From: a virus | Direction: 5' to 3' (one strand) | Virus record (IMG/VR): IMGVR_UViG_3300028920_001457 | Location: 13,444-77,443 of that record | DNA length: 64,000 bases | In this document: positions 1-64,000 of the stretch, piece by piece | Layout: each line of letters starts with the position of its first letter | How positions within the stretch are numbered: the stretch's first letter is position 1 | Notes under the pieces: generated by a model | Told to the model about the DNA's origin: nothing | Database searches by the model: none | Seen by the model: the letters and a program-made list of their open reading frames with translations, nothing else | Program-made: the position numbers and the translations under genes

Positions 1-118
1 GTGCGGTCATTAAATTTAATCTTAAACCAATCCATTATCTGACGTTGGGAAAAATTGAATCCACCTTCAGTATCCCATTCAATAAATTCTTTTTCTATTT
101 TTAACCATTCTGTTTTTT

Positions 119-337
119 TCATTTCTTTGAGTTTAAATAATCGTTAATGTATATTCTTTCTGCCTTTTTATATACATCTCTCTCTGTGTCTCCAATATTA
201 AATAAATGTGAATATTTATTATTATCATATCCGATACTCATTCCTGTTGTCAGTCCATTTGTTTTAGTTACGGAATAAATATGTATTTGACTCCTGCCTC
301 TTTTCCTAAGTTTTTTTAATAGCCTTGTTTTCATCAC
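119..337 (-). CDS. hypothetical phage protein
   Basis: ORF in a tightly packed minus-strand gene run. Confidence 0.6.
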   Translation of the reverse strand: MMKTRLLKKLRKRGRSQIHIYSVTKTNGLTTGMSIGYDNNKYSHLFNIGDTERDVYKKAERIYINDYLNSKK

Positions 338-355
338 TTTAGGTTTATATATTCG

Positions 356-706
356 TCAATCATCACCCTGCATCCGGGAACGTGCCCATTTAGCACCATG
401 TCTTGCTCCATGATTATAGTTATTAAGTAATCTCATATTGATTAATTCAGCTGAACCCTTATAAGCTGTAAATTCAGAAGATTGTATTAAAGAAAATTCC
501 TTCTCTATCTCCTCATCTGTCAGTCCTGCGGGTTCTGCTGGCTTGAGAGTATATTCAATATCGGTATCATTTATTTTGTCCTCGCACCATGTGACTTCAC
601 CATGATGGTTTAAATCCTTAAAATCTTCATCTTGCAATAATTCATCCTTATCAAATCCCAAATTAAGATATATCTTCTTTGGAATATTTTTTATCTGTGC
701 TTTCAT
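356..706 (-). CDS. hypothetical phage protein
   Basis: 116 aa; C-terminal TDEEIEK...GAKWAR motif resembles ORF 1782-2093. Confidence 0.7.
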   Translation of the reverse strand: MKAQIKNIPKKIYLNLGFDKDELLQDEDFKDLNHHGEVTWCEDKINDTDIEYTLKPAEPAGLTDEEIEKEFSLIQSSEFTAYKGSAELINMRLLNNYNHGARHGAKWARSRMQGDD

Positions 707-712
707 TGTGAG

Positions 713-1054
713 TTAGATTTTATATTTAGTTTTCAATAATTTAAGTATATCATCAAATTGCTTCTGTACCCATTTTTCAACTTGGTATTTAACTTCGGTT
801 TCGGTTTCAGCCTCAAAATCCTTACTTACTATTTCAACAAAATCACCTTTGGTATGAAGCAAAATATTACTTGTGGCACTTGGTTTAATATCATTATTGG
901 AATTTGTTTCAATAGATACTTTTCCGCTTTCGTTATGAGTTATTATTCCCATGCCACCTCCACGTGGCCAATACCGAGTACTAATAGTCAATATTTCACC
1001 ATCATAATCCTTTTTGCCCTGACAATCATCTGTCCATTCTGCTGTTGGTTCCAT
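713..1054 (-). CDS. hypothetical phage protein
   Basis: 113 aa ORF, co-directional packing. Confidence 0.7.
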   Translation of the reverse strand: MEPTAEWTDDCQGKKDYDGEILTISTRYWPRGGGMGIITHNESGKVSIETNSNNDIKPSATSNILLHTKGDFVEIVSKDFEAETETEVKYQVEKWVQKQFDDILKLLKTKYKI

Positions 1055-1064
1055 AATACACCTC

Positions 1065-1313
1065 CTATTTATTAGTTTCTTTTTCAGGATATTTTTTCAT
1101 ACCACCATACCACATTCTTTTGCAATTAGAGCAGCCTTCGTTAAGCATATTATCCAGCTCATCAAAAGACATCTCATAACCGCAATAAGGACAGGTACGG
1201 TTAAATACAAATGTTTCGGCATCGTCTTTATAAAGAAATGATGCCATCAGTTTGCCTTCATATCTCACAAACCAGTAATCGTTTGTTCCCTGTGTTATAG
1301 TATATTTTTTCAT
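1065..1313 (-). CDS. small zinc-ribbon protein
   Basis: CPYC...CSNC motif. Confidence 0.6.
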   Translation of the reverse strand: MKKYTITQGTNDYWFVRYEGKLMASFLYKDDAETFVFNRTCPYCGYEMSFDELDNMLNEGCSNCKRMWYGGMKKYPEKETNK

Positions 1314-1585
1314 TTCCCTTTGATTTCAGTTAGCCAGTAGTTGAATATGTCGCTAAATGTCACTTGATTTCCGTCCATATCAAAATATTCATTATCACCA
1401 TATATGTCTGTTCCTGCCTCAAAGTATTCAGAAAAGTCCATTACACACCATTCAGCAAACTCCATATACAGTTCATGGATTTCTTTGGCAAGAGAATTAA
1501 ATTGAGCCTCATGTATTACTATTCCAAACCCAAAGATATTTGATGCATCCGCATATCTGTTTAATATTTCAAGTATCTTTTCCAT
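1310..1585 (-). CDS. hypothetical phage protein
   Basis: stop overlaps the start of the next gene. Confidence 0.65.
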   Translation of the reverse strand: MEKILEILNRYADASNIFGFGIVIHEAQFNSLAKEIHELYMEFAEWCVMDFSEYFEAGTDIYGDNEYFDMDGNQVTFSDIFNYWLTEIKGK

Positions 1586-1587
1586 TG

Positions 1588-1770
1588 TTATTCGGGGTTA
1601 GTGATATTCATACATTGTTTTAATTGATGATATATTGCAAATTGCATTTCATATAATCTTAACGAATGCCATTTGTGGTTTTCATCTAAGCCAGATTCTT
1701 TTAGTATTCTTTTTGCATTTTTTAATGCTATTTCTCTTGCTTTTTGCATTTTTCCATAATCGCTATTCAT
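1588..1770 (-). CDS. hypothetical phage protein
   Basis: 60 aa ORF, packed. Confidence 0.55.
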   Translation of the reverse strand: MNSDYGKMQKAREIALKNAKRILKESGLDENHKWHSLRLYEMQFAIYHQLKQCMNITNPE

Positions 1771-1781
1771 ATCATTATATT

Positions 1782-2093
1782 TTAGTTAGTCTTTATCTTT
1801 CCGTCTCGCATGGCTTTAGGTATCTTATTATCTCTTATGGCAATAGCTCCATGTTTCCAGCCCAGCCAATAGCCCCTTTCAAAATCATTGGCATTATCAG
1901 GTAATATATTATCATTCGCTATTGTTGCCCATTTCTCAATATCTTCATCACTCACTTCATCCTTGTTTTGTGAGGCAAATTCAAGCATGGCTTCAATAAC
2001 TTCATCTCTGTAATAAAATTCACCTTGTTGTATTGGTTCTTTTATGTCGAGATTATCTAATACCTCTTCTGCTCTCTGTCTGTCTGTTTTCAT
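1782..2093 (-). CDS. hypothetical phage protein
   Basis: 103 aa; SDEDIEK...HGAIAIRD motif resembles ORF 356-706. Confidence 0.7.
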   Translation of the reverse strand: MKTDRQRAEEVLDNLDIKEPIQQGEFYYRDEVIEAMLEFASQNKDEVSDEDIEKWATIANDNILPDNANDFERGYWLGWKHGAIAIRDNKIPKAMRDGKIKTN

Positions 2094-2173
2094 ATCTGTA
2101 AGTTTAATTTAATATCCGGTAATATGTGGTAATAATATTTTCACTAATTCCTCTGTCTATAAGGCTATTATCA

Positions 2174-2443
2174 TTAATGTTCGGTAATATCCGGTAAATC
2201 TAAAAGCATCTTTATTTCTAATGGACAATATGGTAACCTTTCCCCCCTTGATATACTGGCAGTATCAAAATCTAAACCAGCATAAGTACACCACTTTCCT
2301 TCCACACCCACATATTTATATTTACAAGAATGACAGTCATGTGGCAAAGGTGATATATCACAACTCGCAATCTTTTTGAATATTTCATCACGCTGTTTCT
2401 TATTATAGCAATGTTCTTTTAATGCTTCTATATATTTCTCCAT
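2174..2443 (-). CDS. hypothetical Cys-rich protein
   Basis: CHSC, WC and YCPL motifs. Confidence 0.6.
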   Translation of the reverse strand: MEKYIEALKEHCYNKKQRDEIFKKIASCDISPLPHDCHSCKYKYVGVEGKWCTYAGLDFDTASISRGERLPYCPLEIKMLLDLPDITEH

Positions 2444-2523
2444 ATCTGTAGGCTTAATTTATTTGTTGTATCTCGCCAATATGGCGAGTATTTGGCGACT
2501 TATAATATTTCCTCATAATAACC

Positions 2524-2883
2524 TTATTGATTAAATAAAACAAACACAGTCAATAGGGCTAACAAAGCAATAATAAAGAATGCTCTGAAGATAAGTTCAG
2601 TAAGTGGTATTCTTTTTCTCTTATCTTTCAATATCCATGGATTTAGCCCCATACCACGCCTTGCAGTTTCATCGCTGACATATTCATTAATAAAATCCAT
2701 GACACGACCAAACCTGAACATAACAGCGAGTATATATATAACGGCAAACACTATCCCCGCAAGAGCATACATATTGTCAGCCCACCAATGATTAACAAAA
2801 CCCTTTATAAGCACTGCAACAAAAAACAGCCATAGGGTTAAATCAACAAAGTCTCTTCTTAAGTAATTAAATAGTTTTTTCAT
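2524..2883 (-). CDS. membrane protein, about 3 TM helices
   Basis: three hydrophobic segments. Confidence 0.7.
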   Translation of the reverse strand: MKKLFNYLRRDFVDLTLWLFFVAVLIKGFVNHWWADNMYALAGIVFAVIYILAVMFRFGRVMDFINEYVSDETARRGMGLNPWILKDKRKRIPLTELIFRAFFIIALLALLTVFVLFNQ

Positions 2884-3089
2884 GTCTCTTGGTCTTTAGC
2901 GGGCTCATGCGTTGTCTTAACAAGCATATAACCCATATTATCTAATTCTTTAGCTATATCAGTTAGTTTTTGATATAGTGTTAAGCGTTCATCGAAGACA
3001 ATTAATCCTCTTTGTAAATTAACACCACGCACCATCCTTAATGCGCATTTGTCCGCAGAATCAAATAATACATCTTTAGTCGTTTCCAT
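2880..3089 (-). CDS. hypothetical phage protein
   Basis: overlaps both neighbouring genes. Confidence 0.6.
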   Translation of the reverse strand: METTKDVLFDSADKCALRMVRGVNLQRGLIVFDERLTLYQKLTDIAKELDNMGYMLVKTTHEPAKDQET

Positions 3090-3828
3090 AAGTTAATTTA
3101 TTAATTTCTTTTTCCAAATATAAAATAGCTCTTTTAAATATGGTAGTATTTTCGCATGAAGCACCTAAAAGTCTATTACAATTATGGCACAAAACACCCC
3201 TGATAACCCCATTGCTATGGTCGTGGTCAATACATGCCCTTTTCTTACCATTCTTAACGGTTATGGGGTTATTGCAAATCAAACATTTATTATTTTGAAT
3301 TTTTAACAACATCTCAAGGTCGTCTTTACTAAGACCATATTGTAGGAGATAGCGAAATTCATCGTTATTTCTTTTCCTTAAACATTTCTTGCACCCACCC
3401 CTATATCCACATTTAGTGTTCTTACATTTATAAAATTCAGAAAGAGGTTTTATTTCGCCACAAATATTACACAGTTTTTTCCCGTCCTTTATCTTAGAGG
3501 ACGCCTCTCTCCTTAGAATAAACTCAGAAAAAGACGAATGTCTCCCACAGTCTCCACAAAAATAATACTGATAATTTCGTTTATAATTACGCTTCCTTAT
3601 ATTAAGACTTCCACAATGTCTGCACTCCAGCCGGTCGGGATTATTCCATCTCTCTTTACTCCTATCAACAGAGCAAAAAAAACGACCACAGCTACGACAT
3701 AAATAACGGCGATCTTCCCCCTGGGGGAGTCCCTTCAAATATGCATTCCTATTCCACCTCCCCTTAGATGTAATATTATTTCCCCCACAATAGGGGCAAG
3801 TTGTTCCTTTTATTATCACTCTCCGCAT
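3076..3828 (-). CDS. endonuclease VII-type HNH nuclease with N-terminal zinc ribbons
   Basis: C-terminal CLIC...IDHDH...RGVLCHNCNRLLG and repeated CxxC ribbons; start moved to ATG 3828 because a promoter and structured leader lie at 3829-3958. Confidence 0.8.
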   Translation of the reverse strand: MRRVIIKGTTCPYCGGNNITSKGRWNRNAYLKGLPQGEDRRYLCRSCGRFFCSVDRSKERWNNPDRLECRHCGSLNIRKRNYKRNYQYYFCGDCGRHSSFSEFILRREASSKIKDGKKLCNICGEIKPLSEFYKCKNTKCGYRGGCKKCLRKRNNDEFRYLLQYGLSKDDLEMLLKIQNNKCLICNNPITVKNGKKRACIDHDHSNGVIRGVLCHNCNRLLGASCENTTIFKRAILYLEKEINKLTYGND

Positions 3829-4206
3829 TGCGATTAATATAAAAGCCCCTCCAACAGACGGCCTATAACTCACATCGCAAGGATAGAATTCACCTATTTT
3901 CGGGGCAATGTTATTTTTAATTGTAAACACGATGTATGTTATAAGCGATACAAAGATAGTCATTTGTTTTGAGTTCGCTTTTTCCATAATGCTTTTTAAT
4001 CTTAATTTCTTGTCAAATGTAAAATGCTTTTTTGACATTTCCAAATATTTTAGCGATTATTTTTACTTTTGGCGGGATTTTTCTACCACCAGTAAACATT
4101 ATACCTTGTATTTTTTAATTTAAGCGTGTTTTTAGCGTGTTTAAGACATTTTCTTGCAAAAGTGGGTGTGTACCCCCACCAAAAGAACAAAGTCCTTTAA
4201 ATCGCT

Positions 4207-4494
4207 TTATTTTGCCTGTTCCTCGATTGTTTTGTCAATATTATCAACCAATGCTTGACAAAACCCCATTATAAACGGATCATTTGTTTGTCTTGATGGG
4301 GAATTTAAAACCACGGTCTTAATGCGCTGCCTAACGCGGTCTAATTCCCTTGCCAATAATAATTCTCGTTGTGTGTGAATTTGGGTTGCATAATCGTCCA
4401 TTATTTTGTGTAATAACGGATCATTTGTTCCACGTATAAAAGCCTTTGCTTTCGATGGATAGTCCTCACAAAACTCTCTTGAATTTTTCATCAT
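4207..4494 (-). CDS. hypothetical phage protein
   Basis: 95 aa ORF. Confidence 0.6.
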   Translation of the reverse strand: MMKNSREFCEDYPSKAKAFIRGTNDPLLHKIMDDYATQIHTQRELLLARELDRVRQRIKTVVLNSPSRQTNDPFIMGFCQALVDNIDKTIEEQAK

Positions 4495-4509
4495 TATAAA
4501 TTTTTATGG

Positions 4510-5004
4510 TTAAACAATACTTTTTAATTTACTTATATATCTTTTGTCGGTTGCATAGGGCAAGTCCTTAAGAAAAGTGTAATAATCCCTTAAATCATGC
4601 CCCTTTTTTATGTAGAAGTCCTGCCATAGCTTATAATCAATTACGCTATTTAGCCAATGGTCATATTTAGCATGGTGTTTATATATTCCCGTTGCTTTTG
4701 TCGGGCGTACCCTCGCATAGCGCATACCAAAACAATTAAACCCCTGTTTGAAAATATCACTACGGAAGTTACCCGTTTCGTGGACTGCTTGGCGAAACGC
4801 TATTTCGGGTGATCTTATTTCCAGGTAATAAATAGCCTCTTTCAAAAGTTCGGGTGAAAATGGTTTGGTGTAAATCTCTTCAAAAAATAAATGCTTTTTA
4901 AGGTTAAATACTCTTTTTTGATTTTCTTGTGTGGATGTCAGCGGGGGGCAACCCGCAAGTAGGGGAAGCCCCGCAAAAGCTATTAATAACAATAGTTTTT
5001 TCAT
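4510..5004 (-). CDS. glucosaminidase-family (GH73/FlgJ-like) peptidoglycan hydrolase with lipoprotein signal
   Basis: QAVHETG, NCFGM and YATD..YISKL motifs; N-terminal MKK-hydrophobic-LAGC lipobox. Confidence 0.8.
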   Translation of the reverse strand: MKKLLLLIAFAGLPLLAGCPPLTSTQENQKRVFNLKKHLFFEEIYTKPFSPELLKEAIYYLEIRSPEIAFRQAVHETGNFRSDIFKQGFNCFGMRYARVRPTKATGIYKHHAKYDHWLNSVIDYKLWQDFYIKKGHDLRDYYTFLKDLPYATDKRYISKLKSIV

Positions 5005-5038
5005 ATTATCCTAATTTTTAATGATTTGCAAAGATAGA

Positions 5039-5224
5039 CTATTCCCACAATAGTTCTTTTAGCTTAAGGATTGTAAGTTTTATTATCTCTTTTGCCGGAT
5101 CATCACAATCTGTTCTTATGTGTGGTATCATTTTTTCAACTTCTCTTTGCACAAGTCCTGTAATTATTTCTGATGCCAGGTTAAGAACGGAATGTTCATC
5201 TGTTTTTAGTTCTGTCTTATTCAT
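5039..5224 (-). CDS. hypothetical phage protein
   Basis: 61 aa ORF. Confidence 0.55.
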   Translation of the reverse strand: MNKTELKTDEHSVLNLASEIITGLVQREVEKMIPHIRTDCDDPAKEIIKLTILKLKELLWE

Positions 5225-5227
5225 GGT

Positions 5228-5422
5228 TTAATCTTTTAGCGGTGAATATTCCTTATATCCATTTGCGATTAATTCATTAATAAAGCCGTTCAGTTTATTT
5301 TTGTTTTTGAACGGTGCAATATCATAAAAATCGCTTCCGTCTTTGTGTTTTTTTATTCCGTTATGATAGCAAACCAGGTATTTTACCTTGCCAACATTGA
5401 ACATTAATCTATATGTTTTCAT
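5228..5422 (-). CDS. hypothetical phage protein
   Basis: 64 aa ORF with A-rich translation initiation region. Confidence 0.65.
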   Translation of the reverse strand: MKTYRLMFNVGKVKYLVCYHNGIKKHKDGSDFYDIAPFKNKNKLNGFINELIANGYKEYSPLKD

Positions 5423-5440
5423 TTTATTAAGTTTTAAAGA

Positions 5441-5752
5441 TTAATAACTATTTACATTTCTTAATTCATTGAGTTCTTTTAAATACCTGTCATAATTTCG
5501 TCTTTTGACTACTTTAAGATTATAGCCTAAAGATTCCAATTCGCTTTTTAAGTCAGCATATTCATTTTCTTTAGCCGGTTTTGCGTTTTTCATACAAGCC
5601 GAATATTCAGCCCCGCCATGTTGACCAATGTGCATATAACTACTGATCCCGCCCGTATAGTCCCATATATCATAAGGGAATAGGGCTATTATTTCGTTGT
5701 CTTCAGGAAATCGCCTAAAGATCACTTCTGTAATAAATTCATCTTTTTTCAT
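5441..5752 (-). CDS. hypothetical phage protein
   Basis: 103 aa; IIALFP...SYMHIGQHG segment. Confidence 0.7.
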   Translation of the reverse strand: MKKDEFITEVIFRRFPEDNEIIALFPYDIWDYTGGISSYMHIGQHGGAEYSACMKNAKPAKENEYADLKSELESLGYNLKVVKRRNYDRYLKELNELRNVNSY

Positions 5753-5770
5753 AATTTCTAATTTTAATAG

Positions 5771-5947
5771 TTAGTCATTTTCTCTTAACCATGCCTGAAA
5801 ATCACCAGGCATAGGATATGTTTTACTTATGACGCCCTCAATTTCAAGAACGAGTTTTCCTTTTTGTTCATATATAGAAAAGTCGGCGCCTAGAGGCTTA
5901 CTGAATTCCAAATAGAATTCCTGTATTAAGTCATTTGTTTTTGTCAT
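5771..5947 (-). CDS. hypothetical phage protein (58 aa, below ORF-track cutoff)
   Basis: MTKTNDLIQEFYLEFSKPLGADF... fills the gap between neighbours. Confidence 0.5.
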   Translation of the reverse strand: MTKTNDLIQEFYLEFSKPLGADFSIYEQKGKLVLEIEGVISKTYPMPGDFQAWLREND

Positions 5948-5958
5948 AAAAATAGTTT

Positions 5959-6150
5959 TTATTCAATAAATTCAATACCTGAATGAGTAAATTCAATACC
6001 TGAATGAGTTTGGCAATCCAAACACCAAGTATCTTCGTCTTCAATTTCCTCTAAATAATCAAGGGAATTTTCATCGGTAAGTAAGTTGTGCCAAATTTTG
6101 GCCTCAACATTTTCACTACCACATTTTTTGCATACAATTTTTGTCTTCAT
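5959..6150 (-). CDS. small zinc-ribbon protein
   Basis: CKKCGS...WCLDC; probable start MKTKIV at 6150; C-terminal THSGIEF is duplicated. Confidence 0.6.
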   Translation of the reverse strand: MKTKIVCKKCGSENVEAKIWHNLLTDENSLDYLEEIEDEDTWCLDCQTHSGIEFTHSGIEFIE

Positions 6151-6190
6151 AATAAAACGCTTTTTAATGGTTAATACTAATTTTATAATT

Positions 6191-6373
6191 TTATTCTTCG
6201 TTTGAATCAATTATTTTAGCTGACTGATAAGCCATTGGCAGGGTTAAATATCCGCGCCGCCTAAAGTTATTCCACATTTTATTTATAGCCTCTTCGCTGT
6301 TTTCCGCAAAGACTATTTCAGTACCTAAATAAGTACCATACTGATATTTGATAGTATATTTTTTCATCTGCAA
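6191..6373 (-). CDS. hypothetical phage protein
   Basis: packed ORF; start may be 6367. Confidence 0.55.
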   Translation of the reverse strand: MQMKKYTIKYQYGTYLGTEIVFAENSEEAINKMWNNFRRRGYLTLPMAYQSAKIIDSNEE

Positions 6374-6795
6374 TATTTGTTAAAAAATTCAAATTCCTTT
6401 TGCATATCTGCCTCAATTTCTTCGTTTGTGGCAATTCCCGCCCCTATTCTATTGGGTAAATCCATTTGTTCACCCCTTAATTCCATGCTTAAAAGCATAT
6501 CATTAAAATAATCATATTCTGCCCTTGTTATTTCAATAAACGAACCGTCTTTAAAATAAAGATTATAGCAAGGTATTTGTTCGGAACACTTTTTTTCGTA
6601 TTCTTCCTGTTCTTTGCCATTCATCCTGTTATATTTCGTTCTGTTAAATTCACAACGGTTTTTAGTTTCCCCTTTGGCGGTTGATCCTTTGGCAATTTGC
6701 AGTTTTATCCACTCTCTTCGGGTCATTATCCCTTCTTCGTACCCTATCAATTTGTTGAGGGTAAATTCTGCTTTTTGTTCTTTGATTGTTTTCAT
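6364..6795 (-). CDS. hypothetical phage protein
   Basis: 143 aa ORF. Confidence 0.7.
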   Translation of the reverse strand: MKTIKEQKAEFTLNKLIGYEEGIMTRREWIKLQIAKGSTAKGETKNRCEFNRTKYNRMNGKEQEEYEKKCSEQIPCYNLYFKDGSFIEITRAEYDYFNDMLLSMELRGEQMDLPNRIGAGIATNEEIEADMQKEFEFFNKYCR

Positions 6796-6823
6796 AACGC
6801 TTTTTAATTAAAGGTTAATATTC

Positions 6824-7006
6824 TTAAAATCTTATGTTCTTTTTGTGTACTCTTATTCTTTCGCCCGGTTTGTGATCCCTGCAAAAGCTTAATAACTCTA
6901 CTAAATATGCATTTTTATCATTTTTTATTATTTCAACTAATGACTTTCGCGGGATCAATAACCCGCTAGGGCTATCATATTCTTTATAGTAATATTGTGC
7001 TATCAT
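6824..7006 (-). CDS. hypothetical phage protein
   Basis: 60 aa ORF. Confidence 0.5.
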   Translation of the reverse strand: MIAQYYYKEYDSPSGLLIPRKSLVEIIKNDKNAYLVELLSFCRDHKPGERIRVHKKNIRF

Positions 7007-7261
7007 TTACTATTTATTCGTTTTATTACCTTAATAGATTTCCTTGCAATGTATTTATTATTTAGGCTTAAGCAAAGTTTACTTATTGCCTGGTTTTTAC
7101 TTTTAGCCGGAATTATCAATACCTGAGAATCCCGCACAAAAGGACTATTAAATTGTAGTTTGTATAACATAACTTAATATTTTAGTCAGTATATTTCTTT
7201 GATAGTGCAATACTACAATACAATATTAATATAACAACTGTCAGTATTATTTGTGTTATTG

Positions 7262-7483
7262 TCATTTGACTTTTTCTATTTCCTCAAATAACATTCTTGC
7301 CGGCTGATTTCTCCCTGGTGTCTCTTTCCAATAACCAAAAGCAAAATAATTGTATTTTGTATTGATTTTCCTTACAACCGGCGGGAGATGTTCTATAATA
7401 AATACCGATCCCGTGGGGACAAAACTATCGTTTGACTTATAGTCAACTAATGTTTTTACTTTGTCATTTACTTTAAATTTCAT
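7262..7483 (-). CDS. hypothetical protein, possibly SH3/KOW-like
   Basis: MKFKVNDKV start. Confidence 0.6.
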   Translation of the reverse strand: MKFKVNDKVKTLVDYKSNDSFVPTGSVFIIEHLPPVVRKINTKYNYFAFGYWKETPGRNQPARMLFEEIEKVK

Positions 7484-7573
7484 TGTTTTTTATTTTTAAG
7501 AGTTATTTTAAGCCGTTTTAAAGCACTTTCGCGGTTTAGTTGATATGTAACCCCGCTAGAGATCAAAAGTCCT

Positions 7574-7867
7574 TTAAATAGTGTTAAATTGATTCAAATC
7601 AGTCAAAATATATTCACCGCTTTTTATCTTTGCCTCAGTCTCTTTTTTTGTTTCATTTAAAAACTGATTACGATATTTACCGGTTGTTACTGAATAATCC
7701 CAGTAACTTTCATCAATCTGAATTTTACCGCTAAGTGGTTTGAATGCTATAATACTATTATAAGACTGAAAATAACATCCCTTGTCTGTAAATAACCTGA
7801 ATTGATTTCTAACAGGATCACCGTTAGTATTTACAAACTGTTCTACTTTACAATTAATTGATTTCAT
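7574..7867 (-). CDS. hypothetical phage protein
   Basis: FQSYNSIIA...WDYSVTTGKYRNQFL segment. Confidence 0.7.
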   Translation of the reverse strand: MKSINCKVEQFVNTNGDPVRNQFRLFTDKGCYFQSYNSIIAFKPLSGKIQIDESYWDYSVTTGKYRNQFLNETKKETEAKIKSGEYILTDLNQFNTI

Positions 7868-8053
7868 AACATTTGATTTTAGGTTAATACTAATTTATTA
7901 ATTCATTTGAGCCGTTGCGGGTAACGATCCCGCCAAAAGCTCCAGAGAACGGCTAATTTCCACTAAAGTTCTAAAAGACAGTTACAATAATACATACTAT
8001 TACCGCACCTATCAAATAGACTTTAATAATTAAGTTAACAATTTTAATACGTT

Positions 8054-8308
8054 TCATAATTTTATGGTTTTATAATGGTTTAAGTTCACTTCAAGCAAAT
8101 CACATTTGTCGCGCCTTGCTTTCATTTCTGCGTTAATAATGGCCCGTTGTTGATTATCTTCCATGAAAGATTCAACGCCGGGATCGGCCAATATCTCACA
8201 ACTCAAACAGTCAATATTATCAGTTAATTGAGCTATTTTAGTCATCTTACCGTTTTTCAATTCATTATAGTTTTTATAAATGCCATAATGATAAGTAACT
8301 GTTTTCAT
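8054..8308 (-). CDS. hypothetical phage protein
   Basis: 84 aa ORF. Confidence 0.6.
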   Translation of the reverse strand: MKTVTYHYGIYKNYNELKNGKMTKIAQLTDNIDCLSCEILADPGVESFMEDNQQRAIINAEMKARRDKCDLLEVNLNHYKTIKL

Positions 8309-8533
8309 ATCTTTAATTTTTTGGTTAATTTACACCCGCATAGTTTTGTAAATACGGGCGCTATCATTATTTACGCGGACTTTAGACCGCCAAAAGACTC
8401 CAAAGAACGGCTAAAGAATAGTAAAAACAACAGCCAGGATGCACGCTAAAGCTAAATACAAATAAACTGCATATTTAACTACATTTAAAAATACTTTTAT
8501 AACTTTCATAGTTTAATAAATTAATGGTTAATA

Positions 8534-8725
8534 TTATAATTTACTCGCATACTTTATTTCTTTTTCAAGTCTTAATAGTGTACGTTCATGCACAAGCCTA
8601 CATTCAAGATTTGATTCCCAACCCTCTTTCAAGGTAGCCCAATAACTTATCCCGTCGTCATCTTCCTTATGAATTTCAACAAGCCTGTCAGAATACTTAC
8701 CCATTAATCTTTGTATTGTCCTCAT
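8534..8725 (-). CDS. hypothetical phage protein
   Basis: 63 aa ORF. Confidence 0.6.
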   Translation of the reverse strand: MRTIQRLMGKYSDRLVEIHKEDDDGISYWATLKEGWESNLECRLVHERTLLRLEKEIKYASKL

Positions 8726-8775
8726 CTCTTTATTTTTTAGTTAATATTAAAACACGCTAAATTAATTATAAAGTG

Positions 8776-8991
8776 CTATTTAATATCAAATAATTGTTGT
8801 AATTCTGGAATTAATCCAGATTCGTCCCCCCATTGGTTAGTCCTGCTATCTTTAAACATCCTGCAGCCTAATATAATCGGGGTTAAGTCTTTATATTTTA
8901 GTGCATGATATACATAGCTCGCTAATGTCCCGGCTTGGTTGCGTGTAAAACCTAATGTCATAATTTTGGTACAGATTTCTACTAGTGTCAT
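8776..8991 (-). CDS. hypothetical phage protein
   Basis: 71 aa ORF, first gene of the small-gene run. Confidence 0.55.
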   Translation of the reverse strand: MTLVEICTKIMTLGFTRNQAGTLASYVYHALKYKDLTPIILGCRMFKDSRTNQWGDESGLIPELQQLFDIK

Positions 8992-9163
8992 ATCCTTGAT
9001 TTTTGGTTAATATTAATGTCTGCTAAAGTAATACTATACTGCAATATTAAAACTAATATTTGAATTGACAATACAAAAAATCAATTATTTTGTTAATAGA
9101 CTGAAATTTAGATTGATTCTAAATAATACCGATTGATTATCAGTACGTTAGCGTAAAAACCCG

Positions 9164-9529
9164 CTAGAGTTCAATATTATACTTCTCAGCAAATAAATAC
9201 AATTCCTTATTGTATGACTCTTCTATTTCTTTGACAATACCAGTAACCTGGTCTGATACATTGTAAAGAGTACGGCCGGCATAAGTCTTGCCAGAATCAA
9301 CAATAAAACCACGCTTAAGCAATACATTGAAATATACTATAATCTTATTATAATCAAAGTATGTAACGAATTTCATTATAGCCGTTTTGGTGAATCCTTC
9401 CTTAATCAACCTACTGTAAACATAACAACCATGTAGCACTAAAGAACAGTTAACAGACAGATTGTATTTAACCTTTAACACCTTCAGTATCCTGAATGAT
9501 AAAAGAATTATATAATGAAATGATTGCAT
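9164..9529 (-). CDS. hypothetical protein, possible winged helix
   Basis: LLKRGFIV...RTLYNVS wing-like pattern. Confidence 0.5.
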   Translation of the reverse strand: MQSFHYIILLSFRILKVLKVKYNLSVNCSLVLHGCYVYSRLIKEGFTKTAIMKFVTYFDYNKIIVYFNVLLKRGFIVDSGKTYAGRTLYNVSDQVTGIVKEIEESYNKELYLFAEKYNIEL

Positions 9530-10090
9530 AGTGATATCATTTTAATATCATTCATTTTATTAATTCCTTTGCGTTTGTTCGTGTTAGCCGCATAAAATCA
9601 GGCTATTAACCCCGCTTATTGAATTGGTATTCATGTATTGATAACTGTTATTATATTTTTCCTATAATACATATTATGTCAAATAGGATTTTATTAGTAA
9701 ATATTAAGACCCTGTTATTCAGCCCGTTAACTCTTGCCTTTTTATGGTGATCCTGGCACATTTGCATACATTTTAAACTGTTTTGTGTAAAAAAGAATTC
9801 TTATTTAGGGTGCGGGGGTTCGATTTTTTGCGATCTGAACAAAAAACAACACCCCTTATTTTTAACATAGACCTCCCCTGTATATCGTTGTTCAGTAGCA
9901 TAATATGTTTACATATATCCGTTCCCATATAGTCTTACCCATGTGCAGCAGCTAGCGAAATCTCCCCTAACACCCGTGGTTTCATATTCGTCTATACTTG
10001 GGTTTAATCTCAGGATTTCGTAATGATAGTTGTGATTGCCTGTATATCCGATAAATTGCACTTTGTATTCCATTTTCTATTAGATATGGT

Positions 10091-10279
10091 TTATTGTTCT
10101 GTTGTCAGTTTTACTATGTAGTTGTTTAGTGTTATTGCTTTAGCGGGTTGTATGTTAGACACTGTATTTCTGTGTGTATTGGTTATTTCTGCTACTTTGT
10201 TTTTACGGTTTGTGATGTAGATATCCATTGTGAGCATATTTATTATGACGTAGTATTGTCTGTAGTTTGTTTTCTTCAT
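10091..10279 (-). CDS. small possible DNA-binding protein
   Basis: KVAEITNTHRNTVS HTH-like segment. Confidence 0.5.
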   Translation of the reverse strand: MKKTNYRQYYVIINMLTMDIYITNRKNKVAEITNTHRNTVSNIQPAKAITLNNYIVKLTTEQ

Positions 10280-10367
10280 GGGTATAAAAAGTGTTTATTC
10301 GGATATATTCACTCTTTTTGTGCAAAGATAGGGGTTTTTGTTTTATATGGTAGCATGGGCGGGTTTG

Positions 10368-11612
10368 TTAGAATAGTCTTTGTTGTTTTGCAGTGTCTTT
10401 GGGTTTCTTTTCTTCTTCCCAATTATCAATCCTTGCCTGTGCTATCTCACAATATTCTTTTTCTAATTCTATGCCTATAAAATCAAATCCTTCGAGCTTT
10501 GCACCTATTCCTGTACTGCCACTGCCCATAAACGGATCGCAGATTGTTCCTTTCGGTGGTGTTATCAATCTGCATAGATAACGCATTAAAGCAATTGGTT
10601 TGACTGTTGGATGCCGATTTCCTTCACACCCCTTATTCCTTTCGCTCCTTGAAGCCTTTGCACAATAAAAGAATCGGGAAGCAGAACCTTCATCGCCCAA
10701 TCCCCCAAGATTTGATGCTCTTACATTTAAGGCATATTTACCGTATTTCCCATTTTTCCCCATGCCCCCCATAGATTTATCACCACTTCCTCCCGTACTT
10801 TTAGAATAAGGAAACTCTCTTACCACTTCATCACTACCATCGTGGATGACATTGGCAGGGAAACGACCTTGTGGATGGCTTTCTGTTACTATTTGATTAT
10901 AATGACCGTAACAATTCCCATCTGGCCCCTTTGGTCTGCCTCTATTTTCTACTGTTTCTATCCTACACCCGTCAATATTCAATCCCCCTGTTCCCCATTT
11001 GAGAACATTCTCTGCAATAGTCTTTTCTGATAAGGGTTTTCTTGCAAGACAGATAGGTTCGTTAGCAGGCTTAAGAGAACTGCCCCAGCCTTCCCATTCG
11101 GAAGTGCCTTTGGTTAAAACAGTCATATCCTCACAATGTTTATCGTCTTTTCTCCAAGGCCTGTCCCAACCTTCATTTATGTGTTTCCCGCTACCGCCCT
11201 TTGCTTGCTTGTAACTCATAGGCTTACCTGTACTTGTATCTATTTTTTTGCCAACCACTTCTCTTTCATTCCCCTGTAATTTATCAACCGCCTTACCGAC
11301 ATTCAGACTTTTCGGGAATCCAGAGCCGTATAACCATTGTATCTGATCTCTTATTTCAAAACCAGCATCTTCAATAGCACAAGCCATACGATGATAGGTA
11401 CGGGTACCGCCAAAAGCAAGTAAATGACCACCGGGTTTTAACACCCTCAAACACTCTTTCCACATATCAACATTATAAGCTATACCGGACTTATCCCATG
11501 CTTTACCCATAAACCCTAATTCATAAGGTGGATCGGTAACAATGGAATCGACACTATTATCCGGCATTGTCGGCAGATAATCCATGCAGTGGGTATTTAA
11601 GAGCTTTATCAT
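10368..11612 (-). CDS. site-specific DNA amino-methyltransferase (N6-adenine/N4-cytosine, beta class)
   Basis: N-terminal VTDPPY catalytic motif, HPTVKP, C-terminal DPFMGSGSTG SAM-binding motif. Confidence 0.92.
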   Translation of the reverse strand: MIKLLNTHCMDYLPTMPDNSVDSIVTDPPYELGFMGKAWDKSGIAYNVDMWKECLRVLKPGGHLLAFGGTRTYHRMACAIEDAGFEIRDQIQWLYGSGFPKSLNVGKAVDKLQGNEREVVGKKIDTSTGKPMSYKQAKGGSGKHINEGWDRPWRKDDKHCEDMTVLTKGTSEWEGWGSSLKPANEPICLARKPLSEKTIAENVLKWGTGGLNIDGCRIETVENRGRPKGPDGNCYGHYNQIVTESHPQGRFPANVIHDGSDEVVREFPYSKSTGGSGDKSMGGMGKNGKYGKYALNVRASNLGGLGDEGSASRFFYCAKASRSERNKGCEGNRHPTVKPIALMRYLCRLITPPKGTICDPFMGSGSTGIGAKLEGFDFIGIELEKEYCEIAQARIDNWEEEKKPKDTAKQQRLF

Positions 11613-11706
11613 CTGTTTTAAGAAGGGAATCCCCGATTTGAAGTATTAACCTAACCTGAAAAGATATGAAAACTATGAAAGTGTGTGTGGGGATTCCCTG
11701 TGTTTA

Positions 11707-11985
11707 TCATTGTATAAGTTCTTCTGGTTTTATGTTGTATTCCTCAAGCAGGCTGTCTATCTTGTATAGTGCCATGTCCAGTCCGTCGTAGGGTGACAGG
11801 GTTACTTTCTTATCCAGGGCGTCTTCTATCTGTGCTTCCAGTTCCCTGCGTACGTTGAAGACTATATCCCATAATACCTGTGCCATATCTGTTGCTTTTG
11901 TGCAGCGCAGGAATTCCTGGTATTCATCAGAGTTTTCTGTGTTGAATTTAAGTATTGCTTCCATGGTTGCTTTATTTAATATCAA
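11707..11985 (-). CDS. hypothetical phage protein
   Basis: overlaps the SSB stop; start uncertain. Confidence 0.6.
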   Translation of the reverse strand: MILNKATMEAILKFNTENSDEYQEFLRCTKATDMAQVLWDIVFNVRRELEAQIEDALDKKVTLSPYDGLDMALYKIDSLLEEYNIKPEELIQ

Positions 11986-12398
11986 AATGGGAGATCATCC
12001 GTATCCCCATCATTATCATAAGGGTTAACTGCTTCAAATGTGTCTTTTTCTTTAGCGGGCAGGCTGACATCCAAGCCATCATTACCGTTAATATCTGTAT
12101 GACGGATATATAATGCACGCAGGTACGTTTTGTGCCAATGATCGGATATCTTACGTCCACAGGGCTTATATGTTATCTCCACGTGGTCGCCCACCTCAAA
12201 CTGTTCAAGGTTTAGTCCCCGTCCTAATTCAAACTCGGGTAAGTCCGTAAATGTTTTACCACCATATTCTTCTTTTATCTCAAGTATTATAGAGGGGAAT
12301 TCAAATGTTTTACCTTCGTTCTTTGTTCCTTTTTTCCCATCGGCGGTTCTCACCGGCTTGGCATATATTACGCCTGTTGCTTTTGGTAGGTTACTCAT
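11982..12398 (-). CDS. single-stranded DNA-binding protein (DUF3127-like)
   Basis: OB-fold-like pattern and acidic tail ending DDLPF. Confidence 0.75.
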   Translation of the reverse strand: MSNLPKATGVIYAKPVRTADGKKGTKNEGKTFEFPSIILEIKEEYGGKTFTDLPEFELGRGLNLEQFEVGDHVEITYKPCGRKISDHWHKTYLRALYIRHTDINGNDGLDVSLPAKEKDTFEAVNPYDNDGDTDDLPF

Positions 12399-12550
12399 AT
12401 TTTTTTTATTAAATGTTTGATTTTTATATTTCTTTCGGCCTGGGTTTCACTTGCTTTTAGCGGCAAGTGATTTAATAAATACAACTCGTAGGCTATTGCT
12501 GATTTAATACCAAAATCCCTTATAAATGAATTTCTTTTTAATATTGCCAT

Positions 12551-12844
12551 TTATTTTTTATTTAATAATTTTGTATAATAGTTTTCTATTACTTTAGCGA
12601 GGTCGTTAACCGCTGATGGTGTAAAGTCATCTTTGGTGGCGTCCTTATCACCTATGGTAGTGTGTTTTACTATGTGGTCTGCAAGGCGGTGTGAATACAT
12701 AATCACATCATCCATACAGCTATCATACCCGCTATCGAATTTATTTGTATCATAACTGTCTATAAGGAATTCTATGGCGTCCATGAGGTCATCATGGTAG
12801 CCCCCCCTAATCCTTTCTATTGTTTCCTTTGTTATCTTATTCAT
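12551..12844 (-). CDS. hypothetical phage protein
   Basis: 97 aa ORF overlapping its neighbour. Confidence 0.65.
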   Translation of the reverse strand: MNKITKETIERIRGGYHDDLMDAIEFLIDSYDTNKFDSGYDSCMDDVIMYSHRLADHIVKHTTIGDKDATKDDFTPSAVNDLAKVIENYYTKLLNKK

Positions 12845-13052
12845 AGGGTAATGATTTAAGTTCTTTTACGAGTTTTTTAAGTAGGCGGTATTCTCCCCAT
12901 GTCAGCCTTATAAGGACACCCCTTGAACTTATGTCGGCGTCAAAGCCCTCGCCATTCTTCCACTCGGTAACTTCAATATAATCATTTTCATTTGCAAAAT
13001 GACAAAATTCTTTTGTGGTGGCATATACCGAATTTCTTTTATAGTTTTCCAT
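12837..13052 (-). CDS. hypothetical phage protein
   Basis: YIEVTEWKNGEGFD segment. Confidence 0.65.
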   Translation of the reverse strand: MENYKRNSVYATTKEFCHFANENDYIEVTEWKNGEGFDADISSRGVLIRLTWGEYRLLKKLVKELKSLPYE

Positions 13053-13057
13053 AATGT

Positions 13058-13546
13058 TTATGTTAAATAGTCATTGTTCCATGTTGATTTATTTGTAATA
13101 TAGTCAACCCATTCCCATGTTTTCCTGGCTTTTTTTATGTCTTTGTCTGAGTAATAAAGATACCATAGCACCATTTCCCAATATAGGTCTTCGTCGTCTA
13201 CGGAGGCCACCCACCACGAACAGAACTGCCATCCGAAAAACCATATCTGAAATGACGGCGACCACTCAAAACGCGGTGTGCCATACTTGTCTTTCCATCC
13301 CAAACCATACCTGACAACCGCCATAGGCCAGCCATAGCTTATATCATAACCAAACAACCTGATGTAACTACATCTTAAAAACTTTGGTCTTTTCTTGCGT
13401 ATTGTAAGTATAGTTCTGTTAAAGTTCCATGGGTCAAAATATGGTGTGCCATGTCTTATTCTACCGAAGTAATACCTCTTGCGGGGTAACACGAAAACCC
13501 CGTCAATCTGTTTCAGTATCTTTTTAAAGCTTTTCATCAGTCCCAT
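13058..13546 (-). CDS. hypothetical Trp-rich phage protein
   Basis: LGWKDKYGTPRFEWSP segment. Confidence 0.7.
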   Translation of the reverse strand: MGLMKSFKKILKQIDGVFVLPRKRYYFGRIRHGTPYFDPWNFNRTILTIRKKRPKFLRCSYIRLFGYDISYGWPMAVVRYGLGWKDKYGTPRFEWSPSFQIWFFGWQFCSWWVASVDDEDLYWEMVLWYLYYSDKDIKKARKTWEWVDYITNKSTWNNDYLT

Positions 13547-13782
13547 TCAAATGCTGTGGGGTCCCTGTTTTCCAGTCCGCACCTGAGTGCTAATTCCACA
13601 TCACAATGATAAATTATCATTTCATTATCTATCATCATACATGTTATTCCACGTAATGCATCGTGAAACTTTTCCATATTTATGTCAGGGTATTGCTTTA
13701 GCAGGGTTTGTATTTCCTTGCCGGTAAATCCTTCTTTGTTTTTTGTTGGAAAGTTATTCACTATGTCGGTTATTTTATTCAT
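13537..13782 (-). CDS. hypothetical phage protein
   Basis: 81 aa ORF. Confidence 0.65.
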   Translation of the reverse strand: MNKITDIVNNFPTKNKEGFTGKEIQTLLKQYPDINMEKFHDALRGITCMMIDNEMIIYHCDVELALRCGLENRDPTAFEWD

Positions 13783-13895
13783 CGCCCGCTAAAGTTTAAA
13801 CCACAAAAGTAAATAACAGAATTGATATTTCCAAATAAAAAGGTAATTATTTTCTTCTGATCCCCGCAAAAGATATTATTTACTTCCATTATGTA

Positions 13896-14117
13896 TTAAC
13901 TTTTGTCGGACTTTTGGCGTTCTTCTATTTTCTTAATAGCTTCTGTTAAGTCTGCCACAATATCCTTTGCATCGGCCAATGGTAAAACGATAAACCTATC
14001 ATAACCATCATTATCGCTAAGTATAACAAATAAATCATCATTTGCATTAAGGTAAATCTGAAGCTCAGAATAGTTATAATCTGTTTTTTCTGCTTTATAA
14101 ATTTTGTTGTGTGCCAT
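13896..14117 (-). CDS. hypothetical phage protein
   Basis: 73 aa ORF. Confidence 0.6.
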   Translation of the reverse strand: MAHNKIYKAEKTDYNYSELQIYLNANDDLFVILSDNDGYDRFIVLPLADAKDIVADLTEAIKKIEERQKSDKS

Positions 14118-14255
14118 TTTTTATAAGTTTTAAATTAGTATTATTACTTTTGTCGGCTCAAATATAAATAGTATTATTGGAAAAAACAAAAAATTCACTT
14201 AAATAATTTTCCCCCTAAATAAGAATATATTTCTTTCTTTTCTTTTCCTTTCCTT

Positions 14256-14320
14256 TGTTGACATGTGTTGACATGTGTTCAACAAGTGTTAACATGTGTT
14301 GACATTTGTTGACATTTGTT
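14256..14320. repeat. tandem 10-11 bp TGTTGACATG-like repeats, candidate replication iterons
   Basis: about six copies at the 3' end of the initiator gene, next to an AT-rich tract. Confidence 0.7.
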
Positions 14321-14732
14321 CCTTTTCTTTTGCTAATTTAGCAAGTTTTTTTTCTTCTTTACGGCGCTTTGCACTTTCTTTCCCCGCCTTAGACCTTTTC
14401 TTTGATAATTCCTCTCTAATAGCTATATTTCTCACCACCCTTTCTGACCAAAACATTTCACCATCTGCTGTAAAAAGCCGATATGGGTTTATACACTCAT
14501 AGATAATCTTTTCTACTTCCTCGGGTGTTAATTTCATTTGGATAGCCACCGACATATATATATATTTTTCAAATGGAAGGTGGTGGTTTCTATCCTCATG
14601 TAGCATTTCTATCAATCGCCAATACACGCCATAGCCAGTAGCGCCAAACTGACTTAAGAACGACTGCATCTTAGGATCATTGGTTGGATTGTAGTCGTGT
14701 GGAAAATAATAAGCGTCTTTCTGCTTGCTCAT
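14289..14732 (-). CDS. DUF4373/Lin1244-like phage replication initiator, N-terminal domain
   Basis: YFPHDYN..NDPKM...FGATGYGVYWRLIEML...SKKRSKAGK pattern. Confidence 0.8.
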   Translation of the reverse strand: MSKQKDAYYFPHDYNPTNDPKMQSFLSQFGATGYGVYWRLIEMLHEDRNHHLPFEKYIYMSVAIQMKLTPEEVEKIIYECINPYRLFTADGEMFWSERVVRNIAIREELSKKRSKAGKESAKRRKEEKKLAKLAKEKEQMSTNVNTC

Positions 14733-14786
14733 GTGACTTTATTTAATTAAGACCCCCACAAAGTAACAAACCCAATAAAGGGAAAG

Positions 14787-14867
14787 TCACGAACCTTTAA
14801 TGGGAATTATTACCTGCGAGGGTCTATTGTTATTCTTAAGTTTGCTGATTGTTGTGACTTTTACCAT
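14787..14867 (-). CDS. candidate leader peptide MVKVTTISKLKNNNRPSQVIIPIKGS upstream of the initiator
   Basis: starts just after a TATCTTTG box; its stop lies in the loop of a long hairpin. Confidence 0.45.
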   Translation of the reverse strand: MVKVTTISKLKNNNRPSQVIIPIKGS

Positions 14868-15017
14868 AGCGCAAAGATACAAATAATATTTTTATCATAA
14901 TCCCCGCAAAAGTAAAATTAATATATTTAAAAAGCAAGAAAAAGTTTGGAAATTTTAAAATTATGATTAACTTTGTGGGCAGAAGCAGTCAGTAGACATA
15001 GAAAGGAGAAACAGAAG

Positions 15018-15386
15018 ATGATGACAATTAAAATTGAATCAGCACGTAAATCTGAATTTGGTTGGGTTGAGGAAACCCGACTTATCGAAACAAAACCAAA
15101 TGAAATATATCTAAGAAAAATTGGGTATGTTACATTTGATGACTTCCTGAAATCTCAGTCTGAATACGCAAGTAATACTAATCATGCCGTACCCACTGCG
15201 GAGTTCGGTGATTCACCAAAACCCGAAACTAAAGATAGGGAACGGTGGTATTTGGTTGGTAATTATTATGTGGACGAGAGAATAATACACGGGTTTATCG
15301 TTTTTAATGGTATGGTTTATATAATGCAAGACGGCAAAACCGTTGATAAGATTGCCATAGGCGACCAAAACGACGAAAAACTTTAA
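15018..15386 (+). CDS. hypothetical phage protein
   Basis: follows promoter TTTG 14945 / TAACTTTG 14968. Confidence 0.65.
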   Translation: MMTIKIESARKSEFGWVEETRLIETKPNEIYLRKIGYVTFDDFLKSQSEYASNTNHAVPTAEFGDSPKPETKDRERWYLVGNYYVDERIIHGFIVFNGMVYIMQDGKTVDKIAIGDQNDEKL

Positions 15387-15605
15387 TTTAACAAATAAAA
15401 AGACTGCTTCTTTTTTCAATAAAAAATTTGCATTTTAAAAAACTATTATTAACTTTGCATTTGGTTTATTTCAAGCATGCCCGCCAGGGAAATAACAGAA
15501 TATTCCTGATAATAATATGGTTAGACAACCTGGCGGGTTTCGGAAGTTCTTTTAAACAACATAAAAAGGAGGTAGCCATGACGTAAGAACCAATAAATTA
15601 CGACA

Positions 15606-15752
15606 GTGGCACAAAGAAAAAAAGAAAAGTCCAAAAGCGGAAATAAGAAACACGGACGTAACAAACGTCCTGTTAATTCCGCGATGAGTGCGTATGTTCG
15701 GGGCAAAATCAGCCTCGATAGCTATTTGAAACAGACGAAAAAGTCTGAATGA
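15606..15752 (+). CDS. small basic protein (48 aa, GTG start)
   Basis: VAQRKKEKSKSGNKKHGRNKRPVNSAMSAYVRGKISLDSYLKQTKKSE. Confidence 0.5.
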   Translation: MAQRKKEKSKSGNKKHGRNKRPVNSAMSAYVRGKISLDSYLKQTKKSE

Positions 15753-15834
15753 CATGATGGCGAAGGCAGAGGTGGTAAGGGTGGTAAGGACGAATGTGAA
15801 CTGAAAGTTCTGTAAAGAAGCCTTCGCCTGACAT

Positions 15835-15913
15835 AGCGGTGGAGTGAAACGGATAAATAAATCATTCGAGTCTCATAATCTCGAGATAGTGGGTTCAACT
15901 CCCACGACCGCAA
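15835..15913 (+). tRNA. tRNA-Met(CAT), possibly initiator-type
   Basis: anticodon loop CTCATAA, T-arm GTGGG-TTCAACT-CCCAC, 1:72 A:A mismatch. Confidence 0.75.
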
Positions 15914-15936
15914 CAAGATTAAACAATGATAAAAAT

Positions 15937-16203
15937 ATGGCTTTATTAAGATTCCCTATTTTATTTACTGAAGAAGAGTATGAGAAGGCAGAAAACCTTG
16001 GTCTTGATCCCAAAACAAAGAAAGGGTGGGTGGTGATAAACACTGTTACTATCTGTGCCTATAATGAAATGGATAACGGTAATGTCCTTGTACGTATGGC
16101 AAATGGGGAATGTTATGAAATCCCGCTATTGGTAAAAGATTTTGAAAAGATATTAAAAGATATAGAATCTATGGTGGAACTCACTACCATAGGTGGTAAT
16201 TAG
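15937..16203 (+). CDS. hypothetical phage protein
   Basis: start MALLRFP; the longer ORF-track start overlaps the tRNA. Confidence 0.65.
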   Translation: MALLRFPILFTEEEYEKAENLGLDPKTKKGWVVINTVTICAYNEMDNGNVLVRMANGECYEIPLLVKDFEKILKDIESMVELTTIGGN

Positions 16204-16420
16204 TTCTTTCTTTGTTTTGTTCTGGCAGATGGGTCTGCATGGGAACGCCGGGGTTAGTCCCCGCGCCATTCATTTATAAAAGACATTAACAGGCGTGGGG
16301 GAAGTCCTCATTCATTAACCATTGTCGTTGTTCGGCGTGCGTGGCGACATAATTTGTGATACCCCTATCGGATATGGGGCGCTGTAAGGTGATACACAAT
16401 GGAACAGGCAAAATTAAAAT

Positions 16421-16447
16421 ACCCGCCTTTTCGGGGCGGGTTTCTTT
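16421..16447. terminator. intrinsic terminator between convergent units
   Basis: ACCCGCCT-TTTC-GGGGCGGGT followed by a T-rich tract. Confidence 0.75.
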
Positions 16448-16462
16448 ATTTACGGGTTTTGA

Positions 16463-17386
16463 TTATCGGGCATCCGAACGCAAGAGCAGGTTTTTTCTTG
16501 CGGGTGTTATTTCGGTACTTCGCTTATGGCTGACAGCGCCACAGTCCTTACACCTTACTGTTTCATATCTGTTCATTGGTGTGTAATAATAAGAATCGGT
16601 TTCTTCGATATTAAATGAACCACAATTAGGGCATGCGGGTGCCTTGGCTTGCATGATAAGTGGTAGGTTGGGATGTGATTTTATCCATGGTCTGAGCTCT
16701 ATATAAACTTCCTCAAGAAGTGTTACGTCTTGTTCACAGTATTTTTCCATATATTTCAATTGTTTGGCATCGCCTTCCTCGCAATCTATCCAAAGCTGAT
16801 AATTTGTTTCTAACTTTTCTTTTCTTATCATTAGTTTGCCAAGGTAGTTAAGCGAATTAGAAGAAAACCGGAAGTGTTTTCTGCCTACCTTACAAGTGTC
16901 TATTGCCTGATAGGGTAATGGTGGCTTTAGTCCGTTTAATATGAAGCGTGTGTTCGCCTTGGGTAGATCGAAGGCATTGCCGTTGTGTGTAATTATAATG
17001 TCAGAATCATTTATTAAGTTCCATAATGACTTACATATCCTACTGTCATTGCGTTCCCTGGCTTCTTTGGAAGTAACGAAATCAGACATTATTTCCTGGT
17101 CGAAAAGCCATTTGGCACTCCACCCCAATATAAACCAATCCTTAATTATCTGTTGGTGTGTTATGTATTGTTTGCCAAGTTGCCAAAAACCCCCTATTAT
17201 CCTTGCTGTTTCTATATCTAATAACAATACCTTCGGCTGTTGGGTTTCGTAGAAACTTTTTGCCCGAAGGTATCTGTTTAGTGTTTCTTCTTTTATCTTA
17301 AAATGCTCTATTGTTTTGGTGAGGCCATGTTCATTCATAAAAGTAACTACTTCGTCAATACGGTCGGGTGTTGTGGAAAATGCCAT
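16463..17386 (-). CDS. RNase H-like (DnaQ/DEDD) 3'-5' exonuclease with C-terminal zinc ribbon
   Basis: LLDIET, HNGNAFDLP, YCEQDV motifs; CPNCG...CKDCG. Confidence 0.85.
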   Translation of the reverse strand: MAFSTTPDRIDEVVTFMNEHGLTKTIEHFKIKEETLNRYLRAKSFYETQQPKVLLLDIETARIIGGFWQLGKQYITHQQIIKDWFILGWSAKWLFDQEIMSDFVTSKEARERNDSRICKSLWNLINDSDIIITHNGNAFDLPKANTRFILNGLKPPLPYQAIDTCKVGRKHFRFSSNSLNYLGKLMIRKEKLETNYQLWIDCEEGDAKQLKYMEKYCEQDVTLLEEVYIELRPWIKSHPNLPLIMQAKAPACPNCGSFNIEETDSYYYTPMNRYETVRCKDCGAVSHKRSTEITPARKNLLLRSDAR

Positions 17387-17392
17387 AATTTC

Positions 17393-17659
17393 TTATTTAG
17401 TATGAATTAAGTTATCTGTATTTTCTATAAATGTATCGAATGATTTCTTACGGTGTTTTTCTTTTTTCTCTTTGAAGATTTTTGCGTCGCTTATTCTTCT
17501 TTGGTAGCCATAGTCGGCGCCATTAGCCCATATTTCCTTTAAGTTATTAAGTATTGTTTCTCTTGGCGGCTGTATCTTGTGTATCTTATCAGCCACGCTA
17601 AAGAGATAGTCCATGGGATATTTAGGGCTACTTCTTTTGGTCTGTTTCTTTTTCGCCAT
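17393..17659 (-). CDS. hypothetical basic protein
   Basis: 88 aa ORF upstream of the exonuclease. Confidence 0.6.
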   Translation of the reverse strand: MAKKKQTKRSSPKYPMDYLFSVADKIHKIQPPRETILNNLKEIWANGADYGYQRRISDAKIFKEKKEKHRKKSFDTFIENTDNLIHTK

Positions 17660-17886
17660 AGTTATTGATTTTTGATAATGATTGCAAAAGTAAGTATAAC
17701 AATCGAATATTCAAAATAAAAAGACGAATATTTTCTATAAGACCATTATTTTCGTAGAAAGTCTGCCATAGAAAACCCGCAAGAGGTAAAATATTTCTAT
17801 TTATCATCAAAAACAAAGAAAAATGGAAATATATTTGGAAATTACAAAAACTGTTTTTATCTTTGCAAAAAGACAAAATATCGTCC

Positions 17887-18219
17887 ATGGACAACACGGT
17901 TCAGAGAGAACAGAATTTCACAGAGACACTTTCAACCATACATGAGAAGCTGACACTAATGTTTCTGAGTATAAAGGAAAAGAGAGAGTTGGTAGATAGT
18001 GAGGAAATGCGAACCATCTTAGAACCCATACACAGGGCTTGGTATGATGGTGAATATAGTTTTCACACGCAGGAATTGGATTTACCGACAGAAAGTCCTG
18101 TCCAACAGGGATTGTTCAGTCAGGTCGTCAGCGCTATAACACAGGAAAAGGAAAATGTGGCAGATAAAAATACTGGCACGGAAGTTGACAATGGGGAAGA
18201 AAAAAGGAAAGATGAATAG
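17887..18219 (+). CDS. hypothetical phage protein
   Basis: follows a TATCTTTG box; start MDNTVQ. Confidence 0.6.
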   Translation: MDNTVQREQNFTETLSTIHEKLTLMFLSIKEKRELVDSEEMRTILEPIHRAWYDGEYSFHTQELDLPTESPVQQGLFSQVVSAITQEKENVADKNTGTEVDNGEEKRKDE

Positions 18220-18463
18220 AGTAAGATTATTAACACAGTTGTTTAGTGATGCTTTTGGCGACATTTATTGTCCTGAAGTAACAAGTTGGACTGCACGGGG
18301 TATGTGGGTTGACCCCGATAAATATGAAATCCGCCCAAAGAAAGAATACTATGAAACCCTCGTAAAGCACAAGGAAGAAGAAATAAAGCGTGTAGAGGAA
18401 AGGTTGTCCACGCTAAAGGAAGAAAAGGAAACCTTGCAAAAGGAAAGAAAAGCATTAGAATAG
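18155..18463 (+). CDS. hypothetical coiled-coil protein
   Basis: C-terminal coiled coil; start probably 18191 or 18212. Confidence 0.55.
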   Translation: MWQIKILARKLTMGKKKGKMNRVRLLTQLFSDAFGDIYCPEVTSWTARGMWVDPDKYEIRPKKEYYETLVKHKEEEIKRVEERLSTLKEEKETLQKERKALE

Positions 18464-18588
18464 ACAATACCTTAAAAACAAGAATTGGTTGTTGACAGAT
18501 CAACTTGGAAGGTGAAGGGAAATTAGTTTTTCCCTTTTTTATTTGGATTTTTCAAAAGAATGATATATCTTTGGCGGAAAATAAATTT

Positions 18589-18813
18589 ATGAAGAAGAAA
18601 AAACTGCGAAAGAGAATAAGACGATTGGAACAAGAAAATCAGCGTTTACATGATGATATTGTTGTTCTTATATCCGAAGATAAAGACGCAATAAGTGTCA
18701 CAAAAGCCCGTTATTTACTTAACAAGAGGTTTGATGATGCCCTTTGGGACGGGAACATTGTTGGGGGCATTAACGTGAAATACAAACATCCTTTTAATAT
18801 TAATTATTTATGA
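18589..18813 (+). CDS. hypothetical phage protein
   Basis: start MKKKKL after a promoter box. Confidence 0.55.
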   Translation: MKKKKLRKRIRRLEQENQRLHDDIVVLISEDKDAISVTKARYLLNKRFDDALWDGNIVGGINVKYKHPFNINYL

Positions 18814-19034
18814 AACGCAAAGATTTTTTAAGAAAGATAGGACTGGGTGCGATTGGTGTTGCTGTTGCACCAATGCTTATTTTAGAAAACAAAAGAAAAA
18901 CCTCTGGGGAGCGCCATCTTAAAAAAACAGGGTTTTATAGAAAATATCCGCTCACATATAGGCAATGTTGGTCGCCCGGGGAAATATTAAAAATATATAA
19001 GCAAACGGGAGGATTAATCATGTGTTCCGTATAA
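18810..19034 (+). CDS. small protein with Tat-like signal
   Basis: MKRKDFLRKIGLGAIGVAVAP. Confidence 0.55.
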   Translation: MKRKDFLRKIGLGAIGVAVAPMLILENKRKTSGERHLKKTGFYRKYPLTYRQCWSPGEILKIYKQTGGLIMCSV

Positions 19035-19037
19035 ATA

Positions 19038-20036
19038 ATGATTTCAGTCCTCATTCCAACCATAAATGATACCGAGCTTGGCGACACACTAAAGCTATTA
19101 AGAGAAACTACCGAGTATTCCTCGGATGTTGAGATAATAATAATCAATGACGGCGGCGATATACCAAATTGTGATTTACAAAATGGTAAACTGATAAACA
19201 ATGGCAAGAATTGGGGTGTCGGTTATTCTTTCGACAGGGGGGCAAAACACGCAAAGGGTGATATTATTATCATTATGGGTTCTGATGTACGCCCAAGGCA
19301 CGGATGGCACAAAAAGGTGTTCAACACCGTCTCAAACAACCCCGGTATTTTGGGTTGTGCTGTCAGCGTAGGGCTGAACCCCAAAAGAATGAATATGGAA
19401 GATAAGGGGTGTTTTAGGCGATATGGGGCAGACTTATTATTTACGGTGTCTGAGGACGACCTGCCAGAGAAGTCCGCTCTAAGGGGAAAAGAAGGCGGTT
19501 ATACGGCATTATTTAAAGGTAAGTGGAAACACGGTAAAGAAAACGATAGTCCCTATGAAATACCATGTCTTATGGGTGCATTTTATTTCACAAGCAAGGA
19601 TTATTATTTTAAACTTCATGGCTGGGACACAGAAGAAGGTAATCCCTGGTGCGGACATAGATATTGGTCGGGTCTTGAACCCCACATAAGCCTTAAATCA
19701 TGGTTACATGGTGGTGGCTGTATGCTATACCCCGACATAGAGGCAGGACATGTTTTTGCAAGGCTAAGAAGATCACGCAGATACAGGCATGGGTTGCGTA
19801 GTGCTGAATGGATGTGGTGGAATTCGCTGTGGACACTTGAGACAATGATACTAGATGCCGACTTGAGAAAAAAACTATATGACTTTCCTATTCCTGAACT
19901 GAACCTCGGCAAAGCTAAAAAAATGATAAAAGATCATTATTCAGAAGTAGAGAGAATCAGAGAAAGAAACCGCCAAGAGTTCAAATACGACCACACAATA
20001 TTTACAGATAGGTTTGGGTATGAGTTTAATTTTTAG
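19038..20036 (+). CDS. glycosyltransferase family 2
   Basis: ISVLIPT...EIIIINDGG...N.GVG...GAKHAKGDIII pattern. Confidence 0.85.
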   Translation: MISVLIPTINDTELGDTLKLLRETTEYSSDVEIIIINDGGDIPNCDLQNGKLINNGKNWGVGYSFDRGAKHAKGDIIIIMGSDVRPRHGWHKKVFNTVSNNPGILGCAVSVGLNPKRMNMEDKGCFRRYGADLLFTVSEDDLPEKSALRGKEGGYTALFKGKWKHGKENDSPYEIPCLMGAFYFTSKDYYFKLHGWDTEEGNPWCGHRYWSGLEPHISLKSWLHGGGCMLYPDIEAGHVFARLRRSRRYRHGLRSAEWMWWNSLWTLETMILDADLRKKLYDFPIPELNLGKAKKMIKDHYSEVERIRERNRQEFKYDHTIFTDRFGYEFNF

Positions 20037-20173
20037 AATAATAAAGAATTTCTTTTTCTTATTGTGGGTATCGCATAAGTTGAAATTCAAAAAAACAGAA
20101 TGCCATCCCAATCGTATGTCATATTATCGCCATGCATGGAGGCTCGCTAAAGAAATATCTGTTAATTAAATTA

Positions 20174-20476
20174 ATGGCATACTATAAAGTTACAACATAT
20201 AAATTAAAATCCTTGGGTTTAAGAAGAAATCCCAATATTATGCAATTTGGCAAATATTGGGTTATTGAACCACATCCAACATACGACAACAAAGATAACG
20301 GGGGAATATGGGTAACAAACTCATTATCGAATGCCCGCAAACTTAAAAAATATTATGAAGAAAGATACGGTATGGCAAGAATATTTGAATGTCAAATAGG
20401 AGATATACTATATCAAAATAGTTATCGCACCAAAACAGACAAGGTGAAACTCGCCAAAGAAATACTTGTTAATTAA
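20174..20476 (+). CDS. hypothetical phage protein
   Basis: start MAYYKV. Confidence 0.6.
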   Translation: MAYYKVTTYKLKSLGLRRNPNIMQFGKYWVIEPHPTYDNKDNGGIWVTNSLSNARKLKKYYEERYGMARIFECQIGDILYQNSYRTKTDKVKLAKEILVN

Positions 20477-20485
20477 ATTATAACT

Positions 20486-20665
20486 ATGGATAAACAGGAA
20501 AGAAAACTCATTGGGGATATTTTCAAAGAAGAATTAGACAGATTAAATGTCTTATGCGAGAGGGATGTGTATATTGATGATTATTATAGTACGGTAGAAG
20601 AAGCCGTCATAAGAACCGTCCAAAGATATCTTATAAGAGATCATCTAAAACCTGTGTCAAAATAA
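20486..20665 (+). CDS. hypothetical protein (59 aa)
   Basis: MDKQERKLIGDIFKEEL... fills an intergenic gap. Confidence 0.5.
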   Translation: MDKQERKLIGDIFKEELDRLNVLCERDVYIDDYYSTVEEAVIRTVQRYLIRDHLKPVSK

Positions 20666-20780
20666 AGTGTTACCTTTACATGGTAGATAGGCGGAGATGA
20701 TCTCCCGCCGACAAGAGGGTTGTCTTCGGTTATCCTTCTTCTACCATTTTCAAAACCGAATTAATTAAAAACGAAGGGAA

Positions 20781-21500
20781 ATGCCAAAATCAAAGACAAA
20801 AGACTGCCAGGGGATAAGTCTTAACAAAAGACGCAACAGGTGGGAGGTTACTATTATCTATAAAAGGAAGCGCTATTATTTGGGTTCTTATCACAACAAA
20901 AAGATTGCACGGGCTGTATGGGAGTCCAAGAGAGATGAATTTTATGGGACAGAATCAGTACTCGACTTGCGTGGCGAGGTTTGGATTAAAATGGATAAAC
21001 ATAAGGGGGAATATTATGTTAGCAATAAGGGGCGAGTAAAAAACCTAAATTTTAAGGGCATGGGCTACGAAAGATTGTGTGGTATCATACCTTCGCATGG
21101 CTATAATCAAGTAAAGATAAATAGGGAGAGTTATTCTATACATCGGTTAGTTTTACAATATTTTAAGGGAGAATCCGACCTTCCGGTTAATCACAAGGAC
21201 GGAAATGGAACAAATAATATTTTAGAAAACCTAGAGTATGTTAGTCAGCGGATTAATGGTTGCCATGGTTATTTTGTTGTGAACAAAAGAAATGTCCTAA
21301 CGGGGGCACATTGGGATAAGTGGAATAATAGTTGGCGGTCTGAAATAAACATTAATGGTAGATTGGTATATTTAGGGTCTTTTAATACATCCATAGAGGC
21401 ATGCGATAGATACTTACGGGCATTATTGGATTATGGCCTTCAGGATGATTATGATTATATTGTCGAAATGATTGGACATAAACCCCATGTCGGAAATTAG
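20781..21500 (+). CDS. HNH homing endonuclease (NUMOD4, HNH and AP2-like domains)
   Basis: GEVW...YYVSNKGRVK, HRLV...VNHKDGN..NN..ENLEYV, YLGSF. Confidence 0.88.
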   Translation: MPKSKTKDCQGISLNKRRNRWEVTIIYKRKRYYLGSYHNKKIARAVWESKRDEFYGTESVLDLRGEVWIKMDKHKGEYYVSNKGRVKNLNFKGMGYERLCGIIPSHGYNQVKINRESYSIHRLVLQYFKGESDLPVNHKDGNGTNNILENLEYVSQRINGCHGYFVVNKRNVLTGAHWDKWNNSWRSEININGRLVYLGSFNTSIEACDRYLRALLDYGLQDDYDYIVEMIGHKPHVGN

Positions 21501-21580
21501 TATTATCTTTGCACTCGTATCATTAACTTTGATACCGTTGAAACAACGACCAGAGTGTTAAATTTAAAACAGTTTTTGAC

Positions 21581-22117
21581 ATGTTAGCATTAATTCAAGC
21601 AACCCGGTGGGAAGATCGTAGGGATAGTTCATTCCGAGTTCACCCACTTGATTTACACAAGGATTCGTATAGATATTTTCTTATCAATCCGAATCGAATT
21701 ACAGAGATGAAGGTTGATGCCGCCACGGGGGGCAGCTACTTCAAATTTTCTGATAATCACCGAGATCGCCGTGAAGGAAATTCCGTTGTATGGTGTAATA
21801 GCACTGTAAGTGAGCTACAAGTCGCGCACGACACGGCCTATGCGTCTAATTTTGTGACACTTCCGTTCTTTCCGAAAAACGACCCAAACAGGACGCCCGT
21901 AGATACGACTATTGATGTTTCAGACATAGCCTATTTTTGTGAATACAACCCCGATCCAGATAATTATGTGTGGTTGGTGCACAATTCTAAGGCTTTTAAA
22001 AGAAAAGAGCAATTAGTCAACCTTAATCTTGATGAGGCAGAGGATATTGTAGAGACAGGTACTACAAGTACGACCACTACTTCTGAGGCAGAGACCACAA
22101 CTACACAACACCTGTAA
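21581..22117 (+). CDS. hypothetical protein, paralog of 22136-22600 and of the N-terminus of 62756-63835
   Basis: FLINPNRITEM...AHD...FVTLP..PKND shared pattern. Confidence 0.75.
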   Translation: MLALIQATRWEDRRDSSFRVHPLDLHKDSYRYFLINPNRITEMKVDAATGGSYFKFSDNHRDRREGNSVVWCNSTVSELQVAHDTAYASNFVTLPFFPKNDPNRTPVDTTIDVSDIAYFCEYNPDPDNYVWLVHNSKAFKRKEQLVNLNLDEAEDIVETGTTSTTTTSEAETTTTQHL

Positions 22118-22135
22118 CATTAAAAGCTATTTGAT

Positions 22136-22600
22136 ATGTTATTTGTTACGAGCGTAGATATATGGACGAGCAAAAAGCCCGCTAAGTTACTTAAGGATGC
22201 TTGGGGGACTTATTTCCTGTTAAACACTAATAGGATAATTGAGATGAGGGTCAAGGGTACTGATGATACTAAGTTTTGGTATGCACAAGACCCTGACGAT
22301 GCACGGGATAGCCCCGACTATCTGGAGTGTGGTGCTTCGAGGGCTGTCATCACGGCATGGCATGATGCTACCGCAGACAGCAAGTTTGTTTCTTTGGACA
22401 TATTTCCCAATATGGATATAACGCAAACGGCTGTGGCGACGACAATAGAATGGGCGGACATTGCCTATATTTATCAGACCTACAGGGATGTGTTGGATAA
22501 TGTAGCCCACATGACATATTATGCCAATGCTTTTCAGAGGGTTGAGTGTATTATAGAACACAACCTGCTTGGGATATTGGCGTTACAGAACGCACATTAA
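22136..22600 (+). CDS. hypothetical protein, paralog of 21581-22117
   Basis: FLLNTNRIIEM...WHD...FVSLD..PNMD. Confidence 0.75.
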   Translation: MLFVTSVDIWTSKKPAKLLKDAWGTYFLLNTNRIIEMRVKGTDDTKFWYAQDPDDARDSPDYLECGASRAVITAWHDATADSKFVSLDIFPNMDITQTAVATTIEWADIAYIYQTYRDVLDNVAHMTYYANAFQRVECIIEHNLLGILALQNAH

Positions 22601-22630
22601 TACCATTACGAAATTCTATCATAAGAAACG

Positions 22631-22656
22631 ACCCGTCAGTGATGGCGGGTTTTTTA
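22631..22656 (+). terminator. intrinsic terminator
   Basis: ACCCGTCA-GTGA-TGGCGGGT followed by a T run. Confidence 0.8.
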
Positions 22657-22690
22657 TTGTGTATTGTAATATAAAATAATTGCGAAAATA

Positions 22691-22722
22691 TTTGGTGGAT
22701 TCAAAAACATGTTTTATATTTG
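22691..22722 (+). promoter_or_regulatory. Bacteroidota primary-sigma promoter
   Basis: TTTG, 20 nt spacer, TATATTTG. Confidence 0.75.
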
Positions 22723-22743
22723 CAGAAGTTCTTTGAAGGTATA

Positions 22744-22943
22744 ACCGACAAATGGGGTTCCTATAAAAATACAATTGGATGTAAATTACCCCCCGCCGGT
22801 TTTCGATACGAGACAAAGAGAGTTCCTATAGACCCTGTAAAGGGTCAGCCTCTTAAGCTGATATTTACTCTCCGTCTTTTTATTTTTAATAGGTAAAGGG
22901 TGTTCCTATACAAATCAATGCTTATGATAAATACACCCCACTT
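22744..22943 (+). ncRNA. three tandem copies of a structured RNA motif with invariant GUUCCUAUA
   Basis: covarying stems; see findings. Confidence 0.65.
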
Positions 22944-22957
22944 TTAAAATAAATAAC

Positions 22958-24712
22958 ATGAATACTTTAAGGTTATTCAATGCGGTAATCGCAAAAGAAT
23001 CTACAGAAAAACCCTTCGTTTCAGAAGAGGGATTTATCATTGAATCAAATGCTCTTTGGGCAAAAAATAGGATATTGGAATTCTATCTCAAGGAAAAGTT
23101 AAGTGGTAACGATCTTAACAAAACATTTCACAAATCATGGGCTAAAATTAAAAACAGCTCTCGGTTTGAATTGTTTGTTGAGCAGATATTTCATTATATT
23201 TCTACATACGGAAGTGATTTTCAGGACGAAATATATATTCCCGATGAAGTATTAAATGTACCTGACGTAAAGTTGTCATACAAGGTTGTCCGTGCATATT
23301 CCAAGGAGGAAATGACGGATAAGTGTTTATCACTATTAAAATCAGGTATAGCATTAAAGGAGGAAACAATTAATGAGGTGTTATCGGTGCTTGTTGAAGA
23401 ACTGGATTATTCCTTTACGGGAAATGAGAAAATCAGAAACAAAGAGGCTGTTATAAAAATAGCAGATATTTATGGCGTTCTGCCCAATGACACCATGGAG
23501 TTTTTCAGATATATTATATATCGGGCTACGGGGCAGTCTCTTCTTATTAAGAGCAATGATTTGATAATGAAAATTAAAGAAGGGAATTATAATCCGTCGG
23601 TTCAGTTTAATAAATTCGGATTAGAAAAATTGGCAACGATATTTAATCGTTTTAAGCCATTATTCTTGGCATTTAAACCCAAGTGCGGAAAAACGATCAA
23701 TAAAATTGCGAAGTTGTCTAAAAAGTTTCATAAACCTCTCGTTGTCAACCCCCTTAATACCGCAACAAGTGAGCTGATGGGGGATGATGATAGACATTGG
23801 TTGGATAATGCTACGCCGTACGCTTTATTTAAAGTATTATCGGCATGTTATACGAGAGCGAGCGGCCAAGAGTCTTTCGTTTATCGGATTAGAAACGGGA
23901 AATCCTGGGTCAAGGAAAAGGAAACTATTTTGAGGGTGAACAAGTTAAATTTTGATTTCATTATAAAGTATCTGAAAGAAAGATATGATTTATCAGAAAA
24001 GAAATTCTTTTTGCCTGCTGATATAAAATATGCCCTTCCTACATCAGAAAAAATGTTTGTTGGCAATATTCCCACAGGAACGAGATTTTATGGCAGGAAG
24101 TTGGCGGTTGGGATATATTGGGAGGACGCATGGGGGGCAAGAGACCTCGATCTTTCGGGGTTGACGCTTTCAGGGCATAAGGTTGGTTGGAATGCAGAAT
24201 ATGATTATGGCGAAGGACAATTAATGTATTCTGGCGATATTACATCCGCCCCCAATGGTGCGGTAGAGTACCTGTATGCCAACAAAGGGCTTCGGGAATC
24301 GGTTTTAATAAAAAACAATGTTTATTCGGGAAGTAATGAATGTGATTATAAAATCGTTATTGGGTTGGGGGATAAGATTTCTGTGGATTATATGATGAAC
24401 CCAAATAATCTTTTTATAGAAGTCAAATGTAAGTCCGTACAAAAACAGACCATATTGGGGATTCTTACTCCAAAGAAAATGGGGCAGTGCTTTGTATTGC
24501 TTAATTTTGGGGCGGGACATGTAAGGGTGTCGGGCAACAGTAAGATATCTAATATCGCCCTTAAGTCACTATATGAACAATGGAACAAACCGTTTTCATT
24601 TAATAAATTGATTAAATTATTGGGGGCGCAGATTGTTGAAAACAAAGAGGATGCAGATTATGATTTCTCGTCTGATAATTTAGAAAAAGATTCTTTTATT
24701 AAGATATTTTAA
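22958..24712 (+). CDS. large hypothetical protein with C-terminal TerD-like domain
   Basis: GIYW...RDLDLS...YSGDITSAPNGAVEY motif; helical N-terminal half. Confidence 0.7.
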   Translation: MNTLRLFNAVIAKESTEKPFVSEEGFIIESNALWAKNRILEFYLKEKLSGNDLNKTFHKSWAKIKNSSRFELFVEQIFHYISTYGSDFQDEIYIPDEVLNVPDVKLSYKVVRAYSKEEMTDKCLSLLKSGIALKEETINEVLSVLVEELDYSFTGNEKIRNKEAVIKIADIYGVLPNDTMEFFRYIIYRATGQSLLIKSNDLIMKIKEGNYNPSVQFNKFGLEKLATIFNRFKPLFLAFKPKCGKTINKIAKLSKKFHKPLVVNPLNTATSELMGDDDRHWLDNATPYALFKVLSACYTRASGQESFVYRIRNGKSWVKEKETILRVNKLNFDFIIKYLKERYDLSEKKFFLPADIKYALPTSEKMFVGNIPTGTRFYGRKLAVGIYWEDAWGARDLDLSGLTLSGHKVGWNAEYDYGEGQLMYSGDITSAPNGAVEYLYANKGLRESVLIKNNVYSGSNECDYKIVIGLGDKISVDYMMNPNNLFIEVKCKSVQKQTILGILTPKKMGQCFVLLNFGAGHVRVSGNSKISNIALKSLYEQWNKPFSFNKLIKLLGAQIVENKEDADYDFSSDNLEKDSFIKIF

Positions 24713-24713
24713 T

Positions 24714-24721
24714 TATCTTTG
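24714..24721 (+). promoter_or_regulatory. -7 promoter box for tRNA operon 1
   Basis: TATCTTTG, 4 nt before the leader ATG; no clear -33 box. Confidence 0.7.
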
Positions 24722-24725
24722 CACC

Positions 24726-24788
24726 ATGATTAGAATACAGCATATAGAGCAACCGCAACAGCCAAGAGCCGATATTGGGTCTGGATAG
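24726..24788 (+). CDS. attenuator leader peptide 1, MIRIQHIEQPQQPRADIGSG
   Basis: codons 4-13 are only Ile(ATA), Gln, His, Glu and Pro, the tRNAs of operon 1. Confidence 0.85.
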   Translation: MIRIQHIEQPQQPRADIGSG

Positions 24789-24811
24789 GTGTTCTATGTG
24801 TTTATAATACA

Positions 24812-24844
24812 GAGCCTTCTGGACTATTTCAGAGGGCTTTTTTT
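24812..24844 (+). terminator. attenuator terminator 1
   Basis: GAGCCTTCTGGA-CTAT-TTCAGAGGGCTT plus T run, ending 4 nt before tRNA-Pro. Confidence 0.85.
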
Positions 24845-24848
24845 ATTT

Positions 24849-24921
24849 CGGAAGTATGGTGTAATCAGGTAGCATACGTGCCTTGGGCGCACGGGGAGTA
24901 GTTCGAATCTAATATTTCCGA
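24849..24921 (+). tRNA. tRNA-Pro(TGG)
   Basis: CGTGC-CTTGGGC-GCACG anticodon arm; acceptor CGGAAGT/ATTTCCG. Confidence 0.9.
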
Positions 24922-24927
24922 CAATAT

Positions 24928-24999
24928 TGGCACATAGGTTAATGGTAAGACCTCTCGGCTTATACCCCAGCAGTCCAAGTTCGATTCTTGGTGTGCCAA
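24928..24999 (+). tRNA. tRNA-Ile(TAT)
   Basis: loop CTTATAC; acceptor TGGCACA/TGTGCCA resembles tRNA-Ile(GAT). Confidence 0.85.
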
Positions 25000-25000
25000 C

Positions 25001-25075
25001 GGTGGTTATGGTGTAATGGCAACATAACTGTTTGTGGAGCAGTGGTTATCAGTTCGAGCCTGATTAATCACCCCA
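25001..25075 (+). tRNA. tRNA-His(GTG)
   Basis: loop TTGTGGA, G-1:C73 pair, encoded CCA. Confidence 0.92.
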
Positions 25076-25076
25076 T

Positions 25077-25147
25077 GCTCGGTTCTTCTAACGGCAGGAA
25101 ATCGGGTTTTCACCCCGGCAATAGCGGTTCAATTCCGCTACCGAGTA
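25077..25147 (+). tRNA. tRNA-Glu(TTC)
   Basis: TCGGG-TTTTCAC-CCCGG. Confidence 0.9.
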
Positions 25148-25153
25148 CGATAA

Positions 25154-25224
25154 TGCCTTGTGGTGTAATAGTAACACATAACACTTTGGATGTTATGTTT
25201 TCGGTGCGAATCCGAACAAGGCAT
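25154..25224 (+). tRNA. tRNA-Gln(TTG)
   Basis: TAACA-CTTTGGA-TGTTA; U1:A72. Confidence 0.9.
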
Positions 25225-25233
25225 CAAAATAAA

Positions 25234-25264
25234 TTTGGAAATTTAAAAATATGTATTATCTTTG
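25234..25264 (+). promoter_or_regulatory. promoter for tRNA operon 2
   Basis: TTTG, 19 nt spacer, TATCTTTG. Confidence 0.8.
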
Positions 25265-25283
25265 TACCAATAAAAAACAAAAA

Positions 25284-25358
25284 ATGCAGTTAGTCAGAAA
25301 GAATATGGTGAATATTGACCGCACAGGCGCAACCTTGCGAGGGGGTATTCCTATATGA
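25284..25358 (+). CDS. attenuator leader peptide 2, MQLVRKNMVNIDRTGATLRGGIPI
   Basis: codons 4-17 cover all 11 tRNAs of operon 2 and nothing else. Confidence 0.88.
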   Translation: MQLVRKNMVNIDRTGATLRGGIPI

Positions 25359-25379
25359 TTTCTGTAAGAAACAACAGGG

Positions 25380-25408
25380 ATGCCCTCAAGAGATTGGGGG
25401 CATTTTTT
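25380..25408 (+). terminator. attenuator terminator 2
   Basis: ATGCCCTCAA-GAGA-TTGGGGGCAT plus T run, ending 2 nt before tRNA-Ile. Confidence 0.88.
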
Positions 25409-25410
25409 AT

Positions 25411-25481
25411 TGGCTCATAGTTTAATAGTAGAACGCATCTCTGATACGGATGTAGCCTAAGTGCGATTCTTAGTGAGCCAA
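25411..25481 (+). tRNA. tRNA-Ile(GAT)
   Basis: CATCT-CTGATAC-GGATG. Confidence 0.88.
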
Positions 25482-25485
25482 CAAT

Positions 25486-25558
25486 AGCGGGTTGTGTAGA
25501 AATAGTATCTCGTCAGTCTCATAAGCTGAAGTTATGGGTGCAATCCCCATACCCGCTA
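25486..25558 (+). tRNA. tRNA-Met(CAT), elongator-type
   Basis: TCAGT-CTCATAA-GCTGA; paired 1:72; Ile2 identity not excluded. Confidence 0.8.
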
Positions 25559-25562
25559 CAAT

Positions 25563-25634
25563 GGGAATATGGTGAAATGGGTATCACGATGGACTGTTAA
25601 TCCTTCGTTATAGGTTCAAGTCCTATTGTTCCCG
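25563..25634 (+). tRNA. tRNA-Asn(GTT)
   Basis: loop CTGTTAA, G73. Confidence 0.9.
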
Positions 25635-25638
25635 CAAA

Positions 25639-25710
25639 GTCCTTGTGGTGTAATGGAGAGCACAAGTGTCTTCTAAGCATTTAGTCAGGGTTCGACTCCT
25701 TGCGGGGACA
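25639..25710 (+). tRNA. tRNA-Arg(TCT)
   Basis: AGTGT-CTTCTAA-GCATT. Confidence 0.9.
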
Positions 25711-25716
25711 CTAAAT

Positions 25717-25791
25717 ACCCTTGTAGGCTCCTTGGTGGAGAACCAGATTGTCACTCTGGTAAAACAGACGGATCGTAACCGTTCAGGGGTG
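25717..25791 (+). tRNA. tRNA-Asp(GTC)
   Basis: CCAGA-TTGTCAC-TCTGG, G73. Confidence 0.85.
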
Positions 25792-25796
25792 CAAGC

Positions 25797-25869
25797 GGGT
25801 TGCAATGTACCAAGGCTGGCGAGAGACCCTTGCAAGGTTTTTGGCTCGGTTCGATTCCGAGGCGATCCA
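25797..25869 (+). tRNA. tRNA-Ala(TGC)
   Basis: loop CTTGCAA; G3:U70 identity pair. Confidence 0.88.
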
Positions 25870-25872
25870 CAA

Positions 25873-25944
25873 GCAGGATAGGTGTTGATGGTTGCATAAG
25901 AGCCTTCCAAGCTCAAGGAGTGAATTCGAATTTCACATCCTGCT
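25873..25944 (+). tRNA. tRNA-Gly(TCC)
   Basis: loop CTTCCAA, U73. Confidence 0.88.
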
Positions 25945-25948
25945 CAAT

Positions 25949-26023
25949 GGGCGATTAGTTTAATGGACAGAATATATCGCTACGGACGATATGGTGAGGA
26001 TTCGATTTCTTCATCGCCCACCA
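25949..26023 (+). tRNA. tRNA-Arg(ACG)
   Basis: TATCG-CTACGGA-CGATA, encoded CCA. Confidence 0.9.
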
Positions 26024-26025
26024 AT

Positions 26026-26097
26026 GACCCTATAATTTCAACAGTAGAATCCCATCCTTTTAAGATGGTTGTCTTGGGGCGGAACCAAGTGGGGTCA
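26026..26097 (+). tRNA. tRNA-Lys(TTT), atypical T-loop
   Basis: CCATC-CTTTTAA-GATGG; T-loop GGCGGAA. Confidence 0.8.
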
Positions 26098-26101
26098 CAA
26101 A

Positions 26102-26173
26102 GGCAGGTTAGTTTAAGCGGCAAAACACGTGATTTGTAACCATGAGATACGGCTTCGATCGCTGTACTTGCCT
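26102..26173 (+). tRNA. tRNA-Thr(TGT)
   Basis: loop TTTGTAA; acceptor GGCAGGT/ACTTGCC. Confidence 0.82.
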
Positions 26174-26178
26174 CAAAT

Positions 26179-26251
26179 AGCCCGATAGTGTAGCGGTTAA
26201 GCACGGCACCCTTACAAGATGTCAGCCACAGTTCGAGTCTGTGTTGGGCTA
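26179..26251 (+). tRNA. tRNA-Val(TAC)
   Basis: loop CTTACAA; canonical D and T arms. Confidence 0.88.
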
Positions 26252-26269
26252 CAAAAAAACATAAATATA

Positions 26270-26300
26270 TTTGTTTATTTAAAAATTATTATTAATTTTG
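26270..26300 (+). promoter_or_regulatory. promoter for tRNA operon 3
   Basis: TTTG, 19 nt spacer, TAATTTTG. Confidence 0.8.
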
Positions 26301-26306
26301 CAGATT

Positions 26307-26369
26307 ATGAAAAATCTATGGTGTTCATATAGTTTATTTTCACTCTTGCTCTTGAGGCGAGGCGGATAA
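26307..26369 (+). CDS. attenuator leader peptide 3, MKNLWCSYSLFSLLLLRRGG
   Basis: codons 4-16 cover all 9 tRNAs of operon 3 and use only those amino acids. Confidence 0.9.
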   Translation: MKNLWCSYSLFSLLLLRRGG

Positions 26370-26393
26370 ACTATATCTACCAAAGATATATTG

Positions 26394-26421
26394 AAGCCTC
26401 GCTTATAAAGCGGGGTTTTTT
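26394..26421 (+). terminator. attenuator terminator 3
   Basis: AAGCCTCGCTT-ATA-AAGCGGGGTTT plus T run, ending 5 nt before tRNA-Leu. Confidence 0.88.
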
Positions 26422-26426
26422 GTTAT

Positions 26427-26499
26427 GGGGAATTGACGTAAATGGCAACCGTATTGGGTTTAAGCCCCAAGTTTGAGAGTTCGAATCTCTTGTTCCCCA
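26427..26499 (+). tRNA. tRNA-Leu(TAA), short variable loop
   Basis: TTGGG-TTTAAGC-CCCAA, A73. Confidence 0.85.
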
Positions 26500-26502
26500 C
26501 AT

Positions 26503-26575
26503 GGTCGAGTGACGTAACAGGCAACCGTATCCGTCTCAAAAGCGGAGTTTATGGGTTCGAATCCCATCTTGACCA
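26503..26575 (+). tRNA. tRNA-Leu(CAA), short variable loop
   Basis: TCCGT-CTCAAAA-GCGGA, A73. Confidence 0.85.
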
Positions 26576-26579
26576 CAAA

Positions 26580-26652
26580 GCTCAGGTAGTAAATTGGCAA
26601 AGCAACTTGACTTAGGATCAAGGATTTGTGAGTTCGAGTCTCACCCTGAGTA
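26580..26652 (+). tRNA. tRNA-Leu(TAG), short variable loop
   Basis: CTTGA-CTTAGGA-TCAAG, A73. Confidence 0.85.
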
Positions 26653-26656
26653 CTAT

Positions 26657-26748
26657 GGATGGCTAAACCACAGTAGGTCTAAGTGGGACGGTCTTGAAAA
26701 CCGTAGGTCGCTCAACACGGCGTGTAAGTTCGAGTCTTACGCCATCCG
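26657..26748 (+). tRNA. tRNA-Ser(TGA)
   Basis: ACGGT-CTTGAAA-ACCGT, long variable arm, G73. Confidence 0.9.
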
Positions 26749-26752
26749 CGAA

Positions 26753-26835
26753 GGGACGGCTTGGCATTAGTGAGCCTAAGAGTCTGTAAAACTCCCGCTT
26801 CGGCTGTGGTGGTGCAAATCCATCTCGTCCCACCA
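26753..26835 (+). tRNA. tRNA-Tyr(GTA)
   Basis: loop CTGTAAA, variable arm, encoded CCA. Confidence 0.88.
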
Positions 26836-26836
26836 A

Positions 26837-26919
26837 GGAGAGTAAATCATCAAGGCGATGACTACGCCCGCTAAGCGATAGGTTCTGAAAGGAATGGGAC
26901 TCGGGTTCTCTGCTCTCCG
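26837..26919 (+). tRNA. tRNA-Ser(GCT), divergent
   Basis: acceptor GGAGAGT/GCTCTCC, G73, loop CCGCTAA, variable arm; irregular T arm. Confidence 0.7.
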
Positions 26920-26924
26920 CAAAC

Positions 26925-26994
26925 AGGGATACCCATTGGAGTGGTAAGCGGTCTCCAAAACCGTGATTTGAATGTTCGACCCGTTCTATCCCTG
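26925..26994 (+). tRNA. tRNA-Trp(CCA), reduced D arm
   Basis: GCGGT-CTCCAAA-ACCGT, G73. Confidence 0.82.
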
Positions 26995-26998
26995 CTAT

Positions 26999-27075
26999 GG
27001 AGAAGTAGCTGAGTCGGTTCAAGCGTCGGACTGAAAATCCGAAGTAGATGAGTTCAATTCTCATATTCTCCACCA
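26999..27075 (+). tRNA. tRNA-Phe(GAA)
   Basis: TCGGA-CTGAAAA-TCCGA, encoded CCA. Confidence 0.92.
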
Positions 27076-27076
27076 A

Positions 27077-27143
27077 GACCCAATAAAAGCACAAAACGTG
27101 GTTTGCAAAACCATGGGGGACGGTGCGATTCCGTCTTGGGTCT
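27077..27143 (+). tRNA. tRNA-Cys(GCA), apparently lacking a D arm
   Basis: GTGGT-TTGCAAA-ACCAT, perfect acceptor and T stems, U73. Confidence 0.78.
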
Positions 27144-27181
27144 CTAATATATTTCTTACCTTTGCATAAAACAAGAATAGT

Positions 27182-29692
27182 ATGGGCAAGAAACAACCGC
27201 CAAAGGCAGAAAAGAAACTTTCCTTTGAAACAGACTTTGAGTTACAGGAAGAAACCCGCCTAAAGCTACGTCCCGAAGATATAGTAAAGATAAAAGAGGA
27301 AGCAGGCAAACTACCCGATGACTTTAATCCTTATGGGAACTATATGCCCGAAAAACTCAGATTTCTGGGCGACGAACCACCCCCAAACACCAAAAGATTT
27401 GTTGGAATAAATGTGGATGATGATGATCTGACACCGATTTATGTAAGCACACCCGCCCCCCCGCCGAAAGAATTAATAGATTATCACGACCTACCACCCA
27501 CAGAACAATATTGGCGGCGTATGGAAGTACCCAAACGACTGCATAAATTAGAAGAGAGAGCCTTCCTTGCGCTATTTGAGGTAGAAAGAAGAAACAGGCA
27601 GGAAACAGTACAGGGCTATAGGATTTATCAGAAATATTGGGAAATATTAGAAGCAGAACAGGATAAATATGCGGAAGAGATAGCATGGATAAAAAAGATG
27701 TGGTGGTACAGGACTAACGGCTATTGGTTCTATAATGATGGCGAACCCGCCTATTGTACTGGTGAATATTTTGATTATCTTAACTTTTGGTATATAAAGG
27801 ATGGTGAGACACATGTGGAATTCAGGGAAGAGGATCGGGTTATTTCTATTTTTTCACATTATCTAAGAACAACAACCGAGTCTTTCGCCAACATAAACCC
27901 CACCACGGGTAGGGCAATGAAAAATAAAGATGGCAAGTATGATATGGTGGATGTCGGTGCAAGAGTATTTTTCGGTGACATGAAACCGAAATTCAGGAGG
28001 TGTGGGGAAACGCAATGGGCGTGTCACGGGATATGGCTTGGTGCGAGTACGACACCCGCCGCTTATGGTACTATCATATCCATGGATGGTGAAAACGCAC
28101 AAAAGCACTATTACAAAAAGCTAATACCCGCATGGAATAAATATCCTATGTTTCTCAAGCCAATATGGATGGGTACGAAACGTCCCACAAATATTAAGTT
28201 GATAGAACCACCCAATGTATTTAATCCCAATATGGAGGGATTGGGTTCTAATATTGATTATACAGAAAGCTCCGGGGTGTCGAAGAATGATGGTGATACA
28301 TTACATTTTTGTCTCTCAGACGAGGAGGGAAAAAGTAAGTCACCTATAGCCGAAAGGTGGAGTGTAAATAAGATAGCTATGTCAACGGGTGGTGGGTCTA
28401 ACATCCTTAATAACGCTTATGCGTGGCATCCGAGTACCGTTGAGGATATTGGTGACGGTGCGCCAGAGTATTTTAAAATGTGGCAACTATCTAATTTTTA
28501 TGAAAGGATACCCATACTTGGGCAGACACACTCGGGGTTGGCAAGGATTTTCATTCCCGCATATAAGAAACTCGAGGGTTTTATTGACAGGTGGGGTAAG
28601 TCGGTATCGGATACACCAACGAAACGACAGATAAAATACAGTCCACGAGCCAAATTTGCACTCACGGGCAAGGGTGCAAGGGAAACACTACAGGCAGTTC
28701 TTGATTCCTTGTTAGCCAAGGGGACACCCGAGGCACTTGAGGCATACAGGTCAAGGCGCAGAAAGTTCCCGATGAAGTCGGCAGATGCATGGTTGGGGAG
28801 TTCGGGTAATGTGGGTTTCAACCTTGAGATAATAGACAAGCGTATAGAGGAACTCAATAGGATAAAGTCTTTTGGCAAGATGAATTATAAAACCGGGTAT
28901 TTTTACAGGGAAAACAATCATCCACAGGGCGATGTGTTGTGGCGTACAGACCTCGACAACCCCAAGTTTATCATGTCCAAGGACTTACCACAGGAATTAA
29001 CCAACAGAAGGAGTGTGGTCGACTTTTACGATGGTCTCAGGCAACAGTGGAAGAAATCATGGACACCAGTAGACGGATATAAATTCACCCTTGGGGTGGA
29101 TATGTTCAGAAATCTATCGCCCGTAGAGGCAAAACAGGCATCTAAATTTGGGGGATTTACCAATAACTCCCGCCAGAGTAATGGTGGTATAGCTATTCTA
29201 TGGGAATATGATTCAGAATATCCCGATAGTGGCAGGTGTGTATTGTCGTATAATTATCGTCCATCGACACAAAAAGAGTTTATGGATGATGTTCTTATGG
29301 CGGCACAGTATTTCGGGGCAATGATATATCCCGAACAAAACGTAGAGCGGTTTATTGAGTATATGTTTGATGAGGGCTATGGCGGGTATGGGCTTTATGA
29401 TATTGATTTGGTAACTGGTAATATAAAGAAACTACCAGGGCGATATACTACAAAAGAAAGCCTGCAAGAGATGTTCAGGGAATATAAGGACTATATAGAA
29501 CGTAAGGGTGCGGAAGAAGAACACGATGATTTGCTAATGCAGATGAAAAACATACGTGGGGTAGAAGATGCTACACGTAATGACCTTTTCGTTGCTTTCG
29601 GTATGTGTCTTCTTGGAAGTAAGTCCCGTGTCAGGGAAATTATAAAGCGTGAAGACTTTGGTGAGGCAATAGCAATAGACGATATTTTTTAA
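27182..29692 (+). CDS. terL: terminase large subunit (crAss-like type)
   Basis: KFRRCGET Walker-A variant, LSDEEGK Walker B, LGVD nuclease motif, RND near the C-terminus; directly upstream of portal. Confidence 0.88.
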   Translation: MGKKQPPKAEKKLSFETDFELQEETRLKLRPEDIVKIKEEAGKLPDDFNPYGNYMPEKLRFLGDEPPPNTKRFVGINVDDDDLTPIYVSTPAPPPKELIDYHDLPPTEQYWRRMEVPKRLHKLEERAFLALFEVERRNRQETVQGYRIYQKYWEILEAEQDKYAEEIAWIKKMWWYRTNGYWFYNDGEPAYCTGEYFDYLNFWYIKDGETHVEFREEDRVISIFSHYLRTTTESFANINPTTGRAMKNKDGKYDMVDVGARVFFGDMKPKFRRCGETQWACHGIWLGASTTPAAYGTIISMDGENAQKHYYKKLIPAWNKYPMFLKPIWMGTKRPTNIKLIEPPNVFNPNMEGLGSNIDYTESSGVSKNDGDTLHFCLSDEEGKSKSPIAERWSVNKIAMSTGGGSNILNNAYAWHPSTVEDIGDGAPEYFKMWQLSNFYERIPILGQTHSGLARIFIPAYKKLEGFIDRWGKSVSDTPTKRQIKYSPRAKFALTGKGARETLQAVLDSLLAKGTPEALEAYRSRRRKFPMKSADAWLGSSGNVGFNLEIIDKRIEELNRIKSFGKMNYKTGYFYRENNHPQGDVLWRTDLDNPKFIMSKDLPQELTNRRSVVDFYDGLRQQWKKSWTPVDGYKFTLGVDMFRNLSPVEAKQASKFGGFTNNSRQSNGGIAILWEYDSEYPDSGRCVLSYNYRPSTQKEFMDDVLMAAQYFGAMIYPEQNVERFIEYMFDEGYGGYGLYDIDLVTGNIKKLPGRYTTKESLQEMFREYKDYIERKGAEEEHDDLLMQMKNIRGVEDATRNDLFVAFGMCLLGSKSRVREIIKREDFGEAIAIDDIF

Positions 29693-29723
29693 ATTAGTAA
29701 CTTTGCATCAAATTTAGTTACGA

Positions 29724-32075
29724 ATGAATCTTGCACAGAAGAATTATGTTGAGGGTGAGTATAGTTTCCCCCGACAAGACATAAATCCGAAAGAGAAAGA
29801 CGAATCCTACCATAGACGTAATACCGAAGCTATATATTCCCTATTTTGTAAAGGAAAAACAGCCTGGGGTGTCAATGCCTATGATTACTTTCAGACATTA
29901 AGGGATTACTCATGCGGCAATCAGTCTACAGACCGCTATAAATCATGGTTATTATCAGACCAGTCCGAGGGTGCTACAGAGACAGTGGCGACGGATTCTT
30001 TTGATAGCATACCCCTGTCGAGGGTCAGCAAAAAAGAGGGATGGTATGCCATGATGTGGCAGAACATAAGTCCTGCGCCGACGATACTTGAAGCCCTGCA
30101 TGGGCAATTTGATAAGTTAGATCACGACCTGTATGTTAATGCCATTGATTCCAACTCCAAAGACATAGAAGAAAATGAGGCGTTCCTTAAATATTTTGAA
30201 GGGAAGAACCTTGCATGGCAGACAGAGTATAAGCAAAAGGCGGGCATACCTATAGACGAAGAGGTTTATTATCCCAAGTCACAACAGGAATTTGAGATGT
30301 TTAAGGCTCAAGACGGCTTTAAACTTGGTGTGGCACGCAGTATGCAAAAACTACTTCGTTATTCCTTTGGTGTAAGTAAGTGGGATACGGTGGCACGCAA
30401 GAAGGTGATAGATGATATTATATGTCTGCGTTATGGTGCTTTGAGAGATTATTATGATAGTGAGGATCATAAGTTCAAGACCAAGTGGGCAGACCCCGCA
30501 AGGACGGTAATACAATTTTCCAATGAATCCGACTATAGTGATAGTGAATATGGCGGGTATTTTGAATTCTGGACTATATCCAACCTAAAGAGGAAAAGAC
30601 CCGATGTGGATGAAAGTAAATGGAAGGCTCTTGCACGCTCATCGAATGCCATGGGATTTCTTGATAACCCACGCACATGGAACGACAAATACAGCGCATT
30701 AGACCCATCTACACATCTATATGGCTATGATAGCTTCAAAGTACCAGTATTCTGGGGTGTGTGGATAGATATGGATGCACAGAAAAGACAGTATTATACG
30801 TCTTATGGACGTAGGCTTGTGCGGGATTTGGAATATGACGAAGAAGGCAAAAACACCGAAAACAAAGAAGTAAAGACAGTCCATATAAGAAAGGTAAGGG
30901 AATGTTATTGGGTGATAGGCACAGAGATAACTTTTGATTCAGGTGTTGTTAAGATGGCATCCCGCAAGGGATATAGCAAACCGCAACTACCCATACATGT
31001 AGAACAGCTATTACAGCCTTCGATAGTAGAAAGGCTTATCCCTATCTTAGATCAGATAGAACTGACATTCTTACGATACCAGAACTCTCTTGCACAGATG
31101 GTAGAAAACGGTTATGCCCTGAACACCTCTATGCTTGGTAATGTGACCTATGGCGGGAAGAAACTAAAACCCGCAGAGGTGGTTAAGTTATTCAGGCAGA
31201 CAGGATTCCTGTTGTATCAGTATGCGGCAGGAACAGGGTTATATACAGGTGGTGTAGCCACACCCATCACAGAGATAGAGGGGGGTATGAAGAAACGTGT
31301 CGAAGAGACATTACAGACTTTAGATATGTGGTTTGGCGTTATAAAGTCCATGACGGGGATAGATGTTGTCGCATTGGCGACGACCCCCGTAGCCACAGAC
31401 CCCAAAGAGCTACCGGCAGGACAGGTGCAGATAACACAAAACGTGCTAAAGACTATCATGTACGCTACCTCTGAATTAAAGCAGAGTGTGGGTGAGTGTA
31501 TGATGCGCAGGATACAGACGGGCATAAGAACGAACAAATCTATACGCAAGGCTTATGCGGGTGTTATAAGTAATGCCGACATGGAGGCTATTGTGAGGAT
31601 GGAAGCCGAGGGTACGCAGTATGGGCTGACACTCAAACCGAAACCCGACAAGATAGCCAAGGCAAGGTTCGAGAAATGGATTGACATAGCCCTACAAAAC
31701 ACGAGAGAACAGCGTCCGGGCATAGACCTTAATGATGCTATATACTTCATGTCACAACTTGAGAACGGTGCTGACCTGACCGAATTAGAGAAACAGCTTG
31801 AATATGCTATTGAGAAGAATAAGCAAGAGGCACAGGCTAATTCTGAAAGGATGATGCAGGTACAGGCAGAGGAAAACCGCAAGAGTGAGGAACAAAAACA
31901 GCAAGGCGAACTTGCTAATATAAAAGCAGAGGCAGAAGTTAAGCTACAGGAAGAACTTGTACGGGGACAGATTAAAGATAGAGAGTCGAACAAAGAGATA
32001 GCGGCAGACCTTTATAAGTCATTAAGGGAGGAAGCTGCGGCTGAAGAAGGCGTTAATATTAGCGGAGGACGATAA
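29724..32075 (+). CDS. portal protein
   Basis: 783 aa after TerL, C-terminal Q/E-rich coiled coil; podovirus gene order. Confidence 0.85.
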   Translation: MNLAQKNYVEGEYSFPRQDINPKEKDESYHRRNTEAIYSLFCKGKTAWGVNAYDYFQTLRDYSCGNQSTDRYKSWLLSDQSEGATETVATDSFDSIPLSRVSKKEGWYAMMWQNISPAPTILEALHGQFDKLDHDLYVNAIDSNSKDIEENEAFLKYFEGKNLAWQTEYKQKAGIPIDEEVYYPKSQQEFEMFKAQDGFKLGVARSMQKLLRYSFGVSKWDTVARKKVIDDIICLRYGALRDYYDSEDHKFKTKWADPARTVIQFSNESDYSDSEYGGYFEFWTISNLKRKRPDVDESKWKALARSSNAMGFLDNPRTWNDKYSALDPSTHLYGYDSFKVPVFWGVWIDMDAQKRQYYTSYGRRLVRDLEYDEEGKNTENKEVKTVHIRKVRECYWVIGTEITFDSGVVKMASRKGYSKPQLPIHVEQLLQPSIVERLIPILDQIELTFLRYQNSLAQMVENGYALNTSMLGNVTYGGKKLKPAEVVKLFRQTGFLLYQYAAGTGLYTGGVATPITEIEGGMKKRVEETLQTLDMWFGVIKSMTGIDVVALATTPVATDPKELPAGQVQITQNVLKTIMYATSELKQSVGECMMRRIQTGIRTNKSIRKAYAGVISNADMEAIVRMEAEGTQYGLTLKPKPDKIAKARFEKWIDIALQNTREQRPGIDLNDAIYFMSQLENGADLTELEKQLEYAIEKNKQEAQANSERMMQVQAEENRKSEEQKQQGELANIKAEAEVKLQEELVRGQIKDRESNKEIAADLYKSLREEAAAEEGVNISGGR

Positions 32076-32077
32076 TC

Positions 32078-32323
32078 ATGGCAACAGGAAGAGATAAATT
32101 AAGAATATTTGAAAATGTAGTGGCGAGAGTAGGGTTTAGTGGTGATGTCGTAGGTGAGTTTGCCAAGGCACTATCAGCACTGAATGGTATACAGGCGTAT
32201 AATGATGCAATTGAGCCAACTATGAGCCAACTGCCCCCACAGGGACAAAACTTACCACCAGAACAGTCAAATAATACGGGTTTCATGTCCCCCGCTAATG
32301 AAATGGGGCAAAATATCGTCTAA
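32078..32323 (+). CDS. hypothetical protein
   Basis: starts 2 nt after the portal stop. Confidence 0.65.
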   Translation: MATGRDKLRIFENVVARVGFSGDVVGEFAKALSALNGIQAYNDAIEPTMSQLPPQGQNLPPEQSNNTGFMSPANEMGQNIV

Positions 32324-32418
32324 ACGGTAAAATAATCAGGGAATTTAGTACATAAAAATAGTATTAAAAATATTATTACTAATTTTGCAAACGAAAAACA
32401 AGATAAAAAACAGAAACC

Positions 32419-33621
32419 ATGGCAGATTTTCCAAACATGAGTCAATCGCCGCCAGAAGAAACCCAACAGGCGGAAACAACTACGGAAGAGGTTAAGGAAC
32501 AGAGTCAGGGACAGACCACACAGACCGAAGCCTCTACCGAAACAACAACAGAAGAAAAGCCACAAAGCGAGGCTACAGAAGAAAGGATTTTGGGACAGAC
32601 GACTACCGAAGGAACGGAACAGTCAGAGCAACCCGCAGAGACAGAAGGAGGACCCGCCGAAGTGGATAAGTTCATTGAAACTTTTAATAAGCGTTTTAAC
32701 ACTACTTATGAAAATGAGGACGCAATTAAGGACTTATTTGACCGATCAGGGAAGGTTGGTGAATATGAGGAAAAATTGAAAGAATTTGATAGCCTCAAAA
32801 GCAGTGTTGATACGTATAAAGAACAACTGGAAGAAGTACGAGCCAACGGGTTATCAGACCTTATGGGCAAACCCCTTATTCGTGGTGCGTATATTGCAGA
32901 CCAGCTTCTTGCCAAATATCCCGACAAAGACCCATTCATACTACAGGAAGTAGCCATGCTGGACTTAAACAAAATGACGGACTTAGAGGTATTGGCGAGA
33001 GAAGCAAAGATTAATAATCCGAACCTAAACCTTGAGGATATAAAACAGGTTATCCTGGATGATATAAAACCTGAAACACCCGTAGAGGATTGGACAAGTA
33101 CGGACAAGACAAAACTTGCTGTCAGGGCTGGTAATGCAAGGGCAAATCTTAAAAGCCTGTTACAGGGCATAGATGTACCAAAGACCGTCACGAAAGAGGA
33201 AAGAGAGGCTGCTGCACAACAGGCTTTAGAGGACAAGAAAAAAGCCGCACAGCCCTTCAAAGAGGTTTTCACAAAGTTTGATACCTACGAAAACGAAGAT
33301 TTTTCTTTTACTGTGCCTGATGAATACAAGAACGGATTGGGGCAAACATTCGACGATGTGTTTATTGAGGCCGGCGTTGAGATAAACAAGGACAATATAG
33401 GTCTATTGGAAGCCTTTAAAAGAGGTTTGTTTTTAGATGAGTATTTTCCACAAATAAAAGCGGTGATAGAGAAACAAGCCAAAGCATCTGTACAGGAAAA
33501 GACAGATGAAGAGCTTGATAACACAGAGCCGCCCAATACAGCGACAGCGGCAGAACAGCCGACGACAGAAGAAAAACTACCGGGAATAGGCGACTTCTTT
33601 CAAACAAATAAAAGAAGATAA
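32419..33621 (+). CDS. putative scaffolding protein
   Basis: acidic, disordered N-terminus, between portal and capsid. Confidence 0.7.
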   Translation: MADFPNMSQSPPEETQQAETTTEEVKEQSQGQTTQTEASTETTTEEKPQSEATEERILGQTTTEGTEQSEQPAETEGGPAEVDKFIETFNKRFNTTYENEDAIKDLFDRSGKVGEYEEKLKEFDSLKSSVDTYKEQLEEVRANGLSDLMGKPLIRGAYIADQLLAKYPDKDPFILQEVAMLDLNKMTDLEVLAREAKINNPNLNLEDIKQVILDDIKPETPVEDWTSTDKTKLAVRAGNARANLKSLLQGIDVPKTVTKEEREAAAQQALEDKKKAAQPFKEVFTKFDTYENEDFSFTVPDEYKNGLGQTFDDVFIEAGVEINKDNIGLLEAFKRGLFLDEYFPQIKAVIEKQAKASVQEKTDEELDNTEPPNTATAAEQPTTEEKLPGIGDFFQTNKRR

Positions 33622-33644
33622 TAAAACCTAAACTTTTACAATAA

Positions 33645-35099
33645 ATGTCAACAACCACACTAGGAACAATTAGTTCCAACACAAAGAACGTGCGTTATGG
33701 ATATCAATTTGATTCTATCTATAACACCATGCTCAAACCCCAAATCTATGGGGACTATTTAAGATACTACGGCAAGGGCGTGGGTCTGTTGGAGTTTCTG
33801 TATATAAACGGACAGACAACCAACATAAAAGGTAATACGACCACTTATTGGGCTGAAGGCTCACTCACAAAACTTGTCGAGATTGAAGGTGCTATTGCTA
33901 TAGCCGCCGAAGGTGCTGATATAACATTTGCGCTTGCCGCAGGTGAATATGATGCCAACGGTAACTGCTATCTTAATACCAACGATATAATTGTCATTCC
34001 CGCATATTACATTGAAGAACCCACGGGTACTCAATCCATTATGCCTGCCGAATATCAGATAACAGGGAATGACGGTGCGGCTGCACCAGCAACCGTATAT
34101 ACAGCAAGACCCAAACTTGTCACCACACATCTCAATATAGCTGTTCCTGACGGAACAAAGCTGATGGTAACTGGTGGAAACTACTCACTTGAGTCAGCAG
34201 GTGGTGGCGTTAGGTCTTCGGGATGGTACTCAGATACCTTTGTCAACTCAATCAAAAAAGCTGATTGGGGTATCGGCCGGGGTACACAGAGTAACGAGAG
34301 ATACTACGAAACATTGCGTGGTGGCGGAACAGGTATTCTTACCAAGAACACCATGGAAGCCGACTATTGGCTTGACAAGTACATCAACGATGAGATATGG
34401 CTGTCACAGGGTCTCACCAATACCCTTAACATGAATAACCGTAATGGTGTTGCCATACCAGCAACAGCCACGGTAGGCGTGCTAAAGCACTTGGTAGACT
34501 CAGCTATGAAGCAGTATTACACTGCCGCATATCAGCTAACAGACTTTGACGACCTCAAAGACCTGCTTATGTCTCAGGGTATCACAGAAAGAAACCTTGC
34601 CTTCTTTATGGGTTCAAATCTCTACCAACAGATAGAAAACACAGGACTTGATACTATCAAGGAATTCTCTGGCGGGACAGACCTTATGAGAAAGCTCGAT
34701 GAGATACATGTAGCCTTCAAAGCTATCAACAAGAACGGTGTCTACACAATATTTAAAGAACTGCCGTCCTTGAGTGATCCAACTGCTTACGGTGCAACAG
34801 CCTTCAATGATTACTTCAAAGACTTAGGATTTATACTTCCTGATGTCGATGTAACGGTTATGAGAGGTGACTTTGAAGCCGCAGGTGCCTTCAAAATTAA
34901 GAACCTGACACTGGGCTTCAAAAACTACAATGGCGAGAACCGTACAAGGGTAGTTAAAGACATACCGAGTATGGCAGGACAGGGTAGCATCGCAGTCGAT
35001 AATTATGATGATAGCCGCGGATCAATGCTTAGCGAATTCAGTGTCCAGTTCGTGCTTCCGAACCAGGCAATACTTGTCTTAAACGACAATATCTTATAA
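33645..35099 (+). CDS. major capsid protein
   Basis: 484 aa, position after the scaffold, TVGVLKHL segment, followed by a terminator. Confidence 0.82.
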   Translation: MSTTTLGTISSNTKNVRYGYQFDSIYNTMLKPQIYGDYLRYYGKGVGLLEFLYINGQTTNIKGNTTTYWAEGSLTKLVEIEGAIAIAAEGADITFALAAGEYDANGNCYLNTNDIIVIPAYYIEEPTGTQSIMPAEYQITGNDGAAAPATVYTARPKLVTTHLNIAVPDGTKLMVTGGNYSLESAGGGVRSSGWYSDTFVNSIKKADWGIGRGTQSNERYYETLRGGGTGILTKNTMEADYWLDKYINDEIWLSQGLTNTLNMNNRNGVAIPATATVGVLKHLVDSAMKQYYTAAYQLTDFDDLKDLLMSQGITERNLAFFMGSNLYQQIENTGLDTIKEFSGGTDLMRKLDEIHVAFKAINKNGVYTIFKELPSLSDPTAYGATAFNDYFKDLGFILPDVDVTVMRGDFEAAGAFKIKNLTLGFKNYNGENRTRVVKDIPSMAGQGSIAVDNYDDSRGSMLSEFSVQFVLPNQAILVLNDNIL

Positions 35100-35120
35100 T
35101 TCAGATTTACAGATGATTAT

Positions 35121-35149
35121 AGAGAGGGTGCGAGAGTTCCCTCTTTTTT
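35121..35149 (+). terminator. intrinsic terminator after the capsid gene
   Basis: AGAGAGGG...CCCTCTTT plus T run. Confidence 0.75.
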
Positions 35150-35282
35150 ATTTGTATATTTGAAAAATTCATTTTATCTTCGTACCTTTGTGGTCAGATA
35201 GTCGGGGGTGGCCTCCCGATGAAAGTGGAAACCCGAACTCCATTTCTGGCCTTTTTGTTCGGGATAATTAAACAAACGGGTT

Positions 35283-36032
35283 ATGGAAACTAAAATTTGT
35301 ATAAGGTGCAAGAGAAATTTATCTGTAAATGATTTTCATAAAAACAAAAACACCAAAGATGGTTATCAGGGATATTGTAAGGAATGCCGAGTGGAAATGC
35401 GTAATGCTGAATTAGGTGAACAAAGAAAATTATTAAAGAGAGGACTGAGAATGTGTAGGAGATGTGGGGAAATAAAAAAACTCACGGAATTTGTAAAAAA
35501 CAAAGAATGTACTCTTGGTTATAGTTATACTTGTCTAGCATGCAGTAGGGCAGATTGGGTTAAATACAGAAGAAAGCAAAGTTATAAAGAATATTATAGG
35601 AACTATCATATTGAATATAATAAAAAAAACAGAGCAATCCTAAGTGAGAAGGCGGTAAAATATTATCAAAACAGGTATTATGATGATTTGAATTATAGAA
35701 TAAGGCTTTTATTAAAGGGTAGGCTTAACCATGCACTTTATGGAAACAACAAAAATTCCAAAAGTAAATTTTTGGATATATTAGGATGTAGTATAGAGGA
35801 TTTAAAATCATATATAGAAAAGCAATGGAAAGACGGTATGTCTTGGGACAATTGGCGACATGATGGTTGGCATATAGATCATATTAAACCATGTGCGAGT
35901 TTTGATTTAACCGATTATAAACAACAAAAAGAATGTTTTCATTATACAAATCTACGTCCAATGTGGGCACGGGATAATTTTTTGAAGAGTAGTATTTATA
36001 ATGGCGTGCATCATAGAAAAAAGAATAATTAA
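35283..36032 (+). CDS. HNH homing endonuclease with zinc fingers
   Basis: CIRC/CKEC fingers; LGCS..DLKSYIEKQ..DGMSWDN...WHIDHIKPCASFDL...CFHYTNLRPMWA.DN. Confidence 0.88.
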   Translation: METKICIRCKRNLSVNDFHKNKNTKDGYQGYCKECRVEMRNAELGEQRKLLKRGLRMCRRCGEIKKLTEFVKNKECTLGYSYTCLACSRADWVKYRRKQSYKEYYRNYHIEYNKKNRAILSEKAVKYYQNRYYDDLNYRIRLLLKGRLNHALYGNNKNSKSKFLDILGCSIEDLKSYIEKQWKDGMSWDNWRHDGWHIDHIKPCASFDLTDYKQQKECFHYTNLRPMWARDNFLKSSIYNGVHHRKKNN

Positions 36033-36080
36033 AAAAGTATTATCTTTGTAGGCGAATAACAAGAATTAAAAACAGAAACC

Positions 36081-37142
36081 ATGATCTTAGTCAATAAGGA
36101 AAGATTGATGATGGATGCTTTGCAAGACCCAAAGCATAAGCATCACGAATTTGCAAAATTTTACAATAACACATTGGAGTTTTTGCAAAAGAGATACAAA
36201 AACTACATGAGGTATACGCGACCAGGGTATCCCAAGACGACAAAGGGTAGGGACTCACGCGGGTTTGACATACCACACATGAAGAAGCCCACACCGCCAA
36301 TGGCAATTCCATTGAAAGCAAATGTTAATGTAGAAGGTAAGTTAGGCAAGAACCTATGGGCGTGTTGCCTTGACGACCCCACATTACTACCGGGTAATCT
36401 GTGGGACTTGGGACGCAGACGTTCCATAACCATAGAAGAAGAACTTATCGTGGATATAGAGAAAGAACCCGATTTGGCTTTCTTCCTTTATGCCATAAGT
36501 CCTTTTAAGAAAAAGAACATTATCAGACTGCATGACCCCGAGGGTATCGATGCCGAGATAGGGGCAGAACAGGAGCTTATCACCAAGCGTAAGACAGCAG
36601 TATGGACATCGCTTACTGACGAGAAAAAACTGCGTACAGTGGCGAGTGCATATAATGTAGCTATGGTAGATAGGAAACAGCCCAATGCTATCCGTCAGGA
36701 ACTTGAGAAGATACTTGAATACAATGACAGGCATAAAGGCATACAGCCATATCTTAAAGGTACGGATGAACTGCTTGAGGAATTACATCTTACCGATGCC
36801 CTTATCATGCGTGCTTATGTACAGAAAACCATTGATGACAAGAAATTAGCATATCGTCCTGATGGCAGGTGGAAGATAGGTGATAAGATAATAGTACAGG
36901 TACCGCAGAATGAGACGAAGACAAGAACGGAATATCTATGTTCTTATCTTTTGGCGGGTAACAATGCCGAAAAGCTCAAGGAGTTCATACATGACACACT
37001 CACAAAGGAATATCTTGACAACTTAGAACTTGAGAAAGAATGGTCTTGGTTGTTTAAGGTAGCCACGGGACAGGCACCCAACTTCAAGAAGAAAGAGGAA
37101 ATCAAGACAAGAGTTAGAGAGACATTCTGCCCGATTGGGTAG
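36081..37142 (+). CDS. hypothetical protein in the head module
   Basis: 353 aa with its own promoter box at 36041. Confidence 0.75.
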   Translation: MILVNKERLMMDALQDPKHKHHEFAKFYNNTLEFLQKRYKNYMRYTRPGYPKTTKGRDSRGFDIPHMKKPTPPMAIPLKANVNVEGKLGKNLWACCLDDPTLLPGNLWDLGRRRSITIEEELIVDIEKEPDLAFFLYAISPFKKKNIIRLHDPEGIDAEIGAEQELITKRKTAVWTSLTDEKKLRTVASAYNVAMVDRKQPNAIRQELEKILEYNDRHKGIQPYLKGTDELLEELHLTDALIMRAYVQKTIDDKKLAYRPDGRWKIGDKIIVQVPQNETKTRTEYLCSYLLAGNNAEKLKEFIHDTLTKEYLDNLELEKEWSWLFKVATGQAPNFKKKEEIKTRVRETFCPIG

Positions 37143-37208
37143 GTTTCTGGGTTGTCTGTCGGATTTGTGATTTGCGAATTGCGATTCGTATGACTTCCAA
37201 TTCTTGTT

Positions 37209-37232
37209 CCAGCCCTTCGGGGCTGGTTTCTT
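37209..37232 (+). terminator. intrinsic terminator
   Basis: CCAGCCC-TTCG-GGGCTGG plus T-rich tract. Confidence 0.75.
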
Positions 37233-37307
37233 CTGAAATAATTATCAATTTATTTGGATTTCTCGTTTATGTGTTTTATCTTTGGTGAAAATTAAAAACA
37301 AGAAGAC

Positions 37308-37541
37308 ATGAATCATATTGATTTTTGGACAGAAAAAAAAATGGACTTAATTAAAAAGGGGAATCTTGCATTTGATATCCACATGGTTGATATATCAAAA
37401 GAAGAATTTAAGCAAATAAAAGAAACCGACTTTTTAATTTCTACTCGTAATTTACCAATATCGCAAAAAACATTAAAGCGTCTCGGGATTAATAAAGTTT
37501 TAAAATATAGCGGAATATTTTGGCTCTTACGAGTTTATTAA
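37308..37541 (+). CDS. hypothetical AT-rich insert protein
   Basis: follows a TATCTTTG box. Confidence 0.55.
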   Translation: MNHIDFWTEKKMDLIKKGNLAFDIHMVDISKEEFKQIKETDFLISTRNLPISQKTLKRLGINKVLKYSGIFWLLRVY

Positions 37542-37566
37542 ATCAAAAATAAACAGGAGGTATATT

Positions 37567-37773
37567 ATGATAAGGATTAAACAACCTAAAATTAAGAAAG
37601 GAACAGAGTTTACGGGGTGGGCTACTTTTAATTGGGGGATATGTCATCAGAGAGTTTTCAGAACCCGGAAAGAAGCAAAAGCTTTTTGTATTGGCATGGG
37701 AAAAGAAGGTTTGACTTGGGATGATGTTAAAGATCATTTCAGAATAGAAAAAGTTAAATGTATTGTTATTTAA
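37567..37773 (+). CDS. hypothetical protein
   Basis: 68 aa ORF. Confidence 0.55.
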   Translation: MIRIKQPKIKKGTEFTGWATFNWGICHQRVFRTRKEAKAFCIGMGKEGLTWDDVKDHFRIEKVKCIVI

Positions 37774-37862
37774 ACTTAATTCACAATGAAAGAAGAACAC
37801 TACACAGATATTGATAATTATCTAAATTTAAAGAAATAAAATAACAAAACAAACAATAGTCC

Positions 37863-37887
37863 AGCCCGTATTTCTACGGGTTTTTTT
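37863..37887 (+). terminator. intrinsic terminator
   Basis: AGCCCGTA-TTTC-TACGGGTT plus T run. Confidence 0.75.
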
Positions 37888-37918
37888 ATTTTAACTAACT
37901 TTGCAGAAAAGTTAGCAA

Positions 37919-38674
37919 ATGCTGTTAGTTGAAGAAATTTATAATCTCTTATTAGACGAGTTAAGGGTTGATGAACGTGGTCTTTCTTGTGATGTAGATA
38001 CCTTCAATAGGCTGGCAAGACTTGTCAATCAGGAGGTATACAATGATTTGGTAAGGCGGTTTGAGGCGGATCAGTCCAATATCAATGCCCTTGGCTCATT
38101 AAAGATTCATAACTATAACATAGCCCTCACTGCGGGGGTGGGGACATTGCCCATAAACTATGGTAGGCTTATAGGTAAGCCGAGGATAGTAGACGATGAT
38201 GGTGTCACCCGATATGTTGATTTAGCCACGTCTTTTGAACATGGTAGCCGTAGTGAGGATTATCTCACACAACCCACAACCACACACCCTACATGTCGGA
38301 TAGGCGGTGTGGATGCTGATGGTTATATGCAGATAAGGGTGTCGCCAACGACAATAACCAATATCTATATAGACTACCTAAAAGAACTTAGCGTACCCTT
38401 TCTTGATTATTATGTTTCAGATACCACGTTACGTTATACATATTTTGACGAGACGGGTGATTTACAGACTGTGCCCGTAGGCTCAACTTATCGTGATGAT
38501 ACACCAGGGGCGGGGACAGCAACAACAGTATCGCTAACAAATAACTTTGACTGGACAGAAGATGAACTCCCCCTTATACTTACCAAACTTGTCAATAGAG
38601 TAGCCAAGCAGTTACCTGATGAATTATTATTACAGGCTACAAACAGAGAACAGGATAAAAGTGATGCTCAATGA
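37919..38674 (+). CDS. putative tail ring/adaptor protein
   Basis: size, position and IYIDYLK motif; first of three similar-sized genes. Confidence 0.65.
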   Translation: MLLVEEIYNLLLDELRVDERGLSCDVDTFNRLARLVNQEVYNDLVRRFEADQSNINALGSLKIHNYNIALTAGVGTLPINYGRLIGKPRIVDDDGVTRYVDLATSFEHGSRSEDYLTQPTTTHPTCRIGGVDADGYMQIRVSPTTITNIYIDYLKELSVPFLDYYVSDTTLRYTYFDETGDLQTVPVGSTYRDDTPGAGTATTVSLTNNFDWTEDELPLILTKLVNRVAKQLPDELLLQATNREQDKSDAQ

Positions 38675-39300
38675 TAAAATCAGAACTACGGTCAGCAGTT
38701 TTAAATTCTTTGCTTAAGTGGGACTCTACGGCGAAATACCACCCAAGGTTTTTGGATGCTGTGATAGAGAAGACACGTAATGAAGTCCTGACAGAGATAT
38801 GGCAGGCAGACCCCCTTGCCCTGCAAAGGTTTACCAAAGGATATGGATATACCACGGCGCTGACAATATCCACAGAACCCACATCGGGGGTATATTACAC
38901 CACATTACCAGAGAATATAGTACCTTTCCCCGATAAAGCATCGGGTGTCAGGCGTGTGGCGTATGCTACGCAAACAGGCATAGGCTTTTATCCAATGGAT
39001 CAGAGGGAATGGGACTTGGTGATGGGCGGTAGCTATACCAACTATGTCAAGAATAAGGTGGGATATATCGTAACGCCAACAAGAGTTGAATACTATGGTA
39101 TGACGGGTGCTGTTATTACGGCGGGTGTAAGGATGGATATTATCATCCCATTTTCAAAATACAGTGATACAGATGTGGTGTTGGTACCCGAACACATAGA
39201 TGGACAGGGGCGTGGTCTTATAGACAGATGTGTGGCAAAACTGATGCAGATACCGCCACAGGTAGATTTAGTTGATGATAACGCAGATATGGTACAATAA
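38671..39300 (+). CDS. putative tail ring protein
   Basis: overlapping start and stop, position before the muzzle gene. Confidence 0.62.
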   Translation: MIKSELRSAVLNSLLKWDSTAKYHPRFLDAVIEKTRNEVLTEIWQADPLALQRFTKGYGYTTALTISTEPTSGVYYTTLPENIVPFPDKASGVRRVAYATQTGIGFYPMDQREWDLVMGGSYTNYVKNKVGYIVTPTRVEYYGMTGAVITAGVRMDIIIPFSKYSDTDVVLVPEHIDGQGRGLIDRCVAKLMQIPPQVDLVDDNADMVQ

Positions 39301-40013
39301 TGGCAGCGACAAATTCTTTAATAGATATTAATCAGGCAGTAAGCAGATTTTTACTGAAATATAAACTATCAACAGAAGACGCATTTATCTTCACAGAACA
39401 TGCATGTGATTGTATCAGGGACTTTAGCCTGTTCGATTCAGGGGACGTTGTCTCGGAAAAGGTAACAATAAGTGCATTGGGCATTATTGAGATGCCTGAT
39501 AGCATGGTGGGTTTTAATGGTTTGTTTATACCTATTAATGGTGAGCTTTGGCCGTTTACAGAAGTGGATACAATCGTCAATACAACAACGACTACGGCGG
39601 GTGTGGAAGGACAGGATAGCGACTTTGGTGAGGGTGTGGCAATATATGACTATGCAAGTGAGGGTTATGGCGGACGACCAGGGGTCAATGATTATAAATA
39701 CACTTTAGACTGGCAAGCAAGACGTATTTTCTGTGAGGGAATAACGAGCGATACAGTGCTGTTGAGGTATGTAACAAGCGGGGTAGAGATAACGGGGACA
39801 ACCTATGTGCCCGAATTTGTTCTGCCTATGATAGATACCTATCTGTTATGGAAAAGTTCTTATTGGCGTCCTGATTTAAAAAGAGAAAGACCATTACTTG
39901 AACGGGACTATACCAATGCAGAGCTAAAGGTCAGGAACTTTATCAATAGCATGTCGTATGACCAATGGCGGGATGTCTTACTTTCAACAAGTGTACTTGC
40001 ACCTATAAGATAA
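39300..40013 (+). CDS. putative tail ring protein
   Basis: VLLRY...G...VPE....IDTYLLWK pattern. Confidence 0.65.
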   Translation: MAATNSLIDINQAVSRFLLKYKLSTEDAFIFTEHACDCIRDFSLFDSGDVVSEKVTISALGIIEMPDSMVGFNGLFIPINGELWPFTEVDTIVNTTTTTAGVEGQDSDFGEGVAIYDYASEGYGGRPGVNDYKYTLDWQARRIFCEGITSDTVLLRYVTSGVEITGTTYVPEFVLPMIDTYLLWKSSYWRPDLKRERPLLERDYTNAELKVRNFINSMSYDQWRDVLLSTSVLAPIR

Positions 40014-40014
40014 T

Positions 40015-43000
40015 ATGGCAAAGATAAAAGATGAAATCATATTTACAGATTTTGGGCTGAACCAGGATGATGACCTGCGGTATGTCGGCAAGGGCAGTAC
40101 GCCTTACGCTATGAATATATTGAAGGGCGAAGATGGTGCCTCGGGTGTGATAACCAACATGAAGGGCAACAAACTTGTCAGTTATCAGCTTGGCGATTCC
40201 AACACTTATTTTGTCCTTGGCAGTTGCTATGATACTCTCACAAGAAATGTATATTACTTCATATTTTCACAGCCTTATGACACCACGGGTAGCGGTGATT
40301 ATGAATACGACAATAGGTTACTACAGTTTAATGAGGATGATGAGGAGATAACCCTTATTTTCAGGGATACCAGAAATTACTTCGGCTTAGACCCTGCCCG
40401 TCCTATGAAAGACCCGTTTGTTTTGGGTGAATGGCTGTATTTCAATCCCATAACATCCGAGCCCAAGATGATACATCTCACCATGGCATATTATTATACT
40501 GCCTGTACCTATAGGACAGTACCGGGATATTATGTATATGATGCCACAGATACTTATTTATATGGTGATAAGGTGTCTTACTTTGGTGGTTTGTTTCTTG
40601 CTTTGGCGGCTGTGGCTGTTGGTGAAACACCTGTTACGACACCCGCCAAATGGGATAGGATAGGTAGTGTTTATCAGGACGAATCATTCCTACAATTTGA
40701 TTCTGAATTCCGCTATGCTTTTAATGTTATAAAACAACCGCCTGCCCATAGACCTATTTGTAATTACGCCACAGACGCAGAGAGGTCTTTTAATAACGTC
40801 AAGGGGAAAGTATTCAGATTCACGCACAGATATAAGTATTTTGATAATACATATTCTGTATGGGGGGCATATTCAGATGTGATGTTGCCACCCGATGATG
40901 AGAGTTATAATGGGGAGATAACAGGGAATGATATATCTAATAATTATATAGAAGTCAGAATACCTTTGTTTTCTGCTGCCTTAATCAAGGAAATAGAACT
41001 TGTATTTCAGGAGGTGGATGGCAATTGGCGGTGTGCTAAAGTTATTAACAGAAGGGATTTAGATATAATAACAGACATCTATTACACACATGATTTTTAT
41101 AATGATGAATCTTATCCCGAGATAGATGATACATATATCAATACATCCCACGATAGTGTTCCACGAACAGCCAATTGTCAGGAAATAATCAACAAGAATA
41201 TTCTCACCTATGCTTATTGTAAGGAGGGGTTTAATAATCTCGATAAAGAAGACATAGATGTAAGTCTGACACCTGAACCAGTAGAATTTGAGGTTGGTGC
41301 GGCGGTGCAAGCTTATGGTGCTTTTATATATGATGCCGTGGGGGATATAGTTTATGGATGGGAAGACGATCCGCTTAACGCCGATATTGTTTTATATGCC
41401 TATGCTTTAATTGGTCTTAATAACGCCTTCCTTGCAGGTATTAGTGTGGGAGATGTGTTCAGGATAACAGTTGATGGTACACAGTATCATTATGTGTTAC
41501 TTGATGCCGATGATGATAGTGTACAGGACTTAGTTGTGGGCATTGTGGCTTTCTTGAATACCATAGCACCGAATTATAATGCTATAGTCGACCCACTAGA
41601 TGACACTTATGTTAGGTTAGAGGCTGGTTATGGTGTGGAGGAAATAAGTGTCAGCCAAGCGTCATTTCACAACACTGGGGTTGGTGAAGATGCGGCCTAT
41701 CTCATAAAACAAAGAGGATTTAAGACAGGGGCATGGCATCCATTCTGTATTTTTTATTATGACGAAGCATTGCGTAGGTGGGATGCACAAACAGCAAAAG
41801 ATAAAACCGATGGTGCTGTGGCATGGGAAATAGATGGCACGGTGGTTTATGTTCCATTACTTGCAGAATATTCACCCACACCTACAGGTTTAAATGTTAA
41901 ATGGGTTGTTAATTGGGAGGTAAACCATCTTCCGCCCGAAGGTGCTAAATATTGGCGATGGGGTTATGCGGGCAATACTCTTTGTTCATATTTTATACGT
42001 TATATTATTGATGATGACGACCCGATAGGTGATGTCGCCGTGGGTAGTGCAGAAGAACCCATTAACACTACTTATATAAATATCAAACCATTACAGACGC
42101 TTACCAATACAGCGGAAAATGACTGGAATAAATTTCCCAACTCAAATATAAGATCATATTCATGGGAATCAGGTGATAGGATTAGGTTTATTACCGAAGC
42201 TGCTGGGGCGAATGACATAGGTGCGCCACTTGACACCATCTATGATTATGAGATTATTATGCAGGATGAAGCTAATCATAAAATTTATATAAGAGAATTT
42301 GATTGGGCTGCCGCTGGAATTGGTGCGCAAACTCTTGTGGAGATATATTGTCCGCTTAAGGGTGGTACGGAAACTGTTTATTATGAGTTTGGCGAAATAA
42401 TGCCTATTATTGAAGATTCAGCGGGCAATCTTGTTCATGGTGCGCCGATAGTTGCCAATAGCCAGGACTATGATTTAAGTATTGCCGCAACAGGGGTTTT
42501 TACAACGGGTGATGTTTACCATATATTAAGAACGCCAAGCTGTCCTATAGAAGATATAGAAGCGTATGTCCATGAATCTATGTGGTATTCAGACTTTTAT
42601 GATAGTGATGATTGGGATAAGGGCAAGACAGGGATGGAAACTATATTTAATGAACGCTATCTTAATATAGTAAGATATTCATATCCTTATTTACAGAACA
42701 CACAAATTAATGGGTTAAGCACCTTTGATGGCGATAATTACAAGCCATTAAATGATGTCTACGGCGAAATACTGCGTATCATAGAAATAGGTGACACGCT
42801 AAAGGTATATCAAAGAAAGAAACCAAGCTCTATACTTATCGGACGTACAGAATATACAGATGCCGAGGGTAATACTACTGTGGCTATCAGTGAAAGGGTG
42901 CTTGGCGCACTAAGATATTCTACCACTAACTATGGTACGGAATTTCCCGAAAGCATAGAAAGAAATAACCGTTATGTCTATGGGTTTGATGTTTATAATG

Positions 43001-45087
43001 GTGTCCTTTGGCGGGATTCGCCCAACGGTATCTTCCCTGTAAGTGGACGTTACGAATCTATGGACGGTGGCAGTGACTATAAGATGGAAACCTATTTCAA
43101 GGAAAAAGCCAAGGAACTGCTTGTATCGGGAACAGACCATGTACAGGTGCCTATCGTATGGGATGAGCGCCATAAGAACTTATATGTGATATTCAAAGAT
43201 ACTGTACTTGAAGAAAACAATGAGAATATTGTATTTCACGAAGCAAGTAACCGTTGGATATGTTTCACTGATATGGACAGGACTTATGACGAGGGGTGGA
43301 ATCAGATACTTGAATTGGATTGGTGGGTATTATGGGGTTTTGATGGTGGTCTTGGCTATAGCTTTGATGAGGACACACGTTTTGCTGTGTTCGATATAGG
43401 TGACGGTCTGGGTACGCCAGAAACAGTCAGGGCGTTTGGTTCATTAACTGAATTAACGCTGACGGCACTTGCACCCGATATTATTATTGACTCCACACCC
43501 GTACCACCGCTTGCGGTAATGCATGTAGAACCACTAGTTCCCGTTCCTATTTCCTCGTGGATAGATTCGAGCAACGAGAACCCTGCCATAGCCTACGATT
43601 GTGACACCATAGGTGAGGTAACAGCAACTGGACAGGCAACAATAACAGCCTATGCCAAGAGTTCTGAATTACAGACTATCTTAATAAAGATAAACCACAT
43701 TACCGAATCGTGGTTGCATGTAACAAAAGCCGATGGTGTGTATCTTAGTATCGGACAAACATTGGTTTCAGGAACGGATGCTTTGCATGATCCGCCATAT
43801 AAGGATGTTGATTTGTATTTCTTTTCAACAACAGGGGGTAACACTGGGGCAGCACGTACCGCACAGGTTATCTTTGAAGATGGTTTTGGTAATTATGAAA
43901 TTGTAACAGTACATCAGGCTGTCAATCCCACACCCCCGGATGTCACCGTTGGCGTATTGGGTGGTGATATATGGCTTACCCTAACAGGAGAGGAAGGGAT
44001 AGCCACACTTGGCAGTAATAACATAACTGTTAATTTCACCCCCGACCATGGTGATAAGATAGCAGGACAGTATTATACTGTTTACTGGTCTGCATTTATA
44101 ACAAGGGATGGTATTTATTCAAATGAATCATGTGGAACGGGTTATTGGTCTAATATAGAAGATGAGGTGGCTACAAGTGAAACTGCATCTGTTAGTATTC
44201 CCGATGCCTCTGTGCCAAGAGTTGGTGACACATTTTATATTTATTTATCGGTTAATTATGTTAATATTGAGGATGTGACAATAGACACCCTGTCATTATT
44301 AACCATCACACCATTAGTACCCCAAGCCATAGTATCGAACTGCACAATAACAGGAAGTCCGATATCCTTTACCCATGATGAACTATATGATGCCCCTCTG
44401 AACGACGCACAACCATTTGTTGTGCTTAAAGCCCCGGCCACGGCAACCTGTAAGATAATCTACATAGAATCATGGCTTAGATTATTCAATTCTCTGGGGG
44501 TTGAGTTATTTAACGGGATGACACCCGATTCTGTTGATGCTACTGGCGTGGGTGAAACCCTGCGTGTTGTACCCAGAACAGCCAATACGGGCGGTGATAG
44601 GGAAGGTACTTATGATGGTGATGGGACGGCAGTGGTATTTCATGTTCAGGAATATGGCGACATAGGTAAGCTGGTTGTATATCAAGCCCACGCTCCAACC
44701 ACATTTGAACATGACACCATATATATAAGTTCTACGGGAAGTGCATATCTGAGTTTTAAATATGGCAGCGTTCAGAGAATTGTCGGAACGGATGTTAGTA
44801 ATGAGCTAAGTATGTCGTTTTGTATTGAATCGACATTACACGGATGGAACGAACCCTATACTTTATATTATAAGGTATTTGTTAAGAAAGCAGCGAGTTC
44901 CACTTATTATTACACATGGCTCGCAGAGGGTTCATTTACCTATTATGATGAGATGGGCATCAGTCTTATTTCCTCGCCCCCCAATAACATATATTTATAT
45001 GATGATGGTGGTGCGGCTTATCTTGTAACAGACGCAGATACCATTGAAGTATGGGTATCGCATGTTAATTTTTGGAGCAGGGCGTAA
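40015..45087 (+). CDS. tail stabilisation/muzzle protein (P22 gp10-like), N-terminal part plus acidic beta-rich extension
   Basis: GLNQDDD...AMNI...G..GVITNMKGN start; FRFTHRYKY.DN..S; INGLSTF; YGTEFPES; FHEASNRW. Confidence 0.8.
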   Translation: MAKIKDEIIFTDFGLNQDDDLRYVGKGSTPYAMNILKGEDGASGVITNMKGNKLVSYQLGDSNTYFVLGSCYDTLTRNVYYFIFSQPYDTTGSGDYEYDNRLLQFNEDDEEITLIFRDTRNYFGLDPARPMKDPFVLGEWLYFNPITSEPKMIHLTMAYYYTACTYRTVPGYYVYDATDTYLYGDKVSYFGGLFLALAAVAVGETPVTTPAKWDRIGSVYQDESFLQFDSEFRYAFNVIKQPPAHRPICNYATDAERSFNNVKGKVFRFTHRYKYFDNTYSVWGAYSDVMLPPDDESYNGEITGNDISNNYIEVRIPLFSAALIKEIELVFQEVDGNWRCAKVINRRDLDIITDIYYTHDFYNDESYPEIDDTYINTSHDSVPRTANCQEIINKNILTYAYCKEGFNNLDKEDIDVSLTPEPVEFEVGAAVQAYGAFIYDAVGDIVYGWEDDPLNADIVLYAYALIGLNNAFLAGISVGDVFRITVDGTQYHYVLLDADDDSVQDLVVGIVAFLNTIAPNYNAIVDPLDDTYVRLEAGYGVEEISVSQASFHNTGVGEDAAYLIKQRGFKTGAWHPFCIFYYDEALRRWDAQTAKDKTDGAVAWEIDGTVVYVPLLAEYSPTPTGLNVKWVVNWEVNHLPPEGAKYWRWGYAGNTLCSYFIRYIIDDDDPIGDVAVGSAEEPINTTYINIKPLQTLTNTAENDWNKFPNSNIRSYSWESGDRIRFITEAAGANDIGAPLDTIYDYEIIMQDEANHKIYIREFDWAAAGIGAQTLVEIYCPLKGGTETVYYEFGEIMPIIEDSAGNLVHGAPIVANSQDYDLSIAATGVFTTGDVYHILRTPSCPIEDIEAYVHESMWYSDFYDSDDWDKGKTGMETIFNERYLNIVRYSYPYLQNTQINGLSTFDGDNYKPLNDVYGEILRIIEIGDTLKVYQRKKPSSILIGRTEYTDAEGNTTVAISERVLGALRYSTTNYGTEFPESIERNNRYVYGFDVYNGVLWRDSPNGIFPVSGRYESMDGGSDYKMETYFKEKAKELLVSGTDHVQVPIVWDERHKNLYVIFKDTVLEENNENIVFHEASNRWICFTDMDRTYDEGWNQILELDWWVLWGFDGGLGYSFDEDTRFAVFDIGDGLGTPETVRAFGSLTELTLTALAPDIIIDSTPVPPLAVMHVEPLVPVPISSWIDSSNENPAIAYDCDTIGEVTATGQATITAYAKSSELQTILIKINHITESWLHVTKADGVYLSIGQTLVSGTDALHDPPYKDVDLYFFSTTGGNTGAARTAQVIFEDGFGNYEIVTVHQAVNPTPPDVTVGVLGGDIWLTLTGEEGIATLGSNNITVNFTPDHGDKIAGQYYTVYWSAFITRDGIYSNESCGTGYWSNIEDEVATSETASVSIPDASVPRVGDTFYIYLSVNYVNIEDVTIDTLSLLTITPLVPQAIVSNCTITGSPISFTHDELYDAPLNDAQPFVVLKAPATATCKIIYIESWLRLFNSLGVELFNGMTPDSVDATGVGETLRVVPRTANTGGDREGTYDGDGTAVVFHVQEYGDIGKLVVYQAHAPTTFEHDTIYISSTGSAYLSFKYGSVQRIVGTDVSNELSMSFCIESTLHGWNEPYTLYYKVFVKKAASSTYYYTWLAEGSFTYYDEMGISLISSPPNNIYLYDDGGAAYLVTDADTIEVWVSHVNFWSRA

Positions 45088-45126
45088 ATTTTTAGTAATT
45101 TTGCAAAAACTTAATAATAACATAAA

Positions 45127-45546
45127 ATGGCAGTAACAGGAACAATACCGAAACAGGTTAAGAGAGAAATTGTAGACGCATGGTTGCCAGCCGCAGAAAC
45201 CACATGGAAGGTTGCATTGCTTGATGATACCTTTGTGTATGACCACACCACACATGTCACCTATGCTGATGTTAGTGGAGATGAGATTGCTGGGATAGGA
45301 TATACGGCGGGGGGGGCAACACTTGCAGGTAGGGTTGTGGGTTATGTGGACACGGATGACACATACATAGACGCCACGGATACCCAATGGACTACTGCTA
45401 CATTTGCCAATGTGCAGTATGTGGTAGTCTATGAAACATCCGGCGGGTTAATACGTGTTATCTATGACCTCGGCACGACACATGATGTAACAGCAGGTAC
45501 TTTCACTATTCAGTGGAATACTGGGGGGTTAATTAAGGTAGTCTAA
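45127..45546 (+). CDS. virion structural protein
   Basis: KVALL...EIAG.GYTAGGATL...GTFTIQWN pattern typical of phage structural proteins. Confidence 0.7.
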   Translation: MAVTGTIPKQVKREIVDAWLPAAETTWKVALLDDTFVYDHTTHVTYADVSGDEIAGIGYTAGGATLAGRVVGYVDTDDTYIDATDTQWTTATFANVQYVVVYETSGGLIRVIYDLGTTHDVTAGTFTIQWNTGGLIKVV

Positions 45547-45559
45547 AAATTATTCGGTT

Positions 45560-46597
45560 ATGCAGAAGGACAATATCTGTAGATCATCAGAATTCCATAT
45601 GGATGAAGGTGATGTTTTACACCTCAGATTCCTCGATGAAACCTTTCAGCCAATAGAGTTTATGTTGGCTTCAAGCGGGGATAATGATAATATTGATGAA
45701 GTACCTGATGCGCCTACTGCATTAGCCGCAAGTGATATAACAGATAGTAGCTTTTATGCTAACTGGAATTATCAGGAAAACACGCTTGGGTTCTATCTTG
45801 ATGTTTCAACAGCAAGTGATTTCAGTTCTTTTGTTGTGGGATACGAGGATTTGGATGTCGGGTTGGTTAATGAATATAGTGTTGTGGGATTGGGTGATGC
45901 TATTCCATATTATTATCGTTTAAGAGCATATAATGATATAGGCACAAGCGTGAATTCTAATATAATCACCCTGACAACTGCATGTGAGGTAATAACTGAT
46001 TTCGATGGTAATGTATATACTTATGTGACAATAGGAACACAACAGTGGTTGGTTGAAAATCTACAGACAACACATTATAATGATGGCACGGCAATTCCAA
46101 ATTTGACATTAAACGCTGATTGGATCGCAGAAGACGGTACACCGGGACATGATGGTGCATATTGTTGGTATGATAATGATGCTGTTACCTATGCTGATTA
46201 TGGGTGTTTATATAATTGGTATGCGGTAGATAATGCACATGGGTTTGCGGTGGTAGGTTGGCGAATTCCCACTAATGCAGATATGACAACATTATCTGAT
46301 TATTTGGGGGGATTGTTGGGTACTGGGGGTGAATTAAAAGAAACTGGCACGGTGCATTGGAACAGTCCGAATACAGGAGCAACTAACGAAACGGGGTTTA
46401 CGGCTCTTCCAGGTGGCTTGCGGGCGGTGGCTGGTGCATTCTCTAACATTGGAGTTAGTGGACATTGGTGGTCGTCCACGGAAGTTGATGCTGGAAATGC
46501 ATGGCTTCGTTATTTGACTGCTCCTGATGATGATATTATTGTTAATAGTGTTGCTAAATATGCTGGTTATTCGGTTAAATGTATGAGAGATGTATAA
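45560..46597 (+). CDS. fibronectin type III plus FISUMP (Fib_succ_major) domain protein
   Basis: YYYRLRAYN FN3 motif; DFDGNVY..VTIGTQQWL.ENL, YG.LYNWYAV, TGFTALPGG, GYSVKC. Confidence 0.88.
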   Translation: MQKDNICRSSEFHMDEGDVLHLRFLDETFQPIEFMLASSGDNDNIDEVPDAPTALAASDITDSSFYANWNYQENTLGFYLDVSTASDFSSFVVGYEDLDVGLVNEYSVVGLGDAIPYYYRLRAYNDIGTSVNSNIITLTTACEVITDFDGNVYTYVTIGTQQWLVENLQTTHYNDGTAIPNLTLNADWIAEDGTPGHDGAYCWYDNDAVTYADYGCLYNWYAVDNAHGFAVVGWRIPTNADMTTLSDYLGGLLGTGGELKETGTVHWNSPNTGATNETGFTALPGGLRAVAGAFSNIGVSGHWWSSTEVDAGNAWLRYLTAPDDDIIVNSVAKYAGYSVKCMRDV

Positions 46598-46633
46598 AAC
46601 ATTAATATATGGCAAGAGAGTATCAAATAATGA

Positions 46634-47311
46634 ATGAGAATTATGGGACGACCCAATAGTGGATTAAATATTGGTGGTATTTATAAAATACAATCTATAA
46701 TAAAGCCCGATAGGGTTTATATTGGTAGTGCTGTTAATTTCAGGCATAGAAGGAATATACATTTCAGAACTCTAAGAAAAAACAAGCATAAAAATCCCAA
46801 GTTACAGGCTCATTATAATAAGTATGGGGGAAAAGACTTGGTGTTTTCAATTCTTGTTGTTTGTGATATAAAATATATTACTCCCGAAGGTGGGGTTATT
46901 TGGCTTGAACAATTTTTTCTTGATGCCTATAAACCCTGGTTCAATATTGCCAAAATTGCAGGGAGTAGTTTGGGCGTTAAGAGATCGGATAAAACCAAGG
47001 CGCTGCTTAGTAGAATAAAGGGGAATAAGACCGATGAAGAAAAAAGGAAATGTGGGGAACATAATATAGGACGAATACCGTGGAATAAGGGGATGAAATT
47101 TGGGAAGCAAAGTCCTGAATTAGTGGAAAAACGAGTAGCCCCGATGCGGGGGAGGAAAAGACCACCTTTTTCGCAGGAATGGAGAGATAATTTAAGTAAA
47201 TCCCACATGGGGCACAAACAACCCCAAGGGGTATTAGATAAAAGATCAAAGGCGATGAAATTAGTTTGGGCAAAAAAGAAAGAATTAGAGAATAAGGAGG
47301 CTGTGGCATGA
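46634..47311 (+). CDS. GIY-YIG homing endonuclease with NUMOD3-like repeats
   Basis: GIYKI...VYIGS...R...H; IAGSSLGVKRS; PWNKG. Confidence 0.88.
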   Translation: MRIMGRPNSGLNIGGIYKIQSIIKPDRVYIGSAVNFRHRRNIHFRTLRKNKHKNPKLQAHYNKYGGKDLVFSILVVCDIKYITPEGGVIWLEQFFLDAYKPWFNIAKIAGSSLGVKRSDKTKALLSRIKGNKTDEEKRKCGEHNIGRIPWNKGMKFGKQSPELVEKRVAPMRGRKRPPFSQEWRDNLSKSHMGHKQPQGVLDKRSKAMKLVWAKKKELENKEAVA

Positions 47312-47898
47312 GAGAGTACGAACTTGTCGCTACAAAAACCGGCTCGCACTACCTATTACTGGGGCTCGACAATTCAGAATTATGCGGGTTTCGCCTCCAG
47401 ATGTGGATTACCCACTACAACCCAAGAGCCGTGGACTGGGCACAAAAAATGGGACTCAATTTTTGTTCATTTCTTGGAGGCGATGTGTGGGTGCATAATG
47501 ATGAAACAGCAGACAGGTGTAATCTTTTTGGTGAGAAGCGGGATTGTATCATTGGCGTGGTGTCTAATGAACAGCCATTGACTATTAAGTTATATGATTC
47601 CTTGGGCGTTCATAGTGATGATTCATGGGAGGTCACTTCTATAACCATACCTGCCACATCCAACTATCCTGATGGCATGAGTTCAAGGATACCATTAGAG
47701 CAGTTTAAGAAGCGCAAGGGTGTTTGGGAGGCTAAGTTTCTGAGGAACATGAAAAGTACCGACAGCACATCAAGGGTTTTGGATGCTTTACGGGGGGAGC
47801 CGCTCAAGGGCTATGAGCTATATATGACATTAAAAAACACTAATACAGAACAGGTAAAGCTGTTTAAGGTAACAACAAATATGACAGTAGCACGATAA
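47308..47898 (+). CDS. probable C-terminal part of the tail stabilisation protein
   Basis: FCSFLGGDVWVHN...NLFGE...KGVWEAKFLRN...GEPLKG pattern. Confidence 0.7.
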   Translation: MREYELVATKTGSHYLLLGLDNSELCGFRLQMWITHYNPRAVDWAQKMGLNFCSFLGGDVWVHNDETADRCNLFGEKRDCIIGVVSNEQPLTIKLYDSLGVHSDDSWEVTSITIPATSNYPDGMSSRIPLEQFKKRKGVWEAKFLRNMKSTDSTSRVLDALRGEPLKGYELYMTLKNTNTEQVKLFKVTTNMTVAR

Positions 47899-47927
47899 TG
47901 ATTAACTTTGTAAATTAAAATATAACG

Positions 47928-48641
47928 ATGGCAGGTGAAAAAACAGGTATATTGAGTTCATTACTTGGCGGGTTGAGTCCATTGGGAGTAATAGCGGGTT
48001 TAGCGCCGAGTGTTTTGCAGGGCATCTTCAGTGGTATTGGGTTGGGAAGAACATCAGCACAATTCAATAGACAAAAAGCCAATCGTCCCGGATACGAAAT
48101 TCCTGAAGAACTCTATCAAAACTTAGAGGCCGCAAAACTATTGGGTGCACAGAAGGCACCTGGTTATGCATCACAGTTATCTGAGATACGACAGGCGAGT
48201 GCGAGGGAATATGGTAGGAGAGAGCGTGGTGCTATAAGTTCCAATGCCCTTATGGCAGGTGACATTTATCAAAAAGAACTTGATGCTATACAGGGACTTG
48301 CACGTATGAATGAAGAATGGGCGGCAAAACAAGCACAAAACATAAATTTGGCAAGGGGGGCTATTGGCGAACAGAAATTACAAAAACAGTCATGGGAGAG
48401 TCTTATTCCATGGCAGACAGAGATGAACAGACTTGGTGAACAGAAAGCGTCCTATATGCAGGGTTTGATGGGTGCGTTACAGGGACTTGGACAGAATGTC
48501 ACGGATTTGTATGGAACAAAGTCTTTCACGGATTTTTATAAGGGTTTGTATCCACAGGGCGGTGCGGGTGGCTCAGGTGACATTACGAAAAATTTTGCTG
48601 ACATATTGAGTTTGGCACAAAGATTTGGAAATTTTAGATAA
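47928..48641 (+). CDS. putative ejection/pilot protein
   Basis: Gly/Ala-rich hydrophobic ends, Gln-rich helical core. Confidence 0.65.
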   Translation: MAGEKTGILSSLLGGLSPLGVIAGLAPSVLQGIFSGIGLGRTSAQFNRQKANRPGYEIPEELYQNLEAAKLLGAQKAPGYASQLSEIRQASAREYGRRERGAISSNALMAGDIYQKELDAIQGLARMNEEWAAKQAQNINLARGAIGEQKLQKQSWESLIPWQTEMNRLGEQKASYMQGLMGALQGLGQNVTDLYGTKSFTDFYKGLYPQGGAGGSGDITKNFADILSLAQRFGNFR

Positions 48642-48642
48642 T

Positions 48643-49992
48643 ATGGCAGACACACCGATTTTATATACGGGAAAGGGCATATCAACACAGTTTCCACAGG
48701 ACACAGGACAGACAACGAAAAGACTGTCTGACTTTATTACCCGTGCCGAGAAGATACGGTATGATACTTTCCGTCAGAAAAAACAAGAATTTTTAGAAAA
48801 TCTGCAAGTAGAACCCGCCTTTTTTATATCCCAAGCGGCACAGGAGGCACAAGCTAAAACACTAAAAGAATATAATGATAAGTGGTCACAAAGATATAAA
48901 GAGTCGGGATATAATCTATCCCCAGATGAAGAAATGCAGATGATAGCAGATAAAAATTATCTTCAATTACAACAAAATGATCTATTGGCACATCAGGAAA
49001 GATGGATGGAACATGCGAAATTAGTGGAGGCTGACAGGCGCAATTATTATAACGGAAATGCTTTCTGGGAAAAAAACACAAATGATTTTTTTGATACAGG
49101 ACGATATGAGGCGACCCACATACCAATAAAACCTAAAGACTTTGCTGGTTTCTTACAAAAAGAAAGTGCGGCACGGGAGACAAAATACCCCATGGGAACA
49201 AAACGAATAGAGGGGAAAGATTGGCCTATTTATACTAATTTGATAGATGAAGGCTATGGTGAAAACGGGTTGGTGAATAATCCCAATGACGGTGTGTCTG
49301 AGCTTATAAGACAGAGTGCTTTTAAAGATGAACAAGCTACGTTGGGTATGTTAGAAGATTGGGCTGAACTTGATGATACAGAGAAAGCACGGTGGTTTGT
49401 TGATGAAGACAAAAGTGGTGATATAAGCAGGACAGAAAAAGAAAATGGTATTGTGCGTTGGGCAATAAACAATCCGCGCTATCGTGAACAGGCACGTATA
49501 GAGAGTAGTTATGCACCAAGGAATGTATCGCAACCAAAGACAGCCAAACGCACACCAATGGTTATTCATGGCAAACAAGTCACTGTATATCCCGCCAAAA
49601 AAAGAACAGAACCAATAAGGTATGTGGATGGTGAAAATAAGAGGACAGGACTTTATTCTTTTGGGGGTTCTACTGTACTGACTGACATTCCCACCGATGG
49701 TGCTATTCTATTAAGAGGGTCTGCGGGGGTTAAATTACGTGGTGGCGGTAATATAACTGGTCAGTTAGTGGATTATGATATTAACAATAACACACTAATA
49801 GTAAGGACGACAACTGGTATTCCTTCACAAAACATAGACCCCAAACAACTTGTGGAAATACCACTGGCTAATGTTTTGGATAGTGAGAACCTACCTATAT
49901 TAGATGAAAATGGAAGGGAAATAACGATAGCTGAACTAAGGGGGAAGGAAAAACCCGCCGAGAGAATGAGAAGATTGGCAGAAGGTAAATAA
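48643..49992 (+). CDS. putative internal virion/ejection protein
   Basis: lies between the pilot and the giant protein; probable start MADTP. Confidence 0.6.
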   Translation: MADTPILYTGKGISTQFPQDTGQTTKRLSDFITRAEKIRYDTFRQKKQEFLENLQVEPAFFISQAAQEAQAKTLKEYNDKWSQRYKESGYNLSPDEEMQMIADKNYLQLQQNDLLAHQERWMEHAKLVEADRRNYYNGNAFWEKNTNDFFDTGRYEATHIPIKPKDFAGFLQKESAARETKYPMGTKRIEGKDWPIYTNLIDEGYGENGLVNNPNDGVSELIRQSAFKDEQATLGMLEDWAELDDTEKARWFVDEDKSGDISRTEKENGIVRWAINNPRYREQARIESSYAPRNVSQPKTAKRTPMVIHGKQVTVYPAKKRTEPIRYVDGENKRTGLYSFGGSTVLTDIPTDGAILLRGSAGVKLRGGGNITGQLVDYDINNNTLIVRTTTGIPSQNIDPKQLVEIPLANVLDSENLPILDENGREITIAELRGKEKPAERMRRLAEGK

Positions 49993-49993
49993 C

Positions 49994-52900
49994 ATGGAAG
50001 ATAAAATTACTGAACTATATAATATTTTAAATGATTCCAAGGAATTTGGTGGCATATACAAAACCCCCGAAGAACTTCGCAATATACTTTCTGATGAAAC
50101 AAAAGTAGGTGAATTCTATAATATTTTAAATGATTCAGAAGAATTTGGTGGTATATTTCCTGATTTAGAAACATTCAAGAGTGCTTTCCCCGTAAAAAAA
50201 AAAGAACTTTCTTTCTTGGATATTGTTACGACTGCATCAGGCAAAGAACCACTTCCATTTTTAGGACAATCAAAAGCATCATCAAATCAACCACAACCAT
50301 CACCATTAACCGATAAGGGGTCTTATGGCGGTGATATTCTTGAGCGCATAGGGGCGGGTGCTATTGATATAGCAACATCAGCACCAAGTCAGTTAAGTTT
50401 TGCAAAGAGAATATTGGATATACCCAAGAAGATAGCTGTCAAGGAACTCGAAATGCTTGGACTATCCAAGGAAAATGCAGAAAAAGTATCTGGTTTCATT
50501 CCCTATCTCAAGCCACCCGCCATTAGTGCGGGGGTGAATATATCTAACGAAGCATGGAACGCCATAGCCAAAACCGATGAGTTTAAAAACTTGGAAGAAA
50601 AAGCCGTTGAACTCAGGGAATCTTCTGCCCGTTATGATAAGACTATAAAGAATTATATACAAAATAAAGAATATAACAAAGCTGTTGGTGCGGCTTTCCT
50701 GAATGCCGCCGAATCATTTCCCCTTACCCTTGCCGCTATGTTTGGTGGTGGCATCGGACTGGGTGCAATAGGTTCTTATTCTGCTTCCGCCCAATATGAT
50801 GAACTGTCATCTATTCCTGACATGACAGAGGCACAAAAAATAACAAACGCCCTTATTAATGGTGGGTTGGAGATAGCCACCGAAAGACTTGGTTCTGCTA
50901 ATTATGGTAGATTGATTAAAGACTTATACAAGTCTGTGGGTATGGAAATGGCAGAAGAATCTGTGAAAAAAGGGTTAAAGACATGGTTTATTAATCTTTT
51001 TAAGAAAGTAGGACTTTTCACCGCACCACTTGGCGAGGGCATGGAAGAAGCCATTAATCAATATGGAAGTAACATTACCGCAAGAATAACAGGTGAAGAC
51101 CCCGACAGACCATTGGATTATGGTGTTGTGGACAGTTGGGCGTCAGGTACGGCAGGTGGTACTACCTTTATTGCTATGGGACTGCCGGGGCAGTTACGAC
51201 AACAACAATACGAAAAACAACAGAAAGAAAAAGAAAAAGCCGAAACAAAGGCGAAGCCCAAAGAGGGTGTGCCAATAACTGATAAGGGGACTGCGACGGA
51301 AGAAATTGGTGAATTAAAAGTTCCCGAGGAAGTAAAAGAACAAAAAGAATCGGAATTAAGACTTGGTGATAAAGTATTTGAAACCAAAGAAGAATTATTC
51401 AAACATCTTGATGAAACCGCTATTACCGAAGAAGGGGAGATGACCTATGGTATTCCTAATCTTGGTGAGTACCCAAGCACGGCTACAATAAGGGCGGTAC
51501 AGGAGTGGACAGATAAGAAGAATAAAGAAATAGAACTTAAAACAAAGGAGGAAACAGAAGATGCCGAAAGAATTAGAGAGGAAGATAAAGAAGTCGTTGA
51601 AAAAGGCGCACCCGAACTGGTCGAACAAGAGGCTGACGAGCGTGGTGTTCGCGACCATGAACAAACTGGGGAAATTGCACCAGAAGAAGTAGATGAATTT
51701 AAAGAATTTGCCGATATTGTAAGGGAAAGCAAAACGGTTGACGAAGCCTTTGAAAAGACACAAGAAATCAAGAATGTTCCTGCTGAAATAAGTGAGGCAT
51801 TTAGGAATAAATATGACCCAAAAAAGAAATTGACTCCCAAACAGGCATTTGAGGTCTTTTATAATGAGATAAAGGCAAAAAAGAAGCCCGTTCAAAAACC
51901 AGAAGGGTTCACGAAACGTGAACGAGAAGAGAAGACCGAACAATCTGAAACAACACCACCAACCAAGGATATAATATCGGGCAAAGTTTCTGTGTATCAT
52001 GGAACAAGTGTCGATTTTACTGAATTTTCAGATAAAAATATAGGTAAAACTGATGAAGGATGGTGGGGGCGTGGTGTTTATTTTCATACCGACAAAAATC
52101 GTGGTGGATATGGTAATATTATAAAGGAAGTAAAACCCAATCTTAAAAACCCACTAATTATTCCTTTTGATAAAAACATAGTCTATGATTTATTGGTTGA
52201 CGAATTTAATTTACCAAAAGAACTGAAGGGAAAGTCAGATCAAGCGATAATAAAAGAAATAGGCACAGATAAATTTACCGAGGCATTAAAAAAGCGTGGT
52301 TATGATGGTGTAATTGTAGAGTATGCAGAGGGGACTAAGGAGGTTGTTGTTTTTAATCCTAATCAAGTAACAATCATTAACCAAAATATTAATAAACCCA
52401 CAGGGAAGCCAAAAGAAGCGATTTCCGAGGAGATACCCGAAAGTGAGGGTGAAGTACCACCCGTACCCCCAAAACCCGTTAAAACGCCTGAAAAACCTCC
52501 TAAAGGACAAAAGAGGGCTGGATTTGAGAAAAGAGAGACCGCTAAGGGTACTCGTGGCTCTATAGAGATGCGAAAAGATGAAATAGGGAAGATAGTTAAA
52601 CGCATAATAGATGATAACCCACATTTCTATGAGGCCACAACGAGAAAAGAGGAGATAGACAAGGCGAAGGATTTTATTTCTTCCTTTTCAAGTTTTGATA
52701 ATGCTTATAGTAATCTTGTAAAGAAAACAAAAAGTCTTGATGAGTTAACGGTACGCCATGTGGCACGTCAAGTTATGTTACAGAAGCTTGGTGAGGACTT
52801 GCGTGATTCCATGAAGGCGGGGGATGATGCATTGAGTGATGCTATATCTGACAAGATAGTAAATCTCACTGATATAACACAAAAAGAGATACGCAGGTCT

Positions 52901-55900
52901 GCAACCACCCTTTCCATGACCATGTGGGCATATCTCACACCCGAGGCTACTGTCTTTATGGTCAATAAGGTCATAAATGAAGCCAATAAAACCAAACTTG
53001 GATTTGAGGCAAAACAAGCAGAGGAATTTATTAATGAATGGGGTAAGGAAGCACCCGAATCTGTTAAGAGGCTTATAGAAGAAAATCCCGAATTGAGGGA
53101 TTTTATTAAGAAAGTAAGGGCGAAGATTGGCACAACAACCACCTCACGCAGGGTGACAAAAACCAAGGCAAAAGCCATGGCAGATAAGGTGCGCTCACTA
53201 AAGACAGATAATCTTGGTCTGACGTTTGCTGATCCGATAGGCGCCACAGTTGTATGGAATGGTGCATTAGAGGTTACGGCAAAGACTATAGAGACAACGG
53301 GTAATGTACTACAGGCTATTCAGGATGGTATCGCCGAAATAAAAAAATCCAAATGGTATAAGACATTAACCCGTCAACAACAAAAGGATATTGAGAAAAA
53401 ATATACCGATGATATAAGGGGAAAGGTTGATTTTGATGCCTCTGAATATATTGAGGGACAATCGTGGTACAAAGAGGCACAGAAAGAAGAAATAAAGGAG
53501 GGGAAAGAGACAAGGGAGAAAGAAGAGCAATTACGCAAAGAGAAAACAGAGGCGGACAGGAAGTTACGCGAACACATATATGATGTTATCACATCACATT
53601 GGCTTGTGGAAAAAACAAGTGATAAGACTTTAGTTGATAAGTTGGTGGAAGAAGTGGGGCTCACCAAAGGAGAGGCAGGGAGGATAGCCAAGATATCTGA
53701 AGAAGCGGTAAGGCGTGATTCACAAAAAGTGTTTGAAAGAACATTGGGACGTAAGATAATAAACACCCAAACCCGTAATGGTGCCTTCGATAAATTTTTC
53801 AATTTAATAAAAAGAGGTGTTCTTACTAATGAGAATTATTATGAGGTATTTGCTAAAAAACATAAGTTGCGTGAGGGTCTAACCGAAGATGAAAAGATAC
53901 AATTACAGAAACTTGCCATCAATGTACAGCAAATGACACCGTATGGTTATTTCGGTGATTTGGTATTTAATGAATTTCTGCAATATTTAGACAAAATTAC
54001 CAAGCAGGAATCATGGTTTGAGAGACAAGGGAAACTCATGGTAGCGGTTAATTATGCGGCCATACTTATGGGACTTACCACACATAAGGTGAATCTTTCT
54101 TCGGCAGGCATGAATCTTCTTATAAGACCTTTCTTCGGTGTGGCTAATCCTGTTAAGTGGGCTGATGAGGGTCTTAAATTATTGCAGGGCAAGACAAAAG
54201 AAGCACATTTGAATAATCCATTAGCAGCACTGACTTATGCTATGGAGGCATATAGACGTGGACTTATGATAGGGGTGACAAATGCGTGGAATATTATACG
54301 ACACGGGAATATCAAAGAGGCATCCAAATATATGGAGACCGTAAAGAATTTAAGCGGGGAAGAGATACCACCACTTGAAAAGAACACATTTGGTGTTGGC
54401 AAGAAATTCCGTCCATGGGGAATGTTTAGGTTTAAGTTGGGCAATAAAACATTTTTAAGTGATATCAACCCGTGGAATGCGTTTAAATATTCTGGTCGTA
54501 CGCTTCTTGGGGAAGATGCGACTATGTTCAATACCATATTTGCACTTGAGCTCGGCTTGGCTGCCAGACGTAAGGCTATTCTTGAAAATACCAAACTTTC
54601 GCCCAAGGAACTAAGAAAGAAAATACTTAATGAAATAGCAGGACTACACTTAACACCCGAACAGACAGAAGCGGTAGAAAAACAACTGGAAGAACAAGTA
54701 CAGATGTTACGGGCAACGGGGATAGAGCCCACGCCCACACAGATTAAGCAAAGACGATTCGAGATAACAAGGTCACTGCTTGATTTATCTGTGGAGGAAG
54801 AAGAAGAATTAACGGAGGTTAGCAGAGAGGAAATATTTACGGGTAAACAACGTGGCGGTATCTTTTCTGTTATAGGTGATGCACTTGGCAGATTCTTTGG
54901 CAAACATATCTTGATAAAGATGTTCACTATGCCTAAAATACCTTTTACTGGTGTGCTTGGGCGTATAGCCGACTATAGTGTGGATATGTATCCGGGATAT
55001 GGATTATTGAGGCAGAAGGGATGGTCTCCCACAGGTATTATAGCAAGGATGAGGCAGTGGAATAGGACTGGTAACTTCAAGGATTTCTGGACTGCACCCG
55101 CTAAATATGGTATGTTTAAGTCGGCACAGATGGGGGTTAAAGGCACACCGCTTGGTGAAAGACAGCTTGCAAGACATTATTTCGGATTATTTACCCTTGG
55201 AATAGTTGCTGCTGTATTTTTGAGAGATGATGACGATATACCAAAGGACGAGAATGGACATCCTATAATAGATATTACGGGCGGATTGTATTATAATACA
55301 TGGGATGAAAGAGAACATCATTATCTTGGGGCATATACGGCACGTATAGGGAGGTTTAAACTAAGGTATCTTAACTATCCTATAATTAATGTAGCCTTTG
55401 CTATAGTAGGCAACTATAAAGATGCTGTAAGGGCTGGTGAGGATGATGAGAATTTATGGGGTAGATTGGGTATATTAACGAATGCATGGTTCAGGTCATT
55501 TGCTCTTATTAAAGATACATGGCTTGCCAAAGGAATAAATGATTTAATAGAGCTTCTCGGTGGACTTATGAGTAGTGGGGATATAAGCCGTAAGCGTGTT
55601 AAGGCAGAGACAGGAGAGATTACCGATATTGTCGATATAGATGGTCGTGTACAACGACAATTAGAAAACATACGTGATGATTACACCAAACTACCGATAA
55701 CTTATGTAGACCCGCTAAAATCCAATCTTATACAACAGGCTATTAAATTTACCACACCAGAAAGTCGTCTCAAGGGAACTGGATTACAGTTATGGGCATA
55801 TAATGTCGGTCTGCAATGGTGGAATGATAAGAGGACAGATATATTCGGACAGACAGTTAAAACACTACCGGGCGATCAGGGTACGGCATGGCCACGTAAG

Positions 55901-56557
55901 ACAGATAAGCGTTGGGAGAAGATGTGGCAGTATAATATCCATGTACGTGATGTGTCTTCAAGAGATAGGATAACCATTAAGGGTGTGCCACAAACACTTG
56001 AATGGGAACAATACATAGAGAGAAAAGGTCTGACACAGAATTTATTCAGAGAAAGGTTTGATGAATATTTTGAAAAGACACCACAGGCAACAATAACACG
56101 TAGGGCTAATACTGAAATAGTAGAAGGTGAATACAAAACCAATAAGATAGACAAAGACATCAGGGATATATGGTCTGATACCAAAGCCGATGTACACAAG
56201 TATATGTTTACATGGGATAAATACCATGATAAATACGATAAGACACTTAAGTTTCTTATGGAAGAAGGGCTGATACCTGATTTTTATAAACCAGACATGA
56301 AAGACGACAACGGCGAGAAGATTATCTTTCCCTATGATAAGTTAGAAAAGCTAAATGATGATATAATGAAATTATTTCTACCCGAAGTAACATCTTTTCT
56401 TGATGGCTATTCTGAAAAACAGAAAGAAGCAATGATGAATTATGTTATTGATACTGAAACAGGGGAAACCCAGTTAGAAGAATGGATTAATCATTATTAT
56501 GATCAGGCGAGATCGGACGTAAGATATAATTTAGAGACGGAACTTATGGGTTGGTAA
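49994..56557 (+). CDS. large polyvalent/ejection protein with internal ADP-ribosyltransferase-like domain
   Basis: 2187 aa; VYHGT..DF.EF...G.GVYF...LKNPL...GYDGVI motif at about 51990-52380. Confidence 0.75.
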   Translation: MEDKITELYNILNDSKEFGGIYKTPEELRNILSDETKVGEFYNILNDSEEFGGIFPDLETFKSAFPVKKKELSFLDIVTTASGKEPLPFLGQSKASSNQPQPSPLTDKGSYGGDILERIGAGAIDIATSAPSQLSFAKRILDIPKKIAVKELEMLGLSKENAEKVSGFIPYLKPPAISAGVNISNEAWNAIAKTDEFKNLEEKAVELRESSARYDKTIKNYIQNKEYNKAVGAAFLNAAESFPLTLAAMFGGGIGLGAIGSYSASAQYDELSSIPDMTEAQKITNALINGGLEIATERLGSANYGRLIKDLYKSVGMEMAEESVKKGLKTWFINLFKKVGLFTAPLGEGMEEAINQYGSNITARITGEDPDRPLDYGVVDSWASGTAGGTTFIAMGLPGQLRQQQYEKQQKEKEKAETKAKPKEGVPITDKGTATEEIGELKVPEEVKEQKESELRLGDKVFETKEELFKHLDETAITEEGEMTYGIPNLGEYPSTATIRAVQEWTDKKNKEIELKTKEETEDAERIREEDKEVVEKGAPELVEQEADERGVRDHEQTGEIAPEEVDEFKEFADIVRESKTVDEAFEKTQEIKNVPAEISEAFRNKYDPKKKLTPKQAFEVFYNEIKAKKKPVQKPEGFTKREREEKTEQSETTPPTKDIISGKVSVYHGTSVDFTEFSDKNIGKTDEGWWGRGVYFHTDKNRGGYGNIIKEVKPNLKNPLIIPFDKNIVYDLLVDEFNLPKELKGKSDQAIIKEIGTDKFTEALKKRGYDGVIVEYAEGTKEVVVFNPNQVTIINQNINKPTGKPKEAISEEIPESEGEVPPVPPKPVKTPEKPPKGQKRAGFEKRETAKGTRGSIEMRKDEIGKIVKRIIDDNPHFYEATTRKEEIDKAKDFISSFSSFDNAYSNLVKKTKSLDELTVRHVARQVMLQKLGEDLRDSMKAGDDALSDAISDKIVNLTDITQKEIRRSATTLSMTMWAYLTPEATVFMVNKVINEANKTKLGFEAKQAEEFINEWGKEAPESVKRLIEENPELRDFIKKVRAKIGTTTTSRRVTKTKAKAMADKVRSLKTDNLGLTFADPIGATVVWNGALEVTAKTIETTGNVLQAIQDGIAEIKKSKWYKTLTRQQQKDIEKKYTDDIRGKVDFDASEYIEGQSWYKEAQKEEIKEGKETREKEEQLRKEKTEADRKLREHIYDVITSHWLVEKTSDKTLVDKLVEEVGLTKGEAGRIAKISEEAVRRDSQKVFERTLGRKIINTQTRNGAFDKFFNLIKRGVLTNENYYEVFAKKHKLREGLTEDEKIQLQKLAINVQQMTPYGYFGDLVFNEFLQYLDKITKQESWFERQGKLMVAVNYAAILMGLTTHKVNLSSAGMNLLIRPFFGVANPVKWADEGLKLLQGKTKEAHLNNPLAALTYAMEAYRRGLMIGVTNAWNIIRHGNIKEASKYMETVKNLSGEEIPPLEKNTFGVGKKFRPWGMFRFKLGNKTFLSDINPWNAFKYSGRTLLGEDATMFNTIFALELGLAARRKAILENTKLSPKELRKKILNEIAGLHLTPEQTEAVEKQLEEQVQMLRATGIEPTPTQIKQRRFEITRSLLDLSVEEEEELTEVSREEIFTGKQRGGIFSVIGDALGRFFGKHILIKMFTMPKIPFTGVLGRIADYSVDMYPGYGLLRQKGWSPTGIIARMRQWNRTGNFKDFWTAPAKYGMFKSAQMGVKGTPLGERQLARHYFGLFTLGIVAAVFLRDDDDIPKDENGHPIIDITGGLYYNTWDEREHHYLGAYTARIGRFKLRYLNYPIINVAFAIVGNYKDAVRAGEDDENLWGRLGILTNAWFRSFALIKDTWLAKGINDLIELLGGLMSSGDISRKRVKAETGEITDIVDIDGRVQRQLENIRDDYTKLPITYVDPLKSNLIQQAIKFTTPESRLKGTGLQLWAYNVGLQWWNDKRTDIFGQTVKTLPGDQGTAWPRKTDKRWEKMWQYNIHVRDVSSRDRITIKGVPQTLEWEQYIERKGLTQNLFRERFDEYFEKTPQATITRRANTEIVEGEYKTNKIDKDIRDIWSDTKADVHKYMFTWDKYHDKYDKTLKFLMEEGLIPDFYKPDMKDDNGEKIIFPYDKLEKLNDDIMKLFLPEVTSFLDGYSEKQKEAMMNYVIDTETGETQLEEWINHYYDQARSDVRYNLETELMGW

Positions 56558-56598
56558 TAATTAATTAACTTTGCAGTAATTTTAAAAACTATATAAAA

Positions 56599-57180
56599 AT
56601 GGCACAGAAAAGTTTTCAGTTTGCCGATGGTAATATGACCGTGATAGACGGTAACGGATGGGTGGAAACACATTCCGCAGATTATCGGGCAAGGGTGATA
56701 ACACCGGGGGCGAGTAAATATGAGATAGTTATCTTCCCCATAAATTATGATCCCGAACAACCCGAGAGTTTCAAGGCATACTTCTTAAAAAGCTATGCTG
56801 ATGCGTCATTAAGCATTGACGGTGCTTCGGCATCTTTCTCCACAAGTGATGAGTTTGTGGCGTTGTTTAATGCTGCCGCGGGGACGAACATAGGATACAA
56901 CACCCAATATCCACAACACATCATATCGGATTTAATATCACCCGATACGTCTATTGCCACACAACTTGTGACGGCGGAGAAAGCGGGTTATCTTACTATC
57001 CTTGCACCATCGACCAATACGGGATGGGTTCATGTGGGTGACGAAGATGTGGACTGGACAGACGGTTATCTTGAGGCAGGCGACAAGGTGTTTATGGAAC
57101 TCGATGACCTTAGCAAAATCTACGTCTATGCAAATACGGCGGGTGATGATGTGAGTATCATCGGCGCTTTCAAATGGTAA
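56599..57180 (+). CDS. putative structural protein
   Basis: APSTNTGWVHVG...LEAGD...DDLSKIYV pattern. Confidence 0.65.
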   Translation: MAQKSFQFADGNMTVIDGNGWVETHSADYRARVITPGASKYEIVIFPINYDPEQPESFKAYFLKSYADASLSIDGASASFSTSDEFVALFNAAAGTNIGYNTQYPQHIISDLISPDTSIATQLVTAEKAGYLTILAPSTNTGWVHVGDEDVDWTDGYLEAGDKVFMELDDLSKIYVYANTAGDDVSIIGAFKW

Positions 57181-57199
57181 TTCCCCTAAAGATTAGACT

Positions 57200-58444
57200 A
57201 TGCAAATAGGACTAAGACACACCATGCGGGGTGAACCCGTGACAAAAATTAGCCAGGGCATCTCCTGGGATGCTTACTGGGCTTCACGACTTGATTTTTG
57301 GTATAAGGCTCGATCAGGTAATGAGTTTACAGAGTTTTATACTGATAATGCTTTTCCTGCAAAGATACTTCCGAGAGTTGCACAGATAACAGCAACACAA
57401 TATTTAAAATTAGATATTGCTGATTTTGCATCAACTATTACAAGCGGTTATGTTACTATTCGTTTTTGGTATGATGGATCAAGCACAACTCAGATATTCT
57501 TTGCTTCAGCAGATACGGCACTTACAACTAAATATTTTCAGCTTGGTATAATAGGAGGTAAATTAAGAGCTTCTGTAATTAATGCAGCTCCCGCAATCAG
57601 TAATCATTGTGCATCAGATGATGGGCTTGCAGAAGGATGGCATATTGTCAAATTTGAGAGTATAGGAGGACATTATCAGATAACAGTGGATGGTTCTGTT
57701 TTAACAGTGGGGTTGGGGTTGTCAATGCTAACTGGGTCTGATGATGGGAAATGGATAGGTGATGTACTTGATAGAGATAATATTACTGTTGGTGCTATAA
57801 AACGAACAGGCATTGGTTATAGCAATGGTGATTTTTATATTGATTATATTGATTTTAACAATACTAATAAATGGCATTTTGCCGAGACTAAAACAATAGA
57901 GATAGACATAATTGGTGATTTATTACTTACCTACCAAAATACAATAGGTGTATTTTGTGATGAAGGTGGTGGTTTTCATTATTTGAATGTTGGATTTTCT
58001 GTTTGGAAGAAAGATGGCTCATCAGATTGGATATTGCCATACACTTCCGCAGGTGTCCCTTATGATGATGGCGCAGGTTATCTTGCTGGACAGGGATATG
58101 CTAAAGATGCGGATTATGATGGTATAACAGATGGTATAATATATGGTTATGCTGCTCCAGCTTTAATTGGATTTAATGAGTCGGGCGATGCAGATTCAAG
58201 GCTTGAAATATTTGATAGGTCAAACACTACAAGACAAGAAGATATATCTCGATCTTCAGGCTATTACGATTCTACCTCCCTGGCAACTAAAAGTCGTTAT
58301 GCTTTAATAGAATGTCTATATATAGAAGATTTAAAAACATTATTCAAAACAGGATATAAAAACAGAATTTTCCCTGTTAATGATAATTTGGATAATCCAA
58401 CTAAAGTAACGGGATTCATGGTTGCAAAAACTGATTTAACATGA
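57200..58444 (+). CDS. tail-associated protein with LamG/concanavalin-like region
   Basis: DGLAEGWHIV...YQITVDG...ITVGA. Confidence 0.6.
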   Translation: MQIGLRHTMRGEPVTKISQGISWDAYWASRLDFWYKARSGNEFTEFYTDNAFPAKILPRVAQITATQYLKLDIADFASTITSGYVTIRFWYDGSSTTQIFFASADTALTTKYFQLGIIGGKLRASVINAAPAISNHCASDDGLAEGWHIVKFESIGGHYQITVDGSVLTVGLGLSMLTGSDDGKWIGDVLDRDNITVGAIKRTGIGYSNGDFYIDYIDFNNTNKWHFAETKTIEIDIIGDLLLTYQNTIGVFCDEGGGFHYLNVGFSVWKKDGSSDWILPYTSAGVPYDDGAGYLAGQGYAKDADYDGITDGIIYGYAAPALIGFNESGDADSRLEIFDRSNTTRQEDISRSSGYYDSTSLATKSRYALIECLYIEDLKTLFKTGYKNRIFPVNDNLDNPTKVTGFMVAKTDLT

Positions 58445-59526
58445 GTGACCTTTACAACATATTAACTGAATCAAAGAATCCCACGAATGTGATTCAATAT
58501 TCCACACAATATAATATCAGAAATCAACAGGGTTCTGTTATTAGATTAAATAATGGAAACTTATTGTGTGCGTGGACTTATTTTTTTGAAGAGGAAGAAG
58601 ACCCAAGTGAATCAGAAATATGGGCAAAAATATCAACTAATAATGGATTATCATGGGGCAACGCTTATCAGATTATAGCGATAGAAGTAGGAACAAATGG
58701 TGTCAGACATCCTTCTTTATTCCTAAAATCTAATGGGGATATTTTATTGGTTTGTACTTTAGAGGCTGATGATGGGTTATCAGCACAGGTAGTTCAATAT
58801 ATATCTTCTGATAATGGGGCTACATTTGGGGGTAAAACATCTATTTATTCAAGCTCTGACTATGAGGCTCCTGATTGTATTGTTTCAGCAAGTCATCGTA
58901 TTCTTGAAACAACAACAGGAAGATTAATTTATCCATTTCATATTCCAACAACAGCAACTCATGCTTCCGCTACCGGGATAATGGTTGTGAGGTTTATTTA
59001 TTCAGATAATCAGGGTGTATCATGGTCAATAAGTGCATCTATATTGGGAATAGCAAACCCCGTAGATGAACAATTATTGGCAGAACCATGTATCACACAA
59101 TTGCCGAATGGTAATCTATTGTGTTTAATGCGAACAAGAAGCGGATATGGAAGGATAAGTACATCAACAGATAACGGAGCAACATGGAGTAATCCACCGA
59201 CAAAATCTGGTACGCTTATAGAATCAAATGCTTCGGTTTGGATAAGTTATACAAATAATAAACTTATAGCAATAGTCAATAGGCCAGAAGGTGGAGTAGT
59301 TAATGGTGCAGCAGCGAGAATACGCATGGATTTATGGCAATCTGAGGATAACGGTGCAACGTGGTCATTTATTAAAAATCTACTTTATAAAGATGATGAT
59401 TATAACTTTTGTGAGCCAATAGTTTATGATAAAGGAACTGGGATATTAATGTTTTATTCATATTATCCCTACGGAACATCATATCAGGATTTAAGATTTG
59501 AACGATATAACTATTCTGAATTATAA
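58441..59526 (+). CDS. sialidase-like BNR/Asp-box beta-propeller
   Basis: five Asp-box-like repeats: STNNGLSW, SSDNGATF, SDNQGVSW, STDNGATW, SEDNGATW. Confidence 0.85.
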   Translation: MSDLYNILTESKNPTNVIQYSTQYNIRNQQGSVIRLNNGNLLCAWTYFFEEEEDPSESEIWAKISTNNGLSWGNAYQIIAIEVGTNGVRHPSLFLKSNGDILLVCTLEADDGLSAQVVQYISSDNGATFGGKTSIYSSSDYEAPDCIVSASHRILETTTGRLIYPFHIPTTATHASATGIMVVRFIYSDNQGVSWSISASILGIANPVDEQLLAEPCITQLPNGNLLCLMRTRSGYGRISTSTDNGATWSNPPTKSGTLIESNASVWISYTNNKLIAIVNRPEGGVVNGAAARIRMDLWQSEDNGATWSFIKNLLYKDDDYNFCEPIVYDKGTGILMFYSYYPYGTSYQDLRFERYNYSEL

Positions 59527-59566
59527 CACATGACAAACAAAGAAGTACACGAATAACAAACAAGCT

Positions 59567-60019
59567 ATGACACAAAGCGGAGACTACCGGAAATATCTTG
59601 AGTCGCAATTTGAAGGCTTGGCAAAGCATATAAACGCTGAATTTAAAAATGTACATGATAAGCTTGATGATATAGAGAAACAAACGAGGAAGACAAATAG
59701 CAGAGTTGATAATCTGGAAGCATGGAGGGATGAATTTGAAGGTGGACGCAAAGCTCGCAAAGCAATACTCACAACAGTATGGACGGTAGTGATTATAGCA
59801 TCTTCTCTTATGGCTATCTGGGGTGTTATGAAGGGTACGGATAATGAAAGAGAGATACAGACTATTGACAATAAGCTACGGGACAAACAGGACAAAGAGC
59901 CCGACAGCACAACCCGTGCGTTTAATCCTGAAGATTATGGATTTATGCCTATCACAGAAGATACACTATGGCTGAATCAGTTATATAAAGATACAGATAG
60001 ATTACTTAACAGAGACTAA
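59567..60019 (+). CDS. coiled-coil single-TM protein in the lysis region
   Basis: [15 protein letters not shown] followed by a TM helix. Confidence 0.6.
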
Positions 60020-60021
60020 TT

Positions 60022-60210
60022 ATGTGGCAAAAGATAAAAGATTGGTTTAAGAAGATTAACTGGTGGGCTGTCATAGATAGTCCTATTATGTTATATTTCT
60101 TTCCTTTGGCGGTCTTTACGGGACTTGTGTTTACATATCCCGATAGTGTCTTTGCGTGGCTGGCACTTATTTTGTGGATTACCGTCTTTGTAAGGAATTA
60201 TGGAAAATGA
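60022..60210 (+). CDS. small membrane protein
   Basis: two hydrophobic segments. Confidence 0.55.
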   Translation: MWQKIKDWFKKINWWAVIDSPIMLYFFPLAVFTGLVFTYPDSVFAWLALILWITVFVRNYGK

Positions 60211-60406
60211 ATATCCATATAAGCAGTGTGAGGTATGCAGGACTATCGCAGATTGTCCACACCCGTCTATAGCAGACGATATGATGGGCACCCCGATACC
60301 ACCACCCGAATGCCCCAAACCCATGGATGTAATAAAGGCAACAGCTAATCTAAGAAAGAAATGGCGGAATTTAAGATTGTTATATGGCGAAAGTACAAAG
60401 AATTAG
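60200..60406 (+). CDS. small Cys-containing protein
   Basis: CEVC...CP...CP. Confidence 0.5.
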   Translation: MENEYPYKQCEVCRTIADCPHPSIADDMMGTPIPPPECPKPMDVIKATANLRKKWRNLRLLYGESTKN

Positions 60407-60795
60407 AAACCGTTGGCTGTGCCATGGTTTTGGAAGATGACAAGGCGATATTCAAGTTCAACACCCTTGAGTTGCCCATGTTTACCATACCGCTGAATCT
60501 CAATACTGTGTGTACCAACTGTATCCCCGCCGGCACATACAAGACCACCAAGAGATATTCACCGACAAAAGGACAATGCTTTAAGATACATGATGTGGAG
60601 GGTAGGACGGACATTCTTATACATAAAGGAAATTATGCCGCAGGACGGCGAAGTGATACACAGGGCTGTATCCTGGTCGGGCGTGAGGTCGGTGATATTA
60701 ACCGTGACGGAAACCTTGATGTGGTGCGAAGTACAGAAACAATGGATATATTACTTGATATCCTGCCCGATGAATTTAAAATTATACTGATATGA
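60361..60795 (+). CDS. DUF5675-family putative endolysin (L,D-transpeptidase-like)
   Basis: TLELP...CIPAG.Y...GRTDILIHKGN...DT.GCILVG. Confidence 0.8.
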   Translation: MAEFKIVIWRKYKELETVGCAMVLEDDKAIFKFNTLELPMFTIPLNLNTVCTNCIPAGTYKTTKRYSPTKGQCFKIHDVEGRTDILIHKGNYAAGRRSDTQGCILVGREVGDINRDGNLDVVRSTETMDILLDILPDEFKIILI

Positions 60796-61001
60796 ATATT
60801 TCAACAAAGAACCTAAATAAGCCAAGTAGCAGGAAATGGAAGAAGGTGGCAGACATATTGCTTTATACACTTCCCTTATATCTTACGACGATATTAGCAT
60901 TACCCCTTTCCGAAAATGCAACACTATGGATTAACTTTGGTGTTACAATGACAATCGTGACACTCAAGGCATTTACAAAATTTACAAGCGATGAAACTTA
61001 A
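60792..61001 (+). CDS. putative holin
   Basis: basic N-terminus plus two TM helices, after the endolysin. Confidence 0.6.
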   Translation: MNISTKNLNKPSSRKWKKVADILLYTLPLYLTTILALPLSENATLWINFGVTMTIVTLKAFTKFTSDET

Positions 61002-61716
61002 CATTCCGACCAAATACGTCATATTAGCTATTTTAAGCGTGTTTACGGTACTTTTTGGTGTTGGGTGGTATGTAGGGTACAAAATAATGAAAAATCGCTT
61101 ACAGGCTACAGAAACACTCTTAAATCAAGAAATACTAAATCAGCGTATAGAAATAGACAAAAAAACCCTTTATCTATCAAGGACGGTACAGGAGCTCACC
61201 ACAGAGAAGAAACTACGCAAAGAACTTGAAATCACAAATCGTGATCTCAAGAAGATAAATATAAGTCAAGCCAACGAGATAACACAGCTTAAATTAAGAG
61301 TTGATACCCTTCTGGAGGGTATAACACATACCGGAGAAGTTATTGTCATACATGATACCGTAGCTGTACGGGACGTAAACTGTATTGTCCTACCCTTTGA
61401 ATTTGAAAAGAATGACGAGTGGTTGAGGCTCAAGGGTAAGTTTGATAGTCAGGGGGGGCTCGATGTAGACCTCGGTATGGATGTGTCGATAGATGTATTG
61501 ACGGGGCTGGATGAAAACAAACAGCCGTCATGTGTCCTGAAAACAGGAAATCCTTATATTGAAACCTTAAGTATTAATTCCTACAAGACCGATACGCCCA
61601 AGAAGAAAAAATTCGGTGTGGGCTTGCAAGCTGGCTATGGGCTTACATTGGATAAGTCACCACATTTCGCACCATATATTGGATTGGGATTGAGTGTTAA
61701 TCTTATACGTTTTTGA
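60991..61716 (+). CDS. putative spanin-like lysis protein
   Basis: N-terminal TM, coiled coil, C-terminal GVGLQAGYG...PYIGLGLSVNLIRF beta hairpin. Confidence 0.6.
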   Translation: MKLNIPTKYVILAILSVFTVLFGVGWYVGYKIMKNRLQATETLLNQEILNQRIEIDKKTLYLSRTVQELTTEKKLRKELEITNRDLKKINISQANEITQLKLRVDTLLEGITHTGEVIVIHDTVAVRDVNCIVLPFEFEKNDEWLRLKGKFDSQGGLDVDLGMDVSIDVLTGLDENKQPSCVLKTGNPYIETLSINSYKTDTPKKKKFGVGLQAGYGLTLDKSPHFAPYIGLGLSVNLIRF

Positions 61717-61719
61717 TGT

Positions 61720-62763
61720 TTATTCTAATTTAATAATCATTAATAGGTTTTCATCATCATTTATTTCCCCGCCATTTGTTGAGAGAGTATATGTTGAATC
61801 TGTATCTTCAATCCTTGTGCCGACTTCTATATAATCACCTTCTGATAATTCCATTATGCAATCAAGCCCCGGGGAAAGATTACCATACCCCGAACCCCTC
61901 GAATAATCTCTTACGGAACCAAGTCTTTGCGTAGAGCCACCATTAACCCTTATAATCCCATGTAGTGTGCTTCTCGCACCCCCACCCTGTTGAACATTCC
62001 CAACAAACCTTATTTGATACCAACCATTAGAATTTACTGTCACCCTTTCTGAGTTACTTGATGTACTATGTGTGAAATCAGAATCTTTCCTTGTCTCACC
62101 ATCCCATGTCCAATAAACCTCAGTACCATTACTACCCCCGACATTTTGATTTACCGAACTTGATTTAGTACATATTATACATGATAACGACCCGCCACCC
62201 ACGGCATGAGAGTGGCTGCTAATCTCGCCTGTTAATTTGGCTTCTATTTCTTCCTTTGTTATATCTGAATTTTTTTGTGCATCAGGAGGGGCATGTGCTG
62301 ATGCTACATGTGTCTGTATGTTCTCATTAGCTGGTTCGTAACCATGAGCATGGTCGTCAGGGGGGAATACCGTCGGCTTTCCATTAAGGGTATCCCACGA
62401 AGTGACATAACCCCACTGCAATAACACCCTGACCAATCCTCTTCCTGATTCAAGTGCTATACCGACTTTCAGATAGGGTGCATCGCCCGCCCTGGCAACC
62501 TTACAACCGCCAGCTGTTATGTTCTCTGATTTTTGTGTGCGTATTATATCGTTCCTTTTGACATAACTATTAACATACACATACGCCTCCCCCTGTGTTA
62601 TTATTTCTGCATATTTACGGTATGGTACTGCCTCGGCTATCACACCAAGGGCAGATGTGGCGTTGTTGCCTACATACACAAAAGAATCGGGTTTGTTGGC
62701 ATCTGTTTTACAGATATAACCCTTACGACTAACACTCTTTGTATTGTTTTTGTATTTAGACAT
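61720..62763 (-). CDS. fibre or decoration protein with C-terminal C1q/TNF-like domain
   Basis: HAH/HSH fibre motifs; VTVN..GWYQI...ELSEGDYIEV. Confidence 0.65.
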   Translation of the reverse strand: MSKYKNNTKSVSRKGYICKTDANKPDSFVYVGNNATSALGVIAEAVPYRKYAEIITQGEAYVYVNSYVKRNDIIRTQKSENITAGGCKVARAGDAPYLKVGIALESGRGLVRVLLQWGYVTSWDTLNGKPTVFPPDDHAHGYEPANENIQTHVASAHAPPDAQKNSDITKEEIEAKLTGEISSHSHAVGGGSLSCIICTKSSSVNQNVGGSNGTEVYWTWDGETRKDSDFTHSTSSNSERVTVNSNGWYQIRFVGNVQQGGGARSTLHGIIRVNGGSTQRLGSVRDYSRGSGYGNLSPGLDCIMELSEGDYIEVGTRIEDTDSTYTLSTNGGEINDDENLLMIIKLE

Positions 62764-63835
62764 CCCTTACAAGGCGTACATTAAGACCACAGTAGAAAAG
62801 ACAGGTATAAGGATATGTGAGCCATGCATCATCATTAGAAGCATATACTGAATAGCCCTCGTCGGCATCAAACGGTGTAGAAGTCCATAAATCACCATAA
62901 ACCCCCTGCATAGAAAAACCATGACCCGCGGGATTATCTATAAACCTGTTCCCACCGGAAATCCATTTAAAGCCATAGGTATCCGTTGCCCCAACATTAG
63001 GTGCAAGCCAGTGTACCGTACCTGTTTCCTTAAGGTGTCCGCCCATGGTTGTTATATCACCACCAAGAGCTAAGATAAGTGCAGACCAATCGGCAAGTGT
63101 TGATACACGCCAGCCTACTTCCTGTACGCCATTACGTTCAAGATATGGAAATCCATGTATATTACCAAGTGCATAGAAGTTATACAAACATCCAAGATGA
63201 CCATAGTTGGCTTCATCATTATTATAGTAAACATAAGCACCTGTGGTATCTGCCTGCCATAACCCAGGATCATCAATAAGAGCTATATCAGTACCATCCG
63301 CATAGTGTGTGACACGGTAATTCTCTACTATCCATTCCTGTGAGCCTATGGTGACGGTGGTATATGGATTGCCGTCATAGTCAAGGAGTGTAGAACCAAG
63401 GCTGAGTATTGCTTCTGCCGACAAAGCCACAAGGGTCTTTTTCGCCTGTACCTTAAAGGAATTTTCCTCAAGCATAACCCATGATGTGTCAAGGGGTGAG
63501 CCATTATAACGTGTGGCATATACCAATGAATCTGTTGGCACAACTATGTTTTCTGTTGCCGCCGTAGGGTCATTATTAATATATACAGGCAGTGTTATTG
63601 TCTTGGATACTGCGATATCATGTGCGGCTTTTATCGTTGCCACCGATTCATCACATTCCACATACGAGGGTTTGTCAATCCTGCTTAAGCTATAATCACC
63701 AAGATAAAACTTACTTCCTGTTCCTCTGACTGTCAGTTCTATGATTTTCGAGGGGTTGACAATAAATTCCCTGCCCCCTATGTCGGATGCACCTACGTGG
63801 TTCTTCCACTTTGTGATATTCAGACTTATGTACAT
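62756..63835 (-). CDS. FISUMP domain protein with N-terminal domain shared with 21581 and 22136
   Basis: DYDGNPY.TVTIGSQEW..EN, LKETGTVHW..PN.GAT, GLNVRLVRD. Confidence 0.85.
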   Translation of the reverse strand: MYISLNITKWKNHVGASDIGGREFIVNPSKIIELTVRGTGSKFYLGDYSLSRIDKPSYVECDESVATIKAAHDIAVSKTITLPVYINNDPTAATENIVVPTDSLVYATRYNGSPLDTSWVMLEENSFKVQAKKTLVALSAEAILSLGSTLLDYDGNPYTTVTIGSQEWIVENYRVTHYADGTDIALIDDPGLWQADTTGAYVYYNNDEANYGHLGCLYNFYALGNIHGFPYLERNGVQEVGWRVSTLADWSALILALGGDITTMGGHLKETGTVHWLAPNVGATDTYGFKWISGGNRFIDNPAGHGFSMQGVYGDLWTSTPFDADEGYSVYASNDDAWLTYPYTCLFYCGLNVRLVRDV

Positions 63836-64000
63836 ATTATAATCTTTTTTGCAAAGTTAAGGAATTTTGATGACAGGGCATAGTACCCCCTTGTGTGAAG
63901 TTTTGAATGACGTTTGATGTTCTTATTATTTCTTAATCGTTCTTTTCTTTAGCGAAATTCCTACTCACAAGCTCGAATCAGGGGTAGTAGGGGCGGGGGC

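What the first reader, a model, noticed from the sequence alone, without database searches (positions are those of the whole stretch)
22744..24712. Triplicated covarying RNA motif ahead of a TerD-like protein, abutting the tRNA array
Three copies (22744-22800, 22811-22877, 22891-22943) lie between a promoter and the ATG. They share a lower stem, an AAA bulge, an upper stem, invariant GTTCCTATA, a variable insert and a closing TAC. The upper stems covary: GGGGT/ACCCC, GAGAGT/ACTCTC, GGGTGT/ACACCC. The gene's stop lies 1 nt before the operon 1 promoter box. Inference: these are protein-binding RNA modules, either autoregulatory sites or small RNAs forming an RNP, loosely analogous to Ro60 with Y RNA, and possibly linked to tRNA protection.
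Basis: partly seen in the sequence, partly recalled or inferred. Interest (0 to 1): 0.72.

Follow-up and report, generated by a model that had tools for sequence, protein, structure and literature searches.

The report
Small-RNA array partnered with TerD-fold protein
Three small folded RNAs that share one conserved "handle" sit in front of an unstudied phage protein; the same RNA-protein pair recurs in hundreds of phage and bacterial loci next to tRNA gene clusters or RNA-repair genes, so it is probably an undescribed counterpart of the Ro60/Y-RNA particle.

Summary
Three RNA modules (22744-22800, 22810-22878, 22891-22943) share a lower stem, an ANA/C internal loop, a GU/AC-closed upper stem, UCCUAUA, a variable "cargo" and a closing U. 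A covariance model finds only these three in the 77-kb phage record.

The same motif lies beside homologs of the 584-aa protein, always on the gene's strand:
- 45 of 63 viral loci
- 20 of 20 bacterial loci
- 41 of 42 metagenome loci
- two cultured cyanophages

In 61 genomes of one bacterial family, RNA and protein occur together in 2 and are both unfound in 59.

In relatives the cargo can be a tRNA-like body, in two circularly permuted layouts. It can also be a hairpin with the tRNA-Lys anticodon loop CUUUUAA (CUCUUAA here). Some arrays lie downstream of the gene or inside tRNA clusters, which argues against a purely cis-regulatory leader.

The protein has an N-domain without a detected known fold and a TerD-fold C-domain. 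It matches no TROVE or TerD Pfam model. Bacterial neighbours include RtcB, Pnkp/Hen1 and RlaP.

Best reading: a Ro60/Y-RNA-like particle built from unrelated parts. Binding is inferred, not shown. Neither the databases nor the papers searched describe it. This scan has noted the same pair on other genomes.

The parts
22630..22651 (+). Intrinsic-terminator-like hairpin with a T run that closes the upstream gene (22136-22600), so the array starts a new transcription unit
   Evidence: 9-bp stem, 5 GC pairs, T run; sequence
22691..22722 (+). Bacteroidota-type promoter: -33 TTTG (22691-22694), 20-nt spacer, -7 TATATTTG (22715-22722)
   Evidence: the pattern occurs 17 times in the window against 4.0 expected. 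The box is conserved in close relatives. The consensus itself is from my own knowledge of Bacteroides promoters.
22744..22800 (+). RNA module 1. Handle: lower stem, AAA/C loop, upper stem UGGGGU/ACCCC(C), UCCUAUA. Its 21-nt cargo holds a mini-hairpin UACA-AUUGGA-UGUA (22770-22783) with a UUGG motif.
   Evidence: R1 hit at 53.1 bits, E 4e-13. A UUGG loop is found in 20 of 123 short cargo loops, in 19 loci including cyanophage S-CRM01. Compensatory changes in the 86-90% relatives.
22810..22878 (+). RNA module 2. Handle with upper stem GAGAGU/ACUCUC. Its 35-nt cargo has two hairpins: GACCCU-GUAA-AGGGUC (22831-22846) and an anticodon-arm-like hairpin.
   Evidence: MFE -22.1 kcal/mol, z -2.99. R1 hit at 42.2 bits. 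Hairpin 1 covaries with L158/L159 (C-G to G-C).
22845..22861 (+). Anticodon-stem-loop-like hairpin inside module 2. The stem is 3-5 bp (up to UCAGC/GCUGA; its first two bases compete with hairpin 1). The 7-nt loop CUCUUAA (22850-22856) has the form of a tRNA-Lys(CUU) anticodon loop.
   Evidence: Relatives at 74-90% identity have CUUUUAA here. A 4-bp stem with a CUUUUAA loop is found once per locus in 42 of 170 loci: 2.7 per kb of cargo against 0.0085 per kb outside. Five different stems close it.
22891..22943 (+). RNA module 3. Handle with a nearly invariant lower stem (u)AGGU/ACUU and upper stem GGGUGU/ACACCC. It ends 14 nt before the start codon.
   Evidence: R1 hit at 54.9 bits. The same AGGU...CACUU module is the one next to the ATG in L001, L005, L007, L008, L017, L076, L122, L135, L081 and L158-L161.
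22958..24712 (+). Gene for the 584-aa partner protein, a member of a large unnamed family
   Evidence: At least 2780 homologs. 1370 cluster representatives at 50% identity. No Pfam, PHROG function, NCBIfam or PADLOC hit.
22958..24007 (+). N-terminal mainly helical domain (residues 1-350). Invariant residues are N161, E163, N248, H258 and R312, and many basic residues are conserved. No known fold was detected.
   Evidence: Model pLDDT 90.8. Best VIA Z 5.4 over 67 residues. Best Foldseek PDB E 0.059. Invariant columns.
24089..24571 (+). TerD-fold beta-sandwich domain (residues about 378-538) with invariant D396, D398, S425-G426-D427 and E437
   Evidence: VIA Z 10.2 (2qz7_B, rmsd 3.0, 140 aligned) and Z 9.7 (2kxt TerD). 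Foldseek probability 1.00. Invariant columns.
24714..24721 (+). TAtcTTTG box, 1 nt after the stop codon, at the head of the tRNA array
   Evidence: sequence; only the -7-like box is seen here
24849..27075 (+). Array of 22 tRNA genes directly downstream (context, not part of the RNP)

Best explanation
The promoter at 22691-22722 drives one transcript that carries three small RNAs followed by the mRNA of a 584-aa protein.

Each small RNA is a 'handle plus cargo' hairpin. The handle is the invariant part: a covarying lower stem, an ANA/C internal loop, a covarying upper stem closed by invariant G-C and U-A pairs, and the single-stranded UCCUAU(A/U) on one side with a single U on the other. The cargo is whatever sits in the loop.

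Inferred steps:
- The protein binds the handle through its conserved basic helical N-domain.
- The TerD-fold C-domain supplies a metal-dependent or partner-binding surface.
- The RNAs are cut out of the leader and act in trans as a ribonucleoprotein that presents tRNA-like cargo: D-loop-like, T-arm-like, a whole tRNA body in relatives, and here a Lys-type anticodon-arm mimic.
- The particle works in tRNA damage control. In bacteria it would act with the RNA repair enzymes encoded beside it (RtcB, Pnkp/Hen1, RlaP). In phages it would act beside the phage's own tRNA set, probably against host tRNA-cleaving defences.
- Module 3, fixed 14 nt before the ATG, may also let the protein throttle its own translation.

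Shown here: the conserved structure, the strict RNA-protein co-occurrence, the tRNA-like cargo and the genomic contexts.
For: (1) Structure is real.
- 96.5% and 96.6% of cells pair, and 9 of 11 pairs covary, in two instance sets. The second set is independent of model building.

(2) The pairing is dedicated.
- R1 hits only the three modules in the window and in the 77-kb virus record.
- Hits: 102 in 63 viral loci, 61 in 20 genome loci, 103 in 42 metagenome loci. All are on the gene's strand.
- In three 5-6 Mb genomes, the only hits scored lie at the locus.
- In 61 genomes of one family, RNA and protein are found in the same 2 and in none of the other 59.
- The pair survives down to 33-36% protein identity in the cultured cyanophages S-CRM01 and S-CBWM1.

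(3) The RNAs are not tied to the 5' UTR.
- Arrays lie just downstream of the gene in L060, L063 and L025. In L063 the next genes are on the other strand.
- One S-CBWM1 module sits between tRNA-Pro and tRNA-Glu, 2.5 kb from the gene. One S-CRM01 module follows the stop codon.

(4) The cargo is tRNA-like.
- In L002 and L003 the loop holds T arm, capped acceptor stem and D arm in permuted order.
- In L001, L005, L012, L014, L017, L026, L076 and L135 the handle replaces the anticodon loop of an otherwise normal tRNA-like gene.
- At least 40 of 80 genome loci have such a module.
- The two circular permutations give the same 3D layout, which points to a folded RNA.
- Anticodon-loop-shaped hairpins occur in 23 of 172 cargos against 2.8 +/- 1.7 in shuffles.
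- CUUUUAA hairpins are about 300-fold enriched in cargo.

(5) Context.
- RtcB lies within 6 kb in 65 of 80 genome loci. Hen1-Pnkp and RlaP occur in Marivirga. RtcB, an RF-1 domain protein and RNase T occur in Tenacibaculum.
- tRNAs lie within 2.5 kb in 20 of 63 viral loci, and arrays of 6-19 tRNAs lie beside 6 of 20 sampled genome loci.
- Here a 22-tRNA array starts 137 nt after the stop.

(6) Precedent.
- Bacterial and phage Ro60 genes have adjacent Y RNAs with tRNA-like domains. In M. smegmatis both are processed from one precursor upstream of rsr (PMC4201824).
Against: - There is no direct evidence of binding, RNA processing or expression. No RNA-seq run holding this DNA was listed.
- The N-domain has no recognised RNA-binding fold, and TerD domains are not known RNA binders.
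- In this window the modules sit entirely within the 5' leader with no intervening terminator. Only 42 of 160 modules are followed by a T run. Release as free RNAs therefore needs unshown nuclease processing.
- This window has no whole tRNA-like module and no RtcB (the record is about 77% complete).
- Much of the RtcB statistic comes from one genus, Chryseobacterium, so independent events are far fewer than 65.
- 18 of 63 viral loci gave no R1 hit. Eight of them are cut close to the gene and most of the rest are distant homologs.
Confidence: 0.6

Rival explanations
1. Purely cis-acting leader. The three modules are operator sites in the 5' UTR. The protein (or a ligand) binds them only to control translation or stability of its own mRNA, and there is no free RNA or trans function.
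For: - In this window and in most close relatives the array lies between the promoter and the ATG.
- No terminator separates the modules from the gene.
- The last module has a fixed lower-stem sequence and sits 14-21 nt from the start codon. That is where occlusion of an SD-less Bacteroidota start region would work.
- Strict co-occurrence with one gene family is also what a cis-regulatory RNA shows.
Against: - Arrays lie downstream of the gene in L060, L063 and L025.
- Modules lie inside a tRNA cluster 2.5 kb away, or after the stop codon, in cyanophages.
- Modules in L002 start about 0.8 kb past the end of the gene.
- Permuted layouts exist in which the RNA's ends are tRNA ends, the natural substrates of RNase P and RNase Z.
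- There are one to five unlike copies, each with conserved and different cargo.
Confidence: 0.15
2. Conflict module of the type III toxin-antitoxin kind. The protein is a toxic or effector enzyme, and the upstream RNA repeats are its RNA antidote or inhibitor, processed and bound by it, as ToxI is by ToxN.
For: - The layout matches: a tandem array of structured RNAs directly upstream of, and co-transcribed with, a protein gene.
- The pair occurs in phages and in islands next to stress or repair genes.
- The N-domain has invariant polar residues (N161, E163, N248, H258, R312) that could form an active site.
Against: - The copies are not near-identical repeats. They share only the handle and carry different, individually conserved cargo.
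- The protein is 584 aa, with no hit to any PADLOC defence model or nuclease fold.
- Single-module loci and downstream arrays exist.
- tRNA-like cargo has no role in this model.
Confidence: 0.08
3. Protein-dependent tRNA intron or processing signal. The handle marks a segment that is cut out of tRNA-like precursors, with RtcB as ligase, to yield functional or circular tRNAs.
For: - In relatives the handle sits exactly where an anticodon-loop intron would (L001, L005, L012, L076).
- Permuted tRNA halves flank it in L002 and L003.
- RtcB, the ligase of protein-dependent tRNA splicing elsewhere, is the commonest bacterial neighbour.
Against: - By my inspection of the sequences, joining the flanks does not give a 7-nt loop with U33 and a purine at 37 in any consistent register. 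The 5' flank is 3-8 nt and the 3' flank 7-15 nt, both A/U-rich.
- Most modules, including all three here, have no tRNA halves at all.
- In the permuted forms the acceptor stems are capped by short loops.
Confidence: 0.03

Closest known systems
Ro60 (Rsr, TROVE + vWA) with Y RNAs YrlA/YrlB/Yrn1, for example the Salmonella rsr-yrlBA-rtcBA operon and phage-encoded Ro60 (PMC4201824, PMC7790460, PMC12135203)
   Same: - One or more small RNA genes lie next to and co-oriented with the protein gene.
- Each RNA has a conserved stem (the protein site) plus a variable module.
- One RNA per locus often mimics tRNA, with T arm, capped acceptor stem and D arm in permuted order.
- The RNAs can be processed from a precursor upstream of the gene.
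- The system neighbours RtcB RNA repair genes and occurs in both bacteria and phages.
- The protein has a helical domain plus a metal-binding domain.
   Different: - No TROVE or vWA signal by Pfam in the window protein or in 68 relatives.
- Ro60 does not appear in the fold-search lists.
- The C-domain is a TerD beta-sandwich, not vWA.
- The RNA does not match Rfam Y_RNA or YrlA models.
- The conserved element is UCCUAU at a stem-loop junction, not the GNCGAA / GGUCCGA stem motif.
- Arrays of up to five modules are the rule.
- One carrier genome (G001) also has a true TROVE gene elsewhere.
TerD family of tellurite-resistance (ter) operons (PDB 2kxt, 2qz7, 3ibz)
   Same: The C-terminal 160 residues adopt the same beta-sandwich (Z 9.7-10.2). 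They keep acidic DxD and SGD-type motifs that resemble TerD calcium sites (the likeness is my reading).
   Different: - No Pfam TerD hit and no profile-to-PDB sequence hit.
- It is fused to a 350-residue N-domain absent from TerD.
- No ter genes are nearby.
- It is partnered with RNAs, which is not known for TerD.
Type III toxin-antitoxin systems (ToxIN, CptIN, TenpIN)
   Same: A tandem array of structured RNA units lies directly upstream of a protein gene in phage-related contexts.
   Different: - The units are unlike one another apart from the handle.
- The protein is large and is not a ToxN/AbiQ-type RNase.
- Arrays can lie downstream.
- The cargo mimics tRNA parts.
Phage tRNA genes as counter-defence against tRNA-cleaving systems (PARIS AriB on tRNA-Lys, PMC11464382; phage tRNAs with altered anticodon loops, PMC10264068; retron evasion by phage tRNAs, PMC11555353)
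   Same: - The gene and its RNAs sit inside or beside phage tRNA clusters.
- One cargo copies the anticodon loop of tRNA-Lys, a tRNA these papers report as a target of bacterial anti-phage nucleases.
   Different: The modules are not decodable tRNAs. They are tied to a dedicated protein. No decoy activity has been shown.

Membership tests
Ro60/TROVE - Y RNA ribonucleoprotein | Protein carries a TROVE domain (Pfam PF05731) | tested here: not met
   No TROVE hit at E<=1 for the window protein or at E<=0.01 for any of 69 family members. The model works on controls.
Ro60/TROVE - Y RNA ribonucleoprotein | Ring of HEAT-like repeats at fold level | tested here: inconclusive
   The N-domain model (pLDDT 90.8) gave no Ro60 row among the listed matches. 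Best VIA Z is 5.4 and best Foldseek E is 0.059. An unlisted family is not excluded.
Ro60/TROVE - Y RNA ribonucleoprotein | C-terminal vWA domain with MIDAS site | tested here: not met
   The C-domain matches the TerD beta-sandwich (Z 10.2 and 9.7; probability 1.00), not vWA.
Ro60/TROVE - Y RNA ribonucleoprotein | RNA matches the Y RNA / YrlA covariance models | tested here: not met
   Rfam 15 scan of 22000-27500 at E<=10 gave no hit in 22700-22950.
Ro60/TROVE - Y RNA ribonucleoprotein | Adjacent, co-oriented small RNA genes, one of them with a tRNA-like domain | tested here: met
   Adjacency and co-orientation. tRNA-like modules in relatives. This window has no full tRNA-like module.
Ro60/TROVE - Y RNA ribonucleoprotein | Physical binding of the RNA by the protein | not testable with these tools
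   Needs EMSA, RIP or CLIP, or a structure.
TerD family (PF02342) | TerD beta-sandwich fold | tested here: met
   2qz7_B Z 10.2, rmsd 3.0, 140 residues; 2kxt Z 9.7. Foldseek probability 1.00, TM-target 0.55-0.58.
TerD family (PF02342) | Sequence membership (Pfam TerD model, or profile match to solved TerD proteins) | tested here: not met
   No TerD hit in 69 members. The profile of A1 against PDB sequences finds no TerD.
TerD family (PF02342) | Calcium-binding acidic motifs | tested here: inconclusive
   D396, D398, S425-G426-D427 and E437 are invariant. Residue-level equivalence to the TerD sites was not checked.
TerD family (PF02342) | ter operon context (TerB, TerC, TelA, vWA TerF/TerY) | tested here: not met
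   None among neighbours in the window or in L076, L122 and L135.
Type III toxin-antitoxin | Near-identical tandem RNA repeats | tested here: not met
   The copies share only a 19-nt core at 79-84% identity and differ in length (57, 69, 53 nt) and cargo.
Type III toxin-antitoxin | Small ToxN/AbiQ-type endoribonuclease | tested here: inconclusive
   The protein is 584 aa. No PADLOC model hit. No such fold is listed.
Cis-regulatory 5' leader (riboswitch or protein operator) | Always located in the 5' UTR of the controlled gene | tested here: not met
   Arrays are downstream in L060, L063 and L025. Modules are detached in S-CBWM1 and placed after the stop codon in S-CRM01.
tRNA (RF00005) | Cloverleaf that scores with the tRNA model | tested here: not met
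   No tRNA hit in 22700-22950 by Rfam or ARAGORN.

The most novel reading that the evidence does not exclude
The particle is a bait or decoy for tRNA-cleaving nucleases.
- The handle anchors the RNA to the TerD-fold protein, which displays copies of the parts of tRNA that anticodon nucleases and other tRNA enzymes recognise: a tRNA-Lys anticodon arm, D-loop-like and T-arm-like hairpins, and whole tRNA bodies.
- In phages this would soak up or sense host tRNA-targeting defences beside the phage's replacement tRNA set.
- In bacteria, cleavage of the bait would recruit or switch on the adjacent RtcB or Pnkp/Hen1 repair genes.
Probability: 0.25. Interest if true: 0.9.

Novelty: categorically new. 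Interest (0 to 1): 0.8.

Why it matters
If the inference holds, this is a second, independently evolved solution to the Ro60/Y-RNA design: a scaffold protein plus modular small RNAs that mimic tRNA. It is built from an unrelated protein (an N-domain with no detected known fold plus a TerD fold) and an unrelated RNA family.

- It is widespread. The protein has about 1370 clusters at 50% identity. It occurs in Bacteroidota chromosomes, many uncultured phages and cultured cyanophages.
- It would give a first RNA-linked role to a TerD-fold domain.
- It would add a new player to the contest over tRNA integrity between phages and bacterial defences.
- It would explain unannotated gaps in phage tRNA clusters.
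- The modular handle-and-cargo design could serve as a display scaffold for RNA.
- The system is directly testable in culturable carriers: Chryseobacterium species, and Synechococcus phages S-CRM01 and S-CBWM1.

Tried and rejected
**Database searches that found nothing**
- Rfam 15 at E<=10 has no family for the modules.
- Pfam, PHROGs, NCBIfam, PADLOC and PDB sequence searches (single sequence and 69-sequence profile) give no meaningful hit for the protein.
- The ESM Atlas gave only unnamed or 'TerD family' clusters below 0.9.
- Ro60 or another RNA-binding fold was not seen for the N-domain: VIA wide best Z 5.4, Foldseek PDB best E 0.059. BFVD matched only two other uncharacterised phage proteins, one named 'tellurium resistant like'.

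**Ideas considered and rejected**
- Modules as intrinsic terminators or attenuators. Only 42 of 160 are followed by at least 5 T in 8 nt, and the consensus scan finds no terminator after any module here.
- Handle as a tRNA intron. The flanks do not rebuild a canonical anticodon loop, and most modules lack tRNA halves.
- K-turn. The bulge is not followed by tandem G.A pairs (sequence).
- Type III TA. See rival explanations.

**Steps that could not be completed**
- Expression: no RNA holder was listed for this DNA.
Close relatives were fetched with the search for related loci on metagenome contigs instead.
- The 69-sequence alignment was too diverse for the search for related loci, so a 13-sequence one was used.
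- One genome search failed on a wrong 'of' value.
- The first script only counted loci.

**Other**
- Mutual exclusion with Ro60 does not hold. One carrier genome also has a TROVE gene, and three others gave no hit.
Full report
**1. What is in the window**

Between the terminator of the upstream gene (22630-22651) and the ATG at 22958 lie a promoter and three RNA modules.
- The promoter is of the Bacteroidota type (TTTG-N20-TATATTTG, 22691-22722). That pattern occurs 17 times in the window against 4.0 expected.
- The modules are at 22744-22800, 22810-22878 and 22891-22943.

Each module has, in order:
- a 4-6 bp lower stem
- an unpaired AAA
- a 6-bp upper stem ending in GU
- UCCUAUA
- a variable insert (21, 35 and 21 nt)
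- a U
- the upper-stem partner beginning AC
- one unpaired C
- the lower-stem partner

So is the statement that the stop codon (24710-24712) lies 1 nt before a TAnnTTTG box (24714-24721). GTTCCTATA occurs 4 times in 64 kb against 0.69 expected. Folding single copies is not impressive on its own, with z-scores of 0.04, -2.99 and -0.78. The case therefore rests on comparison with relatives.

**2. The protein**

ORF 22958-24712 encodes 584 aa with no hit in Pfam, PHROGs (function), NCBIfam, PADLOC or PDB sequences.

It belongs to a very large family:
- at least 2780 homologs in the word-indexed search
- 1370 representatives at 50% clustering
- members about 600 aa long, from phage contigs and from Flavobacteriia, Cytophagia and Chitinophagia chromosomes

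An AlphaFold2 model built from 69 sequences is confident (pLDDT 91.9, pTM 0.90).
- Residues about 378-538 are a TerD-type beta-sandwich: VIA Z 10.2 (rmsd 3.0, 140 residues) to 2qz7_B and Z 9.7 to K. pneumoniae TerD 2kxt; Foldseek probability 1.00. D396, D398, S425-G426-D427 and E437 are invariant.
- Residues 1-350, modelled alone at pLDDT 90.8, match nothing convincingly. The best VIA Z is 5.4 over 67 residues and the best Foldseek PDB E is 0.059. Two other uncharacterised phage proteins match in BFVD.
- None of 69 members hits the Pfam TerD or TROVE models.

So 'TerD-like' holds at fold level for the C-terminal third only. The protein is not a recognisable Ro60.

**3. The motif travels with the protein**

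The first three IMG/VR homolog loci all had GTTCCTATA copies just upstream. I parsed about 70 instances and aligned 50 with short inserts (A4). The proposed structure then counted as follows.
- The upper stem is 99.7% paired, but the instances were picked on it.
- The lower stem was not used for picking. It is 92.8% paired, and all five of its pairs change on both sides.

A covariance model (R1) gave these results.

| Searched | Hits | Loci with a hit |
|---|---|---|
| Window, and the 77,443-nt virus record | 3 (the modules only) | - |
| 63 non-redundant IMG/VR loci | 102 | 45 |
| 20 diverse bacterial genome loci | 61 | 20 |
| 42 metagenome loci not used for the model | 103 | 41 |

- Every hit is on the strand of the gene.
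- The one metagenome locus without a hit has no upstream sequence.
- On the metagenome set 96.6% of cells pair and 9 of 11 pairs covary, with 0 of 500 shuffles as high. Slid controls pair at 38-54%.
- In three whole genomes of 4.9-5.9 Mb, the only hits scored are those at the locus.
- In 61 genomes sampled from one family, the RNA was found in 2 and the protein in the same 2, adjacent to each other. Neither was found in the other 59.
- The pair persists at 33-36% protein identity in the cultured cyanophages S-CRM01 (g174) and S-CBWM1 (gp22).

**4. Free RNAs rather than only a leader**

Four observations argue that the modules are RNA genes.
- Their position is not fixed. In L060 and L063 the array directly follows the stop codon, and in L063 the next genes are on the opposite strand. 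L025 is similar. In S-CRM01 one module follows the stop codon. In S-CBWM1 one lies between tRNA-Pro and tRNA-Glu, 2.5 kb from the gene.
- In relatives the insert can be a whole tRNA-like body, in two circularly permuted layouts. In L002 and L003 the handle's loop holds, in order: the anticodon-stem 3' strand, T arm, acceptor 3' strand, a short cap, acceptor 5' strand, D arm and anticodon-stem 5' strand. In L001, L005, L012, L014, L017, L026, L076 and L135 an ordinary-looking tRNA gene has the handle in place of its anticodon loop, with the handle's own lower stem capped by a loop. Both layouts give the same three-dimensional arrangement, a tRNA body on a long handle. A strict regex finds such a module in at least 40 of 80 genome loci.
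- The copies are unlike each other but are individually conserved. In close relatives (74-90% protein identity) the three modules align position by position with compensatory changes. L161 and L001 add a tRNA-like first module.
- The modules are not terminators.

The precedent is the Ro60/Y-RNA system. There, Y RNAs with tRNA-like domains are encoded next to Ro60 in more than 250 bacteria and phages. They can be processed from one precursor upstream of rsr (PMC4201824).

**5. Cargo**

- Module 1 carries a mini-hairpin with a UUGG loop (22770-22783). A UUGG loop recurs in 20 of 123 short cargo loops across 19 loci, including S-CRM01, where the loop is nearly identical to the one here. It resembles a D-loop; that is my reading.
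- Module 2 carries a covarying tetraloop hairpin and then a 3-5 bp stem closing CUCUUAA (22850-22856). In relatives at 74-90% identity this loop is CUUUUAA, the tRNA-Lys(UUU) anticodon loop. The window's U-to-C change gives the other lysine anticodon.
- Across 172 cargos, 23 hold a 4-bp stem with a 7-nt loop of anticodon form (YUNNNRN), against 2.8 +/- 1.7 in shuffles with a maximum of 8.
- CUUUUAA hairpins occur once per locus in 42 of 170 loci. That is 2.7 per kb of cargo against 0.0085 per kb outside. Five different closing stems are seen across Chryseobacterium, Winogradskyella, a Bacteroidia MAG, the window's clade and S-CRM01.
- Other cargos are T-arm-like (UUCGAGU/C loops, 50 cases).
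- Module 3 keeps a nearly invariant lower stem (AGGU/ACUU). It is always the module next to the ATG, 14 nt away here. This leaves room for translational feedback in addition to a trans role.

**6. Context**

I tested this after a lead from earlier notes of this scan.

Bacterial loci:
- In Chryseobacterium the order is WYL/WCX regulator, HopJ, RtcB, then the tRNA-like module plus three modules, then the protein.
- In Marivirga it is Hen1, Pnkp, DUF5677, the modules, the protein, DUF5677, RlaP.
- In Tenacibaculum it is RtcB, an RF-1 domain protein, a TPR protein, the modules, the protein, an RNase T-like exonuclease.
- RtcB lies within 6 kb in 65 of 80 genome loci and RlaP in 53 of 80. Most of these loci are from one genus.

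Phage loci:
- In phage loci with 2.5-kb flanks no RtcB was seen.
- 20 of 63 have tRNAs, and 11 of them have three or more.
- Six of 20 sampled bacterial loci, probably prophages, have arrays of 6-19 tRNAs.
- Both cyanophage genes sit inside the tRNA cluster.

In the window:
- A 22-gene tRNA array starts 137 nt after the stop codon.
- The large terminase follows the array.
- No RtcB is found in the record, which is about 77% complete.

**7. Interpretation and rivals**

The best-supported reading (0.6) is a handle-and-cargo small-RNA family that forms a particle with this protein. It would be a functional analog of Ro60/Y RNA, acting on tRNA damage or on tRNA-targeting defences. Established here are the conserved fold, the dedicated pairing, the tRNA-like cargo and the contexts. 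Binding, processing and function are inferred.

Rivals:
- A purely cis-acting operator array (0.15) is weakened by the downstream and detached arrays and the permuted tRNA forms.
- A type III TA-like inhibitor array (0.08) is weakened by the unlike copies and the absence of any nuclease signal.
- A protein-dependent tRNA intron (0.03) is weakened because the flanks do not rebuild an anticodon loop and most modules lack tRNA halves.

The boldest reading not excluded (0.25) is a bait or decoy for anticodon nucleases. tRNA-Lys is a known target: PARIS AriB cleaves it, and phage T5 answers with its own tRNA-Lys (PMC11464382). Phage tRNA sets are proposed to counter such defences (PMC10264068).

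**8. Novelty**

- No Rfam family, no Pfam, NCBIfam or PADLOC model and no paper in the searched library describes the pair. The one paper that mentions both TerD and RtcB treats them separately.
- Membership in Ro60/TROVE, TerD (by sequence), type III TA and tRNA each fails at least one tested defining feature. It works like Ro60/Y RNA as far as genomics can tell, but it is not a member.
- The same pair has been noted by this scan on other genomes, so this window is a further instance.

Noticed in passing
window 24849-27075: The tRNA array holds 22 genes. ARAGORN finds 18. Rfam or inspection adds four: CAU (25487-25557), Gly-UCC (25873-25944), Ser-UGA (26657-26747) and Trp-CCA (26924-26994). 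Eighteen amino acids are covered. No tRNA-Lys or tRNA-Cys was found, while module 2 upstream carries a Lys-type anticodon loop. This may be coincidence.
   Followed up: partly
window 26329-26423 and 24741-24849: Sub-threshold Rfam hits to leader-peptide attenuators (Trp_leader 30.0 bits, E 0.0038; Phe_leader) lie in gaps of the tRNA array. A terminator-like hairpin at 24811-24840 lies just before the first tRNA. Another note of this scan reads these as attenuators.
   Followed up: no
window 20781-21500: An HNH homing-endonuclease-like gene (NUMOD4 + HNH_3 + AP2; phrog_99, E 9e-33) lies 1.2 kb upstream of the array. S-CBWM1 also has endonuclease genes inside its tRNA cluster next to the homolog.
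   Followed up: no
L158:367-447 (90% relative) against window 22891-22943: Module 3 of the closest relative carries an extra insertion of about 25 nt that forms a hairpin in its cargo, while the handle is unchanged. Cargo is therefore gained or lost between very close relatives.
   Followed up: partly
window, whole: The Bacteroidota promoter pattern TTTG-N17-23-TAnnTTTG occurs 17 times (4.0 expected). Many copies share an extended form, TTTGGAAAT..AAAA....T.TTAnnTTTG, which looks like a phage-specific promoter class.
   Followed up: no
L076 genome (G001) contig C34:172177-172908: This Chryseobacterium genome carries a true TROVE (Ro60-like) gene elsewhere as well as the TerD-fold system. The two are therefore not mutually exclusive. 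Three other carrier genomes gave no TROVE hit.
   Followed up: partly
BFVD entries A0A8S5LVH0 and H6SUA9: The N-domain model matches, at probability 1.00 but low TM (0.32-0.41), a 'putative tellurium resistant like protein' of an uncultured siphovirus and an uncharacterised 695-aa protein of Campylobacter virus IBB35. The architecture may therefore reach beyond Bacteroidota phages and cyanophages.
   Followed up: no
L122:4592-5635 and 7791-8474: In Marivirga two DUF5677 genes flank the RNA array and the protein gene, between Pnkp/Hen1 and RlaP. DUF5677 may be a further partner in that lineage.
   Followed up: no

Follow-up and report, generated by a model that had tools for sequence, protein, structure and literature searches.

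The locus lies in an uncultured Bacteroidota phage, in a window of 64,000 nucleotides (the whole stretch of DNA analysed). Positions 24714-27143 hold three units in series with 5, 11 and 9 tRNA genes. Each unit consists, in this order, of a Bacteroidota promoter, a short open reading frame (uORF) of 20-24 codons, an intrinsic terminator and a tRNA cluster. This arrangement had been proposed in an earlier reading of the sequence alone (the sequence-only reading) and is borne out by the promoter, ORF, fold and tRNA-gene results. The features are as follows.

24714..24721, + strand, promoter 1, -7 box TATCTTTG (from sequence); predicted start at the A of the ATG at 24726
24726..24788, + strand, uORF1, MIRIQHIEQPQQPRADIGSG and stop, 20 codons (from sequence)
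24735-24764, + strand, uORF1 control block, codons 4-13; Ile (ATA), Gln, His, Glu and Pro only
24780..24790, + strand, unit 1 region 2, uORF tail and stop codon (constraint folds)
24811..24847, + strand, intrinsic terminator 1, 13-bp stem (24811-24840) and T7 (terminator scan, folds)
24849..25225, + strand, tRNA cluster 1: Pro-TGG, Ile-TAT, His-GTG, Glu-TTC, Gln-TTG (ARAGORN, Rfam)
25234..25264, + strand, promoter 2, -33 TTTG and -7 TATCTTTG; predicted start about 25269-25270
25284..25358, + strand, uORF2, MQLVRKNMVNIDRTGATLRGGIPI and stop, 24 codons (from sequence)
25293-25334, + strand, uORF2 control block, codons 4-17 (from sequence); Val, Arg (AGA, CGC), Lys, Asn, Met, Ile (ATT), Asp, Thr, Gly, Ala
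25341..25352, + strand, unit 2 region 2, codons 20-23 (constraint folds); 12-bp antiterminator with 25376-25389
25376..25408, + strand, intrinsic terminator 2 (folds), stem 25376-25407; core 25380-25389 with 25394-25403, then T6
25411..26252, + strand, tRNA cluster 2: Ile-GAT, Met-CAT, Asn, Arg-TCT, Asp, Ala, Gly-TCC, Arg-ACG, Lys-TTT, Thr, Val (ARAGORN, Rfam)
26270..26300, + strand, promoter 3, -33 TTTG and -7 TAATTTTG; predicted start 1-2 nt before the ATG
26307..26369, + strand, uORF3, MKNLWCSYSLFSLLLLRRGG and stop, 20 codons (from sequence)
26316-26354, + strand, uORF3 control block, codons 4-16 (from sequence); Leu (CTA, TTA, TTG, CTC), Trp, Cys, Ser (TCA, AGT), Tyr, Phe
26355..26363, + strand, unit 3 region 2, codons 17-19 (constraint folds); 9-bp antiterminator with 26393-26404
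26393..26425, + strand, intrinsic terminator 3, 12-bp stem (26393-26419) and T6 (scan, folds)
26427..27143, + strand, tRNA cluster 3: Leu-TAA, Leu-CAA, Leu-TAG, Ser-TGA, Tyr, Ser-GCT, Trp, Phe, Cys-GCA (ARAGORN, Rfam, reading by eye)

The cluster sizes given by the sequence-only reading are right. ARAGORN called 18 of the tRNA genes with default settings and 23 with relaxed settings, and Rfam supports the Met, Gly, Ser-TGA and Trp genes. No program called Ser-GCT or Cys-GCA in the window; these two genes were read by eye or by position. Both are non-canonical: Ser-GCT (about 26838-26920) has a bulged anticodon stem and C33, and Cys-GCA (about 27077-27143) has a reduced D arm. Relatives carry standard Ser-GCT and Cys genes at the corresponding places. 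The gap between each terminator and the first tRNA of its cluster is only 2-8 nt, too short for a promoter, so the tRNAs depend on read-through.

We compared the promoters with the sigma-ABfr pattern (a TAnnTTTG box at -7, a TTTG at -33 with a spacing of about 17-21 nt, and a start site 4-5 nt after the -7 box). The TAnnTTTG box that had been noted ahead of every unit was found at all three (24714-24721, 25257-25264 and 26293-26300). Promoters 2 and 3 add a -33 TTTG with the right spacing and fit the full pattern, and promoter 1 fits it by its -7 box alone; on this basis we assign them to the sigma-ABfr class. Full sites are enriched in the window (17 observed, 2.9 expected). The ORFs of the three units start 4-19 nt past the -7 box, and in every unit 1 and unit 3 leader, in the window and in relatives, the ATG lies 4-7 nt past it. 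In Flavobacterium johnsoniae, the -7 box spans T-12 to G-5, leaving 4-5 nt to the start site (PMC6847099). The ATG spacing in units 1 and 3 matches this published distance and thus fits leaderless translation; for unit 1, the predicted start falls on the A of the ATG and would give a leaderless mRNA. The predicted leader of unit 2 is 14 nt long and A-rich. Against an attenuator reading, we note that very short or absent mRNA leaders are a minority in Bacteroidota: 5' UTRs under 10 nt make up 3.7% in B. thetaiotaomicron, and leaders no longer than 10 nt are found on about 13% of F. johnsoniae transcripts.

We then assessed the match between the uORF codons and the tRNA genes that follow. The uORF coordinates and codon counts of the sequence-only reading are correct, and so is its claim that a block starting at codon 4 uses the amino acids of its own cluster exclusively and covers the whole set. 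These unbroken runs span 10, 14 and 13 codons in uORFs 1, 2 and 3. Jointly, the three leaders cover all 20 amino acids and would probe ~25 decoders. A Monte Carlo test of the codon match gave P = 2.5e-6, 2.6e-3 and 5e-7 for units 1, 2 and 3. The permutation test that had been called for was run by reshuffling the tRNAs among clusters: none of 1,000,000 reshuffles reached the observed run sum of 37 (the maximum was 34). Mononucleotide shuffles of the leaders, which preserve composition, reached the observed run 0, 72 and 0 times per 100,000 in units 1, 2 and 3, and dinucleotide-preserving shuffles 0, 11 and 0 times per 20,000. In the other two reading frames, runs were at most 4. The codon match is not explained by chance.

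The earlier claims that the blocks cover every tRNA and match isoacceptors hold in part. Under strict wobble, leader blocks 1, 2 and 3 can be read to 100%, 79% and 85% by their own clusters and to 0-7% by the other clusters, and a strict-wobble codon is present inside the blocks for 24 of the 25 anticodons. Coverage is complete at the amino-acid level, and the one anticodon that fails by strict wobble is Gly-TCC, whose block holds GGC only, with GGG in the uORF tail. The significance of the isoacceptor match is modest: 592 of 20,000 synonymous redraws reached the 24/25 coverage (P about 0.03), so that isoacceptor tuning of the leaders is modestly supported. Most amino acids occur once per control block, and a weaker sensor is thus expected than from the codon runs of hisL or pheL.

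To model the switch, we used constraint folding with a ribosome mask, moving the A-site codon along the leader. A simple terminator scan recovered the terminators of units 1 and 3, and that of unit 2 comes from the folds. With no ribosome, all three leaders are predicted to form a helix between the control block and region 2 (1:2) together with the terminator (-43.0, -46.2 and -40.6 kcal/mol). When the A site lies within the block, region 2 is predicted to pair with the 5' arm of the terminator (9-11, 12 and 9 bp in units 1, 2 and 3), and once the A site has moved into the tail or onto the stop codon, the terminator alone forms in all three units. In the full leaders, the antiterminator is the predicted MFE structure at most A-site positions between about codons 5 and 15 in unit 2 and at about codons 5-12 in unit 3. 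For a ribosome mask of +13 nt, the predicted effective window does not reach the final 2-4 codons of the block in units 2 and 3. The three alternative helices that the sequence-only reading had drawn for each leader are thus all recovered by the ribosome-masked folds, although in unit 1 of the window the antiterminator (-11 kcal/mol) is less stable than the terminator (-17.5 kcal/mol). These models support a trp-type logic in which a control-block helix, an antiterminator and a terminator would be mutually exclusive and in register with the ORF.

A scan of related arrays for uORF and terminator units, also suggested earlier, yielded 11 further leaders in related contigs (L018, L020, L029, L032, L033 and L034/L035). 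The ORF is kept in all of them, and its composition fits the following cluster in 9 of the 11. The other two are the identical leaders of L034/L035, a deletion variant in which leader 1 is kept ahead of a collapsed array (a Pro/Trp chimera, Phe and Cys); leader and tRNA content can therefore come apart. In addition, relatives do not keep the coverage strictly: the block of leader 2 in L020 has one Ser codon and no Val or Gly codon, although tRNAs for Val and Gly are present in the cluster behind it. Within this lineage, the relatives found are nearly alike in cluster content. Residue order changes (WC to CW, LFS to FS or SF) while composition is kept. Variable ORF sites at codon positions 1, 2 and 3 number 5, 5 and 10 in one count and 6, 7 and 13 in the other, an excess at the third position.

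Ten of the relatives' leaders were folded, and seven gave the full switch pattern. An eighth, unit 2 of L020, gave it except that the antiterminator is the MFE structure without a ribosome, as it also is in unit 1 of L032; the unit 1 antiterminator is marginal in both L020 and L032. For unit 3, 95.5% of cells are paired across relatives in the terminator and 1:2 helix (at most 55% when slid) and 96.1% in the antiterminator (at most 54% when slid). The corresponding values for unit 2 are 92.5% and 88.5%, and its terminator is 100% paired in four relatives. The 1:2 helices, the terminator and the antiterminator all include base pairs in which both sides have changed. The cassette leaders are 83-89% identical in phages whose large terminases are only 52% identical, and the position of the cassette relative to the large terminase gene differs between those phages. 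The array of a more distant relative (L017) has no leader ORF or attenuator.

We compared the three units to known regulatory systems. Like the enterobacterial leaders thrL (Thr, Ile), ilvL/ivbL (Ile, Leu, Val), trpL, hisL, pheL and leuL, each has a short ORF just past the promoter and ahead of the regulated genes; regulatory codons in region 1 that fit the regulated function; overlapping, mutually exclusive helices 1:2, 2:3 and 3:4, of which the last is an intrinsic terminator (the unit 1 antiterminator being weak); and, in all three units, a stop codon placed so that a finishing ribosome would mask region 2. Like the multivalent thrL and ilvL/ivbL, each phage leader would respond to more than one amino acid. 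Unlike these leaders, the phage leaders would regulate tRNAs rather than biosynthetic enzymes, sample 5 to 10 amino acids each, mostly with one codon apiece, and are phage-borne, with a Bacteroidota promoter and, in two of the three, predicted leaderless starts. The pheM leader of pheST is alike in attenuating a gene of the translation apparatus, so that a shortage of charged tRNA raises decoding capacity, but it senses one amino acid and controls a synthetase. The product of the phage attenuators is tRNA itself, and it would therefore feed back directly on the sensor. T-box riboswitches also read tRNA status through a terminator/antiterminator choice, with isoacceptor specificity possible, but they bind uncharged tRNA directly via a specifier codon and T-box motif, without a ribosome, which would be the reader in the phage. 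A search with the T-box model (RF00230) gave no match at E <= 1 in 24300-27600. Among Rfam leader families, unit 3 alone was matched, below threshold, by Trp_leader (RF00513, 30.0 bits, threshold 41) and Phe_leader (RF01859, 25.2, threshold 55), weak matches that place it in neither family and that we count for the attenuator reading; units 1 and 2 had no match. The arrays of T4, T5, mycobacteriophages and phAPEC8-like phages are likewise tight tRNA clusters serving phage translation or defence evasion (PMC10264068, PMC11555353), but our literature search found no leader ORF or attenuator described for them. Nor did it find any description of an attenuator or leader ORF before phage tRNA arrays, or of such control of tRNA genes. 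In the phage units, a known mechanism, leader-peptide attenuation, would act on a new target and take a new, multiplexed form.

We consider it likely that the locus comprises three serial ribosome-mediated leader-peptide transcription attenuators, one per tRNA operon, as the sequence-only reading had proposed with each leader matched to its own operon; all the computations that were run support this structure. The reading is founded on the observed parts, their register, the codon match and the conservation in relatives. The placement of the helices in the register of the ORF, the compensatory changes, the third-position excess and the ATG at the predicted start lend further support. We infer that the uORFs are translated in a manner coupled to transcription, and that a physiological signal acts through them. 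A search of RNA runs for the sequence gave no match. RNA polymerase would start at the sigma-ABfr promoter and a ribosome would load on the short ORF, leaderless in units 1 and 3 and by way of the A-rich leader in unit 2. If the control block is read fast, the ribosome would reach the G-rich tail and stop codon and cover region 2, the terminator hairpin would form, and transcription would end a few bases short of the first tRNA. If functional aminoacyl-tRNA for any control codon is scarce, the slowed ribosome would leave region 2 free to pair with the 5' arm of the terminator, and polymerase would read on into the tRNA genes. On a transcript that has loaded no ribosome, the control block and region 2 would pair and the terminator would form. 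A tRNA block is thus probably made only when ribosomes read its leader codons slowly. Because each block samples the codons that its tRNAs read, this amounts to a demand-driven negative feedback, in which a block would go on yielding phage tRNAs until the leader is decoded fast enough, be it by these tRNAs or by the host pool. Possible signals include codon-usage mismatch (e.g., ATA), host tRNA loss and nuclease attack.

The same attenuators may serve specifically as a counter-defence, as the sequence-only reading had suggested for blocks transcribed only when a matching host tRNA is cleaved, uncharged or hypomodified, replacing a decoder removed by anticodon nucleases or other tRNA-targeting systems, a role that we regard as possible but doubtful. 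Published work shows that phage tRNAs can restore infection in the face of tRNA-cleaving defences (PMC11555353, PMC10264068, PMC12409363), and a single codon per amino acid suits near-total tRNA loss better than mild starvation. Relative L018 carries a gene for an RtcB tRNA ligase (PF01139, 385 bits) inside its array, between cluster 1 and leader 2; however, this genome and two relatives lack RtcB, many close TerL relatives have no tRNAs at all, and nothing in our analysis ties the phage to any nuclease. ATA accounts for 57% of the phage's Ile codons, so that plain codon-supply feedback explains the design equally well. Alternatively, the leaders could respond to a shortage of amino acids, or to the general state of translation, and not to tRNA supply, which would tie phage tRNA output to the host charging state or shut it off at translation collapse. 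A ribosome cannot distinguish an absent from an uncharged tRNA, and all three leaders in the window are predicted to terminate without a ribosome. Yet extra tRNA brings no relief of amino-acid starvation, and the match of each leader to its own tRNA genes would then have no obvious use, which makes this reading unlikely.

Somewhat less likely still is that the uORFs are not the sensor, and that read-through is constitutive and leaky or depends on a protein or RNA factor, with the terminators serving only to damp or insulate tRNA transcription. The weak antiterminator of unit 1 and the relatives that fold into the antiterminator without a ribosome would fit such an arrangement, but it leaves unexplained the codon-to-cluster match, the retention of the ORF and its composition despite changing residue order, and the ATG at the start site with a stop codon inside region 2. 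We give very little credence to the match being an artefact of chance or composition, or to the small ORFs encoding functional peptides. The set of cluster 3 takes in nearly all codons that begin with T, so changes at positions 2 and 3 stay within the set, and the argument from replacements in unit 3 is weakened. The composition-preserving shuffles and the short runs in the other frames speak against chance, and the lack of a conserved residue order among relatives speaks against a functional peptide.

Beyond the attenuators themselves, we tentatively suggest that the array might be a self-contained, possibly mobile 'tRNA on demand' cassette, which would detect a host decoding class that has failed and re-supply the corresponding block. 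If this is so, the cassette would sense events such as anticodon-nuclease attack or phage-induced tRNA loss, and feedback would stop each block once decoding recovers.

The window comes from an IMG/VR virus record of 77 kb. In it, 25 tRNA genes, packed tightly into three clusters, lie between a gene of unknown family and the large terminase gene.

22958-24712: gene of unknown family (584 aa), upstream of the tRNA array
27182-29692: large terminase (TerL) gene, phrog_6681, downstream of the tRNA array

ARAGORN called 18 of the 25 tRNAs with default settings and 23 with relaxed settings, and the Met, Gly, Ser-TGA and Trp tRNAs were supported by Rfam. The Ser-GCT and Cys-GCA genes were called by no program in the window and were identified by eye; standard Ser-GCT and Cys genes are found at the corresponding positions in relatives. 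With these two included, the cluster sizes of 5, 11 and 9 genes described by the sequence-only reading stand. Taken together, the clusters cover all 20 amino acids, and across clusters only Ile occurs twice (TAT in cluster 1, GAT in cluster 2).

The tRNA genes are grouped by the codons they read (window 24849-27143). All T-first sense codon boxes (Phe, Leu-TTR, Ser-TCN, Tyr, Cys, Trp) are in cluster 3, together with Leu-CTN and Ser-AGY; cluster 1 comprises Pro, His and Gln (C-first) with Glu and Ile-ATA, and cluster 2 holds the remainder. Several of the genes are unusual. The three Leu tRNAs (TAA, CAA and TAG; 26427-26653) are just 74 nt each and lack the long variable arm typical of bacterial class II tRNA-Leu, with A73 kept; long arms are retained in the Tyr (88 nt) and Ser-TGA (~91 nt) tRNAs, and the Leu tRNAs of a more distant relative, L017, are 82-85 nt. 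Lys-TTT (26025-26099) has an unusual T-loop and was missed by Rfam and default ARAGORN, Ser-GCT (26838-26920) has a bulged anticodon stem and C33, and the D arm of Cys-GCA (27077-27143) is reduced. Far from the array, an isolated weak tRNA-model match (15835-15913; 29.4 bits, barely above threshold), which ARAGORN did not call, overlaps the start of an ORF.

A short leader ORF precedes each cluster, and we assessed its codon content against the tRNAs downstream. From codon 4, the ORFs of units 1, 2 and 3 contain unbroken runs of 10, 14 and 13 codons (the control blocks) that specify exclusively the amino acids of their own cluster, and the full set of them, as had been claimed from the sequence. 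For random peptides drawn at phage amino-acid frequencies, the chance of matching these runs is P = 2.5e-6, 2.6e-3 and 5e-7, respectively. Runs at least as long as those observed arose in 0, 72 and 0 of 100,000 mononucleotide leader shuffles and in 0, 11 and 0 of 20,000 dinucleotide-preserving shuffles, and the remaining two reading frames gave runs of ≤4. The permutation test that the sequence-only reading had proposed agrees: when the 25 tRNAs were reshuffled among clusters of 5, 11 and 9, none of 1,000,000 trials reached the observed run sum. Under strict wobble, the blocks are decoded 100%, 79% and 85% by their own cluster and 0-7% by the other clusters. The further claim, that the match extends to isoacceptors, stands in part. 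Under the same wobble rules, 24 of the 25 anticodons find a cognate codon in the block of their own leader, but 3% of synonymous redraws with the peptides fixed also reach this coverage, so isoacceptor tuning is only modestly supported.

The same order recurs in each unit: a -7 box of the Bacteroidota type (TAnnTTTG), the short ORF, then a GC-rich hairpin with a T-run ending 2-8 nt from the first tRNA. A -33 TTTG is also present in units 2 and 3, and the window has 17 full promoter sites where 2.9 would be expected. The F. johnsoniae -7 box extends to position -5, leaving 4-5 nt to the transcription start site (PMC6847099). By this rule, transcription is predicted to start at the A of the ATG itself in unit 1 and 1-2 nt ahead of the ATG in unit 3, and the predicted leader of unit 2 is 14 nt and A-rich. 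This places the predicted 5' ends at 24726, about 25269 and about 26305; the terminators would leave 3' ends at 24841-24848, 25404-25410 and 26420-26426. The box-to-ATG spacing of 4-7 nt recurs in all unit 1 and unit 3 leaders of relatives. An extra -7-type box (TACCTTTG; window 27150-27181) lies immediately ahead of the terminase gene, and the array does not end in a terminator, so read-through from the array may enter the packaging and structural genes.

We folded the leaders with the 5' part masked to 13 nt beyond the A-site codon and repeated the folds with 11- and 15-nt masks. With no ribosome, the control block is predicted to pair with the stop-codon region (the 1:2 helix) and the terminator to form in all three units. 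When the A site falls within the block, region 2, the G-rich tail of the ORF, is predicted to form 9-11, 12 and 9 bp with the terminator's 5' arm in units 1, 2 and 3, and in units 2 and 3 this antiterminator is the minimum-energy fold even with the 3' arm of the terminator present. Once the A site reaches the tail or the stop, the terminator alone is left. This scheme also accounts for the Arg- and Gly-rich out-of-set codons that come after the matching block, since they encode region 2. The three structures ascribed to each leader beforehand (control-block/stop helix, antiterminator and terminator) were all recovered in the masked folds. The fit is imperfect: the unit 1 antiterminator is weaker than its own terminator. 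In units 2 and 3, the final few codons of the block fall outside the predicted effective window.

TerL homologues with 70-78% identity are common in metagenomes (Logan, ENA assemblies). Metagenome and pattern scans recovered six further arrays on the contigs L018, L020, L029, L032, L033 and the identical pair L034/L035, providing 11 more leaders. The sequence-only reading had suggested scanning related arrays for units of leader ORF plus terminator, and these proved to be conserved: the ORF is kept in all 11, and among the ten leaders that were folded, the terminator is present in all and the switch pattern in seven to eight (looser folds: L032 unit 1 and L020 unit 2). Residue order shifts inside the blocks of relatives, with set membership maintained; in unit 2, replacement is almost complete at codons 3-6, and from codon 4 on the codons are in set. 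Variable sites in the ORFs favour codon position 3, and despite synonymous changes every leader samples both Arg, both Ser and the Leu isoacceptor classes. For unit 3, the terminator and 1:2 helix were 95.5% paired across the alignment and the antiterminator 96.1%, compared to ≤55% for slid controls. Compensatory changes were found both in the terminator and 1:2 helix and in the antiterminator. Unit 2 gave a similar picture for pairing and changes. In alignments of 4-6 related sequences, this conservation of pairing supports the switch model rather than proves it.

A pattern scan of genome contigs with the unit 3 leader gave no match, and no relative was detected among GenBank phages by DNA or by tblastn of leader 2. 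The more distant relatives L015-L017, reached via the 584-aa protein encoded upstream of the array, carry either few tRNAs or an array that lacks leader ORFs. In public runs, 99% of the sampled words of window 24600-27250 were present in one marine-sediment run, probably the source of this DNA, and 18-35% in some twenty salt-marsh runs; contigs from four of the salt-marsh runs yielded only short pieces of related strains, from 99% down to <90% identity, including a variant unit 1 tail but no leader set that could be used.

Several observations run against a strict correspondence or limit what the relatives can say about it. The leader 2 block of L020 is without Val and Gly codons and carries a Ser codon. 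In L034/L035, leader 1 and its terminator are kept, but a ~2-kb deletion has collapsed the array behind them: the tRNA-Pro T-loop is joined to the tRNA-Trp D-arm, and Phe and Cys are the only tRNAs remaining ahead of the terminase gene.

L034 and L035, ~330-800 of the reversed loci, reverse strand: collapsed array (identical contigs from different samples)

Many TerL relatives are without any tRNAs, and cluster contents are nearly identical among the leader-bearing relatives. That replacements stay in set is a weak argument for unit 3, since nearly all T-first codons belong to cluster 3, and a change at codon position 2 or 3 stays in set anyway. Leaders have two TTG codons at the four loci where Leu-CAA is present and one at the two loci where it is absent; we discarded this as covariation of leader and content because it involves two lineages only.

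The leaders of L032, an 86-kb relative, are 83-89% identical to those of the window despite a TerL that is only 52% identical and differently placed: it lies upstream of the array in L032 (672-3200; array 3363-6000) and downstream in the window. This suggests that the cassette has been exchanged between diverged phages. Further genes are inserted in the arrays of relatives:

L018 519-1688: RtcB tRNA-splicing/repair ligase gene with its own promoter, between tRNA cluster 1 and leader 2 (PF01139, 385 bits)
L029 571-1023: HNH endonuclease gene of homing type, inside cluster 2
L032 5315-5710: PD-(D/E)XK endonuclease gene of homing type, inside cluster 3 (PF11645)

L018 is a relative with 78% TerL identity; the RtcB gene is absent from the window's genome and two relatives.

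Why phages encode tRNAs has been a matter of debate for fifty years, and to our knowledge hardly anything has been reported on how phage tRNAs are regulated. The sequence-only reading proposed that the putative attenuators serve as a counter-defence, which is plausible in light of published phage-tRNA work. Plain codon supply is also a sufficient reason for feedback control of the tRNA blocks: in long ORFs of the window, ATA makes up 57% of Ile codons, and the phage carries Ile-TAT. AGA and AGG together account for 61% of its Arg codons. Searches of full-text literature, which covered few subscription journals, turned up no report of tRNA genes controlled by leader-peptide attenuation, whether in phages or cells. 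The proposed mechanism is classic attenuation; what is new is the target, tRNA genes, and the multiplexed design. If true, classic attenuation would extend to tRNA genes, and a virus would be gauging, in real time, the decoding capacity available for each amino acid. Because the signal that opens each attenuator is measurable, the system would offer a direct handle on codon supply versus counter-defence as the reason for phage tRNAs, and such compact multi-codon sensors could be used to report on how available tRNAs are in Bacteroidota.

Follow-up and report, generated by a model that had tools for sequence, protein, structure and literature searches.

Among the leader-peptide attenuators of enterobacteria, trpL and hisL provide the classic model, and multivalent versions are represented by thrL, which senses Thr and Ile, and by ilvL/ivbL, which sense Leu, Val and Ile. 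T-box riboswitches, by comparison, bind uncharged tRNA directly and need neither a ribosome nor an ORF. Phage tRNA genes are usually seen as constitutive helpers in codon usage or as spares against tRNA-cleaving defences, and to our knowledge little has been established about the control of their expression. In cells, attenuators are found before pheST in γ-proteobacteria and before trpS and leuS in Streptomyces (PMC1262725). The trn operon of Anabaena PCC 7120 is a silent tRNA array that is induced under translational stress (PMC8421152; PMC10272220), and the words attenuator, leader and terminator are absent from the 2021 paper on this array (PMC8421152). In mycobacteria, leaderless polycysteine short ORFs are presented as cysteine-responsive attenuators (bioRxiv 10.1101/834739). 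Full-text searches of the literature returned no account of leader-peptide attenuation of tRNA genes.

The locus considered here lies in the window, i.e. the whole 64,000-nt stretch of DNA that was analysed, which comes from the record of an uncultured virus (77 kb, 77% complete). Unit 1 of this locus is likely a ribosome-mediated, trp-style and multivalent leader-peptide attenuator that gates a block of five tRNA genes, a reading based on the parts present in the sequence, the match between leader codons and tRNAs, conservation and alternative pairings found in silico. On this reading, a familiar regulatory principle is applied to targets of a new class, tRNA genes: in target, unit 1 is closest to the pheST, trpS and leuS attenuators, and in design it is closest to thrL or ilvL.

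With thrL, ilvL, trpL and hisL, unit 1 shares a short ORF next to the promoter, sensor codons within region 1 and a stop codon set such that a finishing ribosome would block the antiterminator; its predicted 1:2, antiterminator and terminator pairings would exclude one another as theirs do, and, as with thrL and ilvL, one leader would sense several amino acids. Unlike these enterobacterial attenuators, the phage unit would regulate tRNA genes instead of biosynthetic enzymes, and its codons match tRNA species, the reader of ATA being distinct from that of ATT and ATC. It offers one to four codons per tRNA in place of long runs, is phage-borne and predicted to be leaderless, uses a Bacteroidota promoter and matches no Rfam leader family (cmscan of 20000-32000, E up to 1). 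The pheST, trpS and leuS systems resemble it in that leader-peptide attenuation acts on a decoding component for the amino acid sensed (PMC1262725), but each of them senses one amino acid and precedes protein-coding genes of a cell, whereas the phage product is a tRNA, which would relieve the stall directly. Like the T-box, unit 1 would use transcription antitermination to sense the tRNA pool and to govern genes for decoding; it differs from the T-box by its leader ORF and by the lack of any T-box match in the same cmscan at E up to 1. As in Anabaena, an accessory tRNA array would stay silent until translation is impaired; there, however, the protein repressor TrcR acts at the promoter of a cellular array, with no codon-specific sensing (PMC8421152; PMC10272220). 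The mycobacterial ORFs are likewise leaderless, short and 5′ of the genes whose expression is set by translation speed, but they belong to another phylum, respond to one amino acid and, by the title of the preprint, precede operonic rather than tRNA genes (bioRxiv 10.1101/834739).

The array comprises 25 tRNA genes at 24849-27148, directly 5′ of the large terminase gene (27182-29692, phrog_6681). All of its elements and those of the three units described here lie on the plus (+) strand. Together, the 25 tRNAs span all 20 amino acids, and the array is divided into three blocks, each of which is preceded by a -7 box, a short ORF and a GC-rich hairpin with a T-run. ARAGORN at default settings called 18 of the 25 genes; relaxed settings and Rfam added Met(CAT), Gly(TCC), Lys(TTT), Ser(TGA) and Trp(CCA), and Ser(GCT) and Cys(GCA) of the window were read by eye, both being called by ARAGORN in the homologous array L011. 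Block 1, as a preliminary description of this DNA had listed and as both ARAGORN and Rfam confirm, holds the genes for tRNA-Pro(TGG) (24849-24922), tRNA-Ile(TAT) (24928-25000), tRNA-His(GTG) (25002-25075), tRNA-Glu(TTC) (25077-25148) and tRNA-Gln(TTG) (25154-25225), with Rfam scores of 42-61 bits, above the gathering score. The host is very probably a member of the Bacteroidota, because the closest cultured terminases (~24% identity) come from phages of Cellulophaga, Tenacibaculum, Maribacter and Flavobacterium. Bacteroidota have no Shine-Dalgarno sequences.

The window has 17 copies of the -7 motif TTAnnTTTGnA, with an expectation of 7.7; most of them directly precede ORF starts, and copies stand 5′ of all three tRNA units and of the terminase gene. 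The box of unit 1, TATCTTTG at 24714-24721, is of the Bacteroidota sigma-A type and, as previously claimed, stands 4 nt before the ATG at 24726-24728. Since the flavobacterial -7 box sits at -12 to -5 relative to the start site (PMC9723704), the predicted transcript start of unit 1 is position 24726, the A of the ATG; the mRNA is thus probably exactly leaderless, which supports and goes beyond the earlier wording of 'close to leaderless'. Leaderless mRNAs are a minority in Bacteroidota, at about 4-5%, a share that counts against the attenuator reading.

The position of this box also bears on a reading in which there is no regulation at all, and which we hold to be very unlikely: the hairpin would be a leaky terminator or insulator behind a 584-codon gene, the short ORF would go untranslated and its codons would reflect chance or a constraint on RNA structure. 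It is true that the 584-codon ORF 5′ of unit 1 ends at 24712 and so directly adjoins the element, yet the terminator sits 3′ of a -7 box of its own.

The leader ORF, MIRIQHIEQPQQPRADIGSG, runs from 24726 to 24788 and has 20 codons plus a TAG stop at 24786-24788. Its codons 4-13 (24735-24764) read ATA CAG CAT ATA GAG CAA CCG CAA CAG CCA, exactly as first reported, and thereby offer two Ile-ATA, four Gln, one His, one Glu and two Pro codons as sensors. To quantify the match, codons were assigned to tRNAs by ordinary wobble rules, with each U34 or A34 tRNA taken to read its whole codon box, an assignment that is doubtful for CGG, placed under Arg-ACG. The 61 sense codons then split into 11, 31 and 19 for blocks 1, 2 and 3, which account for 19.6%, 55.2% and 25.2% of codon usage in the long ORFs of the phage. 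Written as the block to which each codon belongs, leader 1 reads 22211111111112222232 (own-block run of 10, P = 6.8e-7 for an ORF of that length), leader 2 reads 213222222222222223222211 (run of 14, P = 1.2e-3) and leader 3 reads 22233333333333332222 (run of 13, P = 9.2e-8). Against a background of 600 ATG-started ORFs of 12-40 codons from both strands of the window, leader 1 ranks first for its block-1 run, the runner-up having a run of 6, and each of the three leaders is the single best of the 600 for the block that it immediately precedes. All 25 tRNAs have at least one codon in the leader of their own block. The claim of an attenuator with tRNA-matched codons is supported by these run statistics, by two sister units and by conserved homologs.

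Chance, as the no-regulation reading would have it, fits poorly with a codon run of such low P in leader 1 and with a joint P of about 1e-16 for the runs of the three units. Because the ten leader codons are read by exactly the five downstream tRNAs, the block-1 tRNAs would probably be made only when ribosomes decode their codons slowly. The same device could instead sense the general status of translation (infection stage, ribosome availability, translation inhibitors or amino-acid starvation) and not the supply of these particular tRNAs, the codon content then being a by-product or a tuner of timing. We consider this unlikely. It would agree with the fact that codons 2-3 of leader 1 belong to block 2, and the Anabaena tRNA array is indeed induced by general translational stress (PMC8421152), but it leaves unexplained why each of the three leaders draws on codons of its own block rather than on those of the other two.

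Downstream of its sensor codons, unit 1 carries the further parts of a trp-style attenuator. In the minimum-energy fold, region 1 (24739-24754, within codons 5-10) forms the 5′ strand and region 2 (24788-24802) the 3′ strand of a 1:2 or anti-antiterminator hairpin with one bulged A and a duplex energy of -16.9 kcal/mol; the pairing of 24741-24754 with 24788-24800 and one bulge that had been proposed thus reappears in slightly extended form. In free RNA, an inner stem at the tip of this hairpin (24762-24784) is predicted to hide the first bases of the antiterminator strand. The intrinsic terminator, formerly placed at 24812-24844, is recovered at 24811-24848 as a hairpin of 12-13 bp (24811-24840, -17 kcal/mol) with T7 at 24838-24844 and a following ATTT. 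The complete leader fold has a z of -5.06, with none of 200 shuffles as good (0/200).

Only 4 nt separate the terminator from tRNA-Pro, and this gap holds no further promoter box. It bears on another alternative, namely that the functional product is a terminated RNA of about 120 nt, or the leader peptide of 20 residues, with the tRNAs supplied by read-through or from another promoter. This would agree with Sinorhizobium, in which leader peptides and the RNAs released by attenuation are both reported to have effects in trans (PMC6614838, PMC7968998). Against such a product stand the missing promoter box, the lack of any sequence common to the three leaders except the rule that each uses the codons of its own block, and the C-terminal halves of the leader peptides, which vary freely between relatives; we rate it as extremely unlikely.

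The antiterminator of unit 1 is predicted to form between GGTCTGGATAGGT at 24778-24790, which overlaps codons 18-20 and the stop codon, and GCCTTCTGGACT at 24814-24825, which comprises most of the 5′ arm of the terminator and two loop bases. This duplex has an energy of -12.9 kcal/mol. An earlier register, GGGTCTG with CAGAGCCT, had been put forward as the candidate antiterminator of unit 1 and rated the weakest of the three; weak it is, at -8.4 kcal/mol, and as a register it was set aside for 24778-24790 with 24814-24825.

Whether this antiterminator can form depends on when the RNA is folded. In full-length equilibrium folding of unit 1, the terminator kept a probability of 1.0 at every ribosome position, which also agrees with the no-regulation reading. 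We then consider nascent folds, in which the transcript extends up to the terminator loop and the ribosome footprint covers the A site plus 10 or 13 nt. For leader 1 of the window, the antiterminator holds 11 of 13 arm bases with the A site on codons 3 or 4 to 14, a range almost exactly that of the matched codons 4-13, and drops off once the A site is at codon 15 or beyond; a single arm base is left in it when the ribosome sits on the stop codon or is missing. The preliminary expectation that masking codons 4-13 would disrupt the terminator thus fails at equilibrium and is upheld in the nascent transcript only. Shuffling of the segment between codon 11 and the terminator reproduced the full three-state pattern twice per 400 trials, both for the window and for L011; the pattern is not rare for L020 (70/400) and L030 (35/400), in which the off state of the free RNA is weak or absent.

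Because equilibrium folding keeps the terminator at 1.0, antitermination in unit 1 would require a kinetic window, which is assumed here. Such kinetic competition is the commonly accepted mode of action of attenuators. The equilibrium preference is not unusual, since the E. coli trp terminator, too, is more stable than its antiterminator.

From these elements, we infer a mechanism in which the ORF is translated, ribosomes stall at one or a few codons, the alternative pairings compete kinetically and a physiological condition acts as the trigger. Transcription would begin at or beside the AUG, and the leaderless mRNA would be translated while RNA polymerase proceeds. If tRNAs are plentiful, a ribosome at the last codons or the stop would cover 24778-24790, such that the terminator forms and transcription stops 2-6 nt before tRNA-Pro. 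If a charged tRNA is scarce, the ribosome would linger on any of codons 4-13 and cover region 1; with the 1:2 hairpin blocked, the free antiterminator strand would capture the emerging 5′ arm of the terminator, and the polymerase would read through into the five tRNA genes. With no ribosome on the leader, the 1:2 hairpin would form and the terminator would act. Leader 1 would in this way work as an OR gate over five tRNAs, of which His and Glu have one sensor codon each, and the new tRNAs would relieve the stall and close a negative feedback loop. If true, a leader written in the own codons of the tRNAs it gates would amount to direct ribosomal feedback control of tRNA supply, and would carry the trp/his paradigm beyond amino-acid biosynthesis, into the decoding apparatus, into phages and into the Bacteroidota. 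Units of this kind might also be put to use as small natural sensors that report how available a given tRNA is.

The two sister units follow the same plan. Unit 2 (25257-25409) consists of a -7 box, a leader at 25284-25358 (MQLVRKNMVNIDRTGATLRGGIPI) and a terminator, with a predicted antiterminator between 25341-25352 and 25376-25387, and precedes 11 tRNAs (25411-26252). Unit 3 (26293-26426) has a -7 box, a leader at 26307-26369 (MKNLWCSYSLFSLLLLRRGG), a terminator at 26393-26419 and a predicted antiterminator between 26355-26363 and 26396-26404; its cargo comprises nine tRNAs from 26427 to about 27148. In cmscan, unit 3 gave a sub-threshold match to Trp_leader (30 bits, with a gathering score of 41). 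Footprint folding predicts that units 2 and 3 of the window, as well as unit 1 of L020, switch even at equilibrium. The leaders of units 2 and 3 are conserved in relatives, where their own-block runs measure 12-16 codons, and the consensus folds of these units show compensatory changes of base pairs, twice from CG to UA and twice from UA to CG; in one example, two of four sequences replace CG by UA through the synonymous codon changes CGC to CGT and TTG to TTA. What unites the three leaders is the rule of using own-block codons, not any common sequence. Since the same design occurs three times in the array and again in relatives, it may be a general rule of how phage tRNA arrays are organised.

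Relatives with homologous arrays in the same block order were reached via the terminase among metagenome and viral contigs; about 25 further terminase relatives, 64-79% identical and on contigs of up to 60 kb, lie outside this set of arrays. A first leader pattern that required ATA and QQP gave no match; looser patterns yielded L020, L023, L030 and L031. L011 and L030, the latter an 86-kb viral contig, have the full array, in L009 the array starts with the T-run of unit 1, unit 3 is covered by L016 and L031, and L020 and L023 have unit 1 only. For unit 1, this provides four distinct sequences: the window, L011 (leader MIRNQHIEQPINLLRW), L020/L023 (leader MIRIQHIEQPISLLTG) and L030 (leader MIRIQHIEQPIDLLTG). 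In addition, salt-marsh contigs contain an identical copy of 24727-24848 and a variant whose leader ends in EQPPILLSG before the stop.

The peptide motif MIR-x-QHIEQP, the frame and the position of the stop codon are kept in the three distinct metagenome relatives of the window. The QHIEQP core provides one codon for each block-1 tRNA plus a second Gln codon (P = 3.4e-6 for six codons that all belong to block 1 and cover all five tRNAs), and all four nucleotide differences within it fall on synonymous third positions. Neither a core with one codon for each of five tRNAs nor its strictly synonymous changes are explained by a sensor of general translation status. They likewise speak against an untranslated ORF, as does the conserved ATG, even if structure alone could demand the nucleotide conservation of region 1. 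The ATG follows the box by 4-5 nt in all four unit-1 versions, and the distance from -7 box to ATG is 4-7 nt in 10 of 10 sequences of units 1 and 3.

In each of the four unit-1 versions, the terminator is a GC hairpin with a T-run, the sequences being unrelated, and the best partner of its 5′ arm overlaps the last codons and the stop codon, the antiterminator strand beginning 42-51 nt after the A of the ATG. The energies of own strand with own arm are -15.4, -12.7, -17.1 and -13.1 kcal/mol and were reached by 21, 10, 10 and 4 of 500 shuffles each, the first value in both series being that of the window, whose antiterminator is accordingly only moderately better than shuffles. The strand of the window pairs with its own arm at -15.4 kcal/mol versus about -9 kcal/mol with the arms of relatives, and the strands of relatives reach -6.2 to -11.6 kcal/mol on the arm of the window, worse than on their own. 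As own pairs of strand and arm fit better than swapped pairs, the leader tail and the terminator appear to have changed together, which is hard to reconcile with the absence of regulation: the terminators are unrelated, yet the complementary strand over the stop codon changes with them.

For the 1:2 stem, the comparison is less informative, since region 1 is nearly invariant across the four sequences and no two-sided compensatory change can therefore test it. RNAalifold on a MAFFT alignment of unit 1 did not recover this stem because the divergent 3′ halves were misaligned; in the per-sequence folds that replaced the alignment fold, the 1:2 pairing is kept in L011 and L020 and weak in L030. 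Nascent folds of the unit-1 versions agree in losing the antiterminator with the A site at the last three to five codons. In the relatives, these folds also give the antiterminator at any early A site (codons 1-13), so that a ribosome slowed for whatever reason would let transcription through, a point in favour of sensing general translation status.

L007 shares the gene 5′ of the array and has tRNA genes without leaders, and L002, a terminase relative, has no tRNA genes at all. A gap-by-gap inspection of the L007 array and of the array of crAss-like phage cr111_1 (L008) found no convincing leader units, megablast and blastn of the array against GenBank phages gave tRNA-level matches only and no relative of the leaders, and genome contigs searched with the terminase profile and the leader pattern gave no match. 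In L020 and L023, the leader persists in front of tRNAs that are decayed remnants of a deletion. With leaders missing from L007 and L002 and retained before remnants in L020/L023, the device is lineage-specific and can persist for a time after the loss of its cargo.

Taken as a set, the three attenuators might constitute a codon-resolved monitor of the tRNA pool, each block being switched on only for its own slow codons, and form the sensing arm of a phage system for tRNA supply and counter-defence; we offer this tentatively and with some doubt. If true, it would let the phage replace host tRNAs on demand, e.g. after their decay or cleavage by anticodon nucleases. Candidate triggers include tRNA-cleaving defences, host tRNAs that become scarce or decay in the course of infection, and heavy use by the phage of codons that the host reads poorly, such as ATA. 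The first of these is supported by the relative L009, whose array contains, between block 1 and unit 2, a gene for the RNA ligase RtcB (E = 5.6e-115) that has a -7 box of its own; RtcB is absent from the window's own record (77% complete). As to codon demand, ATA is the main Ile codon of the phage, at 56%.

Unit 1, with its leader, terminator and five tRNAs, shares one plan with two sister units further downstream, each with a tRNA block of its own, at window positions 25257-26252 (unit 2) and 26293-27148 (unit 3). Leader 2 contains a run of 14 codons that are all read by tRNAs of its own block (n = 11), and leader 3 a run of 13 codons, likewise all read by the tRNAs of its own block (n = 9). 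For both sister units, the antiterminator switch is already seen in equilibrium folds in silico, and compensatory base-pair changes have accumulated in both among relatives. Together, the 25 tRNAs of the array (24849-27148) cover all 20 amino acids, and the 61 sense codons are split 11/31/19 over the three tRNA blocks, a count which assumes that each tRNA reads its whole codon box and in which the assignment of CGG to Arg-ACG is doubtful.

About 20 nt upstream of their -7 boxes, units 2 and 3 carry a conserved AAATAAATTTGG motif (window 25226-25256 and 26253-26292, and the equivalent places in the homologous contigs L009, L011, L016 and L030), consistent with the -33 element (TTTG) that Bacteroidota promoters have. 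This motif is absent from unit 1 of the window. Codons 1-3 of leader 1, ATG ATT AGA (MIR; 24726-24734), are identical in all four homologs. Despite this conservation, these are not block-1 codons, and their conservation may relate to leaderless initiation.

Directly upstream of unit 1 lies a 584-codon gene (22958-24712, plus strand) that has no match in Pfam or PHROG. Homologs with 45-70% identity are present in three viral contigs (L005, L006 and L007), in which no leader-gated array is found nearby. An isolated tRNA-like gene whose anticodon is CAT (15835-15913, plus strand; Rfam 29.4 bits, barely above the cut-off) is located 9 kb away from the tRNA array, preceded by a -7 box at 15449 and then ~380 nt of non-coding-looking sequence, with no codon-matched leader in front of it.

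In the relatives L020 (reverse strand) and L023, viral contigs that come from separate samples, the leader and terminator of unit 1 are retained, but the array behind them has collapsed to a truncated tRNA-Pro fused to decayed remnants of Trp, Phe and Cys tRNAs, with the terminase gene next. At the place of the window's tRNA-Ile(TAT), L009 encodes a CAT-anticodon tRNA of unrelated sequence (positions 162-234), which could be either an Ile2 tRNA of the lysidine type or elongator tRNA-Met; this contig begins downstream of the unit-1 leader, so that its sequence does not extend to the ATA codons of that leader. L009 also has an insertion behind tRNA block 1 and ahead of unit 2, namely a gene for the RNA ligase RtcB that has a -7 box to itself (519-1685, plus strand; Pfam E = 5.6e-115), while the window's own record contains no RtcB gene. 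The tRNA arrays of two further relatives contain genes for an HNH endonuclease (L016, 571-1020) and a PD-(D/E)XK endonuclease (L030, 5213-5707), both of which are probably homing endonucleases.
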